Positions 1-64,000 of a DNA stretch of 64,000 bases are shown in pieces. Under the pieces are notes generated by a model. The model did no database searches. It was not told the DNA's origin and was given only the letters and a program-made list of their open reading frames with translations. Each line of letters begins with the position of its first letter. The first letter of the stretch is position 1. The position numbers and the translations under genes are program-made. Source of the DNA: Phycisphaerae bacterium RAS1 (GTDB lineage: Bacteria; Planctomycetota; Phycisphaerae; UBA1845; Fen-1342). Where the stretch lies: positions 52,942-116,941 of the forward strand of contig SMLU01000002.1 in NCBI GenBank assembly GCA_007859745.1. The letters are read 5' to 3'.

Positions 1-1130
1 CGAACCGCAACGGCCGCGTCGTGGCGGGCGGCGGCGTCCTTGGCCACCTCCTCGGCCTGCTGGAAGCGCGCCTCCAGCTCGCCGCGCCGCTGCTCCAGCT
101 CCGCGAAGCCGGCCTCCAGCCGCTGGGTCTCCTCATGCAGCCCGGCGGCCTTCTGTTCGAGCTGCGCCTGGCGCTGCTCGTGACGAACGGCGCGCGTCTC
201 CAGTTCCGCCTGCTTCTGCTCGACCAACCGCTGCTGGCCCGCCAGGTCTTCGGCCCGGCGGCCGACGCTTTGCCGCTCGCGGCGCAGCGCATCGGCGGCG
301 GCCGACTGCTGCTGCGCCTCGCTCGCCAGCCGCTGGCGCGCGTCCTCCACCTCGCGGACCGTCTGCTGAATCTCGAACCGCCGCGCCTCCAGCTCCGTCC
401 GCCGTGCTTCCAGCTCCAGCGCCTTTCGCTCGACCTCGCCGGCCCGCGACTGCGTCGCGCTCAGCCGCTGCTCCAGCTCGGCGCGGCGCGACTCGAGTTC
501 GCGGCGCAGCTCGTCGAGCTCGCCCTGCTCGGTCCGCAGCGCGGTCCGCTGCTCCTCCAGCGCCGCGCGCTCGCGGACCACCTGGTCCCGCGCCAGTCGC
601 ATGCGGCGCTCCAGCTCCGTCTCGCGCTGCCGCACCAGGCCTATGCGGTGCAGCAGGTTGCGCCGGTCCTGCTCGCGCTGCTGCGCAATGGCGTCACTGC
701 GCACGCGGATCGCGTCGAGGGCCGCGTCAAGCCGCTTCTGGGCGTCAGCCAGTTCCCGCTCACGCGCCGCGACGCGCTGCTCGTGCTGCGCCAGTCGTGT
801 GGCGCGCACCGACAGGTCGATCGTCTGGGCGTCCAGCTCGGCGCTGCGCACCTCCAGCCGCTCCTGCAGGCCGCGCGTCTGCTGCTCCGCGGCGTCGCGG
901 GCTGACTGCCGCGCCGCGAGCAGCTCGCGTTCCAGCTCCTGCTCACGCCGCCGCAGCGCCAGCTCGCGCTGCGCCACTTCCGCCAGGCGCTCGCGGATTT
1001 CGTTGACGATCGGGCGAATGCGGTCGGCCGGCGCTCCGCTCGCGGGCGCCGGCGGCAGGCCGGGAGGCCGGGCGGAATTCGCGGAGGCGGGCGGAGGGTT
1101 GAGCGGCGTGTCGTCGGCGGGAGCCGTCAT
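1..1130 (-). CDS. Coiled-coil protein, N-terminal part; gene runs off the window start. Its ATG is the reverse complement of 1128-1130 (MTAPADDTPLNPP...) and it is divergent from metG.
   Basis: Reverse-complement translation of 1-1130 is stop-free. The N-terminus is Pro/Ala-rich, followed by heptad-like REQELEREL and ELEARR repeats. The ORF track missed it because there is no stop within the window; plus-strand ORFs 21-905 and 404-1006 are its antisense. Confidence 0.6.
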   Translation of the reverse strand, partial: MTAPADDTPLNPPPASANSARPPGLPPAPASGAPADRIRPIVNEIRERLAEVAQRELALRRREQELERELLAARQSARDAAEQQTRGLQERLEVRSAELDAQTIDLSVRATRLAQHEQRVAARERELADAQKRLDAALDAIRVRSDAIAQQREQDRRNLLHRIGLVRQRETELERRMRLARDQVVRERAALEEQRTALRTEQGELDELRRELESRRAELEQRLSATQSRAGEVERKALELEARRTELEARRFEIQQTVREVEDARQRLASEAQQQSAAADALRRERQSVGRRAEDLAGQQRLVEQKQAELETRAVRHEQRQAQLEQKAAGLHEETQRLEAGFAELEQRRGELEARFQQAEEVAKDAAARHDAAVAV

Positions 1131-1263
1131 ACGTGTCGGAATTGTAACCCCCGCGTCCAGTGGCGGCGGTTCCGCGGCTGCTCCGACGCCGCCGCGGCGA
1201 ACCGTTGCCCGGCTCGCGCGCCGACCGTACGATCCTCTCGCCGCTTTGGGAGACGTTGCGTCG

Positions 1264-2958
1264 ATGGCCCAGCGCTACCTCGTGACCGCCGGCTTGCCTT
1301 ACTCCAATAACCGCCTGCACGTCGGACACATCGCCGGCGCGTACCTGCCGGCCGACATCTTCGTGCGCTACCTGCGCGCCTGCGGACACGACGTCCTCTA
1401 CATCTGCGGAAGCGACGACAACGGCGTCGCGATCGAAATCTCCGCCATGAAAGAGGGCCGCTCGCCGCAGGAAATCTGCACGCATTACCACGAGCGGCAG
1501 AAGCAGGATTTCCTCGGCTTGCGGATCGATTTCGACATCTACGGCGGCACGCACCAGCCAGCGTATCGGAAGCTGCATGAGCAGTTCAGCCAGGATTTCT
1601 TCAAACGAATTCACGAGCGCGGCTTCTTCACCAAGAGACGGCTCAAGCAGCTCTACGATCCCAAGGCCCAGCGCTTTCTGCCGGATCGATACGTGCGCGG
1701 CACTTGCTACCACCCTGACTGCAAGAAACCCGGCGCGACCGGCGACCAGTGCGACCAGTGCGGCCGCATGATCGACCCGCTGCTGCTGATCGAGCCGCGC
1801 AGCGAAATCACCGGCGAGAAGGCCGAGGTGCGCGAGACGACGCACTGGTATCTGCGGCTGAACGACTTCGAAAAACCGCTGGCGGCGTGGCTGGAAAGCA
1901 AGCAGGGCGTCTGGCGCTCGAACGTGCTGAACTTCGCGCTGGGGCAGATCAAGCAGGGACTGCCCGAGCGCGCCATGACGCGCGATATTCAGTGGGGCAT
2001 CCCGGTGCCGCTCGACGATCCCGACGCCGCCGGGAAGGTCGTCTTCGTGTGGTTCGACGCGCCAATCGGCTACATCACGTTTACCGCCGCGCTGTGCGAG
2101 CAGCGTTTCGGCGACCGCGAGGCGTACCGGCAGTGGTGGTGCGATCCGAACACGCCCATTCTGCATTTCATCGGCGAAGACAACACCGTCTTCCACGCCC
2201 TGATCTGGCCGGCGATGCTGATGGCCGAGGCGCAGCAGCATCAGCTTCCGTCCTACGTCGTCGCCAACAACTTTCTGAACCTGCGCAAAGGCGGCGAATT
2301 GGAGAAGATCAGCAAGAGCACCACGCCGCCCGACGCGCCCGTCTGGATCGAAGAGTATCTCAAGAAGTACGACGCCGACGCACTGCGCTACTACCTGACG
2401 GCGCTCGCGCCAGAGACGGCCCGGACGGCGTTCGACTTCGAGGAGTTTGTGAATCGAAACGACGGCGAGCTGGTCGCGGCGCTGGGCAATTTCGTGAATC
2501 GCTGCCTCACCTTCGCCCAGAAGTACTTCGAAAACCGCGTTCCGGACACCTCACCGGCAATCGACGCCGACCGGGCGGTTCTCGCCCGTGGAGACGAGGC
2601 GCTGCGCGCCGTGGGCGAGCACATCGAGGGGCATCGCTTTCGCGCAGCCATCGAGGAGGTCATGGCCTTCTCACGCGCCTGCAATCAGTACTTCGGCCTC
2701 CGCGAGCCGTGGAAAACGCGAAAAGACAACGTGCCCGACTGCGGCGCGGCGATCGCCACGTGCATCCACGCCGTGCAGTATCTCGCGACGCTCTGCGCCC
2801 CGTTCATGCCGTCGGCGGCCGAGCGCATGGCCGCGATGCTGAGCCTGCCGGACGGCTGGAAGGCGTGGCAACCGCCGGCACGCCTCCCCAGCGGCGCGCC
2901 GCTGGGCGAGCCGAAGATTTTGTTTACGAAGCTTTCGCAAGCGGAGGCAGCCAAGTGA
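1264..2958 (+). CDS. metG: Methionyl-tRNA synthetase (short form, no C-terminal EMAP/tRNA-binding domain)
   Basis: Class I aaRS motifs: HVGH as PYSNNRLHVGHIAG and KISKS as KGGELEKISKST. CxxC...CxxC zinc knuckle. ATG at 1264 is in frame with ORF 601-2958. Confidence 0.93.
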   Translation: MAQRYLVTAGLPYSNNRLHVGHIAGAYLPADIFVRYLRACGHDVLYICGSDDNGVAIEISAMKEGRSPQEICTHYHERQKQDFLGLRIDFDIYGGTHQPAYRKLHEQFSQDFFKRIHERGFFTKRRLKQLYDPKAQRFLPDRYVRGTCYHPDCKKPGATGDQCDQCGRMIDPLLLIEPRSEITGEKAEVRETTHWYLRLNDFEKPLAAWLESKQGVWRSNVLNFALGQIKQGLPERAMTRDIQWGIPVPLDDPDAAGKVVFVWFDAPIGYITFTAALCEQRFGDREAYRQWWCDPNTPILHFIGEDNTVFHALIWPAMLMAEAQQHQLPSYVVANNFLNLRKGGELEKISKSTTPPDAPVWIEEYLKKYDADALRYYLTALAPETARTAFDFEEFVNRNDGELVAALGNFVNRCLTFAQKYFENRVPDTSPAIDADRAVLARGDEALRAVGEHIEGHRFRAAIEEVMAFSRACNQYFGLREPWKTRKDNVPDCGAAIATCIHAVQYLATLCAPFMPSAAERMAAMLSLPDGWKAWQPPARLPSGAPLGEPKILFTKLSQAEAAK

Positions 2959-3539
2959 AACGCGCGACCGGCCTTTTATCGCTCATGCTGACGGCCACGG
3001 CACTTCTGACCGGCGGCTGCGGCGACAACCAGGCCGCGGAAGCCGCCAAGACGGCCGCCGCCGCCGCGAAACTGGATCTGAAAATCGCCCAGGCCACGCC
3101 TGAAGAGGCGGTGCGAACGCTCTTCGAGCTGGTTCGAGTCGACCTGGCCGCCGCCGCCAGGCAGGACCGGCCGGCCCAGAAAGTGATCTCCGGCACGCTG
3201 GAGCGCCTGGCGTCCCGCGAGGACATTCACCGTCGCGTGCGGAACATCGCGCGGCTCAGCGGCAAGCCGGCGGACGAGTTCTTTGACAAGGTCATCGGGC
3301 GCTGGAGCGCGGTGCTCGCGCCGTACTACGAAAAGGCCGACCTGGCCGCCATGCGCGTGCTTTCCACGCGAGACGACGGCGGGTATGTCCGCATTCGAAT
3401 CGCCTCGGCTGACCCGCAGGGCCGACCGGCCGGGCTGATGGTGGAGTGCAGCAACGACAGGGGGGCCTGGAAAATCGCCGGCGTCTATTTTGACTCGCCC
3501 GGCGCAGCGTCACAGCCGGCGAGTTCGTCGGCGCCGTGA
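2955..3539 (+). CDS. Lipoprotein, hypothetical
   Basis: GTG at 2955 overlaps the metG stop by 4 nt. Signal peptide plus lipobox LLTGGC. C-terminal part of ORF 1749-3539. Confidence 0.6.
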   Translation: MKRATGLLSLMLTATALLTGGCGDNQAAEAAKTAAAAAKLDLKIAQATPEEAVRTLFELVRVDLAAAARQDRPAQKVISGTLERLASREDIHRRVRNIARLSGKPADEFFDKVIGRWSAVLAPYYEKADLAAMRVLSTRDDGGYVRIRIASADPQGRPAGLMVECSNDRGAWKIAGVYFDSPGAASQPASSSAP

Positions 3540-3567
3540 AACCGCGCGGCGGCATGGCGGACGTCTC

Positions 3568-4971
3568 ATGCAGCTTCCGGTTCTCACCGACACCATCGTC
3601 GCGGTTTCGAGCGAATGGACCGCATCCCCGCTGGCGATCATCCGGCTAAGCGGGCCGCGGGCGCTTGAGCTGGTCGAATCCGTCGCCCCTCTTGGCCGAT
3701 CCGAAGGCCGCCGTCTTTCCGAATCCGCCGCGCCAAGCGGCGGGTCGACGTCCACTCGCGCACATCCTGCAGCGTGGCGACGCGCGTCGCTCCGCGTCGA
3801 GAATCAGCCGGCGGCAAAGCGCGATTCTCACGTTCCTTGCGATGTATTCACCTTCGTCGCCCCGCGCAGCTACACCGGGCAGGATCTGGTCGAACTGCAC
3901 ACGATTGGCTGCTTGCCGCTGGTTCGCACAATCGCGGACCAACTCGCGGAGCGGGGGGCGCGACGGGCACTTCCGGGAGAATTCACAGCCCGCGCGGTCC
4001 TGGCCGGGAAAATCCGCCCCGAGCAGGTGGAGACGATTCTCGGGCTGATTCAGGCGGATGACGCGGCTGCGGCGCGGGCGGCGCGGCGCGGGGCGGGCTC
4101 GACGGCTGCGGCGGTGCGGCAGCGCGTCGCCGAGCGCCTCAGCGACGTCCTGGCGCGAGTCGAGGCCGGGATCGACTTTGTGGACGAAGAGGACGTGCGT
4201 TTCATCACGGACGAGGAACTTGCGGCGGAGATCGCTGCGGCGCTGACGGAACTGGATGGGCTGGACCCGCAGGATGTCGCTGATCAAGCCGCGCTGCGTC
4301 CGCACGTGGCGCTGGCGGGTCTGCCGAACGCCGGCAAGAGCACGCTCTACAACGCCCTGGTCGGCGCGGAGCGCGCCATCGTCTCGCCCGTGATCGGCAC
4401 GACGCGCGACGTGATCAGCGCCGAGCTGGTCATCAACGGAGTCCGCCTGATCCTGCAGGACACCGCCGGATTGCACGGCAGCCCGGGCGAGCTTGAGCTC
4501 GCGGCGCACATTGCGGCCGAACGTGCCGCCGACTCGGCGGAGCTGGTGCTGTGGGCGCACGAGGCGCAGGCGGCTTGGTCCTCCGGCGAGCTCGAAGCAC
4601 TTCGGCGGGTCTCGAGCTCGAAGATCGTCGTATTGACGAAGGCGGACCGCGCGGCCCCGTCGTGCGACGCTTCGGACGGTTACGCTCGACGGTTCCTGAT
4701 CGTCAGCGCCGTCAGCGGAAGTGGCATGTCGGAGTTGCGAGACGCGATCGCTTCCGAATTGGCGGTCGAATCGCGGGAGCGCTCGGGTCCGACTTCTGTG
4801 ATCGACGCGGAGGCACGCGCCGCGCTGCGGCGCGCGGCGTCTGCGACGGGCTTGGAAGTCGTTGCAATGGAGCTCCGTGAATCAGTCGAACGACTTCGCG
4901 GTATAAGCGGCGTTGGGTTGGTTGACGATATTCTCGGACGGATTTTTGGGCGGTTTTGCATCGGCAAGTAG
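3568..4971 (+). CDS. mnmE: tRNA modification GTPase MnmE (TrmE), carrying a ~26-aa in-frame insertion derived from a family-A repeat
   Basis: N-terminal domain DTIVAVSS...RLSGP, G-domain GLPNAGKSTL, DTAG, TKAD, and the C-terminal CIGK tetrapeptide. Start MQLPVL at 3568. Confidence 0.9.
   Translation: MQLPVLTDTIVAVSSEWTASPLAIIRLSGPRALELVESVAPLGRSEGRRLSESAAPSGGSTSTRAHPAAWRRASLRVENQPAAKRDSHVPCDVFTFVAPRSYTGQDLVELHTIGCLPLVRTIADQLAERGARRALPGEFTARAVLAGKIRPEQVETILGLIQADDAAAARAARRGAGSTAAAVRQRVAERLSDVLARVEAGIDFVDEEDVRFITDEELAAEIAAALTELDGLDPQDVADQAALRPHVALAGLPNAGKSTLYNALVGAERAIVSPVIGTTRDVISAELVINGVRLILQDTAGLHGSPGELELAAHIAAERAADSAELVLWAHEAQAAWSSGELEALRRVSSSKIVVLTKADRAAPSCDASDGYARRFLIVSAVSGSGMSELRDAIASELAVESRERSGPTSVIDAEARAALRRAASATGLEVVAMELRESVERLRGISGVGLVDDILGRIFGRFCIGK
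3713..3790. repeat. Family-A palindromic repeat lying in frame inside mnmE: intact left arm, degenerate right arm
   Basis: TTTCCGAATCCGCCGCGCCAAGCGGCGGGTCGACG matches the family-A arm. It translates SESAAPSGGSTS...PAAWRRA, the same peptide signature that intergenic A copies give (SEPAAPSGG...PAAWRGGFG). Confidence 0.7.
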
Positions 4972-5193
4972 AAAGCGGTTCCGACGGCCGCGGAGAGGGC
5001 GTTGAAAATGTGTTGAAAAGTCGCGCCGCTCAAGCGGGCATGCACAACGTAACTAATTGATAGTAAACATCTTATGTCGCTATCGCCTCTCATTGGGTAG
5101 AAATACTGACGGTGGATTGATGATGGCGCGCGTCGTGCTAGCCGATAAACGATGTAAGCCCCGGAAATTTGAAAACTTCCGGCTATTATCCTG

Positions 5194-5222
5194 TTGACGT
5201 TTGATAAACGGCCGAATAATAA
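5194..5222 (+). promoter_or_regulatory. Sigma70-like promoter: TTGACG, 17 nt spacer, TAATAA
   Basis: Read directly from the AT-rich island. The nearby palindrome CCGGAAATTTGAAAACTTCCGG (5161-5182) could be an operator. Confidence 0.4.
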
Positions 5223-5229
5223 GTAGGAG

Positions 5230-5338
5230 GTCGTAGTTAATACCGGACCTTGAGTAACGGGTCCACGAAGTAAAAAGGCTTCTTTCCCCTCCGGAGAGCA
5301 CCGAGACGCCTATGGCACTCGGTGCCTCTCTTTTTTTT
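5230..5338 (+). ncRNA. Candidate small RNA (~110 nt) bounded by the promoter above and the terminator below
   Basis: AT-rich island in a high-GC genome between convergent mnmE and rnr, with no credible ORF. Contains a GGACC...GGUCC hairpin and ends in the intrinsic terminator. Confidence 0.3.
5296..5338 (+). terminator. Rho-independent terminator: GCACCGAG stem, 13-nt loop, CTCGGTGC, then an 8-U run
   Basis: Stem 5298-5305 pairs with 5319-5326, followed by T8 at 5331-5338. Plus-strand orientation only. Confidence 0.65.
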
Positions 5339-5367
5339 GCCGCGTGTGATTTCAATCGGTCGCGAGG

Positions 5368-7608
5368 TCAGCGCCGACCGCGGTGTCCCGCGGCGCGCTT
5401 CCCGCGCGGGGCATCACCACGACCGCGCTGCTTCCCCTCACGCAGCTCGCTGACCATTCCGAGCATTCGTCCACGGGCGGGGATCAGCGCGATTTCGCCG
5501 CGAACGTCGTCGACCGCGGCCACCAGCACGCGCACTGCCTGGCCCAGGCATACAATCCGGCGCGATTGGCGGCTGCGGATGACCATGCGCTGGTCGTCGA
5601 ACTCCCAACTCTCGCGGCCGAAGTCGCCGATGCGGATCAGTCCTTCGGCGAGGCTCGGGCGGAGCTGCACGAATGCGCCGAACGATGTCACGCCGGTGAT
5701 CAGCCCGTCGAATTCCTCGCCGACGCGGCTCTTCATCAGCTCCAGCACGAGCAGGCTCTTCAGCTCGCGCTCAGCCTGCTGCGCGCGGCGCTCCGTGGCG
5801 CTGATGTGCCGGCCGATTGACTCCAGGTCTTCCTCCTCCTGGTCGCGCCGCCGATGGCGGGCACGCGCCGCTTCCGATGAGCCGCGAAGCACCTGGTCGA
5901 GCAGCCGGTGTACCGTGAGATCCGCGTAGCGGCGGATGGGGGAAGTGAAGTGGGCATAGTCCTCGCTCGCAAGGGCGAAGTGGCCCTCGTCCGTGGGACG
6001 GTAGACGGCCTGGGCCATCGAGCGCAGCAGCACGAAATGCACCGCCGGCTCCTCGGGCTTGCCGCGAACCGCGTCGAGCAGCTCGCGAATCGTCGCCCGA
6101 TCCAGCACGCGCGGGAGCTGGCGGCCCACCAGCGGCTCGATCTGCACCAGCGCCTTCTGCGCCTCGTCCGGCGGCGGCGGATGCACACGCCGCAGGTGAT
6201 TCACGCCATGCTCGCGAAGAAACCGGCTTACGGCCTCGTTCGCCTCGACCATGAACATTTCAATCAGCGTGTGCGAGAAAGCCGTATCCGCCGCCCCGCT
6301 GCTGATCGGCCGGCCGCCGGCGTCCAACTTGATTTCCAGCTCGGGCAGGTTCAGAACGAGCATCCCCTCCGCCAGCCGGCGCGTGCGGATGCGCTTCGCC
6401 AGCGACTCGGCGTCCTTCAGGAGTTTCAGAAGCGCCGGGTCGAGCCCGCCGTTGCGGCCTTCGAGCACCTCCGTCACCTCGTCGTACGTGAATCGTCGTT
6501 TCGATCGGATGACGCTGCCGGCGAAGCGCGTCGCAATCACTTTTGCTTGCCGGTCGTACGTGATGAACGCGCTCCTGGCGAGCCGCGCCTGGTCGGGTTG
6601 CAGGCTGCAAACGCCGTTCGAGAGCACCTCGGGCAGCATCGGCACGACGTACCCCGGAAAGTAGACGCTGTTGCCGCGCTCGCGCGCCTCGGCGTCCAGC
6701 GCTTCGCCGGGCGTGACGAAGAACGCGACATCCGCAATGTGAACTCCCAGCTCCACGTTTCCGCCGGGCAAATGCGAGAGCGAGATCGCGTCGTCGAAGT
6801 CGCGCGCATCAGCCGGGTCGATCGTGATGGTCAGCAGCTCGCGCAAGTCCGTGCGGCCGGCGACGTCTTCGGGGTCGAAGCGCTGCAGAGCCTCGTGCGC
6901 CGCGCGGCGCACCTCGGCCGGAAACACGTCGCGAATGCCCGCCCGCCGTATCACCGACAGGATCTTCGTCTGCGTCTGTGTCGGGTCGCCCAGCCGCTCC
7001 ACGATCACGCCGCGGACCACGGCCGAGTCAAGCGTGTGCTCGAGCGGCTCGACCACGACCATGTCGCCTGGTTTCGCGCTTTTGGCGGTGGGGTCGTCAA
7101 TCTGCACCATCGGCAGCGCGGCCCGGCCCTGGGGCTGCACGACCCAGGCCCGGCCGCGCCGCTCCAGAACGCCCACCCAGGTCAGCGGTGCACGCTCGAC
7201 GATCTTGATCACTTCGGCCGTCGGCGGACGTCCATCCCGCCCGCGCACCAGCCGCACCTGCACCGTGTCGCCTTCGAGCGCCCCGCCGGTGTCGCCGCGG
7301 CGGACGTACAGATCCTCGCGATCGGCGATTTCGACGAAGCCGTAGCCGTGCCGGGTCGCGCGGAACACGCCGGTCAGCCGGCCCGCGGCCTGCGGCAGCG
7401 CCAGGCTGCGGCCGGGGCCGAGCAGGAGGCGGCCGTCTTCGAGCATGTCGCGTACCAACGCGCGGAAATCGGCGTAGTCGGTTCCGGCAAGCTCAAGTTC
7501 CCGTGCGAGGGTTCGCGCTTTCAGTGGCCGGTCCTGGTGTTGTTCGATATAGTGAAGAATGGCCGAAGGCCAGTCTTGCGGGCTGCGGCCTTGAGAAGAC
7601 TTGGGCAT
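5368..7608 (-). CDS. rnr: Ribonuclease R (RNB-family 3'-5' exoribonuclease with C-terminal S1 domain and basic tail)
   Basis: Motifs DPADARDFDDAIS and VYRPTDEGHFALASEDYAHFTSPIRRYADL; S1 domain. Start MPKSSQ at 7608. The ORF extends to 8127 only as antisense of the ACT gene. Confidence 0.9.
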   Translation of the reverse strand: MPKSSQGRSPQDWPSAILHYIEQHQDRPLKARTLARELELAGTDYADFRALVRDMLEDGRLLLGPGRSLALPQAAGRLTGVFRATRHGYGFVEIADREDLYVRRGDTGGALEGDTVQVRLVRGRDGRPPTAEVIKIVERAPLTWVGVLERRGRAWVVQPQGRAALPMVQIDDPTAKSAKPGDMVVVEPLEHTLDSAVVRGVIVERLGDPTQTQTKILSVIRRAGIRDVFPAEVRRAAHEALQRFDPEDVAGRTDLRELLTITIDPADARDFDDAISLSHLPGGNVELGVHIADVAFFVTPGEALDAEARERGNSVYFPGYVVPMLPEVLSNGVCSLQPDQARLARSAFITYDRQAKVIATRFAGSVIRSKRRFTYDEVTEVLEGRNGGLDPALLKLLKDAESLAKRIRTRRLAEGMLVLNLPELEIKLDAGGRPISSGAADTAFSHTLIEMFMVEANEAVSRFLREHGVNHLRRVHPPPPDEAQKALVQIEPLVGRQLPRVLDRATIRELLDAVRGKPEEPAVHFVLLRSMAQAVYRPTDEGHFALASEDYAHFTSPIRRYADLTVHRLLDQVLRGSSEAARARHRRRDQEEEDLESIGRHISATERRAQQAERELKSLLVLELMKSRVGEEFDGLITGVTSFGAFVQLRPSLAEGLIRIGDFGRESWEFDDQRMVIRSRQSRRIVCLGQAVRVLVAAVDDVRGEIALIPARGRMLGMVSELREGKQRGRGDAPRGKRAAGHRGRR

Positions 7609-7816
7609 ATTGGAAAGGTCAGCGGGCGTGACGCATCGCCGAACATCGGCGTCTTTCGCGTCAAGAGGCACGTCCGGCCCGATCATAGGGCCGCGGGCGC
7701 CGCGACACCAACCAGCCGTTTTTTCGCAATCGAGCTTCGCCGCCGCTGCCGCCGGAAAGACCGGCCGAAGGCCGGTCCCCCATCGGCGCGGGCGAAGTTC
7801 CCTTTGGGAGCCGACC

Positions 7817-8293
7817 ATGAACAACACCCCGACCGCGATCAAGAGCGAGACGCAGTTTTCCGTTTTTCTGGCCAACAAGCCGGGCATCCTGGCGCGGGTG
7901 TGCCAGTGCCTGGCTGCGGAGCATGTCAACATCCTCGCCATGAGCATGATGGACGCGACCGAGCACGGCGTGCTGCGGCTGGTGGTTGAGGATCCTGAAA
8001 ACGCACGGCGGGCGATCTCCATGCTCGACCTGCCGGTCAGCGAATCCGCCGTGCTGGCGACGACGCTGCCGAACCGGCCGGGCGCGCTGGCGGACGTGGT
8101 CGAGCGCCTGGCGTCGGCGCACGTCAACGTGAACTACGCGTATTGCACGACCGGGGCGGCGGGCGGAAAAACGCTCGGCATTTTCCGAGTCTCGGACCTG
8201 GCCAAGGCGCACCGCGTCCTGGCGGAGCGCAAGCTGAAGCGGCGCGAGAACATGGCGGCGGTGAGGGGCAACGGGCGTCTGCGGAGGAAATAA
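7817..8293 (+). CDS. Tandem ACT-domain protein (amino-acid-binding regulatory protein)
   Basis: FSVFLANKPGILARVC and LATTLPNRPGALADVV are two ACT repeats. ATG at 7817. Confidence 0.7.
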   Translation: MNNTPTAIKSETQFSVFLANKPGILARVCQCLAAEHVNILAMSMMDATEHGVLRLVVEDPENARRAISMLDLPVSESAVLATTLPNRPGALADVVERLASAHVNVNYAYCTTGAAGGKTLGIFRVSDLAKAHRVLAERKLKRRENMAAVRGNGRLRRK

Positions 8294-8364
8294 CCGACGG
8301 ATCGGGAGGAATGGCGAATGGCGAATAGCGAGTCGCGAATCGCAAAGTGCCCTTTGGAATTTCT

Positions 8365-8430
8365 CGGGTGGAACGGGCATCTTGCCCGTTCGTGAGACGG
8401 CGCGAACGGGCGAGACGCCCGTCCCACCCC
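8365..8430. repeat. Family-B palindromic repeat (GGGTGGGACGGGCGTCTCGCCCGTCC ... GGACGGGCGAGACGCCCGTCCCACC)
   Basis: Inverted arms, each arm itself a hairpin. Intergenic, between the ACT gene and ftsK. Confidence 0.8.
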
Positions 8431-8441
8431 AAGGCGCGTCT

Positions 8442-11102
8442 CTAACTCGCCTCGTCCGCCGCCTCGGCCGCCTCTTCCCGGTCGCGCTGGCCGCGGATCG
8501 CCTCCCATTCCTCTTTCGTCACGATCACTTCCCGCGCCTGGCTGCCCTTGTACTCACCGACAATCCCGGCCGCGTACATCTGGTCGATCAGCCGTGAGGC
8601 GCGGCCGTAGCCGACCGTCAGCCGCCGTTGCAGCAGGCTCACCGAGCCGCGGCCGGACTGAATGATCATGTCCACAGCCTCGTCGAACAGCTCGTCACGC
8701 TCTCCGTCCGAGCCGGCCTTGCCCGGGGCGCGGATCAGTTCGGGATGGAATTCGGGCTGACGCTGCTCCTTGCAGTGCCGCACGACGGCTTTCAGCTCCT
8801 CGTCGGAAATGAACGTGCCCTGCGAGCGCACCAGCTTCGACATTCCCGGCGGCAGGAAAAGCATGTCGCCCTGGCCCATCAGCACTTCGCCGCCGTTCTG
8901 ATCGAGCACGATGCGCGAATCCAGCCGCGAGGCGACGCGGAAGCAGATGCGGCTGGGCAGGTTGCTTTTGATGAGGCCGGTGACGACGTTGGCCTGCGGA
9001 CGTTGTGTGCTGACGATCAGGTGGATGCCGACGGCGCGGCTCTTTTGCGCCAGGCGGCAGAGGTAGAACTCGACCTCCTTGGCGGAGGTCATCATCATGT
9101 CGGCCAGCTCGTCGATGACGATGACGATGTAAGGCAGCGTCACCTGGATGCGCGTCATTTCCTCATCAGTGTCGATCTGCAGGCGCGTCTTCAGCTCGTT
9201 GTAACCCAGCCGGTTGTAGCCGCGGATGTCCTTCACGCCGGCCTCGGCCAGGAGAGCGTAGCGCTCGTCCATCTTGGTGGCGGCCCAGTCGAGGATGCCC
9301 TCGGCCTTGCTCATTTCGGTGACGATCGGGCACATCAGGTGCGGCACGTCGCGGTACATCGCCAGCTCGACCACTTTCGGATCGACCATGATGAGCTTGC
9401 ATTCATCAGGTGAGCGCGTCAGCAGAATCGACATGATCACGCTGCTGACGCAGACGCTCTTGCCCGAGCCGGTCGTGCCGGCGATCAGGCAGTGCGGCAT
9501 GCGCGTCAGGTCGGAGACGAGCGGCTGGCCGGAAGCGTCTTTGCCGAGATAGAGCGGCAATCCCATGCCGTCGGCCCGCTGGCCGAAGTTGTGGATGATG
9601 TCCTTGAGGCGGACTTTTTCCTTGTCGAGATTCGGCACTTCGATGCCGATCGTGTTCTTGCCCGGCAGCGGCGCGACGACACGGACGGCGGGCGCCTTGA
9701 GGGCGCGGGCCATGTCGTTGGTCAGCGAGGCGATCTGGCTGACCTTGATACCGGGGGCGAGCTTCAGCTCGAAGACCGTGATGACCGGCCCCGTGTCGAT
9801 CGCGACGACCTGCACTTCGAGGCGGAATTCGTTCAGCGTCTGCTCAAGAATGAACGCCTTTTCGCGGCAGAGGATTTCGATGGCCGACTTGTCGATCGGC
9901 GTCGCGTCCTCCAGAAGCGCCAGCGGCGGGAGGATGTAGTCGCCCTGCACAGTCCGCAGCGGCGCCTTGGGCGGCGGCGATTTCGGCGCGCCGCGAGCCG
10001 CCTCGTCGTCGCCGCGCATCTCGCGGACGACCGGGCCGCTTGAGCCGCGGGCGGCGCCGTTGGACTTGGGCGTCGTGAGCAACGGAAGTCCGCGGTCGGC
10101 GTCTGCGCCGCCCGGCTGATCGACGGCGGCAGCGCCGCCGTCATGAGACTCATCGGGCGCGTCGTCTGCCGCCGATGCCGCGTCATCCGCACGTGGCGCG
10201 GGCGGCGCGAAGCGCTCTCGTGCGGGCGTCGGCGCGAGGCGGTCGCGGTCGGCCGCGCGGTCATCCTCGGCCTCGATTTCCTCGTCGCGTGCGCGGCGGA
10301 GTTGCTCGCGTTCGTCGCGGGTCGGCGCGCGGGGCGCGGGGCGCGACGGCTCATGACGCGAGGCCTTGGGCGGCTCCAGCGCCGGCGTTCGCCCCTTCAG
10401 GGCGACGACGCCGGACATAGCTGCCGCCGCTCCGGCCGAGGCGACCGCGGCGCCGGCATTGGCGACGGCGCTGCCGGCGTTCACGACCACTTCGCTGCCG
10501 CGGACGATCATCGGCATGGAGCGCCGGCCGAGCCAGCCGATCGCTCGCAGCAGGTGGAGCACAATTTCATCGGCTGCCAAGACCGCGCCAACTACGACCG
10601 CGCATAGCAGGAACATCAGCGTTCCACCCCAGCGGAGGTAGTGTTGCAGCGTCGCCCCCGCCGCCGCGCCGAGCACTCCGCCCGGCCCGCTCATCGGGTA
10701 GCGATCGGACGCGCCGATCAGCATCGCGCCCGCGGCGGCGACGGCGGTGGTCACCATCGCCAACCCCACGGCCCGCAATCCCATGTCGGTCAGGTTGACG
10801 CCCTTGCCCCAGGCCCAGATCAGCACGCTGACCAGGAACAGAAACGCGTAGGACCCGATGCCCAGGTAGAAGAGCAGGTGATGGGCGAGCGTCGCGCCGA
10901 CCACGCCGCACAGGTTCTTGGCCGGATCGTTCGCGGGCCAGACGGAGTTCGACGGCGGATCGGCGATGTCATAACTGAGGACGCAGATCCAGATGAAGAG
11001 GCAGACGAGAGCGGCGACAAAGGACAGGCAGAAGCGCAGCGCCGCCTGACGTTCATCCGTGCGTGCCATTGCGGCCATCCATGAACGAGCCGAGTCCGGC
11101 AT
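8442..11102 (-). CDS. ftsK: DNA translocase FtsK
   Basis: N-terminal TM segments, Pro/Ala-rich linker, motor domain GTTGSGKSV, C-terminal gamma wHTH (GRGSVSLLQRRLTVGYGRASRLID). Confidence 0.9.
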   Translation of the reverse strand: MPDSARSWMAAMARTDERQAALRFCLSFVAALVCLFIWICVLSYDIADPPSNSVWPANDPAKNLCGVVGATLAHHLLFYLGIGSYAFLFLVSVLIWAWGKGVNLTDMGLRAVGLAMVTTAVAAAGAMLIGASDRYPMSGPGGVLGAAAGATLQHYLRWGGTLMFLLCAVVVGAVLAADEIVLHLLRAIGWLGRRSMPMIVRGSEVVVNAGSAVANAGAAVASAGAAAAMSGVVALKGRTPALEPPKASRHEPSRPAPRAPTRDEREQLRRARDEEIEAEDDRAADRDRLAPTPARERFAPPAPRADDAASAADDAPDESHDGGAAAVDQPGGADADRGLPLLTTPKSNGAARGSSGPVVREMRGDDEAARGAPKSPPPKAPLRTVQGDYILPPLALLEDATPIDKSAIEILCREKAFILEQTLNEFRLEVQVVAIDTGPVITVFELKLAPGIKVSQIASLTNDMARALKAPAVRVVAPLPGKNTIGIEVPNLDKEKVRLKDIIHNFGQRADGMGLPLYLGKDASGQPLVSDLTRMPHCLIAGTTGSGKSVCVSSVIMSILLTRSPDECKLIMVDPKVVELAMYRDVPHLMCPIVTEMSKAEGILDWAATKMDERYALLAEAGVKDIRGYNRLGYNELKTRLQIDTDEEMTRIQVTLPYIVIVIDELADMMMTSAKEVEFYLCRLAQKSRAVGIHLIVSTQRPQANVVTGLIKSNLPSRICFRVASRLDSRIVLDQNGGEVLMGQGDMLFLPPGMSKLVRSQGTFISDEELKAVVRHCKEQRQPEFHPELIRAPGKAGSDGERDELFDEAVDMIIQSGRGSVSLLQRRLTVGYGRASRLIDQMYAAGIVGEYKGSQAREVIVTKEEWEAIRGQRDREEAAEAADEAS

Positions 11103-11614
11103 CCGGTCCGGACGTGCTTCTTTTCGCCGATGGGGGGAGTATAGCGGGTCTCCGGGGGCAATTCGACGGGCGGCGGCGATGGGAACGTGAGAACGCCGTC
11201 AGAACGTAAGAACGACGTGCACCGGACGGTCGAGCTGAGTCATCGCCTTGCATCAGCCGTGCGACCAGCCAGGCGCAGTCGGATGATGGCAGGCAAGAGC
11301 TGTTTCACTTGGATCAGCGTAGCGACTTTGTGGTTGAGCTTCCAAAAAACGGCTGCAAAGGCTGTGAAAGGTGTCCAAGTCACAGCACAACTCCAGCGCA
11401 CGTGGATCAAATTCCGCGCGCGATGCGCGAAATCCCACAGGCGAGTGGCCATCAGCCGATGCTGTGACGAATTCTAGGCCGACCTGCGTTGCGAAGTCCA
11501 ACTCGGCGGATCGAGGGATCGAGCGTGAGCGCTTGGCGGGGCGTACACCTGGTGTTCGCGGGGCCCGACGCACGTTTCGATATCGATGACGACATACGGG
11601 CGCCGTACTGATCC

Positions 11615-11848
11615 GGCCGCCCTCCGGGCGGAAGAAAATTGGGGATGGGGTTTGTCTACCAGGGGCTGAAGCCCCCGGCAACCATCGTGCGCCCTCCGGG
11701 CGAAGAGCGTACGCTCCCTGAGCGAAGAGCGCACCCTCTGGGTGAAGAGCGCGCCGTGCGCGCTCCGGGCAGCCCGCCCGGAGGGCGAACGAGCGTTGCC
11801 AGGGGCTTCAGCCCCTGGGTTGCAAGCCGCCACCCCTCTTCTTTTTTC
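11615..11848. repeat. Family-C composite palindromic element, copy 1 (~235 bp), ending in a CCCCTCTTCTTTTTT tract
   Basis: CAGGGGCTGAAGCCCCTGGCAAC...GTTGCCAGGGGCTTCAGCCCCTGG nested inverted repeats; near-identical to copy 2. Confidence 0.8.
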
Positions 11849-11889
11849 CGCCCGGAGTCGCCATGCCGCCATGCGGCACACTGGGTGAT

Positions 11890-13375
11890 GAAAATGGGGT
11901 CGAAGGGTACGCTTTCGAGGCGCGGATTGGGAACGGGTTGAAGTCGTCGCCCAGTGAGCTTTGAGCTCGCCCCGGAGTCTGACTCGGACGCCGTGTTACG
12001 CACACTGATTTGTCGCCCCCGTGTTTGCGGGTGAGGACGCAGGACAGGTTGTTGAATGGATTGGCGTCTCCCGTTTCCAGTGCCGGCGGAGCGGAGGTCA
12101 TGTCATGGAGATTCTGTTTGGCTGCTGCGGCGCGTTGGACATTCATCTGAAGTCGATTCAGGCCCATGTGCGGCGACGGAACGCGAACGGAGTGGTCTCG
12201 TCGTTCGCGCAACGTTTCGGCACGACCACGGCCCAGATTCTGGCGCTGGGCGATTGGCTGGCTGAGCACCAGGTCGAGAAGGTCGCGATGGAGGCGACCG
12301 GCGTGTACTGGAAGCCGATCTGGAATCTGCTCGAGGATCGCTTCTCGTTGATGCTGGTCAATGCCCAGCACTTCCACAACGTGCCCGGACGCAAGACCGA
12401 CGTCAACGACGCAGCCTGGCTGGCGCAGTTGTTGCAGTGCGGCCTGCTGCGCGACAGCTTCGTGCCGCCGCGGCCGCAGCGCGAGCTGCGCGATCTGGCC
12501 CGTCAACGGACCGCGCTGGTTGAGGACAAGAGCCGTGTGGTGAATCGAATCCAGAAGACGTTGGAAGACGCCAACATCAAGCTCTCCTCGGTCGCCAGCG
12601 ACGTGGTCGGCGTCTCGGGTCGGGCCATGATCCGGGCCATGATCGCCGGCCAGCAGGACCCCGCCGCACTGGCCGATCTGGCACGCCAGCGGCTGCGGAC
12701 CAAGATTCCCGAGCTGCGCGAGGCGCTGCGCGGCGGCGTGCGCGCGCACCATCGCTTCATGCTGAAGCAACTGATGGATCAGTTGCAGATGTTGGAAGGA
12801 CAGATCGAGGCCTTCGAAGCGCGGCTCGACGAGCTGCTCTCCAACAACCGGGAGCCGATCGAACGCTTGCGCGAAATTCCCGGCATCGACACGACCGCCG
12901 CGCGTCTGATTCTGTCCGAGATCGGCACGGACATGAGCCGCTTCCCCTCCGCCGCACACCTGTGCGCCTGGGCGGGAGTTTGTCCCGGCAACAACGAAAG
13001 CGCCGGCAAATGCAAGAGCGGCCGAACCCGCGACGGCAACCGCTGGCTGCGGCGCGTGCTGGTGCAAGTGGCCTGGGCCGCGAGCCAGAAGAAGGACTCC
13101 TACTTCTACGCCCAGCACCGCCGCATCGCCTTCCGCCGCGGCATGAAGCGAGCCACGATGGCCGTCGCGCGCAGCATCCTGACCACGCTTTACCACATGC
13201 TGAAAACGGGCTCAGACTTCATCGACCTCGGCGTTCAGTTCTTCGACAAGCTCAAACCGATGCGGGCCGTCAACTCGCTTGTGCGTCGATTGGAGGCGAT
13301 CGGATACCAAGTGCAACTCCGCCCCAAGGTAGCCTAGCCACGCCTCCGGAGGCGTATTTTCAGGACAGGGCGGAC
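11890..13375 (+). mobile_element. IS110-family insertion sequence. Boundaries approximate; has a ~215-bp non-coding leader.
   Basis: Transposase ORF plus a lower-GC upstream leader. Lies between family-C copy 1 and the 3' end of the IS200 tnpA. Confidence 0.6.
12105..13337 (+). CDS. IS110-family transposase (DEDD RuvC-like N-domain plus Transposase_20 C-domain)
   Basis: KVAMEATGVYWKPIW; IPGIDTTAARLILSEIGTDMSRFPSAAHLCAWAGVCPGNNESAGK. ATG at 12105. Confidence 0.9.
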   Translation: MEILFGCCGALDIHLKSIQAHVRRRNANGVVSSFAQRFGTTTAQILALGDWLAEHQVEKVAMEATGVYWKPIWNLLEDRFSLMLVNAQHFHNVPGRKTDVNDAAWLAQLLQCGLLRDSFVPPRPQRELRDLARQRTALVEDKSRVVNRIQKTLEDANIKLSSVASDVVGVSGRAMIRAMIAGQQDPAALADLARQRLRTKIPELREALRGGVRAHHRFMLKQLMDQLQMLEGQIEAFEARLDELLSNNREPIERLREIPGIDTTAARLILSEIGTDMSRFPSAAHLCAWAGVCPGNNESAGKCKSGRTRDGNRWLRRVLVQVAWAASQKKDSYFYAQHRRIAFRRGMKRATMAVARSILTTLYHMLKTGSDFIDLGVQFFDKLKPMRAVNSLVRRLEAIGYQVQLRPKVA

Positions 13376-13380
13376 GAAGC

Positions 13381-13833
13381 TCACTTGAAGACCTCATTCT
13401 CGTCAAACTCAATCCCATGTCGGCGCAGCAGTTCTAGAAACTCCGTTTTGAAATCCATGCGCCGGTGATGCTCCTTTTGCCGCGCGATGTAGGCCTCGAC
13501 CTCGGGCACGGCGGATTTGCTCACAGTGAAGCCGCCGTAACCCTCCTGCCATGAGAAGCGCCCACGCTGCGGCCAGGTCTCGTTGATCCACTTCGAGGAT
13601 CGGCCCTTGATCTGCTGGAGCATTTCCGAATGAGAGAGGTCGGCCCGGTAGCGAATGAGCAGATGAATATGGTCGGGCATGCCGTTGATCGAAAGAAGCG
13701 TGCAGCGCAAGTCGCGAAGGATTCCGCCCATAAATGGGTAGAGGCGCTCTTCCAGTTCGGGAGTGATGAGTATGGCTCGGAGTTTCGTGCTGAACACCGT
13801 GTGGTAGAAGTTCTGCGTGTAAGCGCTGGGCAT
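13381..13833 (-). CDS. tnpA: IS200/IS605-family Y1 HUH transposase TnpA
   Basis: YHTVFSTKLR, HUH motif DHIHLLI, KGRSSKW, and catalytic Y in WQEGYGGFTV, all closely like IS608 TnpA. Start MPSAYTQ at 13833. Confidence 0.85.
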   Translation of the reverse strand: MPSAYTQNFYHTVFSTKLRAILITPELEERLYPFMGGILRDLRCTLLSINGMPDHIHLLIRYRADLSHSEMLQQIKGRSSKWINETWPQRGRFSWQEGYGGFTVSKSAVPEVEAYIARQKEHHRRMDFKTEFLELLRRHGIEFDENEVFK

Positions 13834-13855
13834 GGCGGGCTCCGTCCGCCCTCCG

Positions 13856-14127
13856 GGCGGAAACACGATCCGGGTGGGGCCTGTCTACCAGGGGCTGAAG
13901 CCCCTGGCAACAATCGTGCGCCCTCCGGGCGAAGAGCGATGCTCCTGACCGATCCCAACGGGAACCCGATGGCCCTGGCAACAATCGTGCGCCCCCCCCG
14001 GGAGACGAGCGTGCACCCAACGGGCGAAGAGCGTGTGCGCTCCGGGCAGCCCGCCCGGAGGGCGGACGCTCGTTGCCAGGGGCTTCAGCCCCTGGGCTGC
14101 AAGCCGCCACCCCTCTTCTTTTTTTCC
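13856..14127. repeat. Family-C composite palindromic element, copy 2 (~270 bp, with an internal ~60-bp duplication), abutting the tnpA 5' end
   Basis: Shares more than 200 bp with copy 1, including the hairpin CCAGGGGCTGAAGCCCCTGG and the T-rich tail. Confidence 0.8.
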
Positions 14128-14228
14128 CCGCCGGCCAACGACGGCGCGAGTGGCGTGCAGCCCCCATCGCCTTCCCCGGCCCGCGACGCTACGCTACCGC
14201 CGCGCGGTCGACGGACCGCCGGACACTC

Positions 14229-15062
14229 ATGGCGCGACAGGACGCACTCACCGCCACGCTGAACGCCCTGCAGGCAGCCGTTGCACAAGGGCTGGCTGGC
14301 TTCGGGCTATTCTGGACTTTTGGCGCACACGCGGCCGCCTACGCCCCGGTCGAGCTGACCACGCGGCGCGGCTGGCATCGGCTGCTGCCGCAGTGTTTCG
14401 CGATCGGCACCAAGTCCGTGCCCGTGATCATGTTGACCGGCATGTTCGTCGGCATGGTGCTCATCGTTCAGGGCTGGAACCAGTTTGACGCCGCCAACCT
14501 GCTCGACCGGCTGGGGTCGATCGTGATCATCTCGGTCGTGTCAGAGCTGGGGCCGGTGTTGGCGGGCGTGATGGTCGCCGGGCGGGTGGGCGGCGCGCTG
14601 ACCGCCGAGCTGGGCACGATGAACGTCACCGAGCAGTTGCTGGCGATGCGCTCGATGGGCGCCGATCCGATCCGATTTCTCGTGACGCCGCGGTTCCTCG
14701 CGTGCCTGCTTCTGACGCCGCTGCTCACGTGCTACGCCGACGTGACCGGCTCACTGGGGGCCTACTTCGTGTACCTGGGCTACGGCGGGGAGTCGGGGCC
14801 CTTCTGGAGCTACACGCGCGATACCGTGCAGGTGTGGGACATCGCCTCGGGCATGACCAAGGCGTTCTGTTTCGGCGGGGCGATTGGGCTGATCAGTTGT
14901 TTCTACGGCTTTAACTGCCGGCCGGGCGCCGAGGGAGTGGGCCAGGCCTGCACGCGGGCGTTCGTGATCAGCTTTATCGTGATTCTCGTGCTCGATTTTT
15001 TCCTGAATCTGGTCATCAACAGCGTGTACGAGCGGCTATACGGCTTCCGGCCGCTGATTTAG
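14229..15062 (+). CDS. mlaE: MlaE-family ABC transporter permease (phospholipid/toluene-tolerance Ttg2B type)
   Basis: About 278 aa with 5-6 TM segments and the conserved LVTPRFLACLL...GGA.GVG signature. No mlaF or mlaD adjacent. Confidence 0.8.
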   Translation: MARQDALTATLNALQAAVAQGLAGFGLFWTFGAHAAAYAPVELTTRRGWHRLLPQCFAIGTKSVPVIMLTGMFVGMVLIVQGWNQFDAANLLDRLGSIVIISVVSELGPVLAGVMVAGRVGGALTAELGTMNVTEQLLAMRSMGADPIRFLVTPRFLACLLLTPLLTCYADVTGSLGAYFVYLGYGGESGPFWSYTRDTVQVWDIASGMTKAFCFGGAIGLISCFYGFNCRPGAEGVGQACTRAFVISFIVILVLDFFLNLVINSVYERLYGFRPLI

Positions 15063-15099
15063 TGTCACTTGAGGCGCCGCGGCATCGAGGAGCGCGGGA

Positions 15100-15170
15100 G
15101 TCTGGGGGACCGGCCTCTGGCCGGTCTCGCGTCGGCCGTGAGAATTAAGACCGGTCCGAGGCCGGTCCCC
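15100..15170. repeat. Family-G palindrome: GGGGGACCGGCCTCTGGCCGGTC...GACCGGTCCGAGGCCGGTCCCCC
   Basis: Inverted repeat. Partial copies also at about 7750-7790 and 41685-41700. Confidence 0.6.
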
Positions 15171-15192
15171 CACATTCGACCTTCCCGGCCGC

Positions 15193-16362
15193 TCATTCTT
15201 CCGTGCACGTCACGCGAATATCGTGCCGCGGCAGCTCCTCCATGTAGTGCGCCGTCGGCACGCATTTCTCCAGCGGCTGGGCGCCGGGGGCGATGACGCC
15301 GCGGGCCTGCATGTGCGCCACCAGCGCCGTCGGAAACGCCGTGGTCCGCTCCATCGCGGTGAACCCGGTTGCTTCGTCGTGGCGGTCGAAGAGGTCGAAG
15401 CTCACCGTGCGCGGCCGGCCGCGATCCGTCCCGATCACCTTGGCGCGCAGCACGACCAGGTCGCGCACATCCGGATACGCCAGGCGCTCCTCGAACAGAC
15501 GCTGCATCAGCGGCTTCGGAGAAATCTCGCCGCCGCTCCGAAGGGCGATGTGCTCCTCGAAGCAGCCCAGCTCGAACATCGCGCGAATCAGCGCGAAATG
15601 GCCGGCGTAGCGGACGGTCTTGTAGTCATACGATTGCAGTCGGCCGGCGAAGCTGTCCGGGCAGGTGCTGGTCCCGCCCGACGTGACGGCCGCTTCGCAC
15701 TTTCCGACCGGGCTGGGGAACTCGATCTCTTCCAGTTCGGTGAGGGCGGGGATCTCCACCTTGCGTCCGTCGCGCAGGAACTCGCCCGCCCCGCTGTACT
15801 CATTGACCAGTCCCTGGAAGTTGAAAACCAGCTTGTAACCCAGCGGACCCACGCGACGCTGGGGCAGGCCGCCGCAGCGCACGTGCGCGTGCTGCGGGTC
15901 GCTCATCGAGGCGACGCCGTGGGCGGCGAGGATGTTGCCCAGCCCCGGCGCGAGGCCGCAGTCGGGTACGACGCTGACACCGGCGGACAAGGCCCGTGCG
16001 TGGCGCGAAAGCTGCTTGCGAACGACGGTCGTATTTCCGCCCAGGTCGCAGAAGTGCACGCCGGCCAGAATCGCCGCGTCGGTCAGCTCGACGTTGAAGC
16101 GGTAGGGGACCGCCGAAATGGCGCCGCTCGCGCCGCGGAGGGCGCGCGTCACGGCCGAGGCGTCGCTGACATCCATCACGCTGCCCACCAGCTCGCAGCG
16201 CTGCGAGGCCAGCAGGGCCCGCAACCGGTCGATGGCGCGGGTGACGGCGGCGCCGTCTGAATCGGCCAGGGTGACTTTTGCAGCTTCGCCGTTGCGAGCC
16301 AGATCGTAGGCCAGCGCGACGCCCTGACGGCCGGCCCCGAGAATGACGTATTGGTATTTCAT
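15193..16362 (-). CDS. Saccharopine dehydrogenase family NAD(P)-binding oxidoreductase
   Basis: Rossmann motif MKYQYVILGAGRQG. Architecture of the Sacchrp_dh N- and C-domains. Confidence 0.75.
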   Translation of the reverse strand: MKYQYVILGAGRQGVALAYDLARNGEAAKVTLADSDGAAVTRAIDRLRALLASQRCELVGSVMDVSDASAVTRALRGASGAISAVPYRFNVELTDAAILAGVHFCDLGGNTTVVRKQLSRHARALSAGVSVVPDCGLAPGLGNILAAHGVASMSDPQHAHVRCGGLPQRRVGPLGYKLVFNFQGLVNEYSGAGEFLRDGRKVEIPALTELEEIEFPSPVGKCEAAVTSGGTSTCPDSFAGRLQSYDYKTVRYAGHFALIRAMFELGCFEEHIALRSGGEISPKPLMQRLFEERLAYPDVRDLVVLRAKVIGTDRGRPRTVSFDLFDRHDEATGFTAMERTTAFPTALVAHMQARGVIAPGAQPLEKCVPTAHYMEELPRHDIRVTCTEE

Positions 16363-16403
16363 GTTCAACTCCTTCGTTCGGCGCACTTCTCCGAGCTCCC
16401 CAC

Positions 16404-16967
16404 TCACGCGCGGCTGTCCCAGACCGGATCCGCGGCGCCGCTCATCTTGTTCTGATATCGGGCCATCACGAACAGGGCATCGGACAACCGGTTCAAATAC
16501 GGAATAATCCCCGCCCCGATCGGCTCCTCCTCGCGCAGCCGGATCGCGATTCGCTCCGCCCGGCGGCAGACGCAGCGGGCGACGTGCAATTCGGCGGCGG
16601 GCAGCGTTCCACCGGGGAGGATGAAGTTTTCGAGCGGGTCGAGCCGCTCGCTGAGCCGATCCATGAGCGTCTCGAGGGCGGTGACGTGTGCTTCGCCGAT
16701 GCGCGGGCCGGGGACGCGGGCTTTATCGGCTTCGGGTACGCACAGGTCGGCGCCGACGTGAAAGAGCTCGTTCTGGATCCGCCGCAGCGGTTCGATCAGC
16801 TCGGGTTTCGGGCCGGCGGCAAGAATGGCGCCGAGGACGGAATTGAGCTCGTCGACCGTTCCGTAGCACTCGATGCGCGTGGCGGTCTTCGAGACGCGGG
16901 CGCCGCTTCCCAGCCCGGTCGTGCCGTCGTCGCCGGTGCGGGTATAGACCTTGGTAATCCGGGGCAT
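16404..16967 (-). CDS. ATP:cob(I)alamin adenosyltransferase, PduO/MMAB type
   Basis: Motifs TRTGDDGTT, RIECYGTVDELNS, LPGG. Four-nt overlap with the upstream gene. Confidence 0.8.
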   Translation of the reverse strand: MPRITKVYTRTGDDGTTGLGSGARVSKTATRIECYGTVDELNSVLGAILAAGPKPELIEPLRRIQNELFHVGADLCVPEADKARVPGPRIGEAHVTALETLMDRLSERLDPLENFILPGGTLPAAELHVARCVCRRAERIAIRLREEEPIGAGIIPYLNRLSDALFVMARYQNKMSGAADPVWDSRA

Positions 16968-17151
16968 CGCATTCTCCGCACCGCAGGGGAACCCGCTGAA
17001 ATTATAGGCGGATCAGGCCGGGGGAGTGCGGCACACGCGGCTTTGCGGGGCGCGGCGCGAAAAGATTTCGTAGACTACAGCATCGAGGCAGGTCCGCCGG
17101 TCGTGCGGTCCGTCCTGCCGCTGAATCTCGGCATAACAAGACGGTGAGGAC

Positions 17152-17592
17152 ATGGACAGCAATTGGAAGCAGAGTTTCGTCGAGAAGCTGAATCGGGCCC
17201 AGTCGCAGTGGACCAGCAAGTTCACCGAGGTCATGGAATCGCAGGTGTCCGAGACGTTCGAGGACATCCGCCGCTTCGTGCAGGACAACGGCTTTGCGGC
17301 CAGCACTCCGCTGCGCGAGGACTCGCGCCGCTCGTTCAAGTTCGAGCTGGCTGAGAACGCCTACCTGCTGATGATCTTCCGCTCGGTCGGCGTGGGCGAG
17401 TTCGAGGTGCGCAGCGAGAGCTTCGTGCCCGGCCGCGACGCCAAGCTGGCCAAGATGCGCTGCCGGCTGGTGGACGTGGACGAAGCCTGGGCCCGCGACC
17501 AGTTCCAGGCGGCTCTGGACGCGTTCGTCGCGCACCTCGCGGACGAAACCGCGGGCGCGCCGGAGGTAAACGAGGAGCTCGTGCTGGTCTAG
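17152..17592 (+). CDS. Hypothetical protein (146 aa)
   Basis: Clean ORF with coding-like composition. No motif recognised. Confidence 0.5.
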   Translation: MDSNWKQSFVEKLNRAQSQWTSKFTEVMESQVSETFEDIRRFVQDNGFAASTPLREDSRRSFKFELAENAYLLMIFRSVGVGEFEVRSESFVPGRDAKLAKMRCRLVDVDEAWARDQFQAALDAFVAHLADETAGAPEVNEELVLV

Positions 17593-17617
17593 CGAGGAAG
17601 TGGGAAGTGAGAGCGGG

Positions 17618-17732
17618 CTTTCCGAGCCGCGACCGTGAGGGAGCGGAGACTTGAAGAACCGCTTGCTTACGCGCGCGGCTCGGATCTTGCCGCCGCGCGC
17701 GGCTCTGATCTTGCCGCCGCGCGCGGCTCCGA
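17618..17732. repeat. Family-D palindromic repeat (TCCGAGCCGCGACCGTGAGGGAGCGG ... CCGCTTGCTTACGCGCGCGGCTCGGA)
   Basis: Inverted arms with a variable spacer and tandem GATCTTGCCGCCGCGCGCGGCTC sub-repeats. Confidence 0.75.
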
Positions 17733-17740
17733 GCTGCCGA

Positions 17741-19027
17741 TCATGCCAGCGGATTGACAATCAGCCCGCTCGCCAGCTTCGGATAGAAGAACGTGCTCTT
17801 CTGCGGCATCAGGTCGTTCGCCTTGCACACACCGCGCAGCTCTTCCATCGTCGTCGGGGCCATCAGGAATACGCAGCCGCCCTCGCGATCCGCTTCTTTC
17901 ACCGCGTCCGTCGCCGACTTGACGTAGTGAATCTCCGGCGGATTGCCGCCTGTCAGCTTCGGGGCCACGCAGCGATCCAGAAGATAGGCGTGCAGCACGG
18001 CCAGCGCCAGCCCGCGCCACGCCGGGCTGTGATCCGGCTCCAGCTTGTCGAGCAGTCGCGCGTCGCGCGGCCGGACGCCGACGTACTTTCGCGTGGACGA
18101 TTCGTACAAACCGACCGCCTGCGGGCCGAGCGTCGCCAGTGTCTTCAGCGCGCCGTCCGCGTCGGCGGCGTTCAGGTCGCGCACTTCAAGGGCCGCGTCC
18201 GACGCCAGCAGCGCCGCGACGCCCTTGACGCGCGGCAGCACGCGGTGCGTCGCGAGAATTTGCAGCCCGGGATCCTCCATGGCACAAAAGACGCACAGCA
18301 CGAAGTTCGCCGGGTGATCCGCCGGCAGGGCGCCTCGCTCGGACGCGAGCCAGTCGCGGTACATCAGTCCGGTCCCGTAACGGTGATGGCCGTCCGCGAT
18401 GAAAATCGCGCGCAACGCCATCAGTTCGGTTACGTCGCGAACAGCGGCATCGTCTGTCACGGCCCAGACGCGGTTCGTGACGCCGTCCATTTGCCCGTGC
18501 ATCAGCGGCTCGCCGCCGATGGCTTTCTGCAGGCGGGCGGCGACGGCGTTGGCGCCGTCTTCGTACAGACCGAAAATCGGGCTGAGGTTGGCCTGGGTCG
18601 CCTGGGTGAGCAGCAGGCGGTCTTCCTTGGGGCCGCCGAAGGTGCGTTCGTGCGGGAAGACGCTGCCCTTTCCGAACGGCTCGAGGCGCAAACGGGCGAA
18701 GAACATTTTTCGCAAGTAGTCGACGCCCGCGTGCCGGTAGGCCTGGTGATACACGTAGATCGCCGGCGACGCGTCGCGCACCATCACGCGCGTCTCAAGC
18801 CAGCGGTCGAGCGTCTTGCGGGCGGCGGCGTAGACTTCCGCCGGGCCGGCGGTCTTGGCCGGGCACTGCGGAAGATCGACGGCGACGAAGTTGCGGGCGT
18901 CGCGGGCCAGCAGCGCCTGCTTGTCGGCGATGTCGAGCACGTCGTAAGGCGGGGCGATGAGGTTTGAAAGGTCCGAGCCGGAGGCGGTGTTGTATCGGAT
19001 CGCCGGAATCGGGCGGATCGCGGCCAT
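17741..19027 (-). CDS. DUF1015 family protein
   Basis: Start MAAIRPIPAIRY. IADGHHRY motif, typical of DUF1015. The upstream in-frame extension is antisense/repeat-derived. Confidence 0.7.
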   Translation of the reverse strand: MAAIRPIPAIRYNTASGSDLSNLIAPPYDVLDIADKQALLARDARNFVAVDLPQCPAKTAGPAEVYAAARKTLDRWLETRVMVRDASPAIYVYHQAYRHAGVDYLRKMFFARLRLEPFGKGSVFPHERTFGGPKEDRLLLTQATQANLSPIFGLYEDGANAVAARLQKAIGGEPLMHGQMDGVTNRVWAVTDDAAVRDVTELMALRAIFIADGHHRYGTGLMYRDWLASERGALPADHPANFVLCVFCAMEDPGLQILATHRVLPRVKGVAALLASDAALEVRDLNAADADGALKTLATLGPQAVGLYESSTRKYVGVRPRDARLLDKLEPDHSPAWRGLALAVLHAYLLDRCVAPKLTGGNPPEIHYVKSATDAVKEADREGGCVFLMAPTTMEELRGVCKANDLMPQKSTFFYPKLASGLIVNPLA

Positions 19028-19105
19028 GGTGTGAACTCCTGCGGGTTTTCCGCATGCTAGCGCGCGGCATGCGCAGCCGCAAGCAAACCGGACGCCGCGG
19101 CGGTC

Positions 19106-19206
19106 TTTCCGAACCCGCCGCGCCAAGCGGCGGGTTGACGATCGCGCGCGAGCGGCGCCTCGCAGGCCGGGGAGGTCGACTCGCCGCCTGGCGAGGCGGG
19201 TTCGGA
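19106..19206. repeat. Family-A palindromic repeat (TTCCGAACCCGCCGCGCCAAGCGGCGGGTTGACG ... inverted arm ... GGGTTCGGA)
   Basis: Full two-arm copy, intergenic. Confidence 0.85.
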
Positions 19207-19268
19207 GATGTCTGCCCGCCGAGCCTCCCAATGATTGGTCACACGCCGGTCGCGATATAATCGGGCGT

Positions 19269-19484
19269 ATGGACGCGCGGCTCGAGGCCTACCTGAAGGA
19301 ACACTGCGGCCCGCTCTGCTATGGCGAGCAGGACGAGAACGGCATCGATCTGTCGCTCATCCGCGCGAATCTCAAACTGACGCCGCTGGAACGGGCTCGG
19401 CTGGCCGACGCGATGCGGCGGCAGACGGAGAGGTTGAATGAAATCCGGCGAACTCGACCGCGACCGGTTCGAGAAGATCGCTAA
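19269..19484 (+). CDS. Small hypothetical protein (71 aa) overlapping the start of the downstream nucleotidyltransferase gene
   Basis: ORF with a 47-nt overlap onto the next gene. Could instead be a 5' extension artefact. Confidence 0.35.
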   Translation: MDARLEAYLKEHCGPLCYGEQDENGIDLSLIRANLKLTPLERARLADAMRRQTERLNEIRRTRPRPVREDR

Positions 19485-19947
19485 ACTCCTGACCGCAAGG
19501 AAAGTCGAGTTCATCGTGATCGGCGGGCAGGCGGAAGCCCTGTTGGGTAGCGCGCGCGTCACTTACGATACCGATCTGTGCTACCGACGAACGAACGAAA
19601 ACCTGGAACGCGTTGCGACTGCGCTGAAAGAGCTCGGGCCGACGCTGAGAGGCGCGCCAGCTGACTTGCCATTCAAGCTGGATGTGAAAGCCCTGCAGCT
19701 CGGCAACAACTTCACGTTTGACACGACGCTCGGCAGCCTCGACTTGCTCGGATGGGTCGAACCGCTGGGAACGTACGACGAATTCATCGGCCGAGCCGAG
19801 ACCATGCCGTTCGACGACATTGAGTTGAAGGTCATCTCGCTCGACGACCTGATCCGCGTCAAGCAGCACGTCAACCGCCCCAAGGACCGCGAGTCGCTGA
19901 TGCACCTGCTGGCGATCAAACGCGTCCGCGACGGGCAAGGCGGATGA
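19438..19947 (+). CDS. Minimal nucleotidyltransferase (Pol-beta fold) domain protein
   Basis: FIVIGGQAEALLGSARVTYDTDL gives the hG[GS] and DxD NTase motif. C-terminal helix DDLIRVKQHVNRPKDRESLMHL. Confidence 0.6.
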   Translation: MKSGELDRDRFEKIAKLLTARKVEFIVIGGQAEALLGSARVTYDTDLCYRRTNENLERVATALKELGPTLRGAPADLPFKLDVKALQLGNNFTFDTTLGSLDLLGWVEPLGTYDEFIGRAETMPFDDIELKVISLDDLIRVKQHVNRPKDRESLMHLLAIKRVRDGQGG

Positions 19948-19953
19948 TCGCCG

Positions 19954-20574
19954 ATGCTCTACGACCTCACTCCTCCGGTCTCTGAATCTCTCCGCGTCTG
20001 GCCCGGCGACACGCCGGTGTCGCGCGAAGTGCTGCTGGACATGCGGCAGGGGGCGAATATCACGCTCTCGACGCTGCGCGCCACGGTTCACCTGGGCGCA
20101 CACGCCGACGCGCCGAATCACTACGGCACGCACGCGCCCGCCATCCACGAGCGGCCGCTCGACTTGTACCTGGGCCCGTGCCAGGTGATGCGGGTCGCGG
20201 TCGGGCGCGGGCAGCGCATCACGCCCGCCATGCTCACCGGCCCGATCGTCGCCCCTCGAATTTTGTTTCACACCGGCACGTTTCCCGACCCGACCAACTG
20301 GAACGGCGACTTTGCCGCACTCTCGCCCGAGCTGGTCGATCGGGCGCACGAGCGGGGCGTGCGGCTGATCGGACTGGACACGCCCAGCGTGGACCTGATC
20401 GACTCGAAGGACCTGCCGGCGCACAAGCGGATTCTCGCCTGCGACATGGCCATTCTCGAGGGCGTCGTGCTGAAAGCCGTGCCTGACGGGGTGTATGAGC
20501 TGATCGCCCTGCCGCTGCCGCTGGTCGGCTTCGACGCCAGCCCGGTGCGCGCGATTCTGCGCACGATTTCGTAA
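19954..20574 (+). CDS. Cyclase-family protein / kynurenine formamidase-like (KynB)
   Basis: HxGxHxD-type motif VHLGAHADAPNHY. About 206 aa. Seven-nt gap from the upstream gene. Confidence 0.7.
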   Translation: MLYDLTPPVSESLRVWPGDTPVSREVLLDMRQGANITLSTLRATVHLGAHADAPNHYGTHAPAIHERPLDLYLGPCQVMRVAVGRGQRITPAMLTGPIVAPRILFHTGTFPDPTNWNGDFAALSPELVDRAHERGVRLIGLDTPSVDLIDSKDLPAHKRILACDMAILEGVVLKAVPDGVYELIALPLPLVGFDASPVRAILRTIS

Positions 20575-20583
20575 TCGGCAACT

Positions 20584-23500
20584 TCACTGCGCCGCCGCGT
20601 CCATCGCCAGCTTCTCCGCTTCACGCAGGAATTGCTGCCAGAGCTCGTCACGGGCAAACCAGGGCTGCCCCATCAGCTCGCGCAGATGAACGAGCTCGCG
20701 GGCCGCCTCCTCCGACCGGCCGAGCTTCTGCAAGCTCATCGCCGCGAACGCGACGTCGGCCGGGTGCTCGCCGTTGCGGGCGCGGGACGCGGCCAGCGTT
20801 TCGAGCGCCTCGGCGTATCGCCCGCAGCGGAACCGGGCGATGCCGAGCGTGTTCAGATACGAGCCGACGCGCGGCGACATGTCGCACGCCGTCTCCGCCA
20901 TGCGCAGCGCACGGCGGTATTCCGCCGCCGGGCGGCCGGCCGTCTTGACCAGCGTCCATGCGGCGTCGTTGAGTTGCTGCGGATTGTTGCCGCGCGCCTG
21001 GACGATTTCGATCGCCGTTGCGCGAAGCGCGCTCTCCAAGTCTTTCCGCTCGCGCAGCCTCCCGATGACGTCATCCGCGAAGACCGCGGCGGCGAATTCG
21101 GCATCGACCCGCTGGTGCGCCGCGGCGACGTGCGCCCGGCGGGCGGCGACGTCCGGCAGCGGCTCAGCCGTTTCCCAGACACGAATAACCCCGCTGCTGC
21201 CACCCGCCACGATGCGCGGCGCGATCGCCGGATTCGCGTGCGGCGTGGAGGAGCTCCGGCTCGCGGGCGCCTGTGCGGCGGCTGCCGGCGGCGCCGCTCC
21301 CACCGCGACGGCGAGCGCCGCTTCACGCGATTCGCGGAGTTCCTGCAACTCTTCGCCGGTAACCGTGTCCCACAGCTTGACGGCGCCGTCGTCTCCACCG
21401 GAAACGAGCCGCTCGCCGTCGGGCAGGCAGGCGAGACTGCGAACCGCCTGCCGATGACCGCGCAGAACGAGCGTCTGATCTGAGCGGCCCAGCCGCCAGA
21501 TGCGGATGGTCGTATCGTCGGCCCCTGACGCGAGCGATCGCCCATCGGGCATGAATGTGACGCACGTCACGCGTCCCTCGTGGCCCGCGAGCGTCGCCAG
21601 GCAGCGGCCCGACGCGACCGCCCAGACGCGAACCGTCCGATCCGCCGAGCAGGACGCAAGCTGCTTGCCATCCGGGCTGAAGGCGAGCGCCAGGACGTCG
21701 TCGCTGTGGCCCGACAAGGCGAGAATGTCCGCACCGCTGTGCACATCCCAGAGATGCACGCGGTCGTCGAACCCGCCGCTCGCGACCACGCGCCCCTGCG
21801 GGCTGACCGCCAAAGCGAACACGTGCTCCTCATCCGCCTTCCACGTGCGAAGTGATTCGAGCGTCGCGGCATTCCAGACGGCGGCGCGCCCATCGTCGCC
21901 GACGGAAACCAGCGAGGCGCCGTCAGGCGTGAACGCGACGCCGGTCACCGTCCACTCGTGCCCGCGGCCGGTGCGCAGCTCCTGTCCGGTCGCCGCGTCC
22001 CAGAGCTTCACCGTGAAATCGCGTCCGCCCGAAGCGACGAATCGCCCATCCGGGCTGACGGCCAGCGCGTGGACGGCGCTGTGATGCCCGGCCAGCGCAA
22101 GTACATCCGCCGCGGCGGCGGCATCCCAGACGCGCAGCGTGTTGTCGCGCCCGCCGCTGGCAATGCTCGCGCCGCCGGGGCTGAACGCGACGCTGTCGAT
22201 CGGCGCCGCGTGCCCGCGCAGGGTCACGGCGCAGGCGCCCGAACCGGCGTCCCAGACCCGCAGCGCGCGGTCCTCTCCGCCACTGGCAACGCGCCGGCCG
22301 TCCGGGCTCCAAGCCACGCCGTGCACCGCCGAGCCGTGAGTGAGGATCACGACCGGAATCGCGCCATTCTCGGCGGAAACCGGCCGGGCCGCGCTGCCCC
22401 AGATTCGGATGGTGCCGTCGCTTCCGCCGCTGGCGAGCCGCCGGCCCTCCGGATCAAACGCGACCGACCAGGCGCGGCCCTCGTGCCCGCGCAGCACCGC
22501 CGTCTCGGCGCCATGCGCCGCGTCCCAGAGGCGCACGGTGCCGTCCTCGCCGGCGGTCGCGATCGTCGCGCCGTCGGGCGAATACGCGACACCATCCACC
22601 GCGCCCTCATGTCCGTAGAGCGTTGTCGGCTCGTCGCCGGTGGCGATGTGCCAGATTCGCAGCGTACCGTCGTGTCCCACGGACGCGAGTTGCCCGCCGT
22701 CTGAACGCCAGGCCAGCCCGGCGACGTGCGACCAGTGTCCTTCGAGCGTCCGCAGCGGCTCGCCTGTGGCAGCGTCCCAGAGACGAATGACGCGATCCTG
22801 GCCGCCGCTCGCAAGTGTCTTGCCATCCGGGCTGAACTCGGCGCACATCACCGGCCGGTCATGGTCCTTCAGCACCGCAGACGCGGCGAACTCGCCGGCT
22901 TCATTCTGCGTCCACAGGCGCACGGTTCCGTCGAAGCCGGCCGACGCGATCTGCTTGCCGCCGCTGCGCCACGCCACTGCCGAAACGAAGTGGTCATGGC
23001 CGCGCAACGTCATCCGGCTGCGATCCGCCAGCCAGTCGAGCCGCTGCCACTCCCAGCCGCGCAGCTCCTGCGGACAGCCGATCAGCAGGTCGCGCACCAG
23101 CGCCACGTCTCCGTCGTCGAGCTTTCCGCCGGCCAGCGCCACGCGCGTGCCATACAGCCGCCGCGCGACCAGCCGCTCGCGCTCCTCGGCCGCCTCGCGC
23201 GCCGCGACGGCCTCGGCCCGCTCGCGCGCCTGCAGCTTGGCCGCCGCCTGCTGATACAGAAACGTCATCGCCACCCCGAACCCCACGCCGGCCACCAGCA
23301 TGACGGCGGCGATGCTGGCGGCGGCCCAGTAGCGGCGAATCCCCTTGCGCAGCATGTACCAGCCGCTGTCGCGCTTGGCCTCGATCGGCTGGCCCGCAAG
23401 ATAGCGGCGAATGTCGTTGGCCAATTCGCCGGCCGACTGGTAGCGCCGCGGCGGTTCCTTGCTCAGGCACTTGAGGACGATCGTCTCGACTTCGTCGTCA

Positions 23501-24327
23501 ATCTCGGGCCGATGCCGGCTGGGGGGCGTTGGGGCGACGTTCAGGATGTTGTCGATGACCTTCCGCATGTTGCCACCCACGTCATACGGAAACGTCCCCA
23601 CGGTCAGCATCTGGTAGAGCACGACGCCCAGTGAATAGACGTCCGTGCGGATGTCCACGTCGTCCTGCCGCCCCTCGGCCTGCTCCGGGCTGGCCCATGG
23701 CACCGAGCCTATGAACTGCCCGGTCATGGTCATGTGCGGAGTCTTCGAATCCACCGATTCATTGTCCTCGGTCAGCTTTGCCAGCCCGAAATCCAGAACG
23801 TGCGGCTCACCCGCCTCGTCGATGCGGATGTTGCCCGGCTTGATGTCGCGGTGAATCACGCCGCGGAGATGGGCGGCGTTGATGGCGTCGCAGATCTTGC
23901 CGAACAGCTCAAGCGTGCGGCGGACGGGCAGCGCCGTGGTCTGCACGAACCGGTCCAGCGGTTGACCGGGGATGAAGTCCATCACGTAGTAGAAGCAGCC
24001 CGCCGCCGTGCCGCTGTCGTGAATGCCGACGATGTTCGGGTGATTGAGCTGTCCGAGCACCTGAATTTCGCGCTCGAAGCGGACGCGGTCACTGGGGCGC
24101 GCCAGCGGGCCTTCGTGCATCACCTTGATGGCGACGTTGCGGCGGGTGGATTTCTGCACCGCCTTGTAGACCACCCCTTGCCCGCCGCGGTGAATCTCGC
24201 CCACGATCGTGTAGCCCGGCAGCGATTCGGCGCCGACGGACTTCTCCACCTCAACGGCGGAAGGCGCGTCGCCGCTGGCGGCGGTGGCGGTGACTTCGAT
24301 GCGCTGCGGCGCAGGCAGGCCGGACAA
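20584..24327 (-). CDS. Serine/threonine protein kinase fused to a TM segment, about 14 WD40 repeats and C-terminal TPR repeats
   Basis: Kinase motifs VAIKVM, HRDIKPGN, DFGLAK, SPEQ. Repeated GH...WD / LASGG.D.T.R.WD units. TPR-like tail. Confidence 0.9.
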   Translation of the reverse strand: MSGLPAPQRIEVTATAASGDAPSAVEVEKSVGAESLPGYTIVGEIHRGGQGVVYKAVQKSTRRNVAIKVMHEGPLARPSDRVRFEREIQVLGQLNHPNIVGIHDSGTAAGCFYYVMDFIPGQPLDRFVQTTALPVRRTLELFGKICDAINAAHLRGVIHRDIKPGNIRIDEAGEPHVLDFGLAKLTEDNESVDSKTPHMTMTGQFIGSVPWASPEQAEGRQDDVDIRTDVYSLGVVLYQMLTVGTFPYDVGGNMRKVIDNILNVAPTPPSRHRPEIDDEVETIVLKCLSKEPPRRYQSAGELANDIRRYLAGQPIEAKRDSGWYMLRKGIRRYWAAASIAAVMLVAGVGFGVAMTFLYQQAAAKLQARERAEAVAAREAAEERERLVARRLYGTRVALAGGKLDDGDVALVRDLLIGCPQELRGWEWQRLDWLADRSRMTLRGHDHFVSAVAWRSGGKQIASAGFDGTVRLWTQNEAGEFAASAVLKDHDRPVMCAEFSPDGKTLASGGQDRVIRLWDAATGEPLRTLEGHWSHVAGLAWRSDGGQLASVGHDGTLRIWHIATGDEPTTLYGHEGAVDGVAYSPDGATIATAGEDGTVRLWDAAHGAETAVLRGHEGRAWSVAFDPEGRRLASGGSDGTIRIWGSAARPVSAENGAIPVVILTHGSAVHGVAWSPDGRRVASGGEDRALRVWDAGSGACAVTLRGHAAPIDSVAFSPGGASIASGGRDNTLRVWDAAAAADVLALAGHHSAVHALAVSPDGRFVASGGRDFTVKLWDAATGQELRTGRGHEWTVTGVAFTPDGASLVSVGDDGRAAVWNAATLESLRTWKADEEHVFALAVSPQGRVVASGGFDDRVHLWDVHSGADILALSGHSDDVLALAFSPDGKQLASCSADRTVRVWAVASGRCLATLAGHEGRVTCVTFMPDGRSLASGADDTTIRIWRLGRSDQTLVLRGHRQAVRSLACLPDGERLVSGGDDGAVKLWDTVTGEELQELRESREAALAVAVGAAPPAAAAQAPASRSSSTPHANPAIAPRIVAGGSSGVIRVWETAEPLPDVAARRAHVAAAHQRVDAEFAAAVFADDVIGRLRERKDLESALRATAIEIVQARGNNPQQLNDAAWTLVKTAGRPAAEYRRALRMAETACDMSPRVGSYLNTLGIARFRCGRYAEALETLAASRARNGEHPADVAFAAMSLQKLGRSEEAARELVHLRELMGQPWFARDELWQQFLREAEKLAMDAAAQ

Positions 24328-24448
24328 GGCGTACTCCGAGTGTCACAAAAGGAATAGTATCGCCCACCGCGCGCGATTGCATCGCGCGGGGAGTGATGGT
24401 GATGCGCCGGGTGTGACCGGAGATTGTCGCGACTCAGCGGGCGAGTCT

Positions 24449-24549
24449 GTCCGAACCCGCCGCGCCAAGCGGCGGGTTGACGACCGTAGGTCTTTTGGCG
24501 CCACACAGGCCGGGGACGTCACCCCGCCGCTTGGCGCGGCGGGTTCGGA
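24449..24549. repeat. Family-A palindromic repeat
   Basis: Full two-arm copy between the STK start and the ispB end. Confidence 0.85.
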
Positions 24550-24585
24550 AATACGGCCGCGTCGGAAGAACGGCCCGCCGTCCGG

Positions 24586-25587
24586 CTATCGGCGACGGTT
24601 GATCACAAAATCGGCCATTACACACAGACTGTCACGCGCCGCGCCGGCCGGGAGCGCGGCAAGGGCGGCTTGCGCCGTGCGGATGTACTCGGCCGCCGCG
24701 TCGATGGCGAACTGCATGCTACCGGCGGCTTGCAGGCGGGCGGCGATCTGGCGGTGACGCCGGGCGTCGTCGCTGCCGAGCAGCGCCAGCATGTCGGCCT
24801 TTTCGGCCTGAGACGCGCCGCCCAGGAAGTGAATCAGCGGCAGCGTGAGCTTCCCTTTTTCGACATCGCGGCCGAGCGATTTTCCGGCCTCAATCTCGTC
24901 GCCGGTCAGGTCCAGCACGTCGTCGATGATCTGAAACGCAATCCCGATCGACAACCCGAAGCGGCGCAGCCGCGCGACGGTCGGCGGCGGCGCGTCAGCG
25001 AAGTGCGCCCCCAGCTCGCACGAAGCCGCAATCAGCGAGGCGGTCTTGCGGCTGATGATGTCGATGTATTCGCGCTGCGTCAGCTCGACATTGCCGCGAT
25101 TGGCGACCTGCATCATCTCGCCTTCGCAGACCGTGTTGGTCGTGCGGCCGATCAGGCGCGAGGCGTGCTGCGAGTCGAGACTGCTGCACAGGTGAAAGGC
25201 GTGGCTGATGAGAAAATCGCCCATCAGCACCGCCCGCTCGTTGCCCCACAGGCGGTTGACGGTGGCCGCCCGCCGGCGAATGTCCGCGTCGTCCAGCACG
25301 TCATCGTGCACCAGCGTCGCGAGGTGCACCATCTCGACCACCGCCGCGAGCACGTGATGCGCCGGCCTCACCTCGCCGCAGGCCCGCCCGGCCAAGAGCA
25401 GCAGCGCCGGCCGCAGCGACTTGCCCTGAAAATGAGCCACGTGGGCGCACAGGTCGGAGATGAAGCCCTGATCGCTGATCAGCTCGTCGCGGAACACGCG
25501 CCGGGCGGCGTCGAGATCGGCGGCGATCGGCGCATAGAGCATCCCCAGGTCGAGCGTCGGTGCGTCGGGTGTGCCGGCCACGTCCAC
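24586..25587 (-). CDS. ispB: Polyprenyl diphosphate synthase (octaprenyl/heptaprenyl type)
   Basis: First DDxxD as LVHDDVLDDAD and second as FQIIDDVLD. Confidence 0.85.
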   Translation of the reverse strand: MDVAGTPDAPTLDLGMLYAPIAADLDAARRVFRDELISDQGFISDLCAHVAHFQGKSLRPALLLLAGRACGEVRPAHHVLAAVVEMVHLATLVHDDVLDDADIRRRAATVNRLWGNERAVLMGDFLISHAFHLCSSLDSQHASRLIGRTTNTVCEGEMMQVANRGNVELTQREYIDIISRKTASLIAASCELGAHFADAPPPTVARLRRFGLSIGIAFQIIDDVLDLTGDEIEAGKSLGRDVEKGKLTLPLIHFLGGASQAEKADMLALLGSDDARRHRQIAARLQAAGSMQFAIDAAAEYIRTAQAALAALPAGAARDSLCVMADFVINRRR

Positions 25588-25676
25588 CTCCTGTCGTAGT
25601 GGACAGTATTTCCGGGCGCTCGCCCCAACGTCCAGTTGCGCCTGAATCTTTCAGAATGATTGAAAATGAGAGGTCG

Positions 25677-26321
25677 CTACCCCGCCAGCGGCTCCAACTC
25701 GTCGCTGAGAGATGAAACGATCAGGAGCAGGCACCCGCTCTGCGTGGATTGCACCACGTGCCGCGAACCCTGCCCCGCCCGCTGATAGTCGCCCGCGCTG
25801 AGCACTGCAATATCGCCGATCTGCAAGTCGCCTTCGAGGACCAGGCACTCCTCCGGACCCGCGTGACGGTGCGCCGGGTATGCCGCTCCAGGGTCCATCC
25901 GAACCAGCATCGTGATCTGGTCCTTGGCCGGATCGGCGAACAGGCGCCGGACACGGACGCCGGCGACGCCCGTCTCGGTCCACTCGCCCTCGTTGGCCCG
26001 GCGGATGAACATGCCCTCGGTCGGGTCGGCGCTCCACTGCTTCCAGACTTGCGCATCCGCGTGCGCCGAATGGCCGGCCGCGCGCGGGCCTTGAATGCGC
26101 TCGAGGACGGCGGCGCGAACCTCGGCGTCGGGCGGGACGGGCGCCACCGCCAGCGACAACTGCTCCACCACGCCATCATAAGAGCGCAGCTCGCTCTCGC
26201 ACGCCGAGCAGCCGGTCGCGAGGTGCGCCTCGAACGCGGCCGCCTGCTCGGCCGGCATGGCGCCGGCCGCATAGAGAGCCGCCAGTTCTGCGGAGTCGCC
26301 GATGGAATGCAGCGCGGTCAT
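25677..26321 (-). CDS. chrR: ChrR-type anti-sigma factor (zinc-binding N-domain plus C-terminal cupin)
   Basis: HLATGCSACESE gives the HxxxCxxC motif. Cupin motifs AYPAHRHAGPEECLVLEGD. ATGA overlap with the upstream ECF sigma. Confidence 0.75.
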   Translation of the reverse strand: MTALHSIGDSAELAALYAAGAMPAEQAAAFEAHLATGCSACESELRSYDGVVEQLSLAVAPVPPDAEVRAAVLERIQGPRAAGHSAHADAQVWKQWSADPTEGMFIRRANEGEWTETGVAGVRVRRLFADPAKDQITMLVRMDPGAAYPAHRHAGPEECLVLEGDLQIGDIAVLSAGDYQRAGQGSRHVVQSTQSGCLLLIVSSLSDELEPLAG

Positions 26322-26872
26322 TGTGAACTCACCTCGCCTGTCAGCGTTTCGCGCAGGCGCTTCATGCCAAGCCGGATGCGGGTCTTCACGGTTCCCAGGG
26401 GCAGCGATCGCTGCAACGCGATCTGCTCGTGCGTCAGGCCGCCGTAGAACGCCAGCTCGATGACGCTGCGTTGCTCCGGCGGCAGGTCCGCCAGAGCGCG
26501 GCGCGCACCACGGCTGGTTTCATCGCGATCGATGAGGCTGGCAGCGTCGTCGGCCGCGACGCGTTCGACCGCAGCGCCGGGATTTGTATCGCGGCGGCGC
26601 CGCCGCAGATAGTCGATGGCCCGCGAGCGCGCGATCAGGAGCAACCACGCGATCGGCGAGCCACGCTCGGCATTGTACTCGGCCGCCCGGGTCCAGACGG
26701 CGCAAAAAACGTCCTGAAGTACATCATCGGCGTCCGGCCTGCTGCGAAGCAGCTTCAGCAGCAAACCCAGCGCCCGCGGCGCGTGCCGGTCAAAAAAAAG
26801 CGAAAAGGCATCGCGGTCGCCCGCGCCCGCGCGGGCCAGAAGCCGGATGTCGTCGTCATGCTCGCTGGGCAT
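26318..26872 (-). CDS. ECF (sigma-70 family group 4) RNA polymerase sigma factor, partner of ChrR
   Basis: Sigma2 region DVLQDVFCAVW. Sigma4 HTH LTHEQIALQRSLPLGTVKTRIRLGMKRL. Start MPSEHDDD at 26872. Confidence 0.8.
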   Translation of the reverse strand: MPSEHDDDIRLLARAGAGDRDAFSLFFDRHAPRALGLLLKLLRSRPDADDVLQDVFCAVWTRAAEYNAERGSPIAWLLLIARSRAIDYLRRRRRDTNPGAAVERVAADDAASLIDRDETSRGARRALADLPPEQRSVIELAFYGGLTHEQIALQRSLPLGTVKTRIRLGMKRLRETLTGEVSSQ

Positions 26873-27228
26873 TCCACCGGTCCGCCGCGGTGCTAGCGCC
26901 TGACCGCCGGCGGTTTCTGCGGCGCCGGCCGCGCGGGCGTGCTTCGGGCAGGCCATCCTAAGTGCCGATCGCGACGGCGGCAACGGATGCGCACGCAATC
27001 GGGCGACGGGCGGTTTTCGAGACGATTTCAAGTCGCAAACTCCGCGCCGCGTCGAACGCCAGGTAGGGCGCCGGCTGGGGCGCCGTCCCCGCGCAGCCCA
27101 TGCCTGAGGAGGCACGTCGGCCCCGACGCTGGTGACGTTTCCGGGATATACGCAGCGGGGGACGATTCAGATTTGGCATTAACCTGCCGTGCCGGAGTTT
27201 TATTCCAGAGAGAGCCGTGAACATCTTG

Positions 27229-27300
27229 GTGAGACGGGCGTCTGGCGCATCTTGCCCGTTCCTGAAGACCGCAGGGACGGGCGAGACGCCCGTCCCACCC
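27229..27300. repeat. Family-B palindromic repeat
   Basis: Intergenic. Confidence 0.8.
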
Positions 27301-27345
27301 AAATGTTCACAACCTCTCTCGCCCGTCCCTCGTTTCAACAGGCTG

Positions 27346-28095
27346 CTATGCCTGCTGCAATCCCAGGTCGCCCTCGATGCGTTCGATCCGGCGGCGCAAG
27401 GCCGCGATGGCCTGGTGCATCTCAGCCATCTCCGCCTGCAGGTTTTCCATTTCGGCGCTCAGGCTCGACCGCTCAGCGGGTCCGTCGGCCGGGTGCGGCG
27501 CGGGCGCATGCGGCGTCGGGGCGACAACACTCGATGTCGCTGCCGCAGGCGCGCTGTGCGATGCCGCCGGCGGGGCAGAAATCGCCGGCTGCTCGCCCTC
27601 CGGGTACAGCAGGTGCGTGTAGCGCGTGGCCGATTGGCCGGGCTGCCGCGGCAGCGGCGCGACCAGCGGCGGATCGGTGCGCGCGAGGCCGTCGAGAATC
27701 CCGTTGATCAACTCCGGCCCGTCAATCGCAATCATGCGCTCGCAGCGGGTGCGCAGCTCGGCCGGCGTCTGCGGCCCGCGCAGCAGCAGCTCGCACAGCA
27801 CGGCCCGTTGCGGCTTCTCCCAGCCGAGGCGCTCCTTCAATTCATGTTTGTAGCGATCGACGCGGCTGCCCATTCCCGGCAGCAGGCGCGAGACGAGTCC
27901 GCCGGCCCGCAACACTTCGAGCGTGTTCCAGACGGATTCCTCGTCCAGCTCCATGAGCGGGTCGCGGTTGTTCTTCTGGTTGCAGGCCACGACGATCGCG
28001 TTCAGCGTCATCGGATAGTACTGCGGCTGGGCGAGGGCCTTTTCGACCAGCACGCCCAGCACGCGGCGTTCGGTGGGATTGAACGTGAGAGCCAT
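27346..28095 (-). CDS. DUF480 (YceH-like) family protein
   Basis: N-terminal LTFNPTERRVLGVLVEKALAQPQYYPMTLNAIV and C-terminal coiled coil. Confidence 0.7.
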   Translation of the reverse strand: MALTFNPTERRVLGVLVEKALAQPQYYPMTLNAIVVACNQKNNRDPLMELDEESVWNTLEVLRAGGLVSRLLPGMGSRVDRYKHELKERLGWEKPQRAVLCELLLRGPQTPAELRTRCERMIAIDGPELINGILDGLARTDPPLVAPLPRQPGQSATRYTHLLYPEGEQPAISAPPAASHSAPAAATSSVVAPTPHAPAPHPADGPAERSSLSAEMENLQAEMAEMHQAIAALRRRIERIEGDLGLQQA

Positions 28096-28140
28096 CGAGC
28101 GGAGATGATACCGCGTTCGGCACGCCGTGCATCAGGATAG

Positions 28141-28266
28141 GAACCGCTGGCTTACGCGCGCGGCTCGGATCACGCGGCTCGGATCTCGCGGGTGGGGCCA
28201 ACATCCGAGCCGCGGCCGTGAGGGAGCGGTCCGGGAGAAGACCGCTTGCTTACGCGCGCGGCTCGG
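28141..28266. repeat. Family-D palindromic repeat
   Basis: Overlaps the 3' end of larA; it supplies the last codons ...RKSEPRA. Confidence 0.75.
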
Positions 28267-29566
28267 ACTTGCGTGCGGCGACGCAGACGTTTCCCGCGTC
28301 ATGGACGCGGACCGCGGACGCGCGCGGCGAATCGCCCGCCGCGGCCAGCGCGGCCTCGATGTCTGGACATAACGTCATTCCGCACAGTGCGGCGGCGTCC
28401 TGCGGAACATGGCGGCTGACGAGAAAAACCCGCACGCCGCGGCCATGCGCGTCGGTCAGATGCCGCAGTTTCACCGCCTTATGATCGCCGAGCCGATAAC
28501 CGTTGGCCGCGACGGTTTGACGTGCGGCGGCGTAGGTGGACGCGGATCGCAGCAGCGCCAGGAAACCGTCGGGCCCGACGCCTTCGCGGCACTCGGCGTC
28601 GAGAATAATGGCGCCGCCATCTCGAACGGCGAGATGGTTGTTTTTCAGCGCCTTGTCGGCCTGATACAGGTTTCGGCTCAGCGGCGGCGCGACGCACAAG
28701 TGCAGGATATCCGCCGGATTCGGAATCTCGTGCGAGAACGTGCGCCGCGCGACGGGCGCGAGCCGATGGAGCGCTTCAAGCGGATCCCCGACGGCACAGG
28801 CGACAAGTGCATCTTGAGCGATGACCTCGTTGATCGCGACCAGCGATTTGCCGGCCGACCGAAGGCTTTCGACGACATGTCGAACGCCGTCATAAACCGG
28901 GTTGCCGTCGAGCCGGAAGAGATCGGAGGCCGGATCGAGCGCGCCGGCGTGGTTCTTCTCGATATCGGCGCGGGCCATGACGCCGATGGTGGCGGTCTTG
29001 TGTGCCCCGGTCAGCCCGGCGAAGTAATGCGGCTCGACGCTGCCGATTGCCAGCAGGCAGCGCGCCTCCGCGACCAGCGGGTGCAGCCGGACGCCGCCAA
29101 ACTCGCGCAGATCGACGGCGTCGCAGTCGTGCCAGTCGATTTGTGCGATCGGCAAGCCGCAGTCGGCGAAGGTGGCGTGCTCGAACGCGGCCCGCTCGGG
29201 CGCGGGGAACTTGTGCGTACCGGTTGCGACAATCGCACGGCAGGGGGGCAGCGCTTGCGCCGCACGTCGGGCGGCTTCGGACAGCGCGAGTAGCGCGGCG
29301 CGGGTCAGCGTGGCGCGGTGAGGATCGTTGACCAGCAGGACCAGCGCGTGTGCGGTGTGTGCGGCGGTCTCAAGAAGCTCCCGCAGTCCGGCGTGGTGCG
29401 AGATTTCGGCGCCCAGCACGTCCGCCGCCAGTCCGGCGTTGCGCGGCGTGATCGGCCCGAATTCCTGCCAGGCGGCCATTGCCGATTCTCCGCGCATCAG
29501 AGCATGTGTTCGCGCGAATCCGGCGATATTGAAGTGCTGTTGGCGGAGATTGTCGAGGCGCGGCAT
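28250..29566 (-). CDS. LarA-like protein (DUF2088 / nickel-pincer lactate racemase family)
   Basis: About 438 aa; resembles LarA-type nickel-pincer racemases (DUF2088) and has conserved His residues, but the assignment is low-confidence. No larB, larC or larE nearby. Confidence 0.55.
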   Translation of the reverse strand: MPRLDNLRQQHFNIAGFARTHALMRGESAMAAWQEFGPITPRNAGLAADVLGAEISHHAGLRELLETAAHTAHALVLLVNDPHRATLTRAALLALSEAARRAAQALPPCRAIVATGTHKFPAPERAAFEHATFADCGLPIAQIDWHDCDAVDLREFGGVRLHPLVAEARCLLAIGSVEPHYFAGLTGAHKTATIGVMARADIEKNHAGALDPASDLFRLDGNPVYDGVRHVVESLRSAGKSLVAINEVIAQDALVACAVGDPLEALHRLAPVARRTFSHEIPNPADILHLCVAPPLSRNLYQADKALKNNHLAVRDGGAIILDAECREGVGPDGFLALLRSASTYAAARQTVAANGYRLGDHKAVKLRHLTDAHGRGVRVFLVSRHVPQDAAALCGMTLCPDIEAALAAAGDSPRASAVRVHDAGNVCVAARKSEPRA

Positions 29567-29616
29567 GCGATGCCGGGCCGCGGCGCCCTCCCGCCAGCGC
29601 CGCGGCTACGGTTGCG

Positions 29617-29690
29617 TCGGCCCTCCATGGCCGACGACGGATTTCACGGGGCGCTCGTACCCAACGTCGGCCACAGAGGGCCGGCGCCAG
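29617..29690. repeat. Family-F palindrome (GGCCCTC..GGCCGACG ... CGTCGGCCACAGAGGGCC)
   Basis: Related copies at 37470-37560 and 40285-40350. Confidence 0.65.
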
Positions 29691-29697
29691 GGGCTCT

Positions 29698-30375
29698 TCA
29701 GTGCGACGCGAGCCGGCGGCGCGACACGTAGCCGCACGCCGCCGCCGACGCGAAGAGCGCCAGCGTTCCCGGCTCGGGCACCGAAGCGAACTCGGCGCCG
29801 GCCAGGACGATCGAGTAGGCCCCGACGCCGCCGTTCATGTCGCCGTTGCCGTCCCAGCCGCTGATTGGCGACGCGCCGCCGGCCCCGACCGGGCCGACGA
29901 CGCCGGTGTAGACGGTGTCATCATTGAACATGGCCGCGCCGCCGCTGTTCGGATCCCGGTCCCAGCCGGAGACCGCCAGGAAGTAGACGCCCGGCGCCGC
30001 CGGTTTGTAGGTTCCGGCGCTGTTCAGCGCGGAATGGGGCGTGTACGGGCTGTGCGAGATATCGTCATTCGCCGACACGCCGAGTCCGGAGGAGTCGAAC
30101 AGGAAGAGCTGTGTGTCGAAGACGGCCGTCCCGGCATCGTCCGTCGTGGCGGAAAACGCGTTGATATCGACAATCGTGATGGCGTACATGTCGGCGTCGT
30201 CAAACCCGCTGAGGGCGCCGGTGATCAGCGTCAAGGCGCCGACGCCCGTCGTCACCTGCGCGCTGCCCGGGAGGTCGCCCGTGTCGCCGACTTCGGTGAC
30301 CGTGTCGGCGCTCGCCGTGCAGGCGAACCCGAACAGGGCCGCCAGCGCCGCATTGCTGCATTTGTTTCGAGACAT
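29698..30375 (-). CDS. PEP-CTERM sorting-domain secreted protein
   Basis: Signal peptide. C-terminal VPEPGTLALFASAAACGYVSRRR is PEP, a TM helix and an Arg cluster. Confidence 0.8.
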   Translation of the reverse strand: MSRNKCSNAALAALFGFACTASADTVTEVGDTGDLPGSAQVTTGVGALTLITGALSGFDDADMYAITIVDINAFSATTDDAGTAVFDTQLFLFDSSGLGVSANDDISHSPYTPHSALNSAGTYKPAAPGVYFLAVSGWDRDPNSGGAAMFNDDTVYTGVVGPVGAGGASPISGWDGNGDMNGGVGAYSIVLAGAEFASVPEPGTLALFASAAACGYVSRRRLASH

Positions 30376-30929
30376 TCTTTCATCTCCTATGCACTTCCGG
30401 ACCGGCCACGTTTCAGCGTCCCGCCGGTCGGCGGCAGTACGAGAAGAGCATTCAAAATGAATGCGCTCCAGTCAAACCCGAGTGGCGCGGGTTCGGCCGG
30501 TTCCCATAAGAGGCGTGACCTGGAAAACTGGCTATCCGGGTAAACTGTGCTATACTATTGGGAATGCTGCAAACGCCGAATGTCGAGCCGCCACCAGCGG
30601 CTCGGCAACGGGGAACCCAACGCGGCGCACGGCTTCACGGCGTGTGTCGCAGGGGCTAATCCGGCCGAAGCCGGACGCTTACTCAGCGAAGCGAGCCCGT
30701 CAGCTAACCCCGCAGGCAAACGCTGGAGTCTCGCTTTGCGCGTTTTCATCAAACGACGATAGCCGCCTGCGCCTCGCGAGCCGGGCTTCCGTTGCATCTT
30801 CGCGCGAGCGCCGCGCCGACTTTTTCATTGGTCGGCCGACGTCGCACGAAATGGCGTAGAAGTTTCGGTGATCGAGGTCTGCGGCCGCATTCGGCGTTTG
30901 CTGGGATCGAGGCATGCGGGAGAAGAGCC

Positions 30930-33071
30930 ATGTTACTCGCAATGGTCAGTGCAACGATGGTGGTGGTCGGCGTGCTTGCCGCGCTGACGGTGTTGGCGAT
31001 GCTCACCGGCCTGGCCGGCATTCGCTACATTCCCAACAAGCGCGTCGGAATCGTCGAGAAACTCTGGAGCCGGACCGGCTCGCTGGAGAGCGGGCTGATC
31101 GCGCTTCACGGCGAGGCTGGATTCCAGCCGGAGGTGCTGCGCGGCGGTCTGCATTTCCTGACGCCGTTCCAGTTTCGCGTGCACGTCGTCCCGCTGGTGA
31201 CGATCGGGCAGGGACACATCGGGTACGTCTTCGCGCGTGACGGCGCGCCGCTGCCGGCGTCGCAATCGCTGGCCGGCAACCAGAAGGCGCAGAATTTCGA
31301 AGACGTGCGCGCGTTTCTCGGCGCCGGCGGCCAGCGCGGCCCGCAGCGCAAGCTGCTGCGCGAGGGCACGTACGCGATCAACCTGGCGCAGTTCGCGGTC
31401 ATCACGGACGACCAGAATTACTTCCTTCCGCTGGAGCGCGACGACAAGGCGGTGTTCGAGAACATGGCGGAGGAAATCGCGCGGCGCGAGGGATTCAAGC
31501 CCATCGTCATCAAGGGCAACGACGACCTGCTCGGCATCATCACCGTGCATGACGGCCCGTCGCTGCCGCCGGGAGAGATCATCGCGCCGGTGGTCGGACA
31601 CGACCCGGAGCAGCCGGACACGTTCCACAATAACTTCCAGGAAGCCGAGCGGTTCCTGGCCGCCGGCGGCTGCCGCGGGCGGCAGCTCCAGGTGCTGGTG
31701 GACGGCACGTTCTACCTGAACCGGCTGTTCGCCACGGTCGAGATGGTCGCCAAGACGATCATTGAAGTCGGCAGCGTCGGCGTGGTCGTGTCCTACACCG
31801 GCGAGCACGGCGCCGACCTGTCCGGCGTCGAATACAAGCACGGCGAGCTGGTCCGTCCCAGCCAGCGCGGCGTCTGGAGCGAGCCGTTGCTGCCGGGCAA
31901 GTACGCCTTCAATACGTACGCGGGCAAGATCATCGCCGTTCCGACGACGAACTTCATATTGAAGTGGATCCGCAGCGAGAGCGGGATGCACAAGTATGAC
32001 GAGAACCTGAAAGAGGTCTCGCTCATCACGAAAGACGCGTTCGAGCCGTCGCTGCCGCTGAGCGTGGTCGTGCACATTGACTACCGCAAGGCGCCGCTCG
32101 TGATCCAGCGTTTCGGCGACGTGAAGCGGCTGGTGGAGCAGACGCTGGACCCGATGGTGTCCGCCTATTTCAAAAACATCGGACAGACGCGCACGCTGAT
32201 CCAGCTCCTGCAGGATCGCGCCATGATTCAGAAGCTGGCCGGCGAGGAGATGCAGGAAAAATTCGCGCACTACAACCTCGAGCTGGAGGAAGTGCTGATC
32301 GGCACGCCTACGGCGTCCGCCGGCGATGAGCGGATCGAGAATATCCTGACGCAGCTCCGCGCCCGGCAGATCGCCGAGGAACAGGTCGAGACCTACGCCC
32401 GCCAGGAGAAGGCCGCCGTCAAGGAGCGCGAGCTGCGCGAGGCCGAATCGCGCGCCCGCCAGCAGGCGCACCTGACCGAGAGCGAGCTGGCGATCCGCGT
32501 GCAGGAGAACCAGGGCAAGGCCGAGTATCAGCGCGCCCTGCAGCAGGCGGCGCAGATGCGGGCCATCGCCGAAGCCGAGGCCGCCCGCACGCGGGCGCTG
32601 GCCGACGCCGAGGCGGCGCGGATCCGCGTCACCGGCCAAGCCGAGGCGGACAAGGCCGCCCGCATCGGAATCGCACAAGCCATCGCGACCGAGGAGCAGG
32701 TCCGCGCTTACGGCGGACCGCAGTACCAACTCACGCGGCAGGTGATGGAGCGCTTCGCCGAGGCCGTGCAGCAGTCCGGCGTCGACCTGGTGCCGAAGAT
32801 CGTGATCGGTGGTTCGCCTGCTCCGGCCGGCGACGGCGGGTTGCAGTCTTCGGTAACCGGCGCGAACGTGATGGAAGCGCTGCTCACGATGCTGTTGTCG
32901 GACCGGCTCAGCAACGGGTTGCTTAAGAGCGAGCATGTTGCCCATGCCGGCAACGGCGGCGCTGCTGAGCAGCCGGCGGCGCGCGAGGTTCGCGCCGGAG
33001 CGGACCGGCTGCGCAGCGAGGTCCGCCGCGGGCTGAGCGAAGATCAGCTTGTTCCGGTGAAGACTGCGTAA
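30930..33071 (+). CDS. SPFH/Band-7 (flotillin-like) domain membrane protein with a long coiled-coil region
   Basis: N-terminal TM. SPFH core. Extended EA-rich repeats (flotillin-type). 713 aa. Confidence 0.7.
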   Translation: MLLAMVSATMVVVGVLAALTVLAMLTGLAGIRYIPNKRVGIVEKLWSRTGSLESGLIALHGEAGFQPEVLRGGLHFLTPFQFRVHVVPLVTIGQGHIGYVFARDGAPLPASQSLAGNQKAQNFEDVRAFLGAGGQRGPQRKLLREGTYAINLAQFAVITDDQNYFLPLERDDKAVFENMAEEIARREGFKPIVIKGNDDLLGIITVHDGPSLPPGEIIAPVVGHDPEQPDTFHNNFQEAERFLAAGGCRGRQLQVLVDGTFYLNRLFATVEMVAKTIIEVGSVGVVVSYTGEHGADLSGVEYKHGELVRPSQRGVWSEPLLPGKYAFNTYAGKIIAVPTTNFILKWIRSESGMHKYDENLKEVSLITKDAFEPSLPLSVVVHIDYRKAPLVIQRFGDVKRLVEQTLDPMVSAYFKNIGQTRTLIQLLQDRAMIQKLAGEEMQEKFAHYNLELEEVLIGTPTASAGDERIENILTQLRARQIAEEQVETYARQEKAAVKERELREAESRARQQAHLTESELAIRVQENQGKAEYQRALQQAAQMRAIAEAEAARTRALADAEAARIRVTGQAEADKAARIGIAQAIATEEQVRAYGGPQYQLTRQVMERFAEAVQQSGVDLVPKIVIGGSPAPAGDGGLQSSVTGANVMEALLTMLLSDRLSNGLLKSEHVAHAGNGGAAEQPAAREVRAGADRLRSEVRRGLSEDQLVPVKTA

Positions 33072-33159
33072 GTGCGGATGTTCGGCGACTCCAGCGCTGC
33101 GACGCCCGGCCCGTCGGTGATGCGCGGGCCGGGCGCTGGAGTCCGCCGGAGAGAGCGGA

Positions 33160-33215
33160 GGAGTGAGTGCCAAGTAGCAAGTAGCGAGTAGCGAGTAGCC
33201 AGTAGCGAGTTGAAG
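33160..33215. repeat. Tandem hexamer repeat (AGTAGCG)n-like, about 8 units
   Basis: agtgagtgccaagtagcaagtagcgagtagcgagtagccagtagcgagttg. Confidence 0.7.
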
Positions 33216-33289
33216 ATGCGCGGCGAACGCCAATGGCGAAAGGCCAAAGTCGGTGGCTAATACTCCGACGCTATGTGCGTCAGCCCTGG

Positions 33290-33500
33290 AAGGGCGAAAG
33301 AATACAGCCCCGGGCGAAAGCGCGGGGACGTCATTGAAGCAAGACCGCGCAGCCCCGGAGGGGCGAAAGAGAGGGGCAGCGTGTGCGGCACCGTGCCGCA
33401 TCGCAAGCAGAGCTTTCGCCCCTCCGGGGCTTGTGGTCTCTTGCGCGGAGCACCCCGGGCTGACGCCCGGGGCTTTATTCTGCCGCCCCTACGGGGCTGA
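33290..33500. repeat. Family-E nested palindromes rich in the motif GGGCGAAAG
   Basis: CCGGAGGGGCGAAAGAGAGGGGCAGCGTGTGCGGCACCGTGCCGCATCGCAAGCAGAGCTTTCGCCCCTCCGG is a perfect 15-bp inverted repeat enclosing an inner hairpin. Confidence 0.6.
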
Positions 33501-33616
33501 ATGCCCAATGCGGCGAACCATCGGCGTACCGAAGTAGCGTTGTAGTGCCAGAGGAGCCTCGTTGAATACGAGCTTCCGGATTCGGATTTCTGACTTCTGA
33601 CCTCTGATTCCTCCCC

Positions 33617-34021
33617 ATGTTCCGTCAATGCCCTCGATGTCGAGCCGCCGCTGATACAGACGCCCGGTATTGCGGGCGCTGCGGGAGTGCTTTGGCGGTC
33701 GCGGCGGCGGCACAGAATGACCCTCTGGTCTGCTCAGCCACGCGCCTGACGCCGTTGATGCAGCAGTGGCGGAAGCTGTCGCACGCCATGACGAGAAAGG
33801 AAGTTCGCAAGCTGCTGGGCGAGCCGCTGCGAATCGACGCCCCGCCGCCGGGCGCGAATCCGGAAGCGCCGGCTTCGGGCCAGGTTGAGACGTGGATGTA
33901 TGAGTATGCTTCGGTCGCGGACGGGACGATTCACAAGTCGGTCGGGGGAAGTGTGTTCATTTCGGTTGCTGAATCGCGCGTGGCGGGCTGGACCGAACCG
34001 GATTTCTCGCTGCTTCGATAG
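33617..34021 (+). CDS. Zinc-ribbon hypothetical protein (CPRC...CGRC)
   Basis: N-terminal CxxC...CxxC. ORF of 134 aa. Confidence 0.5.
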   Translation: MFRQCPRCRAAADTDARYCGRCGSALAVAAAAQNDPLVCSATRLTPLMQQWRKLSHAMTRKEVRKLLGEPLRIDAPPPGANPEAPASGQVETWMYEYASVADGTIHKSVGGSVFISVAESRVAGWTEPDFSLLR

Positions 34022-34024
34022 CCG

Positions 34025-35299
34025 CTATGCGCCGCCGCGCCGCGCGGCCGAATCCGCCACGAGTTTCTCAACCGCTTCACTCGCTACGCGGGCGCCGTCC
34101 TCGTTGCGCAGCAGGCCCGCCAACCGATCGGCGTGGCGCCTGAACGCTGGGTCAGATGCAACCGGCGCCAGCGCGGCCGCAAGCTTGCGCGCGTTCAGCC
34201 CTACGCGCGGCGTGTTCAGGCCCACGCCCAGCCGGCGGACGTGCAGCGCGTTGTGAAACTGGTCGTGTGCGTGGGGTACGACCACCTGCGGGCAGCCGGC
34301 GCGCAGCGATTGCGCCGTCGATCCGATGCCGCCGTGCTGCACCACCGCCGCGGCGCGCGGCAGGAGCAGCGAGAAGGGGGCGTAGTGCACCGGCAGGATG
34401 TCTGCCGGCAGATCGGGCGGCGCATTCGCATCCTTTCCGACGAGCAGAACGCCGCGGCGGCCGAGTCGCTGACACGTCTCTGCTGCGATGTGGTAGTAAT
34501 CACCTGGGTGATACACCGCCGCCGTACCCAGTGAGAAGACGATCGGTGGCTGCCCGCGCGAGAGAAATCGCTCCAGTTCGGGCGGGAGCATCGGCTCGCG
34601 GTCGCTGCGGTCGTACCAGGTGAAGCCGCACACCAGCGAACGCGGCGGATCGGCGGTGGTCGGTGCGCGGTAGTGCGGCGACCACAAGCCCAGCAGCGCG
34701 TCTCCACCGTGCATGTCCGCCCAGAACGCGTTGCGCTCCGCGGCGACGCCGCATTGCCTTCGGATGCGATTGACGCGCCTGCCGACGATCCAGCTCGCGA
34801 GCGGCTTCACGCAGGGCAGCATGGCGCGGGCGATGGCCGCGGCCGCCCGGCCGTGACGTCGTTGAAAAACGGGCACGGGATCGCGCGGGGAGAACCAGAG
34901 CAGCGGCGCGAGCGTGCAGAGCGCCAGGGGAATGTGCAACTCGTTGCACACCCAGCGAACGCCGATGCAGATGTGGTGGGCGACGACCACGTCGGGCCGG
35001 TCGTTCCGCCACGCATCCCGAAGCGTCCGCAGACCGGCGGGCACGGAGCCGAGAATCAGGTCGAGCACACGCCCGCCGCCGCGGCGATGGTGCATCAGGT
35101 CAGGATCGTTGAGGATGGCCGGCACATCGACGTGCTCGCCGATCGGCGAATGCTCAAGCCCCGCGGCGAGGACATCATCACGGAAGTGCGGATGCACGCA
35201 GAGTACGACGCGATGGCCGCGGCGCTGCATGGTCTGGCCGAGGGCGAGAAAGGGATGCACGTCGCCGTGTGAGCCGCCGGTGGAAATCCAAACGAACAT
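34025..35299 (-). CDS. Family-1 glycosyltransferase (GT-B; MGT/UDP-glucuronosyltransferase-like)
   Basis: C-terminal HGGIGS...VVPHAHDQFHNA resembles the UDPGT signature. N-terminal STGGSHGDVHP. Confidence 0.75.
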   Translation of the reverse strand: MFVWISTGGSHGDVHPFLALGQTMQRRGHRVVLCVHPHFRDDVLAAGLEHSPIGEHVDVPAILNDPDLMHHRRGGGRVLDLILGSVPAGLRTLRDAWRNDRPDVVVAHHICIGVRWVCNELHIPLALCTLAPLLWFSPRDPVPVFQRRHGRAAAAIARAMLPCVKPLASWIVGRRVNRIRRQCGVAAERNAFWADMHGGDALLGLWSPHYRAPTTADPPRSLVCGFTWYDRSDREPMLPPELERFLSRGQPPIVFSLGTAAVYHPGDYYHIAAETCQRLGRRGVLLVGKDANAPPDLPADILPVHYAPFSLLLPRAAAVVQHGGIGSTAQSLRAGCPQVVVPHAHDQFHNALHVRRLGVGLNTPRVGLNARKLAAALAPVASDPAFRRHADRLAGLLRNEDGARVASEAVEKLVADSAARRGGA

Positions 35300-35397
35300 G
35301 GGGCTTCATCATGGGGGCCACGATGCACACGGACAAGCGGAGCGCCGCTTGTCGTGGGTGTCGCCGAAGTTCTCGCCAGACGCCGCCGGCGGGGCCG

Positions 35398-35503
35398 TTT
35401 TTCCGAACCCGCCGCGCCAAGCGGCGGGTTGACGATGGTGGGCGAGCGGCGCGTCACAGCCCGGGGACGTCACCCCGCCGCTCGGCGCGGCGGGTTCGGA
35501 CAG
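35398..35503. repeat. Family-A palindromic repeat
   Basis: Full copy, intergenic. Confidence 0.85.
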
Positions 35504-35564
35504 AGAAAAGGTTGCCCGGCCTTGCCGAGCTTGCTGGTCCACCCCCCCTGGATCAGCCGCACGG

Positions 35565-36029
35565 CTATCGTCTGCGCAGGGCGCGGATCATCTCGCGTTT
35601 GGCGTCGCGTTCCTTGATTGACTGGCGTTTGTCCCCATGTGTCTTGCCGCGGGCGAGGGCCAAAAGCACCTTCGCCAGCCCGCGTTCGTTGAAATAAATC
35701 GAAAGCGGTATCAGCGTCAGCCCGCGAGTGGTGACCTTCGCCTCCCACTTGCGGATTTCGCGGCGGTGCATCAGCAGCCGCCTGGGCCGGGTCGGCTTGT
35801 GCTGAACATAACCTGCCATGGGATAAGGAGATATGTTGCAGTCGCGGAGCGACATCTGGCCGTTTTCGATGAAGGCGTAGGCCTCGTCCAGGGAGGCTTT
35901 ACCGGCCCGCAGGCTCTTCACCTCGCTGCCCATCAGCTCGATTCCGGCCTCGATCTCTTCCAGCAGCTCGAAGTTGAACGTAGCCTTCTTATTGTTGATC
36001 TTCGGGGTGGGTGGTGGACCTTTGGCCAT
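35565..36029 (-). CDS. smpB: SsrA-binding protein
   Basis: KTIAQNKKARHDY-like KINNKKATFNFELLE, and C-terminal DKRQSIKERDAKREM. Start MAKGPPP at 36029. Confidence 0.85.
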   Translation of the reverse strand: MAKGPPPTPKINNKKATFNFELLEEIEAGIELMGSEVKSLRAGKASLDEAYAFIENGQMSLRDCNISPYPMAGYVQHKPTRPRRLLMHRREIRKWEAKVTTRGLTLIPLSIYFNERGLAKVLLALARGKTHGDKRQSIKERDAKREMIRALRRR

Positions 36030-36145
36030 AGGATCGATAGATTCTAAGTGTGTCGAAATAGCGTCGCAACCGTAACTGCGGCGGCGTGTAGAAAGTTGTG
36101 AGAGGCGGCCGTGTGCCGCCGACGCCGACCGCGATCGAGCAGCGT

Positions 36146-36742
36146 ATGGCACGATCGGATGAAGCGCGGCTGATATCCCGCGCCAAGCGCGGTCACGCCG
36201 ATGCGTTTCGCGACCTGGTTGATCTCTACAAGGATCGCCTGTTCGCGTTCGTGTGGCGGACGGTGCGCAACCACCACGAAGCTGAGGACATCTGTCAATC
36301 GGCCTTCGTGAAGGCGTACGAGTCGCTGGCGGCGTACAACGAGACCTACGCTTTCAGCACGTGGCTGTTCACGATCGCCTACCGGCTGAGCCTGAACATG
36401 CTGCGCAAGCGGCGTGCGGTCAGCAGCGACATCGACCTGACCGAAGTCGGCGGCGAAGGCGATGAGACGGCCATTTGCCTGGCGAACAGCGAGGAAGCCA
36501 ACCGGCTGCGTGAGCGCATCTGGGCGGCGGTGGAGCAGCTTTCGACGGCGCAGCGGGCCGCTGTGCTGCTGTTTTATCGAGAGGGCAAGGGTTGCCCGGA
36601 AATTGGCGAAATCCTTGGCATGCCGGCGGTGACGGTGAAGAGTCACTTGCACCGCGCCCGCGAAAAACTGCGGAGCCTGCTGGACGGCGAGCTGGCGGAC
36701 GACTGGATGTCGGTCCGATTTACCGACTCGCGCGCGGGCTAG
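36146..36742 (+). CDS. ECF RNA polymerase sigma factor
   Basis: Region 2 FRDLVDLYKDRLFAFVW. Region 4 HTH GKGCPEIGEILGMPAVTVKSHLHRAREKL. Confidence 0.85.
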   Translation: MARSDEARLISRAKRGHADAFRDLVDLYKDRLFAFVWRTVRNHHEAEDICQSAFVKAYESLAAYNETYAFSTWLFTIAYRLSLNMLRKRRAVSSDIDLTEVGGEGDETAICLANSEEANRLRERIWAAVEQLSTAQRAAVLLFYREGKGCPEIGEILGMPAVTVKSHLHRAREKLRSLLDGELADDWMSVRFTDSRAG

Positions 36743-36753
36743 GACGACCGGGA

Positions 36754-37404
36754 ATGAACTGTTCGGACTTTGAAAGACTGATCGACGCCCACCTCGACGG
36801 CGAGCTGGCCGGGAGCGTGCGGCTCGAATTCGACGCGCATCACCTGCGCTGCGCGCGCTGTCGGCAGCTTGTGGCGATGCTCGAGTCGGTCGGCAACGTG
36901 GTGGCCGTCGATCGCCGCGACGAGCCGCGCCTTTCGGATGATTTCACCGTCCGCGTGATGGGCGACGTGACCAGCGTCAATCGCGAGCCGGTCCGCTCCT
37001 ATCGCGGACTGCGGATCGCCATCGCGGCCGGCGTGCTGGTGCAGGCGGCGGCGGTGGTCATGTTTGCGACGATGTTTCCGGTCGAGCCGTCGCGGCCGAG
37101 GATTCCGATTACCAAGCCGCCCGAGACGCTGGATGTCTCGCAGTATTCACACGCCGATCTCGCGGCGTACATCACCGGCCGGGTCTATGCGCGCGTGGCC
37201 TCAATCAGCGACGGTCTGTCGAAGGATGTCGGCAATGTCGGCATGTGGGCGGCGAACCTGCGCGTTTCGGATGACGTGGCCCGCTCGTCTCGCAAACTGG
37301 CTGAGGTCGATCCGCTGTTCGGGCTGCTGGGAGCGCTGCTGGCCGCCGACGATGAGCAGGATCAACCCGCCGAAGGCGGCGCGGACAATCAGTATTCCCT
37401 CTAG
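36754..37404 (+). CDS. Anti-sigma factor (zf-HC2 putative zinc finger plus TM segment)
   Basis: MNCSDFERLIDAHLDGEL...HHLRCARCRQ is the HxxxCxxC zinc-finger motif. Central TM helix. Immediately downstream of the ECF sigma. Confidence 0.75.
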   Translation: MNCSDFERLIDAHLDGELAGSVRLEFDAHHLRCARCRQLVAMLESVGNVVAVDRRDEPRLSDDFTVRVMGDVTSVNREPVRSYRGLRIAIAAGVLVQAAAVVMFATMFPVEPSRPRIPITKPPETLDVSQYSHADLAAYITGRVYARVASISDGLSKDVGNVGMWAANLRVSDDVARSSRKLAEVDPLFGLLGALLAADDEQDQPAEGGADNQYSL

Positions 37405-39655
37405 CTCACCTGCCGCCGCCGCGCCGGAAACCAAGGTCACTTTCCGAACCCGCCGCGCTCACAGCCCGTTCATAAAACCCGTAGCGTCGGCCCTCTGCGG
37501 CCGACGATCCGCGAAAACCCCACGAAAATCGTCATCGGCCACAGAGGGCCGACGCTACCGTCGCCGGGTTCGGACAGACGCGAGCGCCGCGGCGGGGAAC
37601 GGCCTTGCGATTGCCGCGTTTCTGTTCGCGACGCTGGCCGTTGCGCCGCTCGGAGAGGCCGCGGCGGATGACGCCTCGCTCGCCCGCCACACCCCCGCAA
37701 ATGTCGGCCTGTTTGTCGAGCTTCGCAAGCTCGACGGCCTGCTGGTCGATTTGCTCGACGCGCAGCTCTGGCTGACGCTCGCCGATCTGGCGGGCCAGCC
37801 GGCGCGCGAGGACGAACCCGAGGAGTGGCAGCGCCGCGTTCGGCATGCCATTCAGATGGATCCGACCGAAGCGATCAAGGCGCTGTTCGCCGATCGTGTG
37901 GCGTTCGTGGGAGACGCGCCCTGGCACGCGCAGGACGCCGCCGTTCTGTGCCGCCCGCCGACCGACGTGAAAGAACTGCTGAAGCGCTGGAAGCCGGCGC
38001 CGCTGCCGTACGCCGGACGGGCGTCGGTTTATCGTTTGCCGGGCAGCGTCGGGCTGGGGCGGTTCGACGACCTGCTGATGTTCGGCGACCCGCGACCGAT
38101 CGACGGCTCGTTTCAGCAGATGCTGAACCAGGCGGATCTCGGCGGTCCGACGCTGGCGGACGATCCGGTCTACTCGCAGTTGCTGGCGCGCACGCCGCCG
38201 TCGGCTGACGGCGTTCTGTTCGCGCGTCTGCGGCCGGTCGTCCGCATCGGCGGCGCGGGAGGCAGCGCATCGCAACCGGCCACGTCGCCGGCGACGCGCG
38301 CGTCGCGGCCGCTGGATGTGCTGGCCGGCGAGCTGCCCGGCCCGCTGCGGGGCGCGTCGAACGTTCTGCTTTCTTTGCACCGCGAGGGTCCACGACTGCA
38401 TGTTTGTGCGGTGGGCGACGGGCCGCCGCGTGCCCCGCGCCCGGCCGCGCTTTACGAAATGGTGCGCGACCTGCCGGCTCGAACGCTTCTGGCGCGGGCC
38501 GCGACGGTCGATTTTCCGGCGCTCTTCGACGCAGCCCAGAAACTGCCCGAGCGCAACCCGGCTCGCCTGGCCGTTTCACTGCTCGGCAAAGCCGGCGTGC
38601 TCGAGCGGCTCGAGCCGGCGCTCGGCTCGGACACGTGCATCGCGATCGGCGTTGTTGCGCCGGAGAATCGGCTCGACGGCGCGCCGCCGGCCCCGGCCGC
38701 GGCGCTCATGATCCGCACGCGCAACGCGCGCGCCGCTCTGGCCGAATTCACGAGCATCCTCGAATCGCTCTCGGGGCTGTACAACCTGCTGGCGATCAGG
38801 AACGGCTGGACCGCGCTTGACCCGCTACGCACGATCAACGCCGGCCCGGCTGACGCGCGCATGCTGGACCTGACGCCGCTGCTGCCCGCGGCGGCCGCGG
38901 GGCTTCTGGGCCCGGTGCGAATCACGTGCCTGGTGGACAATGACGTGCTGATCATCGCGACGCACGAGGACTGGATTCGACAGATCGTCGAAGCCCGCGA
39001 AGGCCGCAGCCCGCGGCTGGCTGAAGGACTGCAACTGTCACGGCAGCGCATCGGCCCCGGCTCCGACTCGATCATCTTTGCTCAGACCGGCCCGTTCGCC
39101 GATCTGAGCGTTTTGTGGCTCGATTTCGTGGGACAGCTCGCGCCGCAGGCGCTCGGCGAGCGCTTCTGGCGCGAGCTTCAGCCTGCGGGCCGAAACGTGC
39201 GGCTCGGAATCCAGGCCACGGAATTGAGCGACGCGCGGGCGCTGCGCGTGGATAGCGTCAACGAGCTCGGCCCGGCGTCCGGCGTGCTGCGGATCGGCGA
39301 CCGGATCCTGGGCTGCAACCAGCGGCGCTTCGCTACCACGCAGCCGGTGGTTGAGTTTCAGCGCGGCCTGATCGAGCGGCCCGAGGCGCGCTTCGTCGAA
39401 CTGATCGTGCAGCGAGATGACATTTCGCTCGTTCGCCGAGTCCCGCTGCCGTTCATCGATCCGGTGCAGCTCCTGCGGCGGGCGGTCTCGATCGGCAAGG
39501 CGGCGCAGCGCGTGGTCTACCACGACGATTCCGGAGACGCCGCCGGCCCGCGCGGCTTCCTGACGATTGAGCTGCGCCGTCCGGGCGACGTGGTCTATTC
39601 GTTCGACGAGCCGACGTCGCAGCCGGCGCGCTCGGAAGACTCTGTACGCGAATAG
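37349..39655 (+). CDS. Large secreted hypothetical protein with a PDZ-like C-terminal region; start codon uncertain
   Basis: Long coding-like ORF. A signal-peptide-like segment LAIAAFLFATLAVAPLGEAAA lies just after the repeat. The only in-frame canonical start upstream is ATG 37349, which reads through the composite repeat. Confidence 0.55.
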   Translation, partial: TMSRINPPKAARTISIPSSSPAAAAPETKVTFRTRRAHSPFIKPVASALCGRRSAKTPRKSSSATEGRRYRRRVRTDASAAAGNGLAIAAFLFATLAVAPLGEAAADDASLARHTPANVGLFVELRKLDGLLVDLLDAQLWLTLADLAGQPAREDEPEEWQRRVRHAIQMDPTEAIKALFADRVAFVGDAPWHAQDAAVLCRPPTDVKELLKRWKPAPLPYAGRASVYRLPGSVGLGRFDDLLMFGDPRPIDGSFQQMLNQADLGGPTLADDPVYSQLLARTPPSADGVLFARLRPVVRIGGAGGSASQPATSPATRASRPLDVLAGELPGPLRGASNVLLSLHREGPRLHVCAVGDGPPRAPRPAALYEMVRDLPARTLLARAATVDFPALFDAAQKLPERNPARLAVSLLGKAGVLERLEPALGSDTCIAIGVVAPENRLDGAPPAPAAALMIRTRNARAALAEFTSILESLSGLYNLLAIRNGWTALDPLRTINAGPADARMLDLTPLLPAAAAGLLGPVRITCLVDNDVLIIATHEDWIRQIVEAREGRSPRLAEGLQLSRQRIGPGSDSIIFAQTGPFADLSVLWLDFVGQLAPQALGERFWRELQPAGRNVRLGIQATELSDARALRVDSVNELGPASGVLRIGDRILGCNQRRFATTQPVVEFQRGLIERPEARFVELIVQRDDISLVRRVPLPFIDPVQLLRRAVSIGKAAQRVVYHDDSGDAAGPRGFLTIELRRPGDVVYSFDEPTSQPARSEDSVRE
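37437..37580. repeat. Composite repeat: family-A termini enclosing a family-F palindrome
   Basis: Starts TTTCCGAACCCGCCGCG and ends CGCCGGGTTCGGACAGAC. The core is GTCGGCCCTCTGCGGCCGACG...CGGCCACAGAGGGCCGACG. Confidence 0.7.
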
Positions 39656-39855
39656 TGGGCCTGGTGGATCACGGCGCGCGTGTGCGCGCCGACCCGCAGA
39701 GCCCCAAGCGCCAGCGCGCCGGCCTTTCGCGCGACGGACGCCGCCTCGCGGCAACCCCCGCGCGCTGGCGCTTCGGCCTCGGTTGCCGCGTACCCGCGCA
39801 CGGTCATTTACATCGGTGCGCTGATCGTCCGACGTCACGGTTGTTCAGGCCATCC

Positions 39856-40263
39856 ATGCCCCGCTTCGTACTCCTCGAACATGACCTGAGCGGCGCCGCT
39901 CCCGGCGTGGAAGGCGCCGGGACGCGACACTGGGATCTCATGATCGAGGTCCCCGGAAAGGACGCGCTCGGGACGTGGCGGCTGCTCGGCGATCCGATGG
40001 AAGAAGTCTCCGTCGTCGCGAAGCCGATCGGAGATCATCGCCGCGCCTACCTGGATTACGAAGGACCGGTCAGCCGAGGGCGCGGCGTGGTGCGGCGCGT
40101 GGATACGGGCGTCGCGGAGTGGCTCGAGCGGTCAGAAACCGGAATGTGCGTTCGATTGACCGGAGGTCTGCTGCGGGGTCGATACGTGATGGCGCCGGGC
40201 GACGGCGGCTGGCGTTTCCAACGGCTTGGGGGGGATGGCGATTCAGAACGCAGGCCCGGATAG
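39856..40263 (+). CDS. Stand-alone LigD 3'-phosphoesterase (PE) domain-like protein
   Basis: FVLLEHDLSG..GTRHWDLMIE and YLDYEGPVS...G.V.R.D.G resemble the LigD_N/PE signature. Confidence 0.5.
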   Translation: MPRFVLLEHDLSGAAPGVEGAGTRHWDLMIEVPGKDALGTWRLLGDPMEEVSVVAKPIGDHRRAYLDYEGPVSRGRGVVRRVDTGVAEWLERSETGMCVRLTGGLLRGRYVMAPGDGGWRFQRLGGDGDSERRPG

Positions 40264-40284
40264 CAACACGTTCAGCAGGGGGTA

Positions 40285-40350
40285 ACGTCGGCTCCGTGTG
40301 GCCGACGATGCGCGAATACCGCCGTCGGCCACCGAGGGCCGACGCTACCG
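40285..40350. repeat. Family-F palindrome
   Basis: GTCGGCTCCGTGTGGCCGACG...CGTCGGCCACCGAGGGCCGACG. Confidence 0.65.
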
Positions 40351-41481
40351 CGCGCGAAAGTCGACGACCACCGGCAGGTGATCGATCTTCTTGCCGACGC
40401 TGTCCAGCGCACAATCCAGCCGGTCCAGCCCCGTTTCTTTCAGCATCGCCTCGGACATCGTCAACGTATCGAGCACGAAACTGTGAACCACCGTCAGCAC
40501 GCTGTCGGAATAGATCACGTAATCCAGCCGGCCGGGCGGATACTGGTCCGTGTCGTCGCGCCAGGTATACACCTCGCCGCTCTCGGCGTTGTGCGTCGCG
40601 GGGACATCGGACAGCGGCGAGTCGTCCCAGTCCGGCGGCAGGTCGGGCCCGAATGCCTGCTCATCCTGGATGTCGCCGGTCAGAAGCGTGTCGAGCGGCT
40701 GGCGGGCGCCGACAATGTTCAAGTCGCCGCAGATGATGAGGGCGGTCTTTTCCGGCAGATCGACCTTTCCGCCGGGCGTGCGGACGTCGCGAATCCAGTT
40801 CACGATCGCGTCCGACTGTTTCTGACGCAGCGGGTCGTTCTTGGTGTCGCCGCAGCACTTGAAGTGGTTGTTCATAAGGTACAGGTCGATCGGAAAACGG
40901 TCGTTGGGAAGGTCGACCATCGCGATGCACAGCTCTCGCTCGCCGGGCGGGTCGGTTCTTTCGAGCGTCATGCTGAGCGGGAAGCGGCTGAGCGTGACGT
41001 TGGTCCAGCCCTTGCACGCGTTCCATTTTCCGCCGCCGGGCAGCGGCAGCGCTTCGTTCACCACGTTCGCCGCCGCCGCGGCGGGTTTGCGGATTTCCTG
41101 CAGCGCGAGCACATCGGGCTGCACGGCCTGCACGACGCGGCGGAACTTGGCGGCGCGCTCGGCGGGGCCGTCGGGGAAGATGCTGTCGAAATGCACGTTG
41201 TAGGTCATGACGCGCAGGTCGGTCTCTTTTTTCTTTTTCAAGAAGCCGGCCGGTTTGGCCGGCGGGCCGGATGGAATGACGACGGCGGGGCTCGTCGCGG
41301 CCGGGGCGGAGGTCGGCGCGGCGGACGGCGGCGGCGACGACTTTGGCGGCGTTGGGCTCGCGGTGGATGAGGGCGGAGCCGGCGGCTGGCCCTGGTCGCA
41401 CCCGAAAAAGGCCCACGTGAAAAGCGCGAGTGCGATGATTCCGGTGCGTGGCGATACTGATTGTCGTTGCCTGGCGTTCAA
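40345..41481 (-). CDS. Endonuclease/exonuclease/phosphatase (EEP) family lipoprotein
   Basis: EEP motifs: LRVMTYNV; a His in the C-terminal ...HLPV...; GDLN. Probable TTG start at 41481, giving MNARQRQSVSPRTGIIALALFTWAFFGC with a lipobox. Alternative ATG at 41571. Confidence 0.7.
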   Translation of the reverse strand: MNARQRQSVSPRTGIIALALFTWAFFGCDQGQPPAPPSSTASPTPPKSSPPPSAAPTSAPAATSPAVVIPSGPPAKPAGFLKKKKETDLRVMTYNVHFDSIFPDGPAERAAKFRRVVQAVQPDVLALQEIRKPAAAAANVVNEALPLPGGGKWNACKGWTNVTLSRFPLSMTLERTDPPGERELCIAMVDLPNDRFPIDLYLMNNHFKCCGDTKNDPLRQKQSDAIVNWIRDVRTPGGKVDLPEKTALIICGDLNIVGARQPLDTLLTGDIQDEQAFGPDLPPDWDDSPLSDVPATHNAESGEVYTWRDDTDQYPPGRLDYVIYSDSVLTVVHSFVLDTLTMSEAMLKETGLDRLDCALDSVGKKIDHLPVVVDFRAR

Positions 41482-41769
41482 CGGAACCTCAATTCTGTAC
41501 GCCCGTATTCGGGTCGTGGCCAAGCGATTCGAGTTTCGCGATCCCATCGGCACCGCATAATAGTCGAACATGGTCGCCAGATAGCGGCCGTTCTTCGGTG
41601 CGTTGAGGATGTAGCGAGAAGATGACCCCAACGGTCTCTCGTCGGCCCGCGTGCGTGGCGGAGACGGGCCCGAGGCGCCGGAGGCCGGTCCCCCAAACGA
41701 CCCACACTGACCCACGACCGGACACGCGGCTTGCTCGCAGGGTCGGCGATTCGCACTTATGCTGCCCGG

Positions 41770-43950
41770 ATGCAGCGCGACGAGCTTCTGAATCGCTTCA
41801 TCGACGCCCTCCCGCACGCGCTGTACAGCTACCAGGAAGAGGCCTTGCTGGCCTGGTTCGAGTCCGATGCCGGGGTCATGGTCTGCGCCCCGACCGGCAT
41901 GGGAAAAACGCTCCTGGCCGAGGCGGCGGTGTTCGAGGCGCTGCATTCGCGCCAGAGACTCTACTACACCACGCCGCTGATCGCGCTGACCGACCAGAAA
42001 TACCGCGAGCTCGGCGCCCTCGCGGAGAAATGGGGCTTCTCTCGTCAGGACGTCGGTCTGATCACTGGCAACCGCCGTGAGAATCCGGATGCGCTCGTCC
42101 GCGTGGTCGTCGCCGAAATCCTGCTGAATCACCTGCTCTCCCCCGACCCCGCGCTGCTCGACGCCGCCAACCTGCACGCCGTCGTCATGGACGAGTTTCA
42201 CAACTTCAACGACTTCGATCGCGGCGTCGTCTGGGAGCTGTCGCTGGTGCTGCTGCCGAGGCACGTGCGCGTGTTGCTGCTTTCGGCGACCGTCGGCAAT
42301 CCCTACGACTTCGCCGACTGGCTGGCCAAGGAGCACGGCCGGAAGCTCGTCGTTGTGATTTCGACCGAGCGGCGCGTGCCGCTGGAGTTCTGCTGGGTTG
42401 AAGACCGATTGCTGACTGAATACCTGCCGGCCATGGTCGCCGGCAACGACGCCGACAACCGCACGCCGGCGCTGGTCTTCTGTTTCAATCGCGACGAATG
42501 CTGGGAAGTGGCCGAGCGGCTCAAGGGGCTGCCGCTGATCAACGCCGCCACGCGGACGCAGATCGAAACCGAGCTGGCGCCCTTCAAGGCCGACCTCTCG
42601 GACGGCGTAGGGCCGAAGCTGCAACAGATGCTGATCCGCGGCGTGGGCGTGCATCACGCGGGCGTATTGCCGACGCACAAGCACGCGGTCGAGACGCTGT
42701 TCAACAAGAAGCTCGTGCCGTTTGTGGTCTGCACCGAGACGCTGGCCGCCGGCGTGAACCTGCCGGCCCGCTCGGTCGTGCTGAGCACGCTGCTGAAAGG
42801 CAAGCACGGCGACAAGAAGCTGATTCCGTCCGCAACGGCCCACCAGATTTTCGGCCGCGCCGGCCGGCCGCAGTTCGACACACAGGGCTACGTGCACGTC
42901 GTCGCGCACGAGGACGACGTGAAGATTCACAAGTGGAAGAAGCGCTACGATCAGATCGACCCGAACAGCAAAGACCCCGGCATCATGCGGATGCGCAAGG
43001 AGCTGGAGCGCAAGCGCCCCACGCGCCGCAAGACCGAGCAATACTGGAGCGAGGGGCAGCTCAAGTCGCTGATTCAGGCCGGCCCGGCCAAGCTCTTCTC
43101 GCGCTCAATGATCCCCTACTCGATGCTGATCTTTCTGCTGACCAAAACCGGCGAACTGCGCAGCGTGCGCGAATTCCTGGTGAAGCGCTTCGCGGGGGCC
43201 GAGCGGATCGAGTCGTTTCAGAAGCAGCTCGAGGTAATGGTCGGCAATCTGGCGGCGCTGGGCTACCTGACGCGCTCCGAGGACGGCGAGCACGTGACGC
43301 TGGCCGACTCGATCCACAAGCTGCTTCAGTTCCGCAGCGTCGATCCGCTCTTCGGCGCGTATGTCGCTGAGCAACTGGCGTACTCCAATTTTGACGAGAA
43401 AGTGCTGGCGCTCGATTCAATGCTGGAGATGCCGCCGGTGATCGAGCGCAAGGTGCGCGTGCCCGATCTGCCGCCCGGACCGCTCCAGACCCAGGTGCTG
43501 GAGCCGTTGATGATCCAGTTGGGGCTGACGCTCGCTCCGCTGGAATCGGACGCGCAGGACGAGGAGGACGGCTGGGACGACGGATTCGACGAAGACCAGC
43601 CGCGCCCGCCCAGCATGCCGGAGATGCTCAAGCAGGTGTTTGAAGCCCGCCTGCCCGCGCCGGAAAACGTGTTCATTCAGCCGAAATGGGTGACGGGCGG
43701 AGCAATCGAGTTCGACGGCGAGTTCTTCAAGTTCGTGCGCTCGCGCGACCTGGTGAAGCAGGAAGGAATCGTGCTGCGGCACCTGCTGCGCGTGGTGATT
43801 CTCGCGGGCGAGATTCTGACGCAGTCGAACGACCCGGACTACGCACGGATCGTCGAGCTGGCGACCAAAACCTGCCGCCGCGTGGAGCCGCAGTACACCG
43901 AGCGCTTCCTGGCGGAGGCGGCGGCGGTGAAGAAGCTGGAACCGGTCTGA
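41770..43950 (+). CDS. DEAD/DEAH-box superfamily-2 helicase (Ski2/Lhr-like)
   Basis: Motif I APTGMGKT, motif II VMDEFH, motif III SAT, motif VI HHAGV...FGRAGR. Confidence 0.85.
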   Translation: MQRDELLNRFIDALPHALYSYQEEALLAWFESDAGVMVCAPTGMGKTLLAEAAVFEALHSRQRLYYTTPLIALTDQKYRELGALAEKWGFSRQDVGLITGNRRENPDALVRVVVAEILLNHLLSPDPALLDAANLHAVVMDEFHNFNDFDRGVVWELSLVLLPRHVRVLLLSATVGNPYDFADWLAKEHGRKLVVVISTERRVPLEFCWVEDRLLTEYLPAMVAGNDADNRTPALVFCFNRDECWEVAERLKGLPLINAATRTQIETELAPFKADLSDGVGPKLQQMLIRGVGVHHAGVLPTHKHAVETLFNKKLVPFVVCTETLAAGVNLPARSVVLSTLLKGKHGDKKLIPSATAHQIFGRAGRPQFDTQGYVHVVAHEDDVKIHKWKKRYDQIDPNSKDPGIMRMRKELERKRPTRRKTEQYWSEGQLKSLIQAGPAKLFSRSMIPYSMLIFLLTKTGELRSVREFLVKRFAGAERIESFQKQLEVMVGNLAALGYLTRSEDGEHVTLADSIHKLLQFRSVDPLFGAYVAEQLAYSNFDEKVLALDSMLEMPPVIERKVRVPDLPPGPLQTQVLEPLMIQLGLTLAPLESDAQDEEDGWDDGFDEDQPRPPSMPEMLKQVFEARLPAPENVFIQPKWVTGGAIEFDGEFFKFVRSRDLVKQEGIVLRHLLRVVILAGEILTQSNDPDYARIVELATKTCRRVEPQYTERFLAEAAAVKKLEPV

Positions 43951-44056
43951 CGCGGGCGGCGCCCGGACCGCGACGGCGCTCCGTTCCCCACCGGCAATCC
44001 CGTCTCGCTACAATGTCGCGCCGAATCCTTACAAAAGAATATTCCTGGAGGCTTGA

Positions 44057-46174
44057 ATGACCTGCTCGTCCTGTGCCGCACTTTCGCTCTTCCTGGCCGC
44101 CTGTTTTCTGCCGGTCGCGTCATTTGCCCAATCCGCCGCCAAGCCGATCAACGTGCGCGACCTGCACGCCTTGGAGCGCATCAGCCAGATTCAGGTCTCG
44201 CCCGACGGCCAGCGCGTCTGCTTCGTCCTGCGAACCACCGACTTCGACGCCAACCGTGGGCGAACTAATCTGTGGATGTGCAACATCGACGGCAGCGTCC
44301 TGCGGCGGCTGACCACGCACCCGGAGGGCGGCGCAAGCAACCCGCGCTGGGCGGCCGACGGTGGCGCCATCTACTTCATTTCCAGCCGGGACGACAGCTC
44401 ACAGATTTGGCGGATTGCGGCGGACGGCGGCGAGGCGGAGCAGGTCACCAGGCTCCCGCTCGACGTCGAGAGCTTCACGCTCTCGCGCAACGGTAAGCTC
44501 ATGGCCCTCAACATGGCCGTCTTTCCCGACGCCTCACCGGCCGACACGAAAAAGCGGCTCGACGAGAAAAAGCAACAGAAGGCGACCGGCCAGCTTTATG
44601 ACAAGCTCTTCGTGCGGCACTGGGACGCATGGAAAGACGGCCGGCGCTCGCACATCTTCGTCCTGCCCGTGGGTGGGATGGGCGTCTCGCCCGTCCCTGC
44701 CGACAGCGTGAACGGGCGAGACGCCCGTTCCACCCTCAGCCCGGAGGCGGTCGACTTGATGAAGGGCATGGACGCCGACGCGCCGTCACGACCCTTCGGC
44801 GATGCAGACGAGTACACGTTTACGCCGGACGGAAAGGCCGTGGTTTTTGCCTGCCGCAACGTCGGCCGCGAAGAGGCCTGGTCCACGCGTTTTGATCTGC
44901 ATGTCGCGCCGGTTGATGGCGCCGCGCCGCCGAAGGTCATCACGCCGGGCAACAAGGCCACCATCACCCAGCCGGTCTTCTCGCCGGATGGCAGGACGCT
45001 CGCGTATCTGGCCATGACGCGGCCGGGATACGAGGCCGACCGCATGCGGATCGTGCTGCGAAGCTGGCCCGACGGCGAGCCCAAGTTGCTCACGGAAAAG
45101 TGGGACCGCTCGCCGCAGAAGATCGTCTGGTCGGGTGACGGCAAGACGATTTACGCGTTCGCCGACAACCTTGGCCAGCGTAGCATCTTCGCGGTTAGCG
45201 CCGCGGACGGCGCGGCGAAGGCGATGGTTGAGCAGGGCCACGCAACCGAATTGGGCGTCGCCGGGGATCGCGTCGTCTACGGGCTGAATTCGTTGAAAAG
45301 CCCCGTGCAAATCCACACGGTGGCCGCAGCCGGCGGCAGTCCGACGCAGATCACAAAGATCAACGGGGAAAAGCTCGCCGAGCTGAAGCTCGGTGAGCCG
45401 GAGCAGTTCGATTTCGTCGGCTGGAACGACGAGAAGGTCTACGGCTACATCGTCAAGCCGGTCGATTTTGACGCCGCGAAGAAGTATCCGATCGCGTTCC
45501 TGATTCACGGCGGCCCGCAGGGCTCGTTCGGCAACGACTGGCACTATCGCTGGAACCCGCAGCTTTTCGCGGCGGCGGGCTATGCAGCGGTGATGGTCGA
45601 TTTCCACGGCTCCACCGGCTACGGACAGGCGTTCACGGACGCGATCACCGGCCACTGGGGTGATCGGCCGCTCGAAGACTTGCAGAAAGGCCTGGCGGCG
45701 GCCCTGGCGAAATACCCGTGGATGAACGGCGAGAAGGTGGCGGCGCTGGGCGCCTCCTACGGCGGCTACATGATCAACTGGATCGCCGGCAACTGGCCCG
45801 ACCGCTTTCGCTGCCTGGTCTGCCACGACGGCAATCTCGACGAGCAGTTCGCCTACTTCGACACGGAGGAGTTGTGGTTCCCCGAGTGGGAGCACGGCGG
45901 GACGCCCTGGGAAAAACCGGAGAACTTTGCCAAGGCCAACCCGATCGACTTCGTGAAGAACTGGAAGACGCCGATGCTGGTGATCCACGGCGGGAAGGAC
46001 TACCGCGTGGTTTACACGCACGGCATCGCGACGTTCACGGCGCTCCAGCGGCGCGGGATTCCGAGCAAGTTCCTGTTCTTCCCGGATGAGAATCACTGGG
46101 TTTTGAAGCCGGCGAATGGGATCTTGTGGTATGACACGGTGCTGGGGTGGATGGATGAGTGGTGTAAGAAGTAG
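44057..46174 (+). CDS. S9-family serine peptidase (prolyl oligopeptidase/acylaminoacyl-peptidase type), secreted; carries an in-frame family-B repeat
   Basis: Signal peptide. Beta-propeller N-domain. Catalytic GASYGGY, with Asp and His in the C-terminal alpha/beta-hydrolase domain. Confidence 0.85.
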   Translation: MTCSSCAALSLFLAACFLPVASFAQSAAKPINVRDLHALERISQIQVSPDGQRVCFVLRTTDFDANRGRTNLWMCNIDGSVLRRLTTHPEGGASNPRWAADGGAIYFISSRDDSSQIWRIAADGGEAEQVTRLPLDVESFTLSRNGKLMALNMAVFPDASPADTKKRLDEKKQQKATGQLYDKLFVRHWDAWKDGRRSHIFVLPVGGMGVSPVPADSVNGRDARSTLSPEAVDLMKGMDADAPSRPFGDADEYTFTPDGKAVVFACRNVGREEAWSTRFDLHVAPVDGAAPPKVITPGNKATITQPVFSPDGRTLAYLAMTRPGYEADRMRIVLRSWPDGEPKLLTEKWDRSPQKIVWSGDGKTIYAFADNLGQRSIFAVSAADGAAKAMVEQGHATELGVAGDRVVYGLNSLKSPVQIHTVAAAGGSPTQITKINGEKLAELKLGEPEQFDFVGWNDEKVYGYIVKPVDFDAAKKYPIAFLIHGGPQGSFGNDWHYRWNPQLFAAAGYAAVMVDFHGSTGYGQAFTDAITGHWGDRPLEDLQKGLAAALAKYPWMNGEKVAALGASYGGYMINWIAGNWPDRFRCLVCHDGNLDEQFAYFDTEELWFPEWEHGGTPWEKPENFAKANPIDFVKNWKTPMLVIHGGKDYRVVYTHGIATFTALQRRGIPSKFLFFPDENHWVLKPANGILWYDTVLGWMDEWCKK
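44683..44749. repeat. Family-B palindromic repeat inserted in frame in the S9 peptidase gene
   Basis: GTGGGTGGGATGGGCGTCTCGCCCGTCC...GAACGGGCGAGACGCCCGTTCCACCC translates PVGGMGVSPVPADSVNGRDARSTL without breaking the frame. Confidence 0.8.
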
Positions 46175-46224
46175 GGCGCGCTGGATGAGCGCCGGACGCG
46201 CACCGAGATTGCTGTGGCGCGTCT

Positions 46225-46312
46225 GATCCGAGCCGCGACCGCGAGGGAGCGGTTCTTCGTCGATCGGAGCGCCGTGCTTTCAGAACCGCGCCCTTACGGT
46301 CGCGGTTCGGAT
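46225..46312. repeat. Family-D palindromic repeat
   Basis: ATCCGAGCCGCGACCGCGAGGGAGCGG...CCGCGCCCTTACGGTCGCGGTTCGGAT. Confidence 0.75.
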
Positions 46313-46336
46313 CAGCGTGAAGAGGGGCCCGCCGCG

Positions 46337-46927
46337 TCAGGCCTGCTCCACGCGGATCCACTTCTCGATCTGCGGCGGCTCATATTTCCTCATCCGGTCG
46401 AGCAGCACCCCCTCGTCCTGCTCGATCTGAATCATCGCCCGATGTTCGCGTCGCACGAGCCGCTCGGCGACGGCGTGATCCAGGAACTCAATCAGTTTGT
46501 CGTAATAGCCAGCGGCATTGAGTATGCCGCAGGGCTTGGAATGAATGCCGAGCTGAGCCCAGGTGATGATCTCGAAGATCTCCTCGAACGTTCCCAGTCC
46601 GCCGGGCAGGGCGATGAAACCGTCGGCCAGCTCCTCCATCATGGCCTTGCGCGTGTGCATGCTATCCACGACGTGCAGCTCGGTCAGGCTCTCGTGCGCG
46701 ACCTCTTTCACGGCCAGCCCGTGCGGGATGACGCCGATCACTTCGCCGCCGTGAGCGAGCACCTCGTCGGCCAGCACGCCCATCAAACCGACGTTTCCGC
46801 CGCCATAGACCAGCCGGATGCGCTCGGCCGCCAGGCGCCGGCCCAGGCGGCGCGCGGCATCGGCGTAGGCGGGGTTCGCCCCGTTGCTTGAGCCGCAGAA
46901 AACGCAGAGCCTTCGAATCTCGCGCAT
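46337..46927 (-). CDS. LOG-family protein (cytokinin riboside 5'-monophosphate phosphoribohydrolase-like)
   Basis: VFCGSS, GGGxxGLM and PGGxGTxxE motifs. Confidence 0.85.
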   Translation of the reverse strand: MREIRRLCVFCGSSNGANPAYADAARRLGRRLAAERIRLVYGGGNVGLMGVLADEVLAHGGEVIGVIPHGLAVKEVAHESLTELHVVDSMHTRKAMMEELADGFIALPGGLGTFEEIFEIITWAQLGIHSKPCGILNAAGYYDKLIEFLDHAVAERLVRREHRAMIQIEQDEGVLLDRMRKYEPPQIEKWIRVEQA

Positions 46928-47026
46928 CGGGCGCCTCCGCGGCGGATTCTACTCCGGCGCGGCCGCGGCCACACCGGCGGTGCGGCCCGTGCCACGTGAG
47001 AGCGGCTGCCCTATACTCCGGCGCAT

Positions 47027-48328
47027 ATGCGTAAGAATTACGTGCTGGACGCGAACATACTGATTCACGACCCCGAATCGATCTTTCACTTTGCCGACAA
47101 CACGGTCATCATCCCGGTCGGGATCATCAGCGAGATCGACCGCTTCAAGAAAGAAACCACGGACCGCGGCTATAACGCCCGCGCCATCGTCCGCCGCCTC
47201 GATTCGCTCCGCACGACCCACAGTCTCTCGCAGGGCGTCGACCTGCCCAATGGCGGGCGGCTGCTGGTTTTCTGCGACCCGGAGCAGGTCCTGACGCCTG
47301 TCGCGAGCCACGGCGACATCGAAGTGCTCCGCGTGGCGCAGGCGGTGCAGAAGGCCGAGCCAAGCGTACCGGTGGTCATCGTCACCAAGGACATCAATCT
47401 GCGCATCCGCGCGGACGCGGCGGGGATGCGGGCCGAGGACTACGAGTCCGACCACGTGCCGCTCTCCGACCTGTACAGCGGGCAATTCGAGTGGCCTGTC
47501 GCCCCGCAGGACCTGGATGTTTTTCGCGAGAGCGGCGAGCTGGCGCTCAACGGGCATCCGCACAATCCGAATGAATACGTCCTGCTGCGCTCTACCGGCC
47601 AATCGCGGGCGTCGGCTCTCGGTCGGGTCAACGAGCTGGCCGACCGCGTCATCGCTCTCAAGGAGCCGGAAAAAGGCCTGTGGGGCGTCAAGCCGCGCAA
47701 CAAGGAGCAGTACTTCGCGATCGACGCGCTGCTCGACGACGATCTGCAGCTCGTCACCCTCATGGGCAAGGCCGGCACCGGAAAGACGCTGTTGGCCATC
47801 GCCGCCGCCATGTACCTGGCGATCCGCCGCAAGAAATATCGCGGCGTGCTGGTGGCGCGGCCGATCGTGCCGCTGGGGCGCGACATCGGCTACCTGCCGG
47901 GCGACGTGGAACGAAAGCTCGAGCCGTGGATGAAGCCGATCGCCGACACGGTGGAGTTCCTGCTCGACGCCGGCGGGCCGATCAAGGGATACAGCGACTG
48001 TGAGGCATTGCTTCGCAGCGGCGTGATTGAGATTCAGCCGCTGACGTATATCCGGGGCCGCAGCATCTCGAATCGGATCGTGGTGATCGACGAGGCTCAG
48101 AATCTGACGCCGCTCGAAGTGAAGACGGTCATCACACGAATCGGGGCGGACGCGCGCGTCATCCTGACCGGCGATCCGTACCAGATCGACAATCCCTACG
48201 TTGACGCCAACAGCAACGGCTTTACCTATCTGGTGAATCGCTTCCGCACGCAGAAGCTCGCGGCACACGTCGAATTGAAGAAAGGCGAGCGCAGCCCGCT
48301 GGCGGAGCTGGCGGCGAACCTCCTGTAA
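47027..48328 (+). CDS. PhoH-family ATPase with N-terminal PIN domain (YlaK-like)
   Basis: N-terminal PIN (YVLDANILIHD). Walker A GKAGTGKT. Walker B VVIDEAQN. Confidence 0.85.
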   Translation: MRKNYVLDANILIHDPESIFHFADNTVIIPVGIISEIDRFKKETTDRGYNARAIVRRLDSLRTTHSLSQGVDLPNGGRLLVFCDPEQVLTPVASHGDIEVLRVAQAVQKAEPSVPVVIVTKDINLRIRADAAGMRAEDYESDHVPLSDLYSGQFEWPVAPQDLDVFRESGELALNGHPHNPNEYVLLRSTGQSRASALGRVNELADRVIALKEPEKGLWGVKPRNKEQYFAIDALLDDDLQLVTLMGKAGTGKTLLAIAAAMYLAIRRKKYRGVLVARPIVPLGRDIGYLPGDVERKLEPWMKPIADTVEFLLDAGGPIKGYSDCEALLRSGVIEIQPLTYIRGRSISNRIVVIDEAQNLTPLEVKTVITRIGADARVILTGDPYQIDNPYVDANSNGFTYLVNRFRTQKLAAHVELKKGERSPLAELAANLL

Positions 48329-48366
48329 CGCTAACCGGGTGTGCCTGTTTCCGGGCGGGCGGTCTT

Positions 48367-48488
48367 CTTTCCGAACCCGCCGCGCCAAGCGGCGGGGTGA
48401 GGTGCGCGCTGTGCTCGGCGTCAAGGTACGACGCGCCGCTGCGAACGCGCCCGGACGTCACCCCGCCGCTTGGCGCGGCGGGTTCGGA
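48367..48488. repeat. Family-A palindromic repeat
   Basis: Full copy with a longer spacer. Confidence 0.85.
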
Positions 48489-48586
48489 CAAGCCGGCGTG
48501 GTTGTCGGAGTTTCCGGGCACACGCAGCTAACGCGACCGTCCGTTCCCGCTTGACTTCCTGCGACAATATGTTACCATTTAGTCAC

Positions 48587-49408
48587 ATGAAGAAAGCCCG
48601 CCCGCGAGCGCAGGACCGGGTCTGGCGGGCGCTGGGCGATCCGTCGCGGCGCGAAATCCTCGACCGGCTCCGCGGCGCGCCGCGAACCGTTGGCGAGTTG
48701 TGCGATGGCTTCGCCCCGCGCATCAGCCGCTTCGGCGTCATGAAGCACCTGCGCGTCTTGCAGCAGGCCGGGTTGGTTGTCGCCCGCAAACAGGGCCGAC
48801 AGACGTGGAATCACCTGAACGCCGTGCCGCTGCGGCGGGTCTACGAGCGCTGGGTGTCGCGCTACGAATCACACTGGGCCGGACAGATGCTGTCGCTCGA
48901 GCGGCGGATTGAGTCCGGCCGCGACGAAACAGGAGCAGCCGCCATGGCCGATCAGGCGCCGAAGCTGGATTCGTTTCATATTGAGCAGGAGCTCGAGCTT
49001 TCGAGCCCGCCGAAAAAGGTATTCGCGGCGTTGTTGGATGTAGATGGGTGGTGGTGCCATCGCACGTTTGACGAGGGCGCGCCGTCGCACATTCGGCTGG
49101 AGGCTCATGCCGGCGGCCGCTTCTATGAAATTGGCGCCGCCGGCGAAGCGCACTACGGCACGGTGCAGGAGATTTCAGCCCCGCGACGGCTGCGGCTGGC
49201 GGGGCCGCTGGGCATGGGCCGGCTTCCGGTCATGAGCGTGTACGAATTCCGGCTTGAGGCGGCCGGCTCGGGCACGCGCCTGAAGCTCACCCATCGCGCC
49301 CATGGTTTACTCGATCCACGCTGGAGAGAGCAGCACGAGAAAGGCTGGGGCGAGTTGTGGAAGCACTTGAAGGCGCTCGTCGAGGACGGCAAGCGCTTCT
49401 CCGCCTGA
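48587..49408 (+). CDS. ArsR-family HTH regulator fused to an SRPBCC/AHSA1-like domain
   Basis: RVWRALGDPSRREILDRL...VGELC is the ArsR HTH. The C-terminal ~150 aa is Aha1/SRPBCC-like. Alternative ATG at 48569. Confidence 0.7.
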   Translation: MKKARPRAQDRVWRALGDPSRREILDRLRGAPRTVGELCDGFAPRISRFGVMKHLRVLQQAGLVVARKQGRQTWNHLNAVPLRRVYERWVSRYESHWAGQMLSLERRIESGRDETGAAAMADQAPKLDSFHIEQELELSSPPKKVFAALLDVDGWWCHRTFDEGAPSHIRLEAHAGGRFYEIGAAGEAHYGTVQEISAPRRLRLAGPLGMGRLPVMSVYEFRLEAAGSGTRLKLTHRAHGLLDPRWREQHEKGWGELWKHLKALVEDGKRFSA

Positions 49409-49452
49409 CCGGAGTTGAGACCGCGCGTGCAAGGAAGCTGTCCCAAAACTCC

Positions 49453-49517
49453 TTCCGAGCCGCGACCGTGAGGGAGCGGAGCCTGAAGAACCGCTTGCTT
49501 ACGCGCGCGGCTCGGAT
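49453..49517. repeat. Family-D palindromic repeat
   Basis: TTCCGAGCCGCGACCGTGAGGGAGCGG..CCGCTTGCTTACGCGCGCGGCTCGGA. Confidence 0.75.
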
Positions 49518-49664
49518 TGAAGCAGTGGTCTTGAGATAGTCGCATGGGCTTCTGGCCCGTTTGTTCGCCGAGATCGAGGCGGCGGGGGCGCGGACAGGCT
49601 GATTTCGGAGTTAAGATGGCCGCGCGCGTCGCTCGGCCGACCCGTCACGAATGGAGGGCTGAAC

Positions 49665-49955
49665 GTGAAGTGGATTGCATCTATTGTTGCCGGCGTTTCG
49701 ATCATCGGTCTGGCCGCCGCGGCTGTCGCGGATGAACCGGCCGCCGCGAAACCGCGGGCGTCTGAAGCGTCGGCCAAGCCTGAAGCCGAGCAACGGCTCG
49801 AGCGGATCAAGAAACTGGCCGGCGCGTGGGAGTCCGGCGACGAAGACGGCGCCGGTATGGCCGACACGCAGGCGTACTATCGCATCGTCTCCGGCGGCAC
49901 GGCCGTGGCGGAGTTTCTCATGCGCCCGGGTGGGACGGGCGTCTCGCCCGTCTAA
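49665..49955 (+). CDS. Small secreted hypothetical protein (96 aa); its C-terminus runs into a family-B repeat
   Basis: Signal peptide MKWIASIVAGVSIIGLAAAAVA. The last residues GGTGVSPV are repeat-derived. Confidence 0.4.
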   Translation: MKWIASIVAGVSIIGLAAAAVADEPAAAKPRASEASAKPEAEQRLERIKKLAGAWESGDEDGAGMADTQAYYRIVSGGTAVAEFLMRPGGTGVSPV

Positions 49956-49990
49956 TTGGGCCGGGACGGGCGAGACGCCCGTCCCACCCA
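49927..49990. repeat. Family-B palindromic repeat
   Basis: GGGTGGGACGGGCGTCTCGCCCGTC..GGGACGGGCGAGACGCCCGTCCCACCC. Confidence 0.85.
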
Positions 49991-50056
49991 AGTCATCGTA
50001 GCTGACACTTCGTTAGCGCTTCCCGTGAGTGAGTTGGACGTTCGGAGAATTCACGC

Positions 50057-50755
50057 GTGCCCGACAAAGCCTGCATCATCACCGGCGCCAGCCGCGGCAT
50101 CGGGCTGGCCACGGCGCTTCGCTTGGCCCGCGGCGGTTATCACGTGACGCTCGCGGCTCGGAATCCCGTCGAGCTCGAGGCCGCGGCCCGGCAGGTTTCA
50201 GCGGTGGGGGTCGGCGTGGAGGCCGTTCCGGTTGACGTCGCAGAGCCGCCCGCCGCCGCAGAGCTGACGGCGATCTCACTCCGGCGTTTCGGCCGGATCG
50301 ACGTGCTCATTAACAACGCCGGCTACGGTTTGCTCGCCCCCATCGACCAACTCGCCGCTGCGGAGTTTCAGAAGTTGCTGGCGGTCAACGTGGTGTCGGT
50401 GTTTCACCTGACGCAGGCCGTGTGGCCGGTCATGCGCGACCAGCGCGGGGGCGTAATCGTGAATGTCTCGTCGATCGCCGCGTTCGATCCATTTCCCGGA
50501 TTCGCGGTCTACGGCGCGTGCAAGGCATGGGTGAACACGTTTACGCGCGCGATCGCCGAAGAAGGCAAGAAGCTCGGCATCCGCGTCTTCGCCGTCGCGC
50601 CGGGCGCCGTGGAGACGCAGATGCTTCGCTCGGCGTTCCCTTCGTTTCCGGCTGAGCAAACGCTCGACCCGGATCATGTGGCGGCGACGATCGAAGCGCT
50701 GGTCGACGAGCGCCTGGCGCACTGCAGCGGGCAAACGGTGATCGTGAAGCGATAG
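50057..50755 (+). CDS. SDR-family oxidoreductase
   Basis: TGASRGIG, NNAG and YxxxK (YGACKAW) motifs. GTG start. Confidence 0.85.
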   Translation: MPDKACIITGASRGIGLATALRLARGGYHVTLAARNPVELEAAARQVSAVGVGVEAVPVDVAEPPAAAELTAISLRRFGRIDVLINNAGYGLLAPIDQLAAAEFQKLLAVNVVSVFHLTQAVWPVMRDQRGGVIVNVSSIAAFDPFPGFAVYGACKAWVNTFTRAIAEEGKKLGIRVFAVAPGAVETQMLRSAFPSFPAEQTLDPDHVAATIEALVDERLAHCSGQTVIVKR

Positions 50756-50798
50756 TCGGCGGTAGCGCTGGTATAGCCAATCAGAATTGGTGCATCAT

Positions 50799-50933
50799 GG
50801 GTGGGACGGGCGTCTCGCCCGTCCCCGCGGTCTCAGGAACGGGTAAGATTCCGGTTCACCCGAACGGTGCTCACATGTCCTCTTGCCCGTCGCGCGGGAC
50901 GGGCGAGACGCCCGTCCCACCCATTGAGATGCA
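50799..50933. repeat. Family-B palindromic repeat, extended double copy
   Basis: Two outer arms plus internal half-arms spanning 135 bp. Confidence 0.8.
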
Positions 50934-50952
50934 AACAGCGCGACTTACTACA

Positions 50953-52092
50953 CTAGCGCTCGATCGCCAGTTCGTTGCCCCTTGCGGCTTGGATGGCCAG
51001 CATCGCATATGCCGTGGTCAGCGCCGGGTGGCCCTCCATCCAGCGGTCGGCGTCATTCACCCAGCTTCCGTCCGGCTTTTGCAGTTTTGCCAACTTGGTG
51101 AGCAGCTCCTCGCGCCAGACGTGCTTCTCGCCGCGGGCGTCGCTGATGATCGGTTGGCCATACGCCGCCATGGCGCGGCCGAACGTGTGGTAGTAATAGA
51201 AGAGCCCCTCGTGTGAGCGCGTGTCGGGCATGTTCGGATTGTGATCGAGCGTCCAGTGCTTCGAAATCCAGTCGACCGCCGCCTTGACGCGCGGGTCGTC
51301 CTTCTTCAGCCCGGCGTAAAGCATGCTCTTGAAACCCGCGTAGGTCATGGAGCCGTAGCAGCGCAGCTCCGTGCGGCCGTCGATGGTCTCCTGTTCCGCC
51401 TTGCTCTCGCCGCCGTTGGCGGGCGAATAGATAAAACCGCCCTGCGTCGAGCCTTTGGCGTAGGGCTGGTCGTTCGACTCGCCGCGCATCTGGCAGCGTT
51501 GAATGAACACCAGCGCCTTCTGATAGGCCGGGTCATCCTGCGGGACGCCGCTGTCGCGCAGCGCGTCGAGCATGTACTGAAGATTCGAGAGGTCCGGCCG
51601 CGCCCCGCGGCCGTAGCCGGCGCCGCCATACCAGGGGTCGTCGCGCTTCTTTCCCTCGCTCTCGTCCCACTGGAGGTCCTTGAGGTACTTCTGCGCGGCG
51701 GCGGCGACCGGCCGCGTTTCGCTGCTGTTGATCAGGGCCAGCATCGAAAGTGCGACGCTCGTTTCATAGTTCTTGAGCAGCCCCTCGGCAGAGTAGATGC
51801 CGCCGTCGTCGCGCCGCGAACGCAGCACGAAGGCGACGCCGTTCTTGACGGCCGGGTGCTCCGGGCCGATGGTCGGCTCCTGGATGAGCGCCTTGAGCAC
51901 CAGCGCGGAGATGCCCGGGCCGGTGTCGGACGCCCAGCCGCCGCTGGAATCCTGCGTGGAGAGCAGGAACATCGCGGCGCGGGCGGTGATTTCGGCGGCG
52001 CCGGGCGGCGCAGCCGGCTGAGAAGCGCGCGGTGCGGAAGCCGGTGGATCAGGCAGGAACAGCAATAGGGCGGATACAACCAGTACGATCAT
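50953..52092 (-). CDS. Secreted prenyltransferase/squalene-oxidase-repeat (terpenoid cyclase-like alpha/alpha toroid) protein
   Basis: Signal peptide. Repeated QxxDGGW-like motifs (QDSSGGW, RDDGGIY, QKPDGSW). Confidence 0.65.
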   Translation of the reverse strand: MIVLVVSALLLFLPDPPASAPRASQPAAPPGAAEITARAAMFLLSTQDSSGGWASDTGPGISALVLKALIQEPTIGPEHPAVKNGVAFVLRSRRDDGGIYSAEGLLKNYETSVALSMLALINSSETRPVAAAAQKYLKDLQWDESEGKKRDDPWYGGAGYGRGARPDLSNLQYMLDALRDSGVPQDDPAYQKALVFIQRCQMRGESNDQPYAKGSTQGGFIYSPANGGESKAEQETIDGRTELRCYGSMTYAGFKSMLYAGLKKDDPRVKAAVDWISKHWTLDHNPNMPDTRSHEGLFYYYHTFGRAMAAYGQPIISDARGEKHVWREELLTKLAKLQKPDGSWVNDADRWMEGHPALTTAYAMLAIQAARGNELAIER

Positions 52093-52161
52093 AGGGAAAG
52101 ACCCTCACAGATTCGCGAAACGGCGTTGCCTATCATACCGACGCGCGCTACGGCACAGGCC

Positions 52162-52225
52162 TTTCAGAGCCGCGACCGTGAGAGAGCGGTTCTTCGAGCC
52201 TTTCCGAGCCGCGACCGTGAGAGAG
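52162..52225. repeat. Family-D half-arms, two tandem copies, interrupted by an IS insertion
   Basis: CAGAGCCGCGACCGTGAGAGAGCGGTTCTTCGAGCCTTTCCGAGCCGCGACCGTGAGAGAG. Confidence 0.75.
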
Positions 52226-53700
52226 TGAGAATAAATCCCCCTTGCCGGGGATGGTACATTATTCGACATGGACACGACGATGCTGATTGCCGGAATGGAT
52301 GCCGTGATGAACGACCCAGTATCGGAATCGACGGGGCGGCGTGCGTTGGCGGAGCCGCCGCGGCTTCGGCGGCCGAATCGCGAGCAGTCGTTGCTGCTGC
52401 CGTGCTGTCTGGAGGATCTGCTGCCGGCGGATCACGCGGCGCGGGCGGTTTGGTCGGTCGTGGAGCGGCTCGATCTTTCGGCGTTCAGCGCCCCGCTCAA
52501 GGCGCGCGGCGACGAGCCGGGCCGGCCGGCGACGGATCCGCAGTTGCTGACGGCGTTGTGGCTGTACGCGACGATCGAGGGGATTGGCAGTGGGCGCGAG
52601 ATCGAGCGACGCTGCGGCTGCCAGGACGCTTTTCGCTGGCTGTGCGGCGGCGTGCCGGTGAACTATCACACGTTGAATGACTTCCGCGTCGGTCACGGGG
52701 CGGCGCTGGACGAACTGTTTTCGCAGGTGTTGGCGGTGCTGATGCACAAGCGGATCGTGAGCGTGCGTCGGATTGCGCAGGACGGAACCAAGGTGCGGGC
52801 CGACGCCGGGCGGCACACCTTCCGCCGCGAGGCGACGCTGCAGCGTCAACTGACGGAAGCCCGCGCCCATGTGGCGGCGGTCAAGGCCCAGTCGGACAAC
52901 CCTGCCGCGGATGCGCGACGGCGTGCCGCGCAGGAGCGTGCGGCCCGGGAGCGGGTCGAGCGAATCGAAGCGGCGTTGGCCGAGTTGCCGAAGATTGGCG
53001 CAGACCAGCAGCAGTCCAAGCGGCCGGACGTGCGTGCCAAAGAGCCGCGGGCCTCGACGATCGACCCGCAAGCGCGCGTCATGAAGATGCCCGACGGCGG
53101 CTACCGTCCGGCGTATAACGTACAACTGGCAACCGACGTGGAGAGCCGCGCGATTGTGGGGGTGGACGTCACCCAGGCCCGCAGCGACCACCAGCAAGCA
53201 GCGCCGCTGCGCGCCCAGGTGGAGCGGCGCAGCGGCGCGAAGGTGGTAGAGCACCTGCTCGACGGCGGCTACGTGCAGTTGGCCGAGATCGAGCGCGCCG
53301 AAGCGGCGGGCACGCGCATCTATGCGCCGCCGCAGAAGACCGGGAACGACACCGCGGGCTTTGCGCCCAAACGCTCTGACGGTCCGGGCGTGGCGGCCTG
53401 GCGCGTGCGCATGGGAACGCCGGCGGGCCAGACGATCTATAAGCAGCGAGCCTCGACCGCCGAGCCGGTCAACGCCGACTTGAAACGGTATCGCGGACTG
53501 GCGCAATGCGTCGTGCGCGGGCTGGCCAAAGTACGCTGCCAGGCCCTTTGGGCCGCCCTCGCCTACAACGTGATGCACTTCACCGCGCAGCTCGTCACCT
53601 GACCAACGGTGAGCGAATGAACCCGCCGGTGCAGCCGAAGTAAACAAGCGAATCACGAGCCGCAGACCATGCGACAAGGAAACCGACGCCGGCCAAAGGA
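52226..53700 (+). mobile_element. IS5/IS1182-like insertion sequence (boundaries approximate) inserted into a family-D repeat cluster
   Basis: Transposase ORF with candidate terminal inverted repeats TGAGAATAAAT... and ...AGTTCTCAGTCT. Flanked on both sides by CGTGAG(A/G)GAG from repeat D. Confidence 0.6.
52268..53602 (+). CDS. IS5/IS1182-family DDE transposase
   Basis: N-terminal InsH-like domain RPNREQSLLLPCCLEDLLPADHAARAV. The C-terminal DDE-region identification is weaker. Confidence 0.75.
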   Translation: MDTTMLIAGMDAVMNDPVSESTGRRALAEPPRLRRPNREQSLLLPCCLEDLLPADHAARAVWSVVERLDLSAFSAPLKARGDEPGRPATDPQLLTALWLYATIEGIGSGREIERRCGCQDAFRWLCGGVPVNYHTLNDFRVGHGAALDELFSQVLAVLMHKRIVSVRRIAQDGTKVRADAGRHTFRREATLQRQLTEARAHVAAVKAQSDNPAADARRRAAQERAARERVERIEAALAELPKIGADQQQSKRPDVRAKEPRASTIDPQARVMKMPDGGYRPAYNVQLATDVESRAIVGVDVTQARSDHQQAAPLRAQVERRSGAKVVEHLLDGGYVQLAEIERAEAAGTRIYAPPQKTGNDTAGFAPKRSDGPGVAAWRVRMGTPAGQTIYKQRASTAEPVNADLKRYRGLAQCVVRGLAKVRCQALWAALAYNVMHFTAQLVT

Positions 53701-53707
53701 AAAGTTC

Positions 53708-53893
53708 TCAGTCTCGTGAGGGAGCGGTTCTTCGAGCCTTTCCGAGCCGCGACCGTGAGGGAGCGGTTCTTCGAGCCTTTCCGAGCCGCGACCGTAAGGG
53801 AGCGGTTCCTGGCGTCTCCGCGGTTCCTGGCGTCTCCGCTGCCGTACGGTGATTGCCGGATCCGCTCCCTCACGGTTGCGGCTCGGAAGGGTC
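53708..53893. repeat. Family-D cluster: three tandem left half-arms, then spacer and right arm
   Basis: GTGAGGGAGCGGTTCTTCGAGCCTTTCCGAGCCGCGACC occurs three times, followed by CCGCTCCCTCACGGTTGCGGCTCGGA. Confidence 0.8.
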
Positions 53894-53895
53894 TC

Positions 53896-54270
53896 TCAAC
53901 CATATCCCAGCTCGTCCAGCCCTTCCTCGTCCATGCCGAAGTGGTGTCCCACCTCGTGCAGGACGGTGATGCGGATTTCATCGATCAGCTCGTCATACGA
54001 CTCGCACATGTCGCACAGGTTGTGGCGGAAGATGAAGATGCGATCCGGCATGGAAGCGGCCCGCAGGTCGGACATCTTCTCGTCCAGCGGCACGCCGACG
54101 TAAAGCCCCAGCAGGTCGTCGGGCACATCATGCTCGGCGCAGAACTGCGGCTCCGGGCGGTCGCACACTTCGATCATGACGTTCTCAAGGTGCGGCTTGA
54201 ACTCGGGCGGGATCTCCGCAAGCGCCTCCTCGACGGCCCGGTCGAACTCGGCGCGGGACACGTGTATCAT
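53896..54270 (-). CDS. Zincin-like metallopeptidase (DUF1025/MtfA-related; HExxH)
   Basis: HEVGHHFG motif. About 124 aa. Start MIHVSRAEF at 54270. Confidence 0.7.
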   Translation of the reverse strand: MIHVSRAEFDRAVEEALAEIPPEFKPHLENVMIEVCDRPEPQFCAEHDVPDDLLGLYVGVPLDEKMSDLRAASMPDRIFIFRHNLCDMCESYDELIDEIRITVLHEVGHHFGMDEEGLDELGYG

Positions 54271-54323
54271 CTGGCCGGTCGCCTTTACAGCAGGTCGGTC
54301 TTGGCGGACCGATCTCTTTTTTC

Positions 54324-54389
54324 GGGTGGTACGGGCATCCTGCCGGTTCCTGACCGCGCACGGACGGGCGAGACGCCCGTCCCACCCCA
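54324..54389. repeat. Family-B palindromic repeat
   Basis: GGTGGTACGGGCATCCTGCCGGTTCC...GGACGGGCGAGACGCCCGTCCCACC. Confidence 0.8.
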
Positions 54390-54411
54390 ATCGATTCTCG
54401 GAGTATATGCC

Positions 54412-55425
54412 TTGATTCTTCAACCGTCACCGAAACTCTGTCGCGGCGGGGCACTGCTGCTGCTAGGCTCGCTGCTCGGCGGCGGGTGCGCGCCGATGTC
54501 GTTTCTGGTCACGCCCGTGCCCGCGCCGCGCGCGTTGCAGGAACAGGTGGTCCGCCGCGAGAGCCTGTTCGCCTCGCAGCGGATCGCCGTCATCGAGATC
54601 GACGGGATGATCCAGAACGGCCGCGAGCAGTCGCTGGCCGGGGCCACGGGCGAGAATCCGGTGGCGCTGTTCAAGGAGAAGCTCGACAAGGCCGGCGGCG
54701 ACTCGCGCGTCAGGGCTGTCGTTCTGCGCATCAACTCACCCGGCGGCACCGTGACCGCCAGCGACATCATGCACGGCGAGGTGGTCGCGTTTCGCAAGCG
54801 GACCGGCAAGCCGGTGATCGCGTCGATGCTGGATGTGGCCGCGTCGGGCGGGTACTACGTCGCATGCGCCTGCGACCGCATCTACGCCCATCCCACCACG
54901 GTGACCGGCAGCATCGGCGTCATCGCGCTTCTGCCCGATTTCTCGGGGACCATGCAGAAGCTGGGGATCGCCGTGAACGCGATCAAGAGCGGCGCGATGA
55001 AGGACTCCGGGTCGCCCTTTCGTGAGATGACCGAAGCCGACCGGGCCGTGTTTCAGAAGATGATCAATGACATGTATGAGCGCTTCCTGGCCGTGGTGCA
55101 TGCCGGCCGGCCGGGAATCGCGGCCGACGAGCTGCGGAAAATCGCGGACGGACGCATCTACATGGCCGACGACGCGCGGCGTCTGGGGCTGATCGATACG
55201 GTCGGCGGGCTGGAGGACGCGATCACCGCGGCGCGAGAGGCCGCCGGCATCGGCGCGACGCCGATTGTCATCGTGCAGTACGCGCCGACGCATGTCTACC
55301 GGCCGAACATCTACGCTCATTCGCCGGACGGCCCGACGCAGGTGAACCTCGTGCATCTCGAGCTGCCGGCCCTGCTGAAGGGCGGGGAGCCACAATTCTT
55401 GTATCTCTGGTCGCCCGGCTGGTGA
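54412..55425 (+). CDS. sppA: Signal peptide peptidase SppA (36K type), lipoprotein
   Basis: ClpP/crotonase-fold S49 motifs: INSPGG, ASGGYY, catalytic S and K. Lipobox LLGGGC. TTG start at 54412. Confidence 0.8.
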   Translation: MILQPSPKLCRGGALLLLGSLLGGGCAPMSFLVTPVPAPRALQEQVVRRESLFASQRIAVIEIDGMIQNGREQSLAGATGENPVALFKEKLDKAGGDSRVRAVVLRINSPGGTVTASDIMHGEVVAFRKRTGKPVIASMLDVAASGGYYVACACDRIYAHPTTVTGSIGVIALLPDFSGTMQKLGIAVNAIKSGAMKDSGSPFREMTEADRAVFQKMINDMYERFLAVVHAGRPGIAADELRKIADGRIYMADDARRLGLIDTVGGLEDAITAAREAAGIGATPIVIVQYAPTHVYRPNIYAHSPDGPTQVNLVHLELPALLKGGEPQFLYLWSPGW

Positions 55426-55556
55426 GCGGCGTTTGCCGTAGGCGCCCCCGCGTGCGCGAGTCGGCGCCGCATTTTCAGAACGCGAAGCGCAAGCGAGCGC
55501 CCATGGCGATGTGCGCTCGCTTGCGACTTCGAGTGGTTCCGATTCAATGATTTTCT

Positions 55557-55610
55557 CGTGGGGAGCTCGGCGTCCCGCCGGTGCGCACCGGCGAGACGCC
55601 GATGCTCCCC
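55557..55610. repeat. Family-B variant palindrome
   Basis: GGGGAGCTCGGCGTCCCGCCGGTGCGCACCGGCGAGACGCCGATGCTCCCC. Confidence 0.55.
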
Positions 55611-55772
55611 GAAACAGCGTGCGTGACGCGGCACTAGCCCGCATATTTCATCAGTTGTCGCTTGGGCTGCCGGTTGCTGTGCGTTCGGGTTGGCGTGGGT
55701 TGTTTGTGTGGTTTGAGCGGTTTTGGCGCGCAGCGCCCCCTTACCCCCGGTCGCGATTCGGGCTGTTGGGGG

Positions 55773-57124
55773 CTACGCCGGGGCGGGTCGCCGGGGCGGG
55801 CCGGTGCGTAGGCGGGCGAGGATGCGGGCGAATAGTTCGTGCAGGGGATAGGCGCTCGACAGGTGCAGCACGACTCGCCGAACGCTGGTGACGATCCGCG
55901 CGGCGACCTTGAAGAGCCTGAGCCGGATGGTGTCGGTCTGGGCCTGCGCCAGTTCGGTGTCGAGCAGCGCGGTGCGGCGCAGGTGCTCGACCAGCACGTA
56001 GGCGGCGCTCGACAGCAGCAGCCGGAATTGATTGGCGATGAACGCGTGGCAGCTGGTTCGGTCGGCGAACAGCATGAGCTGCTGCTCCTTGATGCGATTC
56101 TCCATCTCGCCGCGCTGCGTGTAGAGGTCGTCGTAGATCTGCTGCGGACGGCGATCGATGAGGTTGGTGACCACGAAGCGGACGTTCGGGCCTTGCGGCA
56201 GATGTTCGGCCTTCACGATCACGCGCCGCGCGCGATCCCAGGTCTGCGCGGCGTACTCGAATTCGTGGAAGTTTCGCACCTTCTGATTCGCGGCCTCGAA
56301 TTGTGCCTGGGCCGCCGCCATCCACGGTGCGACCTGTTTTTCGAGCGTTTTGTTGCGCGCCAGGCCCAGCACGTACTGCACGTCGTGCCGGTCGCCCCGC
56401 GCATCAGCCGCCAGCGGCAGAAGCCCGAATCGCCGCGCACGATGATCCGCACCGCCGGCCAGACCTGCCGCAGCCGCGTCACCAGCAGCTTGAGAATCGC
56501 GGCGCTGTGCAGAGCCGCATCGATGTTGCTGGGCCGCAGATAGCTGACCAGCAGCCGATCGCCGCAGAACACGTACAGCGGCAAAAAGCAGTAGCAGTCG
56601 TAAAAGCCGTGAAAGAAGCGGCCGTCCTGTTTGCCATGCAGCGGGTCGTGCGTGGCGTCGAAGTCCAGCACCAGTTCCGCCGGGGGCGCGTCATACGACG
56701 CGATGAACTGCCCGACCAGCGCCGCCGCCAGACGCCCCAGCGCTTTGCGATCGACGCGATTCTCCAGCCGGCACAGCGTCGGCGCGCTGGCCAGCGGCGC
56801 CGCGGCGTCAGGCGTCTGCTCGGCCAGAACCGCAAACAGCGGATCGCTGCGCAGCGTGGCGTGATCGTTCAGATCTTCGTAGCCCAGCGCGATGCCGAAA
56901 ATCCGCTGCGCCAACATCGTCCGCTGCGCATGCACAATCTTCGCCGGATCACGCGGATCAGTCAGACACCCGGCCAGCGCCTCGACCAGGCCCACACGCC
57001 GATCCACTTCCCGCAGCAGCAACCCGCCCGCATCCGTCGTGAGCCGCCCACCCGCAAAATCGCCCACAATCTTCTGCCGCCCCAGACTGGAAAACAGCAA
57101 CCCCTGGCCGTTACACTCTGTCAC
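55773..57124 (-). pseudogene. IS4-family DDE transposase, frameshifted (ORFs 56219-57124 and 55773-56381 overlap in different frames)
   Basis: The N-terminal part reads ...YLRPSNIDAALHS... The C-terminal part YTQRGEMENRIKEQQ matches the IS4 Y(2)R(3)E(6)K signature. The two frames overlap around 56219-56381. Confidence 0.7.
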
Positions 57125-57233
57125 ACGTGGCCTCCTTGCCTGAACACTGGCGAACCTCTAGCAAGTCCCCAGTTTACAAGGCTTCGAGGCCATGTCTATT
57201 TCAACGCAGCAACGAACTGATGAAATATCCGGG

Positions 57234-58379
57234 CTAGTCAAGTTGCTTGCGGAATCGGACCACGCTCAGCGCGAGAATTGCGACGCAGCAGGCGCTCATT
57301 CCCAGCACGTGCGGCATCAGGTCGCGCAGCGTGGCGGCCCGCAGGATGACGCCGCGCAGAATCTCCAGGAAATAGCTCACCGGAATGAGGTAGGAGAGGA
57401 TGTAGATCGGCGTCGGCATGGTCTCGCGCGGAAACACGAAGCCCGACAGCAGGATGGATGGCAGAAGCAGGATGAACGACACCTGCACGGCTTCCAGTTG
57501 CGAGCGCGCCACGGTCGACACCAGCAGCCCCATTCCCAGGGCCGTCACCAGAAACAGCACCGACAGCAGAATCAGCAGCACGAGGTCGCCGTGAATCGGA
57601 ACGCTGAACGCGAATACCATCACCAGCAACACGACCAGCGTCTCGATGAATCCGAGCAGCGCGTACGGGATGAGCTTGCCGAGCAGGAGCGCCCCGCGCC
57701 CGACCGGCGTAACGAATAGTTGTTCCAGGGTGCCCAGCTCGCGCTCGCGCACGATGGCGAAGGACGTAAGAAAGAGCGTCACGTTCTGCAGGATGATCCC
57801 CACCAGCGCCGGAACGAAGAAGTGCGCGCTGTCCAGCTCCGGGTTGTACAGCAGACGCGCCCGCACCTCGATCGGCAGCGCCAGGCGACCCTGCGGATCG
57901 CGGGCGGCGGCTTTCTGAATCGACTCAGCGTAGAGCTTTGCCCGCCGCAACGACTGGTTCAGACCCAGCAGGTTGACTGCGTTCAGCGCGCTGGTCGCCA
58001 CGTTCGAGTTGCTGCCGTCGATCAGCACCTGCACGGTCGCCTGCTGGCCGCGCAGCAGCCGATCCGAGAAATCCGGCGGAATCCGGACGCCCACCTTGGC
58101 GCGGCCGGAGGCGATGGCAGCATCAAAGGCGGCCGCGTCGGCGACGCGCTCCACGATGTGCAGCGTGTTGGTGTTCTCGAGCGCGTCAAGAAAGGCGCGG
58201 CTCTCCTGCCGGCCATCCAGATCGTGCACGACGGTCGCGATGTCTTCGATGCTCATGTTGATGCCGTAGCCGAAAATGGTCAGTTGCAGCACGGGGACCA
58301 CCAGAGCGAAGAGGAGCGTCATCGGCTCGCGGCGGATGTGTGCGAACTCCTTGATCAGGATGGCGAGCAGCCCGTTCAT
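57234..58379 (-). CDS. ABC-2 type transporter permease
   Basis: About 380 aa. N-terminal periplasmic loop followed by 5-6 C-terminal TM helices (ABC2_membrane_3-like). Confidence 0.8.
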   Translation of the reverse strand: MNGLLAILIKEFAHIRREPMTLLFALVVPVLQLTIFGYGINMSIEDIATVVHDLDGRQESRAFLDALENTNTLHIVERVADAAAFDAAIASGRAKVGVRIPPDFSDRLLRGQQATVQVLIDGSNSNVATSALNAVNLLGLNQSLRRAKLYAESIQKAAARDPQGRLALPIEVRARLLYNPELDSAHFFVPALVGIILQNVTLFLTSFAIVRERELGTLEQLFVTPVGRGALLLGKLIPYALLGFIETLVVLLVMVFAFSVPIHGDLVLLILLSVLFLVTALGMGLLVSTVARSQLEAVQVSFILLLPSILLSGFVFPRETMPTPIYILSYLIPVSYFLEILRGVILRAATLRDLMPHVLGMSACCVAILALSVVRFRKQLD

Positions 58380-59365
58380 GCGCCGCTCCGCGCCGCCTGG
58401 CTGCGGCTTAGGGTGACGAACACGTCTTCGAGGCTCGGCGAAATGGGGCGAACCGCGGCCCCAAGCGACGGATCCAGCCGCTTCAGCAGCGCGTCATCCG
58501 TGAGGGCGGCGTCGATCAGCAGGTGCAGCGCGTCGCCAAAGAGCGTCGCGTCGTGCACGCCGGGAGCCTGCTTCAGAGGACGCAGGGCGGTTGCGGCGGC
58601 GCTGCAGGTCAGCTCAACGCGGCGCGTGCGGGGCGGCGTGACATCGGGCAGGTTCTTCAGCTCATCCGGGCGGCCGCAGACGATCAGCCGGGCCAGGTAG
58701 ATGTAGCCCACGTGCGTGCAGCGTTCGGCTTCGTCCATGTAATGCGTGGTGACAAAGAGCGTGACGCCGCTGCCGGCCAGCTCGAAGAGCAGGTCCCACA
58801 AATCGCGGCGGGCGACGGGGTCGATGCCGGCGGTGGGTTCGTCCAGGAAGAGCACTTCGGGCTCGTGGATCAGGGCGCAGGCGAGCGCCAGGCGCTGCTT
58901 CCAGCCGCCTGAGAGCGTCCGGGCGAGTTGGCCGATGCGGTCGTGCATCGCGACGAGATCGAGCAGCGCGGACTTTCGCGCTTTCAGCCTGTCGCGCCGC
59001 AGACCGTAAATCCGGCCGTAGAAATCCAGGTTTTCCTCGACCGTCAGATCGGCATAGAGGCTGAATTTCTGCGACATGTAGCCGATGCGGCGCTTGATGG
59101 CCTCCGCCGCGCGGGCGACGTCGTGGCCCAGCACGCTTCCGCGGCCGGCCGTGGGGCGCAGGACGCCGCAGAGCATGCGGATGATGGTCGACTTTCCGCT
59201 TCCATTGGGACCGAGGAAGCCAAAGATCGCCCCGCGCGGAACCGTGAAGCTGACGCGGTCCACCGCGACAAGGCGCCCGAAGCTGCGCGAGAGCCCGTCG
59301 GCGACGATCACGCCGCGCGCAGCGGTGTTTCGACCGGACGTGGTGTTGGCTTCGACTCGGTCCAT
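58376..59365 (-). CDS. ABC transporter ATP-binding protein
   Basis: Walker A GPNGSGKST, signature LSGGWKQR, Walker B LFLDEPT. Four-nt overlap with the permease. Confidence 0.9.
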   Translation of the reverse strand: MDRVEANTTSGRNTAARGVIVADGLSRSFGRLVAVDRVSFTVPRGAIFGFLGPNGSGKSTIIRMLCGVLRPTAGRGSVLGHDVARAAEAIKRRIGYMSQKFSLYADLTVEENLDFYGRIYGLRRDRLKARKSALLDLVAMHDRIGQLARTLSGGWKQRLALACALIHEPEVLFLDEPTAGIDPVARRDLWDLLFELAGSGVTLFVTTHYMDEAERCTHVGYIYLARLIVCGRPDELKNLPDVTPPRTRRVELTCSAAATALRPLKQAPGVHDATLFGDALHLLIDAALTDDALLKRLDPSLGAAVRPISPSLEDVFVTLSRSQAARSGA

Positions 59366-59381
59366 TTGCTATGCATTATCC

Positions 59382-59457
59382 GATCCGAGCCGCGACCGTA
59401 AGGGAGTGGTATTTCGACGGTCGATTGGCCACCGCTCCCTTACGGTTGCGGCTCAGA
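59382..59457. repeat. Family-D palindromic repeat
   Basis: ATCCGAGCCGCGACCGTAAGGGAGTGG...CCACCGCTCCCTTACGGTTGCGGCTCAGA. Confidence 0.8.
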
Positions 59458-59464
59458 AATTAAA

Positions 59465-60601
59465 TCAGTCGAACAGCACATCCGCCGCCATGCCGGCGCG
59501 CAGCACGTCGCGCCCCTCGTCGAGCATGACCTTGATGCGGAACACCTGCTTGCTGCGCTCTTCGGGTGTCTGCACGTTTGCGGGCGTGAATTCGGCCTGT
59601 CGCGCGATAAAGGCGACGTGCCCGGCGAAGCGCCGGCCGGGGAACGAATCGACGCGGAGTGAGACTTTTTGTCCGATGGAGACGTTCAGCCGGTTTTCGG
59701 GCAGATAGGCGCGCACCCACAACTTGGAAGTATCGAGCAGCGACAGCACCGGCGCGTTCTGCGGGATCAGGTCGCCGGGCTGCAGGTCGATGGCCTCGAC
59801 GACGCACTCGATCGGGGCCAGGATCGGCAGTTCATCAATCTGCCGCTGGATCACGGAGACGGCTGCCTCGGCCGCCGCGGCCTGCGCCCGTGCTTCGTCG
59901 ATCTCCTCGGAGCGGTAGCCGCGCTGCCGCAGGGCGCGTTCGGCTTCGGCCTGCGCCAGCGCGGCGGCGGCCTCCTCGATTTCCTCGCGGCGCGGCCCCT
60001 CCTTCGCGAGGGCCAGGCTGTTGCGCGCTTCGGCGGCGCGGGCCTGGGCCACCGCCAGCGTCTTGGTGGCGTCGCGCATTTCCACTTCGGTGGCGCTGCC
60101 GCTGGCCATCATCGACTTGTAGCGCTCGTAGTCGTTCTCCGCCTTGACGAGCTCCGCCTGCGCCACGTCCAGCTTGTCCTGGTAGATCTGTATTTCGAGC
60201 GGCCGCAGCCCGGTCTTCAGGCGTTCGTACACCGCGGCCGCGCGGTCGCGAGCGGCTGTCGCCGCCGCGATCTCTTCCGGGCGGAATCCGGCTTCGAGCC
60301 GCGCCAGGCCGGCCCGCTGGGCCGCGAGCGCCGCCTTCGCCTGCGCCAGGCGCTCACTCAGGTCGAATGGCTCCAGCACGACCAGCGTCTGGCCGGCTTT
60401 CACCGGCTGGCCTTCCTGAACGCCGATCTCGCGCACGCGCCCGCCGACGCGCGAGCCGACGCGGATTTCCTCGGCTTCGACGAAGCCCGACACGAAGAAG
60501 GGCTCTGACTGTTGTTGCCGCCAGAACAAGACTCCCACGGCGGCAGCGATGAGAAGCACGATGACGGCGAATCGCCACATGACAGGGTCCGATAGCGACA
60601 T
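59465..60601 (-). CDS. HlyD-family membrane fusion protein, partner of the ABC-2 transporter
   Basis: N-terminal TM, long coiled coil, C-terminal beta-barrel. Alternative start at 60580. Confidence 0.8.
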   Translation of the reverse strand: MSLSDPVMWRFAVIVLLIAAAVGVLFWRQQQSEPFFVSGFVEAEEIRVGSRVGGRVREIGVQEGQPVKAGQTLVVLEPFDLSERLAQAKAALAAQRAGLARLEAGFRPEEIAAATAARDRAAAVYERLKTGLRPLEIQIYQDKLDVAQAELVKAENDYERYKSMMASGSATEVEMRDATKTLAVAQARAAEARNSLALAKEGPRREEIEEAAAALAQAEAERALRQRGYRSEEIDEARAQAAAAEAAVSVIQRQIDELPILAPIECVVEAIDLQPGDLIPQNAPVLSLLDTSKLWVRAYLPENRLNVSIGQKVSLRVDSFPGRRFAGHVAFIARQAEFTPANVQTPEERSKQVFRIKVMLDEGRDVLRAGMAADVLFD

Positions 60602-60701
60602 TCGGAAGGCCGGCAGCCGGGCCGCGCATTAGCCTAGCGGCAGCATTCGCGGAACGCACGCCGCGGCGCAACGCGGGCGCGGCGGCTAGAATCCCGGACC
60701 T

Positions 60702-61988
60702 ATGCGCGTCGCGCTTCTGATCGCCGGGGCCGCCAACATGTACTGCGGGAGCTGCCTGCGCGACAACCGGCTGGCGGCGACGCTGCGGCGGGCCGGTCGC
60801 GACGTCGTCGCGCTGCCGCTGTACACGCCGATCCGCACGGACGAGACGGCGGTGACCGAATCGCGCGTCTACTTCGGCGGCGTGGGTGTTTATGTGCGGC
60901 AGCGCTGGCCGCTGCTGGCGAAGCTGCCGGGCGTCGCGGCGCTGCTCAACTGGGGACCCGCCCTGAAAATGGCGTCGCGGCTTGCGGGTGCGACGCGCGC
61001 GGAGCAGCTCGGACCGCTGACGCTGTCGGTGCTTCGCGGCGAGCAGGGGGAGCAGCGGGCCGCGCTGCGCGAGCTCGTCGAGGGGTTGCGCCGATTGCGG
61101 CCGGCGGTGGTCAATCTCCCGAATCTGCTCTTCATCGGCGTGGCCGCGGAGCTGCGGCGAGCGCTCGGTGTGAAAGTCGTATGCTCGCTCAGCGGCGAAG
61201 ACCTGTTCGTCGACGCGCTGCCCGAGCCGTGGCGCCCGCGGGCGATGGCCGAAATCAGCCGGCGCTCGGCGGATGTGGACGCTTACGTCGCGATGACGCA
61301 GTACTACGCCGGGCACGCCGCCGCGCAGTTCGGGCTGCCGCGCGAGCGCATTCACCACGTACCGTTGGGCGTTGCGGTTGAGGATTTCGCGCCCGCGGCG
61401 ACGCGCGACGCGAGTCGTCCATTCACGCTCGGATACCTGGCCCGAATCTGCCCGGAGAAGGGCGTGGGAGCGCTGATCGACGCGTTTCTGCGGCTGCGGC
61501 GCGAGGGACGCCGCGCGCGGCTGCGAATCGCCGGATATCTGGGGGCGTCGGATCGCGCGTATTTTGATCAGCAGCTCGCGAAGGCCGCCGCGGCGGGAGC
61601 GCGCGACGAGATTGACGTGGTGGGGGAGGTGACGCGCGAGCAAAAGGCTGCGTTTCTGCGGTCACTGGATCTGTTCAGCGTCCCGAGCGTCTACCACGAA
61701 TCGAAGGGGCTGTATGTAATCGAGGCGATGGCCGCGGGCGTTCCGGTCGTGCAGCCGCGGCACGGGTCGTTTCCCGAGTTGGTCGAATCCTGCGTCGGTG
61801 GAGTGCTCTACGAGCCGAATGATCCGGTGGCGCTGCCGAGTGCGATTGCCACGCTGATGGATGATGCGCCGCGCCGCGCTCAGCTCGGCGCCGCCGGCGC
61901 CGCGGCCGTGCGGGCGCAGTATTCGGATGAGATCATGGCGCGGCGGATGTGGCAGATGTATGAAACGCTGCCGGCGCCGAAGGCGTAG
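60702..61988 (+). CDS. Family-4 glycosyltransferase (GT-B)
   Basis: C-terminal ...PSVYHESKGLYVIEAMAAGVPVV... carries the E-x7-E GT4 motif. Confidence 0.8.
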   Translation: MRVALLIAGAANMYCGSCLRDNRLAATLRRAGRDVVALPLYTPIRTDETAVTESRVYFGGVGVYVRQRWPLLAKLPGVAALLNWGPALKMASRLAGATRAEQLGPLTLSVLRGEQGEQRAALRELVEGLRRLRPAVVNLPNLLFIGVAAELRRALGVKVVCSLSGEDLFVDALPEPWRPRAMAEISRRSADVDAYVAMTQYYAGHAAAQFGLPRERIHHVPLGVAVEDFAPAATRDASRPFTLGYLARICPEKGVGALIDAFLRLRREGRRARLRIAGYLGASDRAYFDQQLAKAAAAGARDEIDVVGEVTREQKAAFLRSLDLFSVPSVYHESKGLYVIEAMAAGVPVVQPRHGSFPELVESCVGGVLYEPNDPVALPSAIATLMDDAPRRAQLGAAGAAAVRAQYSDEIMARRMWQMYETLPAPKA

Positions 61989-61998
61989 ACCGACGTGC

Positions 61999-62424
61999 TC
62001 ACTGTTTCGTCAGTGTCGCCGCCTGGTTGGTGAGCGTGACGACCACGTCGCCGGCGCTGACCACGCCCGTCACGCGGCCGCTGATCACGCTGCGATCGTC
62101 GTTGAACGTGCCGGAAAAAACCAGGGCGTTTCCGCCGAAGATCAGCGACACGACCACGTTGTCCCCGTCAATCTCCACCGCGGCCTGCGGCGAATCGTCG
62201 GGGATGCTGGCCACGTCCCCGACCGTGTAGGCCACGTTTGTCACGGCGCCGTTCGAATCAAACGTGAGAGTGGTCGCCAGATTCAGAGCGTCGGCGGCCT
62301 CCAGTTTCCAGGCGCCATCGAGCGGCGACGGGGGGTTGATAATCGGATTGAGAATCGAAGAGCAGCCGGCCAGTCCGGTCAAGAGACCGACGACCGCCAG
62401 CGCGAAGGTTGAGCGAGAACGCAT
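61999..62424 (-). CDS. Lipoprotein, hypothetical (about 141 aa)
   Basis: MRSRSTFALAVVGLLTGLAGCSS lipobox. The upstream in-frame extension is repeat-A derived. Confidence 0.6.
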   Translation of the reverse strand: MRSRSTFALAVVGLLTGLAGCSSILNPIINPPSPLDGAWKLEAADALNLATTLTFDSNGAVTNVAYTVGDVASIPDDSPQAAVEIDGDNVVVSLIFGGNALVFSGTFNDDRSVISGRVTGVVSAGDVVVTLTNQAATLTKQ

Positions 62425-62565
62425 GTGTACCTCCAAGTCGGCGCCGCCATACGCAGCGAACCACCGCCGAATGCTCGCGGACCGCAGGTCATTCGTCAAC
62501 GCGGTGGCGCCTTCGGGTTGTGGGTGAGCGTTGCCACGGTTCTTAGCAGATGTCGCGGGGCGGGC

Positions 62566-62672
62566 CGTTTTTCCGAACCCGCCGCGCCAAGCGGCGGGTT
62601 GACGTCCTCGACCTATGCGGCGCGGCTCGCCTACGATCGTCAACCCGCCGCTTGGCGCGGCGGGTTCAGACA
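62566..62672. repeat. Family-A palindromic repeat
   Basis: Full two-arm copy. Confidence 0.85.
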
Positions 62673-62765
62673 GACAGGCCCCGCGGACAGACAGGCCCCG
62701 CGGACAGACAGGTCCGCGGACAGACAAGCCGGCGGCACCACAAGCCCGCGGCCAGCGAAGCCGGC
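62672..62765. repeat. Imperfect tandem repeat, about 17 bp x 4-5 (GGACAGACAGGCCCCGC)
   Basis: cagacagacaggccccgcggacagacaggccccgcggacagacaggtccgcggacagacaagccggcg. Confidence 0.7.
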
Positions 62766-62842
62766 GGACAGCGATGCTCGCCGAGTCTGCTGCGCTCCGG
62801 CGATCTCTTGCCTGTACCTCCTGAGCGACTACCATCGCCGCG

Positions 62843-64000
62843 ATGCTCGCTATTTTTCGCGCCACGCACTTGGTGCTGATGGTCGGACTGCTGTCGCCCT
62901 ACGCGGCGCCCCAGGCGGCTCGGCTCGGCTTGTTCACGCACCAGCGGGATGAGCTGGCTGATCCGCAGGGCGTCGCCTTCAAGGCGGATGGGTCCATTCT
63001 CGTCTGCGACGCGACGGCTCGGGTCATCCGGCGGCTCTCACCTCAACTTGTCCCGATTGCGGAGACACCGTTGGCGGCCCGGCCTGGTACGCCCATGCGG
63101 CCGGTCGGAGTGGCGGTTGATCGCGACGGGCGCGTCTACGTTTCCGACGCCGCGGCCGACTGTGTTCGCGTTCTCGATGTTGACGGCGCGCCGCTTAAGA
63201 TCATCGGACGGCGCGGACGCGGCGACGACGAGCTGTGCGACCCGGCGGGGATCGCCGTGCACGGAGATCACATTTTCGTCGCCGATAGCGGCAACCACCG
63301 CATCATGCGTTTCTTGCGAGAGGGGACGGCGGCGGCGCCGATCGGTCGCTACGGGCAGGCCGCGGGCGAGTTGAATCGGCCGCTGGGCGTCGCGCTGGAC
63401 GGCCAGGGGAATATCTACGTCGCCGACACGGACAACCATCGCATTCAGAAATTCGATGCAGCCGGCGGCTTTCTCAAGATGTGGGGAGATTTCGGCTATT
63501 TTCCAGGCCTGCTGAGCGAGCCGAGCGGCATCGCGTTTCACGCCGGCCAGGTCTACGTTGCTGACAAGTTGAATCACCGCATTCAGGTGTTCAGCAGCGA
63601 CGGCGACTTGGTTTATGAGTGGGGCCTGCACGTGTTTGAGCCGCACGAGGGCCGCGGCAAGTTCCACTATCCCAGTGCGCTGGCGATCGCCGAGGATGGC
63701 GGGCTGGCCGCGGTGGCGGAGTCGTTCGAAGACCGCGTGCAGCTTTTTGGGCTGTCGAGCGGGCCGACCAGCGACATCCCGCCCCTGCCGCCGATGGAGC
63801 CCGGTCTGAGCTCGCACTTCGGCCCGCCGGTCTCGGTCGGCGGCAAGCTGCTGGTATTGAGCGAGCCGGAGTCGCGCAAGGTGCTCATCTACGATTACAC
63901 GCAGCCGACGCCGATCCAGATTCACAATTTCGGGGCGTTCGGCTGCCGGCTGGGGCAGTTCTCGCGGATTTCCGCGGTTGCGCTCGACCCCGGGCGGGAC
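62843..64000 (+). CDS. NHL-repeat (six-bladed beta-propeller) protein, 5' part; continues beyond the window
   Basis: Repeated NHRI(M/Q)(R/K)F..G and GxLxxPxGVAxD NHL units. In-frame stop at 62822 and first ATG at 62843. No stop before the window end, which is why the ORF track missed it. Confidence 0.7.
   Translation, partial: MLAIFRATHLVLMVGLLSPYAAPQAARLGLFTHQRDELADPQGVAFKADGSILVCDATARVIRRLSPQLVPIAETPLAARPGTPMRPVGVAVDRDGRVYVSDAAADCVRVLDVDGAPLKIIGRRGRGDDELCDPAGIAVHGDHIFVADSGNHRIMRFLREGTAAAPIGRYGQAAGELNRPLGVALDGQGNIYVADTDNHRIQKFDAAGGFLKMWGDFGYFPGLLSEPSGIAFHAGQVYVADKLNHRIQVFSSDGDLVYEWGLHVFEPHEGRGKFHYPSALAIAEDGGLAAVAESFEDRVQLFGLSSGPTSDIPPLPPMEPGLSSHFGPPVSVGGKLLVLSEPESRKVLIYDYTQPTPIQIHNFGAFGCRLGQFSRISAVALDPGRD

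Follow-up and report, generated by a model that had tools for sequence, protein, structure and literature searches.

A putative REPtron-like locus with an IS110 element inside one of its palindromic repeats in Phycisphaerae bacterium RAS1

The window analysed here is a stretch of 64,000 nucleotides from Phycisphaerae bacterium RAS1. It contains two direct, imperfect copies of a palindrome, named C1 and C2, which bracket an IS110-family insertion sequence and a gene encoding a Y1/HUH nuclease. An earlier note on this DNA had given the order as first palindrome copy, IS110, an IS200-type gene on the minus strand and second palindrome copy. We recovered this order item by item with the same coordinates, and the assignment of the two transposases to the IS110 (DEDD) and IS200-type (Y1) families was confirmed by Pfam and NCBIfam matches; the observation is therefore real. 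The features of the locus are the following:

11615-11855, plus strand: C1, a REPIN/BIME-like imperfect palindrome (alignment with C2; repeat families D7, D12 and D13; inverted pair I4; fold)
11617-11631, plus strand: H1 hairpin of C1, CCGCCC-TCC-GGGCGG
11659-11682, plus strand: H2 hairpin of C1, CCAGGGGC-TGAA-GCCCCCGG plus CAAC (the GTTG foot on the opposite strand)
11795-11818, plus strand: GTTG foot and H2' of C1, inverted partner of H2 (inverted pairs I4 and I18)
11848-11855, plus strand: left arm of H1' of C1 (CCGCCCGG), the IS110 target
11856-13368, plus strand: IS110-family insertion sequence, 1511 bp plus a second copy of the AG core
11940-12075, plus strand: predicted bridge-RNA region, within the 249-nt left end (RNAalifold, six relatives)
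11947-11953, plus strand: tentative short target guide, UCGCCCA
11970-11977, plus strand: predicted target guide, CCCCGGAG
12040-12047, plus strand: predicted donor guide, CAGGACAG
12105-13337, plus strand: IS110 DEDD/serine recombinase gene, 410 aa (Pfam, NCBIfam)
13369-13373, plus strand: right arm of H1' of C1 (GGCGG), split off, 7 nt from the tnpA stop codon
13381-13833, minus strand: Y1/HUH nuclease gene (tnpA), 150 aa, motifs DHIH, WQ and YIARQKEHH, IS200-like "subclass 1.2"
13841-14127, plus strand: C2, the second REPIN/BIME-like palindrome

The two palindromes and their hairpins

C1 reads H1, spacer, H2, CAAC and H3, followed by degenerate 22-nt H3-like units and then by H3', GTTG, H2', spacer and the left arm of H1'. 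C2 comprises H1 (13846-13860), H2 (13888-13907), H3 (13918-13931), an extra degenerate half-unit near 13972-14010, H3' (14052-14064), GTTG (14072-14075) and H2' (14076-14095), and its H1 lies 13 nt from the tnpA start codon. When aligned, the copies share 81% column identity, with indels in the centre and two near-identical blocks, the left one of 87% identity over 98 nt and the right one of 93% over 98 nt. Each copy folds as single-stranded DNA into one long imperfect hairpin, with a z of -8.9 for C2 and of -13.1 for C1 once its last hairpin, H1', is restored.

The hairpin sequence CCAGGGGCTGAAGCCCCTGG, already reported in the palindromes by the earlier note, occurs at four sites in the window (11659, 11799, 13888 and 14076), one inverted pair per copy. 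The shuffle control predicted 0.02 matches, and the observed count was reached in none of 100 shuffles. Similarly, the motif search found six sites of GCCCGGAGGGC in the window against 0.2 expected, every one inside C, and no H2/H1 module was detected elsewhere in the 64 kb. A promoter and terminator scan of positions 11400-14400 yielded one weak promoter-like site and no terminators, so a role of the hairpins as terminators is unsupported.

The IS110 element and its predicted bridge RNA

The 410-aa product of the IS110 gene matches DEDD_Tnp_IS110 (PF01548; 83.4 bits), Transposase_20 (PF02371; 82.6 bits) and, well above its cut-off of 140, the NCBIfam model "IS110 family RNA-guided transposase" (NF033542; 284 bits). 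The ATG start giving 410 aa is the annotated one; an alternative 438-aa protein with a GTG start was discarded, since the look-up found no record of it. For the identical 410-aa protein, three accessions are on record in RAS1, which indicates multiple copies of the element. It has a left end of 249 nt and a right end of about 30 nt, with no terminal inverted repeats. In an independent short-read assembly of the same organism, the IS110 stretch forms a separate contig of 1513 bp with 0 mismatches, and in relatives homology starts at the same base; the boundaries of the element were taken from these two sources.

The element occupies the loop of the terminal hairpin of C1, CCGCCC-GG[AG]G-GGCGG, the junction being CCGCCCGG/AG/GGCGG. 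Deletion of 11856-13366 rebuilds CCGCCCGGAGGGCGG, and in L129 and L130, two homologous loci, an unbroken H1' hairpin is found equally far from the stop codon of tnpA. Since the outermost hairpin of C1 is split between 11848-11855 and 13369-13373, IS110 lies inside the palindrome and not beside it. This result corrects the earlier proposal that the element had landed precisely between the palindrome and tnpA, and it also corrects the end given for C1, which reaches past IS110 to the right arm of H1'. On the other hand, the preference of IS110 elements for palindromes that had been invoked is confirmed by this position, and the suggested search for a target-site motif at the junctions revealed an AG core at both (11856-11857 and 13367-13368).

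The left end of the element appears to encode a bridge RNA with target and donor guides. The RNAalifold prediction from six relatives contains two covarying helices, 11942-11946/11980-11984 and 11986-11992/12063-12069, each closing a loop that bears a guide. Compensatory changes were found in 12 of its 31 pairs, and helix B, of 7 bp, shows three different pair types. The comparative fold alone is informative here; the single-sequence fold of the leader is no better than that of shuffles (z = +1.07).

The predicted target guide CCCCGGAG equals the left flank plus the core (GCCCGG+AG) at 7 of 8 positions, that is, it matches the left half of the hairpin in which the element sits. In five elements carrying four different guide sequences, this guide equals the element's own left flank, with cognate matches of 7-8/8 versus 2-5/8 for non-cognate ones. 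All 8 positions of the predicted donor guide CAGGACAG agree with the final 6 nt of the element's right end followed by the AG core, and guide and right end change together in L124 (GTGTTAG) and L125 (CGAAGGAG). The short (right-target) guide is suggestive only: UCGCCCA can pair with GGGCG(G) in the right flank, and its cognate matches are 5/7 in the window, 6/7 in L123, 5/7 in L124 and 1/7 in L125, one non-cognate pair also giving 5/7. A right-donor guide was not found in the leader.

Other candidates in the leader were rejected. GGACGCC, which lies on the 3' side of the loop, where IS621 has its short target guide, was considered for this role but is one strand of a covarying RNA helix with GGCGUCU; the latter, considered as the right-donor guide, is the strand pairing with it and does not track the left end in L123-L125. 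A 9-nt reverse-complement match between the leader (11953-11961) and the flank (13377-13385) was taken as chance, because it is too far from the core and forms part of a local hairpin.

The Y1 nuclease gene and its flanking modules

The product of the minus-strand gene matches Y1_Tnp (PF01797) with 96 bits, and by sequence it groups with the IS200 transposases. It scores above the cut-off of the NCBIfam IS200 model (NF033573; 72.7 bits, cut-off 55) and below that of the REP-associated (RAYT) model (NF047646; 31.4 bits, cut-off 80). Its nearest solved structures are IS200-family transposases, its HUH and Tyr residues align to those of 2F4F and 2XM3, and E. coli TnpA-REP is absent among its PDB matches. 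The HUH, WQ and Y---Q--HH motifs are intact, and the alignment shows that they are kept in seven homologues. The class-2 TnpA-REP signature Y---NP is absent from the protein, the motif there being YIARQKEHH. The exact-protein look-up returned one accession, on one contig, in Phycisphaerae bacterium RAS1.

Three-hairpin modules in inverted orientation lie on either side of the gene. They bear a GT[T/A]G foot, of the GT[A/T]G kind that is typical of REPs. The repeat unit consists of H1 (GCCC-TCC-GGGC), a spacer of about 25 nt, H2 (CCAGGGGC-TGAA-GCCCCTGG) with its foot, and then H3. Read in the orientation of the gene, the module immediately upstream is inverted and the one immediately downstream is forward. 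Both inner modules have an additional inverted module as partner, and these pairs make up the two palindromes of about 250 bp, C1 and C2.

Homologues of the Y1 protein with flanking modules were found in other Planctomycetota and in one Verrucomicrobiota MAG, with identities of 42-91%. Six loci (L071, L073, L023, L079, L129 and L130; 59-91% amino acid identity) have the same layout, inverted upstream and forward downstream, as does L036, the Verrucomicrobiota homologue (42% identity). Close relatives differ in how many modules accompany the gene, with one in L130 and three in L129. The FtsK, MlaE and saccharopine dehydrogenase genes were sought beside the homologues and none was found. Homologues that are 89-91% identical sit in different gene neighbourhoods, suggesting that mobility or transfer of the gene together with its inner modules may still occur.

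The modules are also dispersed in these genomes. Among the matches listed, the exact 20-nt H2 sequence is present in more than 120 stretches of MAGs, with at least 18 loci in one Verrucomicrobiota genome, at least 13 in one Planctomycetales and at least 10 in one Phycisphaerales, and only 0-1 of the listed H2 loci per genome carry the Y1 gene. It is the structure of the module that is conserved: a perfect hairpin starts within 16 nt 3' of H2 in 98 of 133 instances and within 60 nt 5' of it in 104 of 133, and these flanking hairpins differ in sequence between phyla. The foot is CTAC in 43/133 and CAAC in 34/133 instances (77/133 together), i.e., GTAG (43) and GTTG (34) on the other strand; in the window it is GTTG. 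Considering the window and the loci of the relatives together, the inner stem of CCRG-N4-TGAA-N4-CYGG hairpins is fully paired in 167 of 174 cases, 22 of which have one of 8 variant stem sequences.

This comparison supports the link between the hairpins of C and the Y1 protein that the earlier note had proposed, as well as its idea of the locus as mobiliser of a repeat family, given that the same module flanks the homologues and is dispersed in their genomes. The note had also held that copies of C without an associated IS200 would speak against its reading. Such gene-less copies do occur in related genomes; nevertheless, they are the expected signature of non-autonomous REPs, and thus the mobiliser role is not refuted. 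As a whole, its interpretation is partly supported, because the modules are inverted, the protein has one accession and the foot is of REP type, which argues against C being the left and right ends of a canonical IS200.

Interpretation of the locus and comparison with known systems

We consider it probable that the locus is a REPtron-like system, i.e., REP/REPIN repeats with a RAYT-like nuclease, that has been struck by an RNA-guided insertion sequence. The Y1 protein would be the presumed REP-processing enzyme. By analogy with TnpA-REP and the IS200/IS605 enzymes, it may bind to single-stranded DNA at the H2 hairpin with its foot, then cut and rejoin it, so that modules and doublets would be copied round the genome while the gene stays single. 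As for IS110, the IS621 mechanism suggests that a complex of recombinase and RNA would pair a circular copy of the element with any CCCGG-AG-GGCG site and that recombination would take place at the AG (CT) core. The target sequence is the REP hairpin itself, and thus the REP family would give ready-made landing sites.

Another reading takes the inverted module, the gene and the forward module (about 670 bp) as a mobile element with terminal inverted repeats, similar to a TIRtron, the outer halves of C being accumulated solo derivatives. In fact, the inner modules form inverted repeats of about 95 bp that abut the start and stop codons, and this is the minimal unit common to the window, L129 and L130 despite their different surrounding genes. 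However, the arms share the conserved hairpins only and their spacers are strongly different, the exact-protein look-up gives no record of the unit occurring a second time in the source genome, and there is no definable target-site signature. We therefore regard this reading as unlikely.

Slightly less plausible is that the Y1 gene and C constitute an autonomous IS of the IS200/IS605 type, the C hairpins being its subterminal ends (LE/RE) or a derived PATE/MITE, as the earlier note had suggested. Ends of IS200/IS605 elements are in direct orientation, whereas the flanking modules are inverted here and in seven homologous loci. The score of the protein above the IS200 cut-off, its nearest structures and the differing genomic contexts of close homologues are in agreement with an autonomous element, but the exact protein has one accession versus three for the IS110 protein, the gene is missing near most of the module copies listed for related genomes, and L130 and L129 have different numbers of modules next to it. 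Moreover, the Y---Q--HH signature is that of subclass 1.2, a group without IS properties according to its published description (Quentin et al. 2018, PMC6006769).

The modules resemble the Acido-Lenti-1 RNA motif (RF01687; Weinberg 2010, PMC2864571). Both have an 8-bp hairpin with a 4-nt loop, GGCUA/CUAC, about 8 nt and a 5-bp hairpin, and the RF01687 seed includes Rhodopirellula baltica members and UGAA loops. Modules of L036 and L025 score 38.5-48.3 bits, above the gathering score of 37. The match of H2 and H3 of C2 (22.3 bits) and the other match in the window (16.1 bits) are sub-threshold, so the window copies are relatives of RF01687 in architecture, and their scores do not make them members. 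With E-values above 1, the remaining Rfam matches (mir-1181 and SorX) were attributed to chance.

Unlike Rfam, which files the motif as an sRNA gene, the context found here points to a DNA-level REP. That the modules are structured-RNA genes or elements adjacent to the Y1 gene by accident is very improbable: despite the Rfam matches and the covariation of the stems, which is equally expected of a DNA hairpin recognised by a Y1 enzyme, the modules lie on both strands as inverted doublets and tandem arrays, flank the Y1 gene in several phyla, have the REP-type GT[A/T]G foot and are not accompanied by promoter-like or terminator-like sites in the window.

Returning to the REPtron-like reading, we see roughly even chances that the module belongs to a phylum-spanning REP superfamily, filed by Rfam as "Acido-Lenti-1 sRNA", whose cognate enzyme would be a Y1 nuclease of subclass 1.2. 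If true, this would represent a further REPtron lineage arisen inside the IS200 clade itself, an Rfam RNA family would have to be re-annotated as DNA-level mobile repeats, and 20 nt of a REP hairpin would have stayed unchanged across Planctomycetota, Verrucomicrobiota and Acidobacteriota. The locus could thus supply an enzyme for an orphan Rfam motif and repeats for an orphan nuclease subclass.

Both parts are known kinds of element, and the locus is largely ordinary. Concerning annotation, the "Transposase IS200 like protein" would be better called a REP-associated nuclease and the 250-bp palindromes its repeats, and the IS110 would be an RNA-guided element targeting that REP repeat. The locus would offer a clean natural example of a bridge-RNA target guide that equals one half of a REP hairpin, where one selfish repeat family provides landing pads for another element.

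Among known systems, REPtrons, i.e., REP/BIME/REPIN repeats with RAYT (TnpA-REP) (Nunvar 2010, PMC2817692; Bertels & Rainey 2011, PMC3116915; Ton-Hoang 2012, PMC3333891), share with the locus a single-copy Y1/HUH gene between inverted copies of a short GC-rich hairpin, a 5' GT[A/T]G foot, the pairing into long palindromic doublets and the many gene-less copies, seen here in related genomes, the 64-kb window being the part of RAS1 that was read. GTAG-tagged REPs have been described in Planctomycetes and Verrucomicrobia (Di Nocera 2013, PMC3733652). In contrast to the RAYTs, the Y1 protein has no class-2 Y---NP motif, does not reach the RAYT cut-off of NCBIfam and belongs by its motifs to the IS200-proximal subclass 1.2; in addition, the unit is a three-hairpin module instead of a single hairpin, and its H2 20-mer is identical across phyla.

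Subclass 1.2 has been reported with no associated REPs, mostly in Cyanobacteria and Bacteroidetes, and with a median length of 148 aa (PMC6006769). The Y1 protein fits it in its 150 aa, its DH[IV]H, WQ and YI..QKEHH motifs, its conserved C-terminal tail and its low copy number, a membership judged by the published motifs and not by the HMM of those authors. It departs from that description by its occurrence in Planctomycetota and Verrucomicrobiota and by the REP-like modules that flank its gene. With IS200/IS605 elements such as IS608 and ISDra2 it has in common the Y1/HUH fold with its catalytic Tyr and HUH motifs, as well as the small size of the gene and the short hairpins next to it, whereas the inverted ends, the single-copy gene, the absence of tnpB and the subclass-1.2 signature set it apart.

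The IS110 element follows IS621, for which the bridge RNA mechanism of the IS110 group and the insertion into REP sequences have been described (Durrant 2024, PMC11208160; Hiraizumi 2024, PMC11208158). Both encode a recombinase with DEDD and Transposase_20 domains, lack terminal inverted repeats and combine a long left end with a short right one (249 nt and about 30 nt here). In both, the two junctions carry a 2-nt core, the target is a REP hairpin, and the guides in the RNA loops, predicted in the present case, equal the target flank and the element end. Unlike in IS621, the core dinucleotide is AG when read on the transposase strand and CT on the opposite one, and the long guides that include the core would lie on the 3' side of the loops, these being on the 5' side in IS621.

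Layout of the nested locus and its palindromes

The locus consists of an IS110-family element and a Y1/HUH nuclease gene, both bracketed by two direct palindromes of about 250 bp (C1 and C2, forming family C), and it lies between an FtsK-like and an MlaE-like gene. The earlier note had proposed this nested order, and both the order and the hairpin copies proved to be real, as judged from the alignment of the palindromes and from the motif counts.

Features of the locus (window coordinates)
8442-11102, minus strand: FtsK-like gene
11615-11855, plus strand: palindrome C1
11856-13368, plus strand: IS110-family element
12 nt: gap between the IS110 element and the Y1 gene
13381-13833, minus strand: Y1/HUH gene, 150 aa
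13841-14127, plus strand: palindrome C2
about 14230-15062, plus strand: MlaE-like gene

C1 and C2 share 81% column identity; their outer 98-nt blocks reach 87% and 93% identity, with indels in the centre. Each copy is made of one module followed by its inverse, with degenerate H3-like units of 22-24 nt in between.

Composition of the family-C module
Hairpin H1: (CC)GCCC-TCC-GGGC(GG)
H1-H2 spacer: about 25 nt, purine-rich
Hairpin H2: CCAGGGGC-TGAA-GCCCCTGG, followed by the foot CAAC (GTTG on the other strand)
H2-H3 interval: about 8 nt
Hairpin H3: GCGCCC-TCC-GGGCG

The H2 hairpin has four sites in the 64-kb window against 0.02 expected, all of them in C1 and C2, and the short hairpin motif GCCCGGAGGGC has six intact sites (0.2 expected), 6/6 within family C. 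A motif search of the window found the module at this locus only. Folded as single-stranded DNA, C2 gives a single long hairpin with imperfect pairing (z = -8.9), and C1 does the same over its full length when its terminal hairpin is made whole again (z = -13.1). Both have the shape of a REPIN/BIME doublet.

Three other repeat families are present in the window. The second family, commoner there than family C, consists mainly of inverted doublets about 115 nt long and is thus REPIN-like, and the fourth forms in part 39-nt tandem arrays.

Other repeat families in the window
Second palindromic family (TTCCGAACCCGCCGCGCCAAGCGGCGGGTTGACG): 3707-3760, 19093-19206, 24439-24560, 35386-35504, 48351-48501, 62557-62686
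Third palindromic family (GGGTGGGACGGGCGTCTCGCCCGTCCC and its inverse): 8360-8432, 27247-27300, 44661-44735, 49918-49989, 50789-50922, 54318-54390
Fourth repeat family (CCGAGCCGCGACCGTGAGGGAGCGG / GAACCGCT.GCTTACGCGCGCGGCTCGGAT): 17588-17685, 28137-28268, 46209-46312, 49421-49517, 52159-52234, 53697-53841, 59366-59423

Insertion site and bridge RNA of the IS110 element

The open reading frame at 12105-13337 encodes an IS110-family RNA-guided transposase (NCBIfam, 284 bits versus a cut-off of 140). In an independent short-read assembly of the same organism, the stretch 11856-13368 forms a separate contig of 1513 bp with no mismatch, and the identical protein has three accessions in Phycisphaerae bacterium RAS1. 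Thus, this is a repeated element, whose ends are fixed independently of our reading of the sequence. The dinucleotide AG stands at both the start and the end of this stretch. When it is excised in silico, CCGCCCGG meets AG-GGCGG and yields CCGCCC-GGA-GGGCGG, the inverse of H1. Furthermore, at the loci of two close Y1-gene homologues (L129 and L130, 91% and 89% amino acid identity) the hairpin is unbroken and equally far from the stop codon (TGA gcttcgtcc GCCCTCCGGGC gg). Therefore, the element does not sit beside the palindrome, as had been suggested, but within the loop of the terminal hairpin of C1.

The contig of the element ends at 13368 and that of its flank starts at 13349, so that they overlap by 20 nt (window 13349-13379). 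If the assembler used k = 31, as we assume from Logan assemblies, this overlap is below expectation and a short unitig may be missing, in which case another IS110 copy may have about 10 nt of the right flank (GGCGGACGAA) in common.

The left end was aligned with those of six metagenomic relatives whose transposases are 52-79% identical, and homology begins at AG. The target CCCGG precedes AG in the window and in L126 and L128, two separate insertions of one relative whose guide is the same. The leader guide CCCCGGAG spans positions 11970-11977. Its aligned counterpart is CGTGTAAG in L124, where the left flank ends in CGTGTAAG, CATAGGAG in L125, where the flank ends in AATAGGAG, and GCCGGTCAG in L123, where the flank ends in GCCGGTCAG. 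Another leader stretch, CAGGACAG (12040-12047), repeats the final bases of the right end together with the core and covaries with the right ends, being GTGTTAG in L124 and CGAAGGAG in L125. In a cross table, cognate guide-to-DNA pairs matched at 7-8 of 8 positions versus 2-5 of 8 for non-cognate pairs, where two matches are due to the shared core. RNAalifold predicted two helices with compensatory changes that close both guide-bearing loops. A short guide for the right target half is tentatively placed at 11947-11953 (UCGCCCA; cognate scores of 5/7, 6/7, 5/7 and 1/7), and the comparison of leaders yielded no right-donor guide. On the 1603-nt metagenome contig L123, which contains an IS110 relative, the left target appears about 100 nt past the right end, together with the start of another copy; either two insertions are adjacent or the assembly has wrapped around.

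The Y1 nuclease and its modules in other genomes

The Y1 protein matches the Pfam Y1_Tnp and NCBIfam IS200 models and falls under the cut-off of the NCBIfam REP-associated model; its nearest solved structures are IS200-family enzymes. With 150 aa and the motifs DHIH, WQ and YIARQKEHH, all kept in seven homologues, it corresponds to subclass 1.2 of Quentin et al. (2018), a group near IS200 transposases yet low-copy and without IS properties (PMC6006769). The exact protein has one accession in RAS1, and many relatives, all of 150 aa, are 80-91% identical. In the homologue of a Phycisphaeraceae MAG (L066, 1498-1944, minus strand), a stop codon interrupts the frame shortly before the catalytic Tyr motif, which marks either a pseudogene or a sequencing error. 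Within 13834-13860 of the window, the H1 of C2 ends 13 nt 5' of the Y1 start codon, directly before GGAG. The 5' untranslated region and any promoter must sit inside the repeat cluster, a situation reminiscent of the translational control of IS200.

An exact search for the H2 20-mer, with one genome per species, returned at least 120 stretches; those listed come from Phycisphaerae, other Planctomycetota, Verrucomicrobiota, Acidobacteriota and a few other phyla, and most of them contain a recognisable module. Among the 133 instances in the matches listed, a perfect hairpin starts at most 16 nt 3' of H2 in 98, a perfect hairpin lies within 60 nt 5' of it in 104, and a CTAC or CAAC foot is present in 77. 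When variant stems are included, 167/174 H2 hairpins stay paired. The flanking hairpins differ in sequence between phyla and keep their place (e.g., GTCGC-TCC-GCGAC in a Verrucomicrobiota MAG). The 20-nt H2 is identical across MAGs of these phyla next to lineage-specific neighbours, an unusually strong conservation for a REP. In one Planctomycetota MAG, five or more H1-H2 modules are repeated in tandem with a period of 72 nt (L026, 69-450).

Y1 homologues were found in seven of the listed H2 loci, and two more were found via the protein. At all readable homologue loci the gene has an inverted module on its upstream side and a forward one on its downstream side, and the feet face away from the gene. 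In the genomes with most matches (at least 18, 13 and 10 loci), the gene is found in at most one locus among the matches listed. By analogy, H2 would be the substrate of the Y1 enzyme. The homologues that are 89-91% identical lie in different gene neighbourhoods, none of them with the FtsK/MlaE context; together with its inner modules, the Y1 gene may still be mobile or undergo exchange.

Relation to REPtrons, Acido-Lenti-1 and IS621

The earlier note had considered family C as the possible ends of an IS200 element. A canonical IS200 has direct end hairpins and several identical copies, whereas here the flanking modules are inverted and the exact Y1 protein has a single accession, which argues against this proposal. 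The inverted flanking repeats, the GT[A/T]G foot, the doublets, the single gene and the many gene-less copies in other genomes point instead to a REPtron, whose features have been described (PMC2817692, PMC3333891, PMC3116915); an earlier study already described GTAG-tagged REPs as well as REPtrons from Planctomycetes and Verrucomicrobia (PMC3733652). Thus, the sequence is best read as a REPtron-like locus in which a bridge-RNA-guided IS110 used the outer REP hairpin as its target.

The H2+H3 stretches of the window (13888-13931 and 11659-11702) score 22.3 and 16.1 bits against the Rfam Acido-Lenti-1 motif (RF01687), under its gathering score of 37. The Verrucomicrobiota MAG has modules above this score (L036, 1758-3503; L025, 4593-4654 and 6608-6654), those around its Y1 homologue reaching 38.5-48.3 bits. 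The published seed (89 sequences, many clustered, Rhodopirellula baltica included) has the same architecture as H2+H3. These matches and the like architecture suggest that Acido-Lenti-1, filed as an sRNA family, may be a REP family described at the RNA level. Its authors noted that it sometimes occurs near group II introns, and nothing more (PMC2864571). In L129, RNA domains of a group II intron and part of a GIIM maturase (2737-3253, 6011-6208) are located within a few kb of the Y1 homologue.

The REPtron-like locus and the bridge-RNA IS110 are both of known kinds. The novelty is modest: a subclass 1.2 nuclease is associated with REPs, which the paper defining the subclass did not find (PMC6006769), and these REPs correspond to the Acido-Lenti-1 motif. 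Insertion into REPs is a known habit of the IS110 family, and the arrangement matches that of IS621, where a left target guide and a left donor guide each pair to the bottom strand over a stretch that includes the core (PMC11208160, PMC11208158). This subgroup departs from IS621 in that the core is AG when read along the transposase gene and CT on the opposite strand, and in that the long guides containing it occupy the 3' side of their loops instead of the 5' side (11940-12075; alignment of left ends), in a family whose diversity of bridge-RNA structures is already in the literature.

Follow-up and report, generated by a model that had tools for sequence, protein, structure and literature searches.

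The window, a 64-kb stretch (64,000 nt) of DNA from Phycisphaerae bacterium RAS1 with a GC content of 66.7%, carries on its plus strand an intact gene for an S9 family serine peptidase (44057..46174). The 705-aa product comprises a signal-peptide-like N-terminus, a beta-propeller and an alpha/beta-hydrolase domain, is assigned by Pfam to Peptidase_S9 (PF00326, 213 bits) plus PD40, and is 100% identical to the RAS1 protein recorded as 'Prolyl tripeptidyl peptidase precursor'. Within this gene lies a palindromic element of 63 nt, or 21 codons (44672..44734), which is delimited by GGTGG...CCACC, sits in phase 0 and encodes residues 206-226 of the peptidase in the uninterrupted context ...VLPV-GGMGVSPVPADSVNGRDARST-LSPEAVDLM.... 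An earlier note on this DNA had recognised the palindromic repeat as lying in frame inside the gene; the open reading frame indeed runs through it without stop or frameshift, and the peptide quoted was correct. The coordinates given at that time, 44683-44749, overlap the element but are displaced by about 12 nt in the 3' direction, and the length of 66-67 nt (22 codons) has to be revised to that found here, which equals the gap in the nearest orthologue.

In its architecture the element is a REP doublet (REPIN). Its left REP (44672..44695, plus strand) has a GTGG head and the stem GGGATGGGCG/CGCCCGTCCC closed by the loop TCT, and encodes GGMGVSPV, while the right REP (44711..44734, minus strand) is inverted, shows the loop AGA on the plus strand and encodes NGRDARST. 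The 15-nt spacer between them (44696..44710), which differs in every copy, encodes PADSV and forms the loop of the long hairpin. The two arms deviate from the consensus GGTGGGACGGGCGTCTCGCCCGTC by one and two mismatches, and each is a small hairpin by itself (GGT followed by GGGACGGGCG-TCT-CGCCCGTCCC). Folding prediction for the entire 63-mer yields a near-perfect 23-bp hairpin, with -52.7 kcal/mol as RNA (z -9.05) and -28.2 kcal/mol as single-stranded DNA (z -7.26). No target-site duplication was found at the element, the flanks being CCCGTG and CTCAGC, and a scan of positions 44000-46400 detected neither an intrinsic terminator nor a promoter near the insert. The predicted tryptic peptide covering the insert ends in ...GVSPVPADSVNGR.

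Alignment to S9 orthologues, a check suggested in the earlier note, identified a nearest orthologue (P0002, locus L001) of 684 aa and 87% amino acid identity that is without exactly the 21 residues at the insert. At the codon level the window gene has 63 nt extra, between CCC GTG and CTC AGC CCG GAG, and this 21-codon gap is the sole indel in the whole pairwise alignment. Family-B arms, as we term the repeats of which the element is built, were also not found in the 22 kb surrounding the insert-free orthologue. The origin of the segment is unambiguous: its DNA identifies it with the repeat family, and the closest orthologue does not have it.

Family B in the window and in other genomes

The 15-nt core of the family, GGGCGTCTCGCCCGT, has 12 matches with up to two mismatches in the 64-kb window, against 0.78 expected, and none of 100 shuffles reached 12. 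Six loci of the window carry the family, and in the window five of the six are extragenic, outside Pfam-supported genes. One REPIN (8367..8428) lies just 3' of an FtsK gene (8442-11102, minus strand), and a second, with a degenerate left arm (27227..27300), 3' of a DUF480 gene (27346-28095, minus strand). Both arms are perfect in the copy at 49929..49988, upstream of a short-chain dehydrogenase gene (50057-50755, plus strand); two units form a composite between convergent genes (50799..50922); and a further REPIN (54325..54386) most likely sits between divergent genes for a Zincin_1 protein (minus strand) and an S49 peptidase (plus strand), as judged from inferred gene starts. No copy of family B matched Rfam at gathering thresholds. 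Elsewhere in the window, the only Rfam matches are Acido-Lenti-1 (twice) and a c-di-AMP riboswitch.

The GC-rich REP arms are free of stop codons in all frames. The in-gene copy is open in five of six frames, and the other window copies, which measure 60, 62, 62 and 72 nt, are open in four to five of six. It had been suggested that the repeats are selected or filtered for a frame-neutral length. Selection on the length of the family is ruled out by the 57 dimers, which span 55-94 nt and fall into mod-3 classes of 19, 18 and 20, with spacers of 7-46 nt and a mode of 14-17 nt; what stands of the suggestion is filtering, which acts only on individual surviving insertions.

The single REP is 24 nt long and has a GC-rich stem of 8-10 bp with a 3-nt loop (TCT/AGA). 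Its head is GTGG, not GTAG, and GTRG/GTGG head variants have been accepted as REP (PMC3733652). The exact 21-mer GGGCGAGACGCCCGTCCCACC was found in at least 120 stretches in species-representative genomes; among the matches listed, most belong to Planctomycetota (Phycisphaerae), and others to metagenome-assembled genomes labelled Acidobacteriota, Thermodesulfobacteriota, Verrucomicrobiota, Chloroflexota and WS1. In those genomes the REP occurs with a more variable partner, singly, or in head-to-tail arrays. A protein-database search with the translated element returned 15 candidates, with one weak match.

At two loci in other genomes, the hairpins bracket a RAYT gene: three TCT-type hairpins upstream and three inverted AGA-type hairpins downstream at L071, and two upstream and one inverted downstream at L111. 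Homologous RAYTs at nine further loci (L131, L133, L134, L136-L141) are flanked by hairpins of the same geometry whose stems covary (GGCACAGGCG/CGCCTGTGCC, CACGGGCG/CGCCCGTG and GACAGGCG/CGCCTGTC); only short, unrelated hairpins lie near the RAYT at L135. The upstream REP precedes the conserved R-x-LPHW motif by about ten codons in every RAYT case examined. The RAYT of L071 and L111 scores 33 bits with the Pfam model Y1_Tnp (PF01797; cutoff 23), and the RAYT alignment contains HVHLL/HVHIL and Y..NP motifs, with H55, H57 and Y120 invariant. Homologues are 150-270 aa long and are annotated as 'transposase' or 'REP element-mobilizing transposase RayT'. Because the same hairpins bracket RAYTs in the manner of a REPtron, the sequence evidence identifies family B as a family of REPs/REPINs linked to one clade of RAYTs, with the REPtron arrangement seen in other genomes. 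The 64-kb window itself contains no RAYT detectable by tblastn, and no RAS1 protein was among the RAYT homologues retrieved by protein search. In RAS1 itself, mobilisation would presumably have been effected by a cognate RAYT.

Beyond the window, the hairpin was found in frame in ten long, GC3-rich and Pfam-confirmed ORFs of other genomes. These encode acetyl-CoA synthetase, PrpD, PurL, ValRS, an E2 acyltransferase, a Lyase_1 enzyme, a PALP enzyme, MetH, and DUF1365 and DUF58 proteins, and the PurL case comprises four tandem GRDARPT units.

Insertion site and state of the host gene

The AlphaFold model of the S9 peptidase, built on an 18-sequence alignment, is of moderate quality (mean pLDDT 73.9, pTM 0.77) and resembles solved S9 peptidases, the best match being 8wt1 (TM 0.77-0.84). 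Residues 209-227 are modelled as unstructured, with a beta-strand (197-204) before them and a short strand near residue 232 after them, and form the only long stretch of the propeller region with pLDDT below 50, a low score that a unique insert receives regardless. The model thereby places the insert in a beta-turn of the propeller domain, in agreement with the earlier suggestion that the repeat adds a peptide segment to a propeller loop. In 8wt1 the equivalent turn comprises about four residues according to the sequence alignment. As far as such scores can indicate, the 21-residue segment, which is rich in Gly, Ser, Pro, Asp and Arg, is probably disordered.

Of 120 orthologues, about 100 have a loop of 10 aa separating GRRSH[LIV]F from DLMxGMDAD, and in about nine of the 120 this loop bears unrelated inserts of +14 to +25 aa. 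The earlier note had named such segments of unrelated origin as an argument against a repeat-derived insert; they are present in the same loop, yet the identity of the window insert with the repeat family at the DNA level settles where it came from. Among the seven orthologue loci for which the DNA of the loop insert was obtained, strong hairpins comparable to that of the window insert (z -6.3 in this comparison) are restricted to P0009 and P0014 (z -7.3 and -5.0), whereas the inserts of P0025, P0004, P0079, P0041 and P0039 all have z above -1.4. Palindromes were therefore rejected as the source of all orthologue loop inserts, since besides the window only the P0009/P0014 lineage fits. The insert of these two orthologues, which are 87% identical and both keep it, is a different palindromic element with the arms TGCCGTCCGAGCCCC and GGGGCTCGGACGGCA. 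Because the window gene and P0009/P0014 carry different palindromic inserts at this position, the propeller turn is a permissive site that has been exploited independently by palindromic elements at least twice. That the same turn was struck independently in another lineage implies that protein tolerance decides where palindromic insertions survive.

The remainder of the peptidase shows the signs of a working enzyme. The catalytic residues S567 (the GxSxGG serine), D648 and H680 occupy invariant columns of the S9 orthologue alignment, and all of its 200+ invariant columns are kept. Between the window gene and P0002 we obtained a dS of 0.78 and a dN of 0.068, and the resulting dN/dS of 0.087, an average over both lineages since their divergence that is blind to a very recent loss of function, indicates strong purifying selection on the host gene. 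Because of this ratio and the conserved catalytic residues, together with the integrity of the ORF, we reject a pseudogene, a possibility that the earlier note had raised against its own reading.

Origin and survival of the in-gene copy

We propose that, with high probability, a REPIN has recently entered, in frame, a permissive turn in the propeller of a functional S9 peptidase and is tolerated there. Most likely it is a selfish insertion, tolerated and either neutral or slightly deleterious, and not an adaptation. A non-autonomous REPIN would have been copied as a single-stranded hairpin by a RAYT, a Y1/HUH transposase whose activity is presumed for RAS1, and one copy would have entered the ancestral S9 peptidase gene between its codons 205 and 206, later than the split from the nearest sequenced relative. 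Three circumstances would account for its survival: its length was by chance 63 nt, its stop-free arms left the copy open in nearly every frame, and it entered a beta-turn that is insertion-tolerant in many orthologues. The outcome would be a probably disordered loop of 21 residues on an otherwise intact enzyme, together with a very stable mRNA hairpin which, at -52.7 kcal/mol inside an ORF, could have an effect on mRNA stability or translation.

The insert might instead have been recruited as an adaptive loop, serving in substrate gating, oligomerisation or interactions of the propeller surface, and been kept by selection. Such a role would agree with the loop being a recurrent insertion site among orthologues, with the retention of a different palindromic insert in both P0009 and P0014, and with the reading frames in which intragenic REPs are found. 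Nine of the 11 validated intragenic gene events (the window gene and the ten elsewhere) are in the frame GGTGVSPV/GRDARPT, a Gly/Ser/Pro/Asp-rich frame, and in the Opitutus terrae list we counted about 26 arms in this same frame, against 21 that are read as WHGRLAR/TGGTPVP and 5 that give the Arg-rich VARASRP (from PMC3733652). However, this bias, in samples that are small and non-independent, fits a purging of the most disruptive peptides, and the removal of harmful basic peptides explains the preference equally well. Moreover, arms only one to two mismatches off consensus argue for a young insert that is undiverged at the protein level, the inserts that other orthologues carry in this loop have neither sequence nor length in common, which points to tolerance and not to a shared function, and the segment is modelled without structure. 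We therefore regard an adaptive insert as unlikely.

A recent inactivation by the insertion, acting through the protein or the mRNA hairpin and leaving an incipient pseudogene, also appears improbable. The 23-bp stem within the ORF could draw RNase III or stall ribosomes, and the insertion is recent enough for its consequences to be invisible to dN/dS. Against this, the gene has retained a full-length ORF with the triad and the invariant columns, the insert is the only indel relative to P0002, no terminator-like T-run was found 3' of the in-gene hairpin, and the presence of the in-frame hairpin in many housekeeping genes elsewhere and in O. terrae genes indicates that it is compatible with function. 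A Correia-type MITE, meaning a transposase-deleted IS with terminal inverted repeats and not a REP/REPIN, is highly improbable, since the 24-nt arms only superficially resemble terminal inverted repeats round a short core, whereas the target site is not duplicated, the spacer varies in length and spans just 7-46 nt, each arm is a self-complementary hairpin that also occurs singly and in head-to-tail arrays, and the genes that the arms flank encode RAYTs of the Y1/HUH type, not DDE transposases.

Known systems and in-frame elements elsewhere

As a tolerated REPIN insertion, the in-gene copy finds its closest counterpart in Opitutus terrae, which together with R. conorii provides the richest cases according to Di Nocera et al. 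(2013; PMC3733652). Intragenic REP dimers encoding GTGVPPV...GRDARAT in frame have been catalogued in this species, and the GTAG-19 inserts (Additional file 3) include GTGVSPV, GRDARAT, GTGVPPVMADQPHGRDARAT and GTGVPPVDSGSASDDHGRDARAT (BMC Genomics 14:522, PMC3733652); a GTGG head was noted in its GTAG-20 family (PMC3733652). Family B and GTAG-19 share a short GC-rich stem-loop, a GT(A/G)G-type head and inverted dimers and belong to the same superfamily, and both occur inside ORFs of known proteins in the same frame, giving near-identical peptides, with dimers of 20-23 aa. They differ in host, which is Planctomycetota (Phycisphaerae) here and Verrucomicrobiota there, and in sequence, as the window family yields GRDARPT/GTGVSPV from GGGACGGGCG..., whereas O. 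terrae has mostly GRDARAT/GTGVPPV. The phenomenon, the superfamily and the reading frame are thus already described, and what is new is the host gene, the loop and the phylum-level lineage. The intragenic pattern of Opitutus is hereby extended to Phycisphaerae; its importance is modest, in that the locus offers a clean and datable case of a working enzyme that has gained a surface loop from a selfish hairpin.

The REPIN-RAYT systems (Bertels & Rainey 2011, PMC3116915) resemble family B in having two inverted REPs with a spacer that form a long hairpin, are over-represented and are mostly extragenic, and also in having REPs inverted round a single Y1/HUH transposase, with the REP sequence covarying with the RAYT lineage; the REPtron concept is cited in PMC3733652. 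The Pseudomonas elements are almost exclusively extragenic, with 14 of 1,067 16-mers overlapping genes (PMC3116915). A given REP is usually confined to one lineage, whereas family B has its exact 21-mer in metagenome-assembled genomes assigned to several phyla.

The Rickettsia palindromic elements (RPE) are alike in that palindromic repeats lie in frame in functional genes and the added peptides are tolerated. Ogata et al. reportedly described their in-frame insertion in protein-coding genes in 2000. There is no sequence relationship, and RPE-1 measures 100-150 nt. Family B is RAYT-linked and has a GTGG head. The analogy drawn in the earlier note is nevertheless fair, as RPE-4 and RPE-6 have been classed as REPs, with a CGTC tag (PMC3733652). 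These two have no known transposase. Assignment to RPE-1 to RPE-10 or to the CGTC-tagged REPs was rejected in view of the GTGG head, the planctomycete host and the RAYT link of family B, and the likeness is one of behaviour only. The parallel also drawn with Neisseria Correia elements extends to the abundance of small palindromic repeats and fails on structure. Correia elements are MITEs, some 100-155 bp in length, which have terminal inverted repeats of 26 bp, duplicate a TA target and contain an IHF site; their effect is mainly on transcription. Family B has neither their size nor their terminal repeats, TA duplication or IHF features.

A broader reading, which we advance tentatively, is that family B stems from a REP-RAYT lineage that habitually resides inside ORFs. 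Its stop-free arms would mostly be read in frame to give harmless flexible peptides, and the RAYT itself would be placed in frame within essential or housekeeping genes, bracketed by REP-encoded linkers, in an intein-like 'safe harbour' for a domesticated transposase, with the S9 insertion possibly a by-product. The RAYT hosts would then comprise ValRS, in at least eight genomes at the DNA level, and AlaRS, DnaK, PriA, RecG, PurH, RdgB/Ham1 and R-M methylases at the protein level. If this holds, the lineage would systematically supply loop insertions to proteins of Planctomycetota, Verrucomicrobiota and Acidobacteriota across their proteomes, and if the embedding of RAYTs is both real and functional, it would bear on the long vertical persistence of RAYTs and REPINs. 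No report of RAYTs embedded in this way, in valS or in the other hosts, was found in the searchable literature; long fusion proteins were set aside by Quentin et al. (2018).

As an observation in its own right, a RAYT lies in frame inside valS at L071, L111 and six metagenome loci, that is, in at least eight genomes at the DNA level. Each case consists of one stop-free ORF with the order ValRS-N, REP, RAYT, inverted REP and ValRS-C, and the two best-characterised ValRS::RAYT fusions are 56% identical over their full length and 57% in the RAYT part alone. With a stand-alone RAYT as query, 53 of the 150 best representatives are proteins of at least 400 aa with an internal RAYT, and host domains were present on both sides of it in the sample that was checked. 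The hosts among these best 150 include Ham1 (11), ValRS (9), PurH (7), AlaRS (4), PriA, RecG, DNA methylases and DnaK, where the embedded RAYTs other than those in ValRS are seen at the protein level, in gene calls from metagenomic contigs.

RAYT transposases within housekeeping genes

Embedding of RAYT (Y1/HUH) transposases in other genes was seen at the level of protein calls among the closest 150 RAYT representatives (P0193-P0342), 53 of which combine an internal RAYT with a length of at least 400 aa. Ham1 (11), ValRS (9), PurH (7) and AlaRS (4) lead the tally of hosts, which also includes helicases, methylases and Hsp70. Among these protein calls are AlaRS (P0221, P0306), DnaK (P0219), PriA (P0224, P0259), RecG (P0310) and a Type ISP R-M protein (P0290), and in the sample of internal-RAYT proteins that was checked, host domains flank the RAYT on either side. 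Together, these protein calls suggest a RAYT clade habitually embedded in housekeeping genes.

At the nucleotide level, at least eight genomes or metagenome contigs share an in-frame RAYT-type Y1 transposase at one common position of the valyl-tRNA synthetase gene, with family-B-type REP hairpins on both sides of the RAYT inside the gene. Each of these loci is a single ORF uninterrupted by stops; across lineages, the stems of the hairpins covary. The loci comprise L071:1509-3884 (+), L111:3741-7526 (-), L134, L135, L137, L139 and L141 (RAYT match at ~3001-3420 in each), and L138 (RAYT match at 372-791).

Distribution and settings of the family-B REP

Among the matches listed (genome stretches L005-L124), the exact family-B 21-mer GGGCGAGACGCCCGTCCCACC is present in MAGs labelled Planctomycetota, Acidobacteriota, Thermodesulfobacteriota, Verrucomicrobiota, Chloroflexota and WS1. 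This spread is unusually wide for a REP, since lineage specificity is the norm for such repeats, and may stem from horizontal transfer or bin contamination.

In Thermodesulfobacteriota and Syntrophaceae MAGs the REP has conserved surroundings that recur in multiple copies, tatagcggttgccaataataatttccgtttctc...ctcaacactgac-REP-ggtctgcgaacctccca (L016, L017, L049, L084, L085, L103, L105, L108, L114 and L122); this unit may represent one end of a larger mobile element, or else a non-coding RNA. The single REP also forms head-to-tail arrays with periods of 21, 33 or 38 nt (L089:5604-8000 (-), L010, L071, L040 and L005), as exemplified by a PurL gene with four GRDARPTGLSD units in frame.

Other palindromic repeats and features of the window

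In the S9 peptidase orthologues P0009 and P0014, the same propeller loop is occupied by a different palindromic element of ~70 nt (L003 ~6876-6946; L127 ~7286-7352), encoding ...MPSEPPAQAGGSTPTLAHGART..., whose inner hairpin is similar to the family-A repeat of the window (core CCGAACCCGCCGCGCCAAGCGGCGGGTT). Besides B, at least two dispersed palindromic families are found in the window, A and C (core CCGAGCCGCGACCGTGAGGGAGCGG), with coordinates in two groups: 3707-3760, 19097-19206, 24439-24549, 35391-35500, 48359-48488 and 62561-62670; and 17588-17685, 28137-28268, 46209-46312, 49421-49517, 52159-52234, 53697-53841 and 59366-59423. The tandem 39-nt units at 53697-53841 belong to family C. The repeat content of the window is unusually high.

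Two matches to the Rfam family Acido-Lenti-1, at 33282-33327 (-; 39.8 bits) and 33453-33498 (+; 55.3 bits), are opposed in orientation with ~125 nt between them and enclose a second inverted pair, cagccccggaggggcgaaag / ctttcgcccctccggggctt. Taken together, these pairs resemble a further REP-like cluster rather than a gene for an sRNA. Upstream of the ORF at 30792-33071, positions 30564-30733 (+) hold a c-di-AMP riboswitch of the ydaO/yuaA type (51 bits).

A lipoprotein-like signal sequence, LLLLGSLLGGGC, at 54400-54560 is out of frame with the downstream S49 peptidase domain ORF (53716-55425); a wrongly placed start, a frameshift or a distinct small ORF may account for this.
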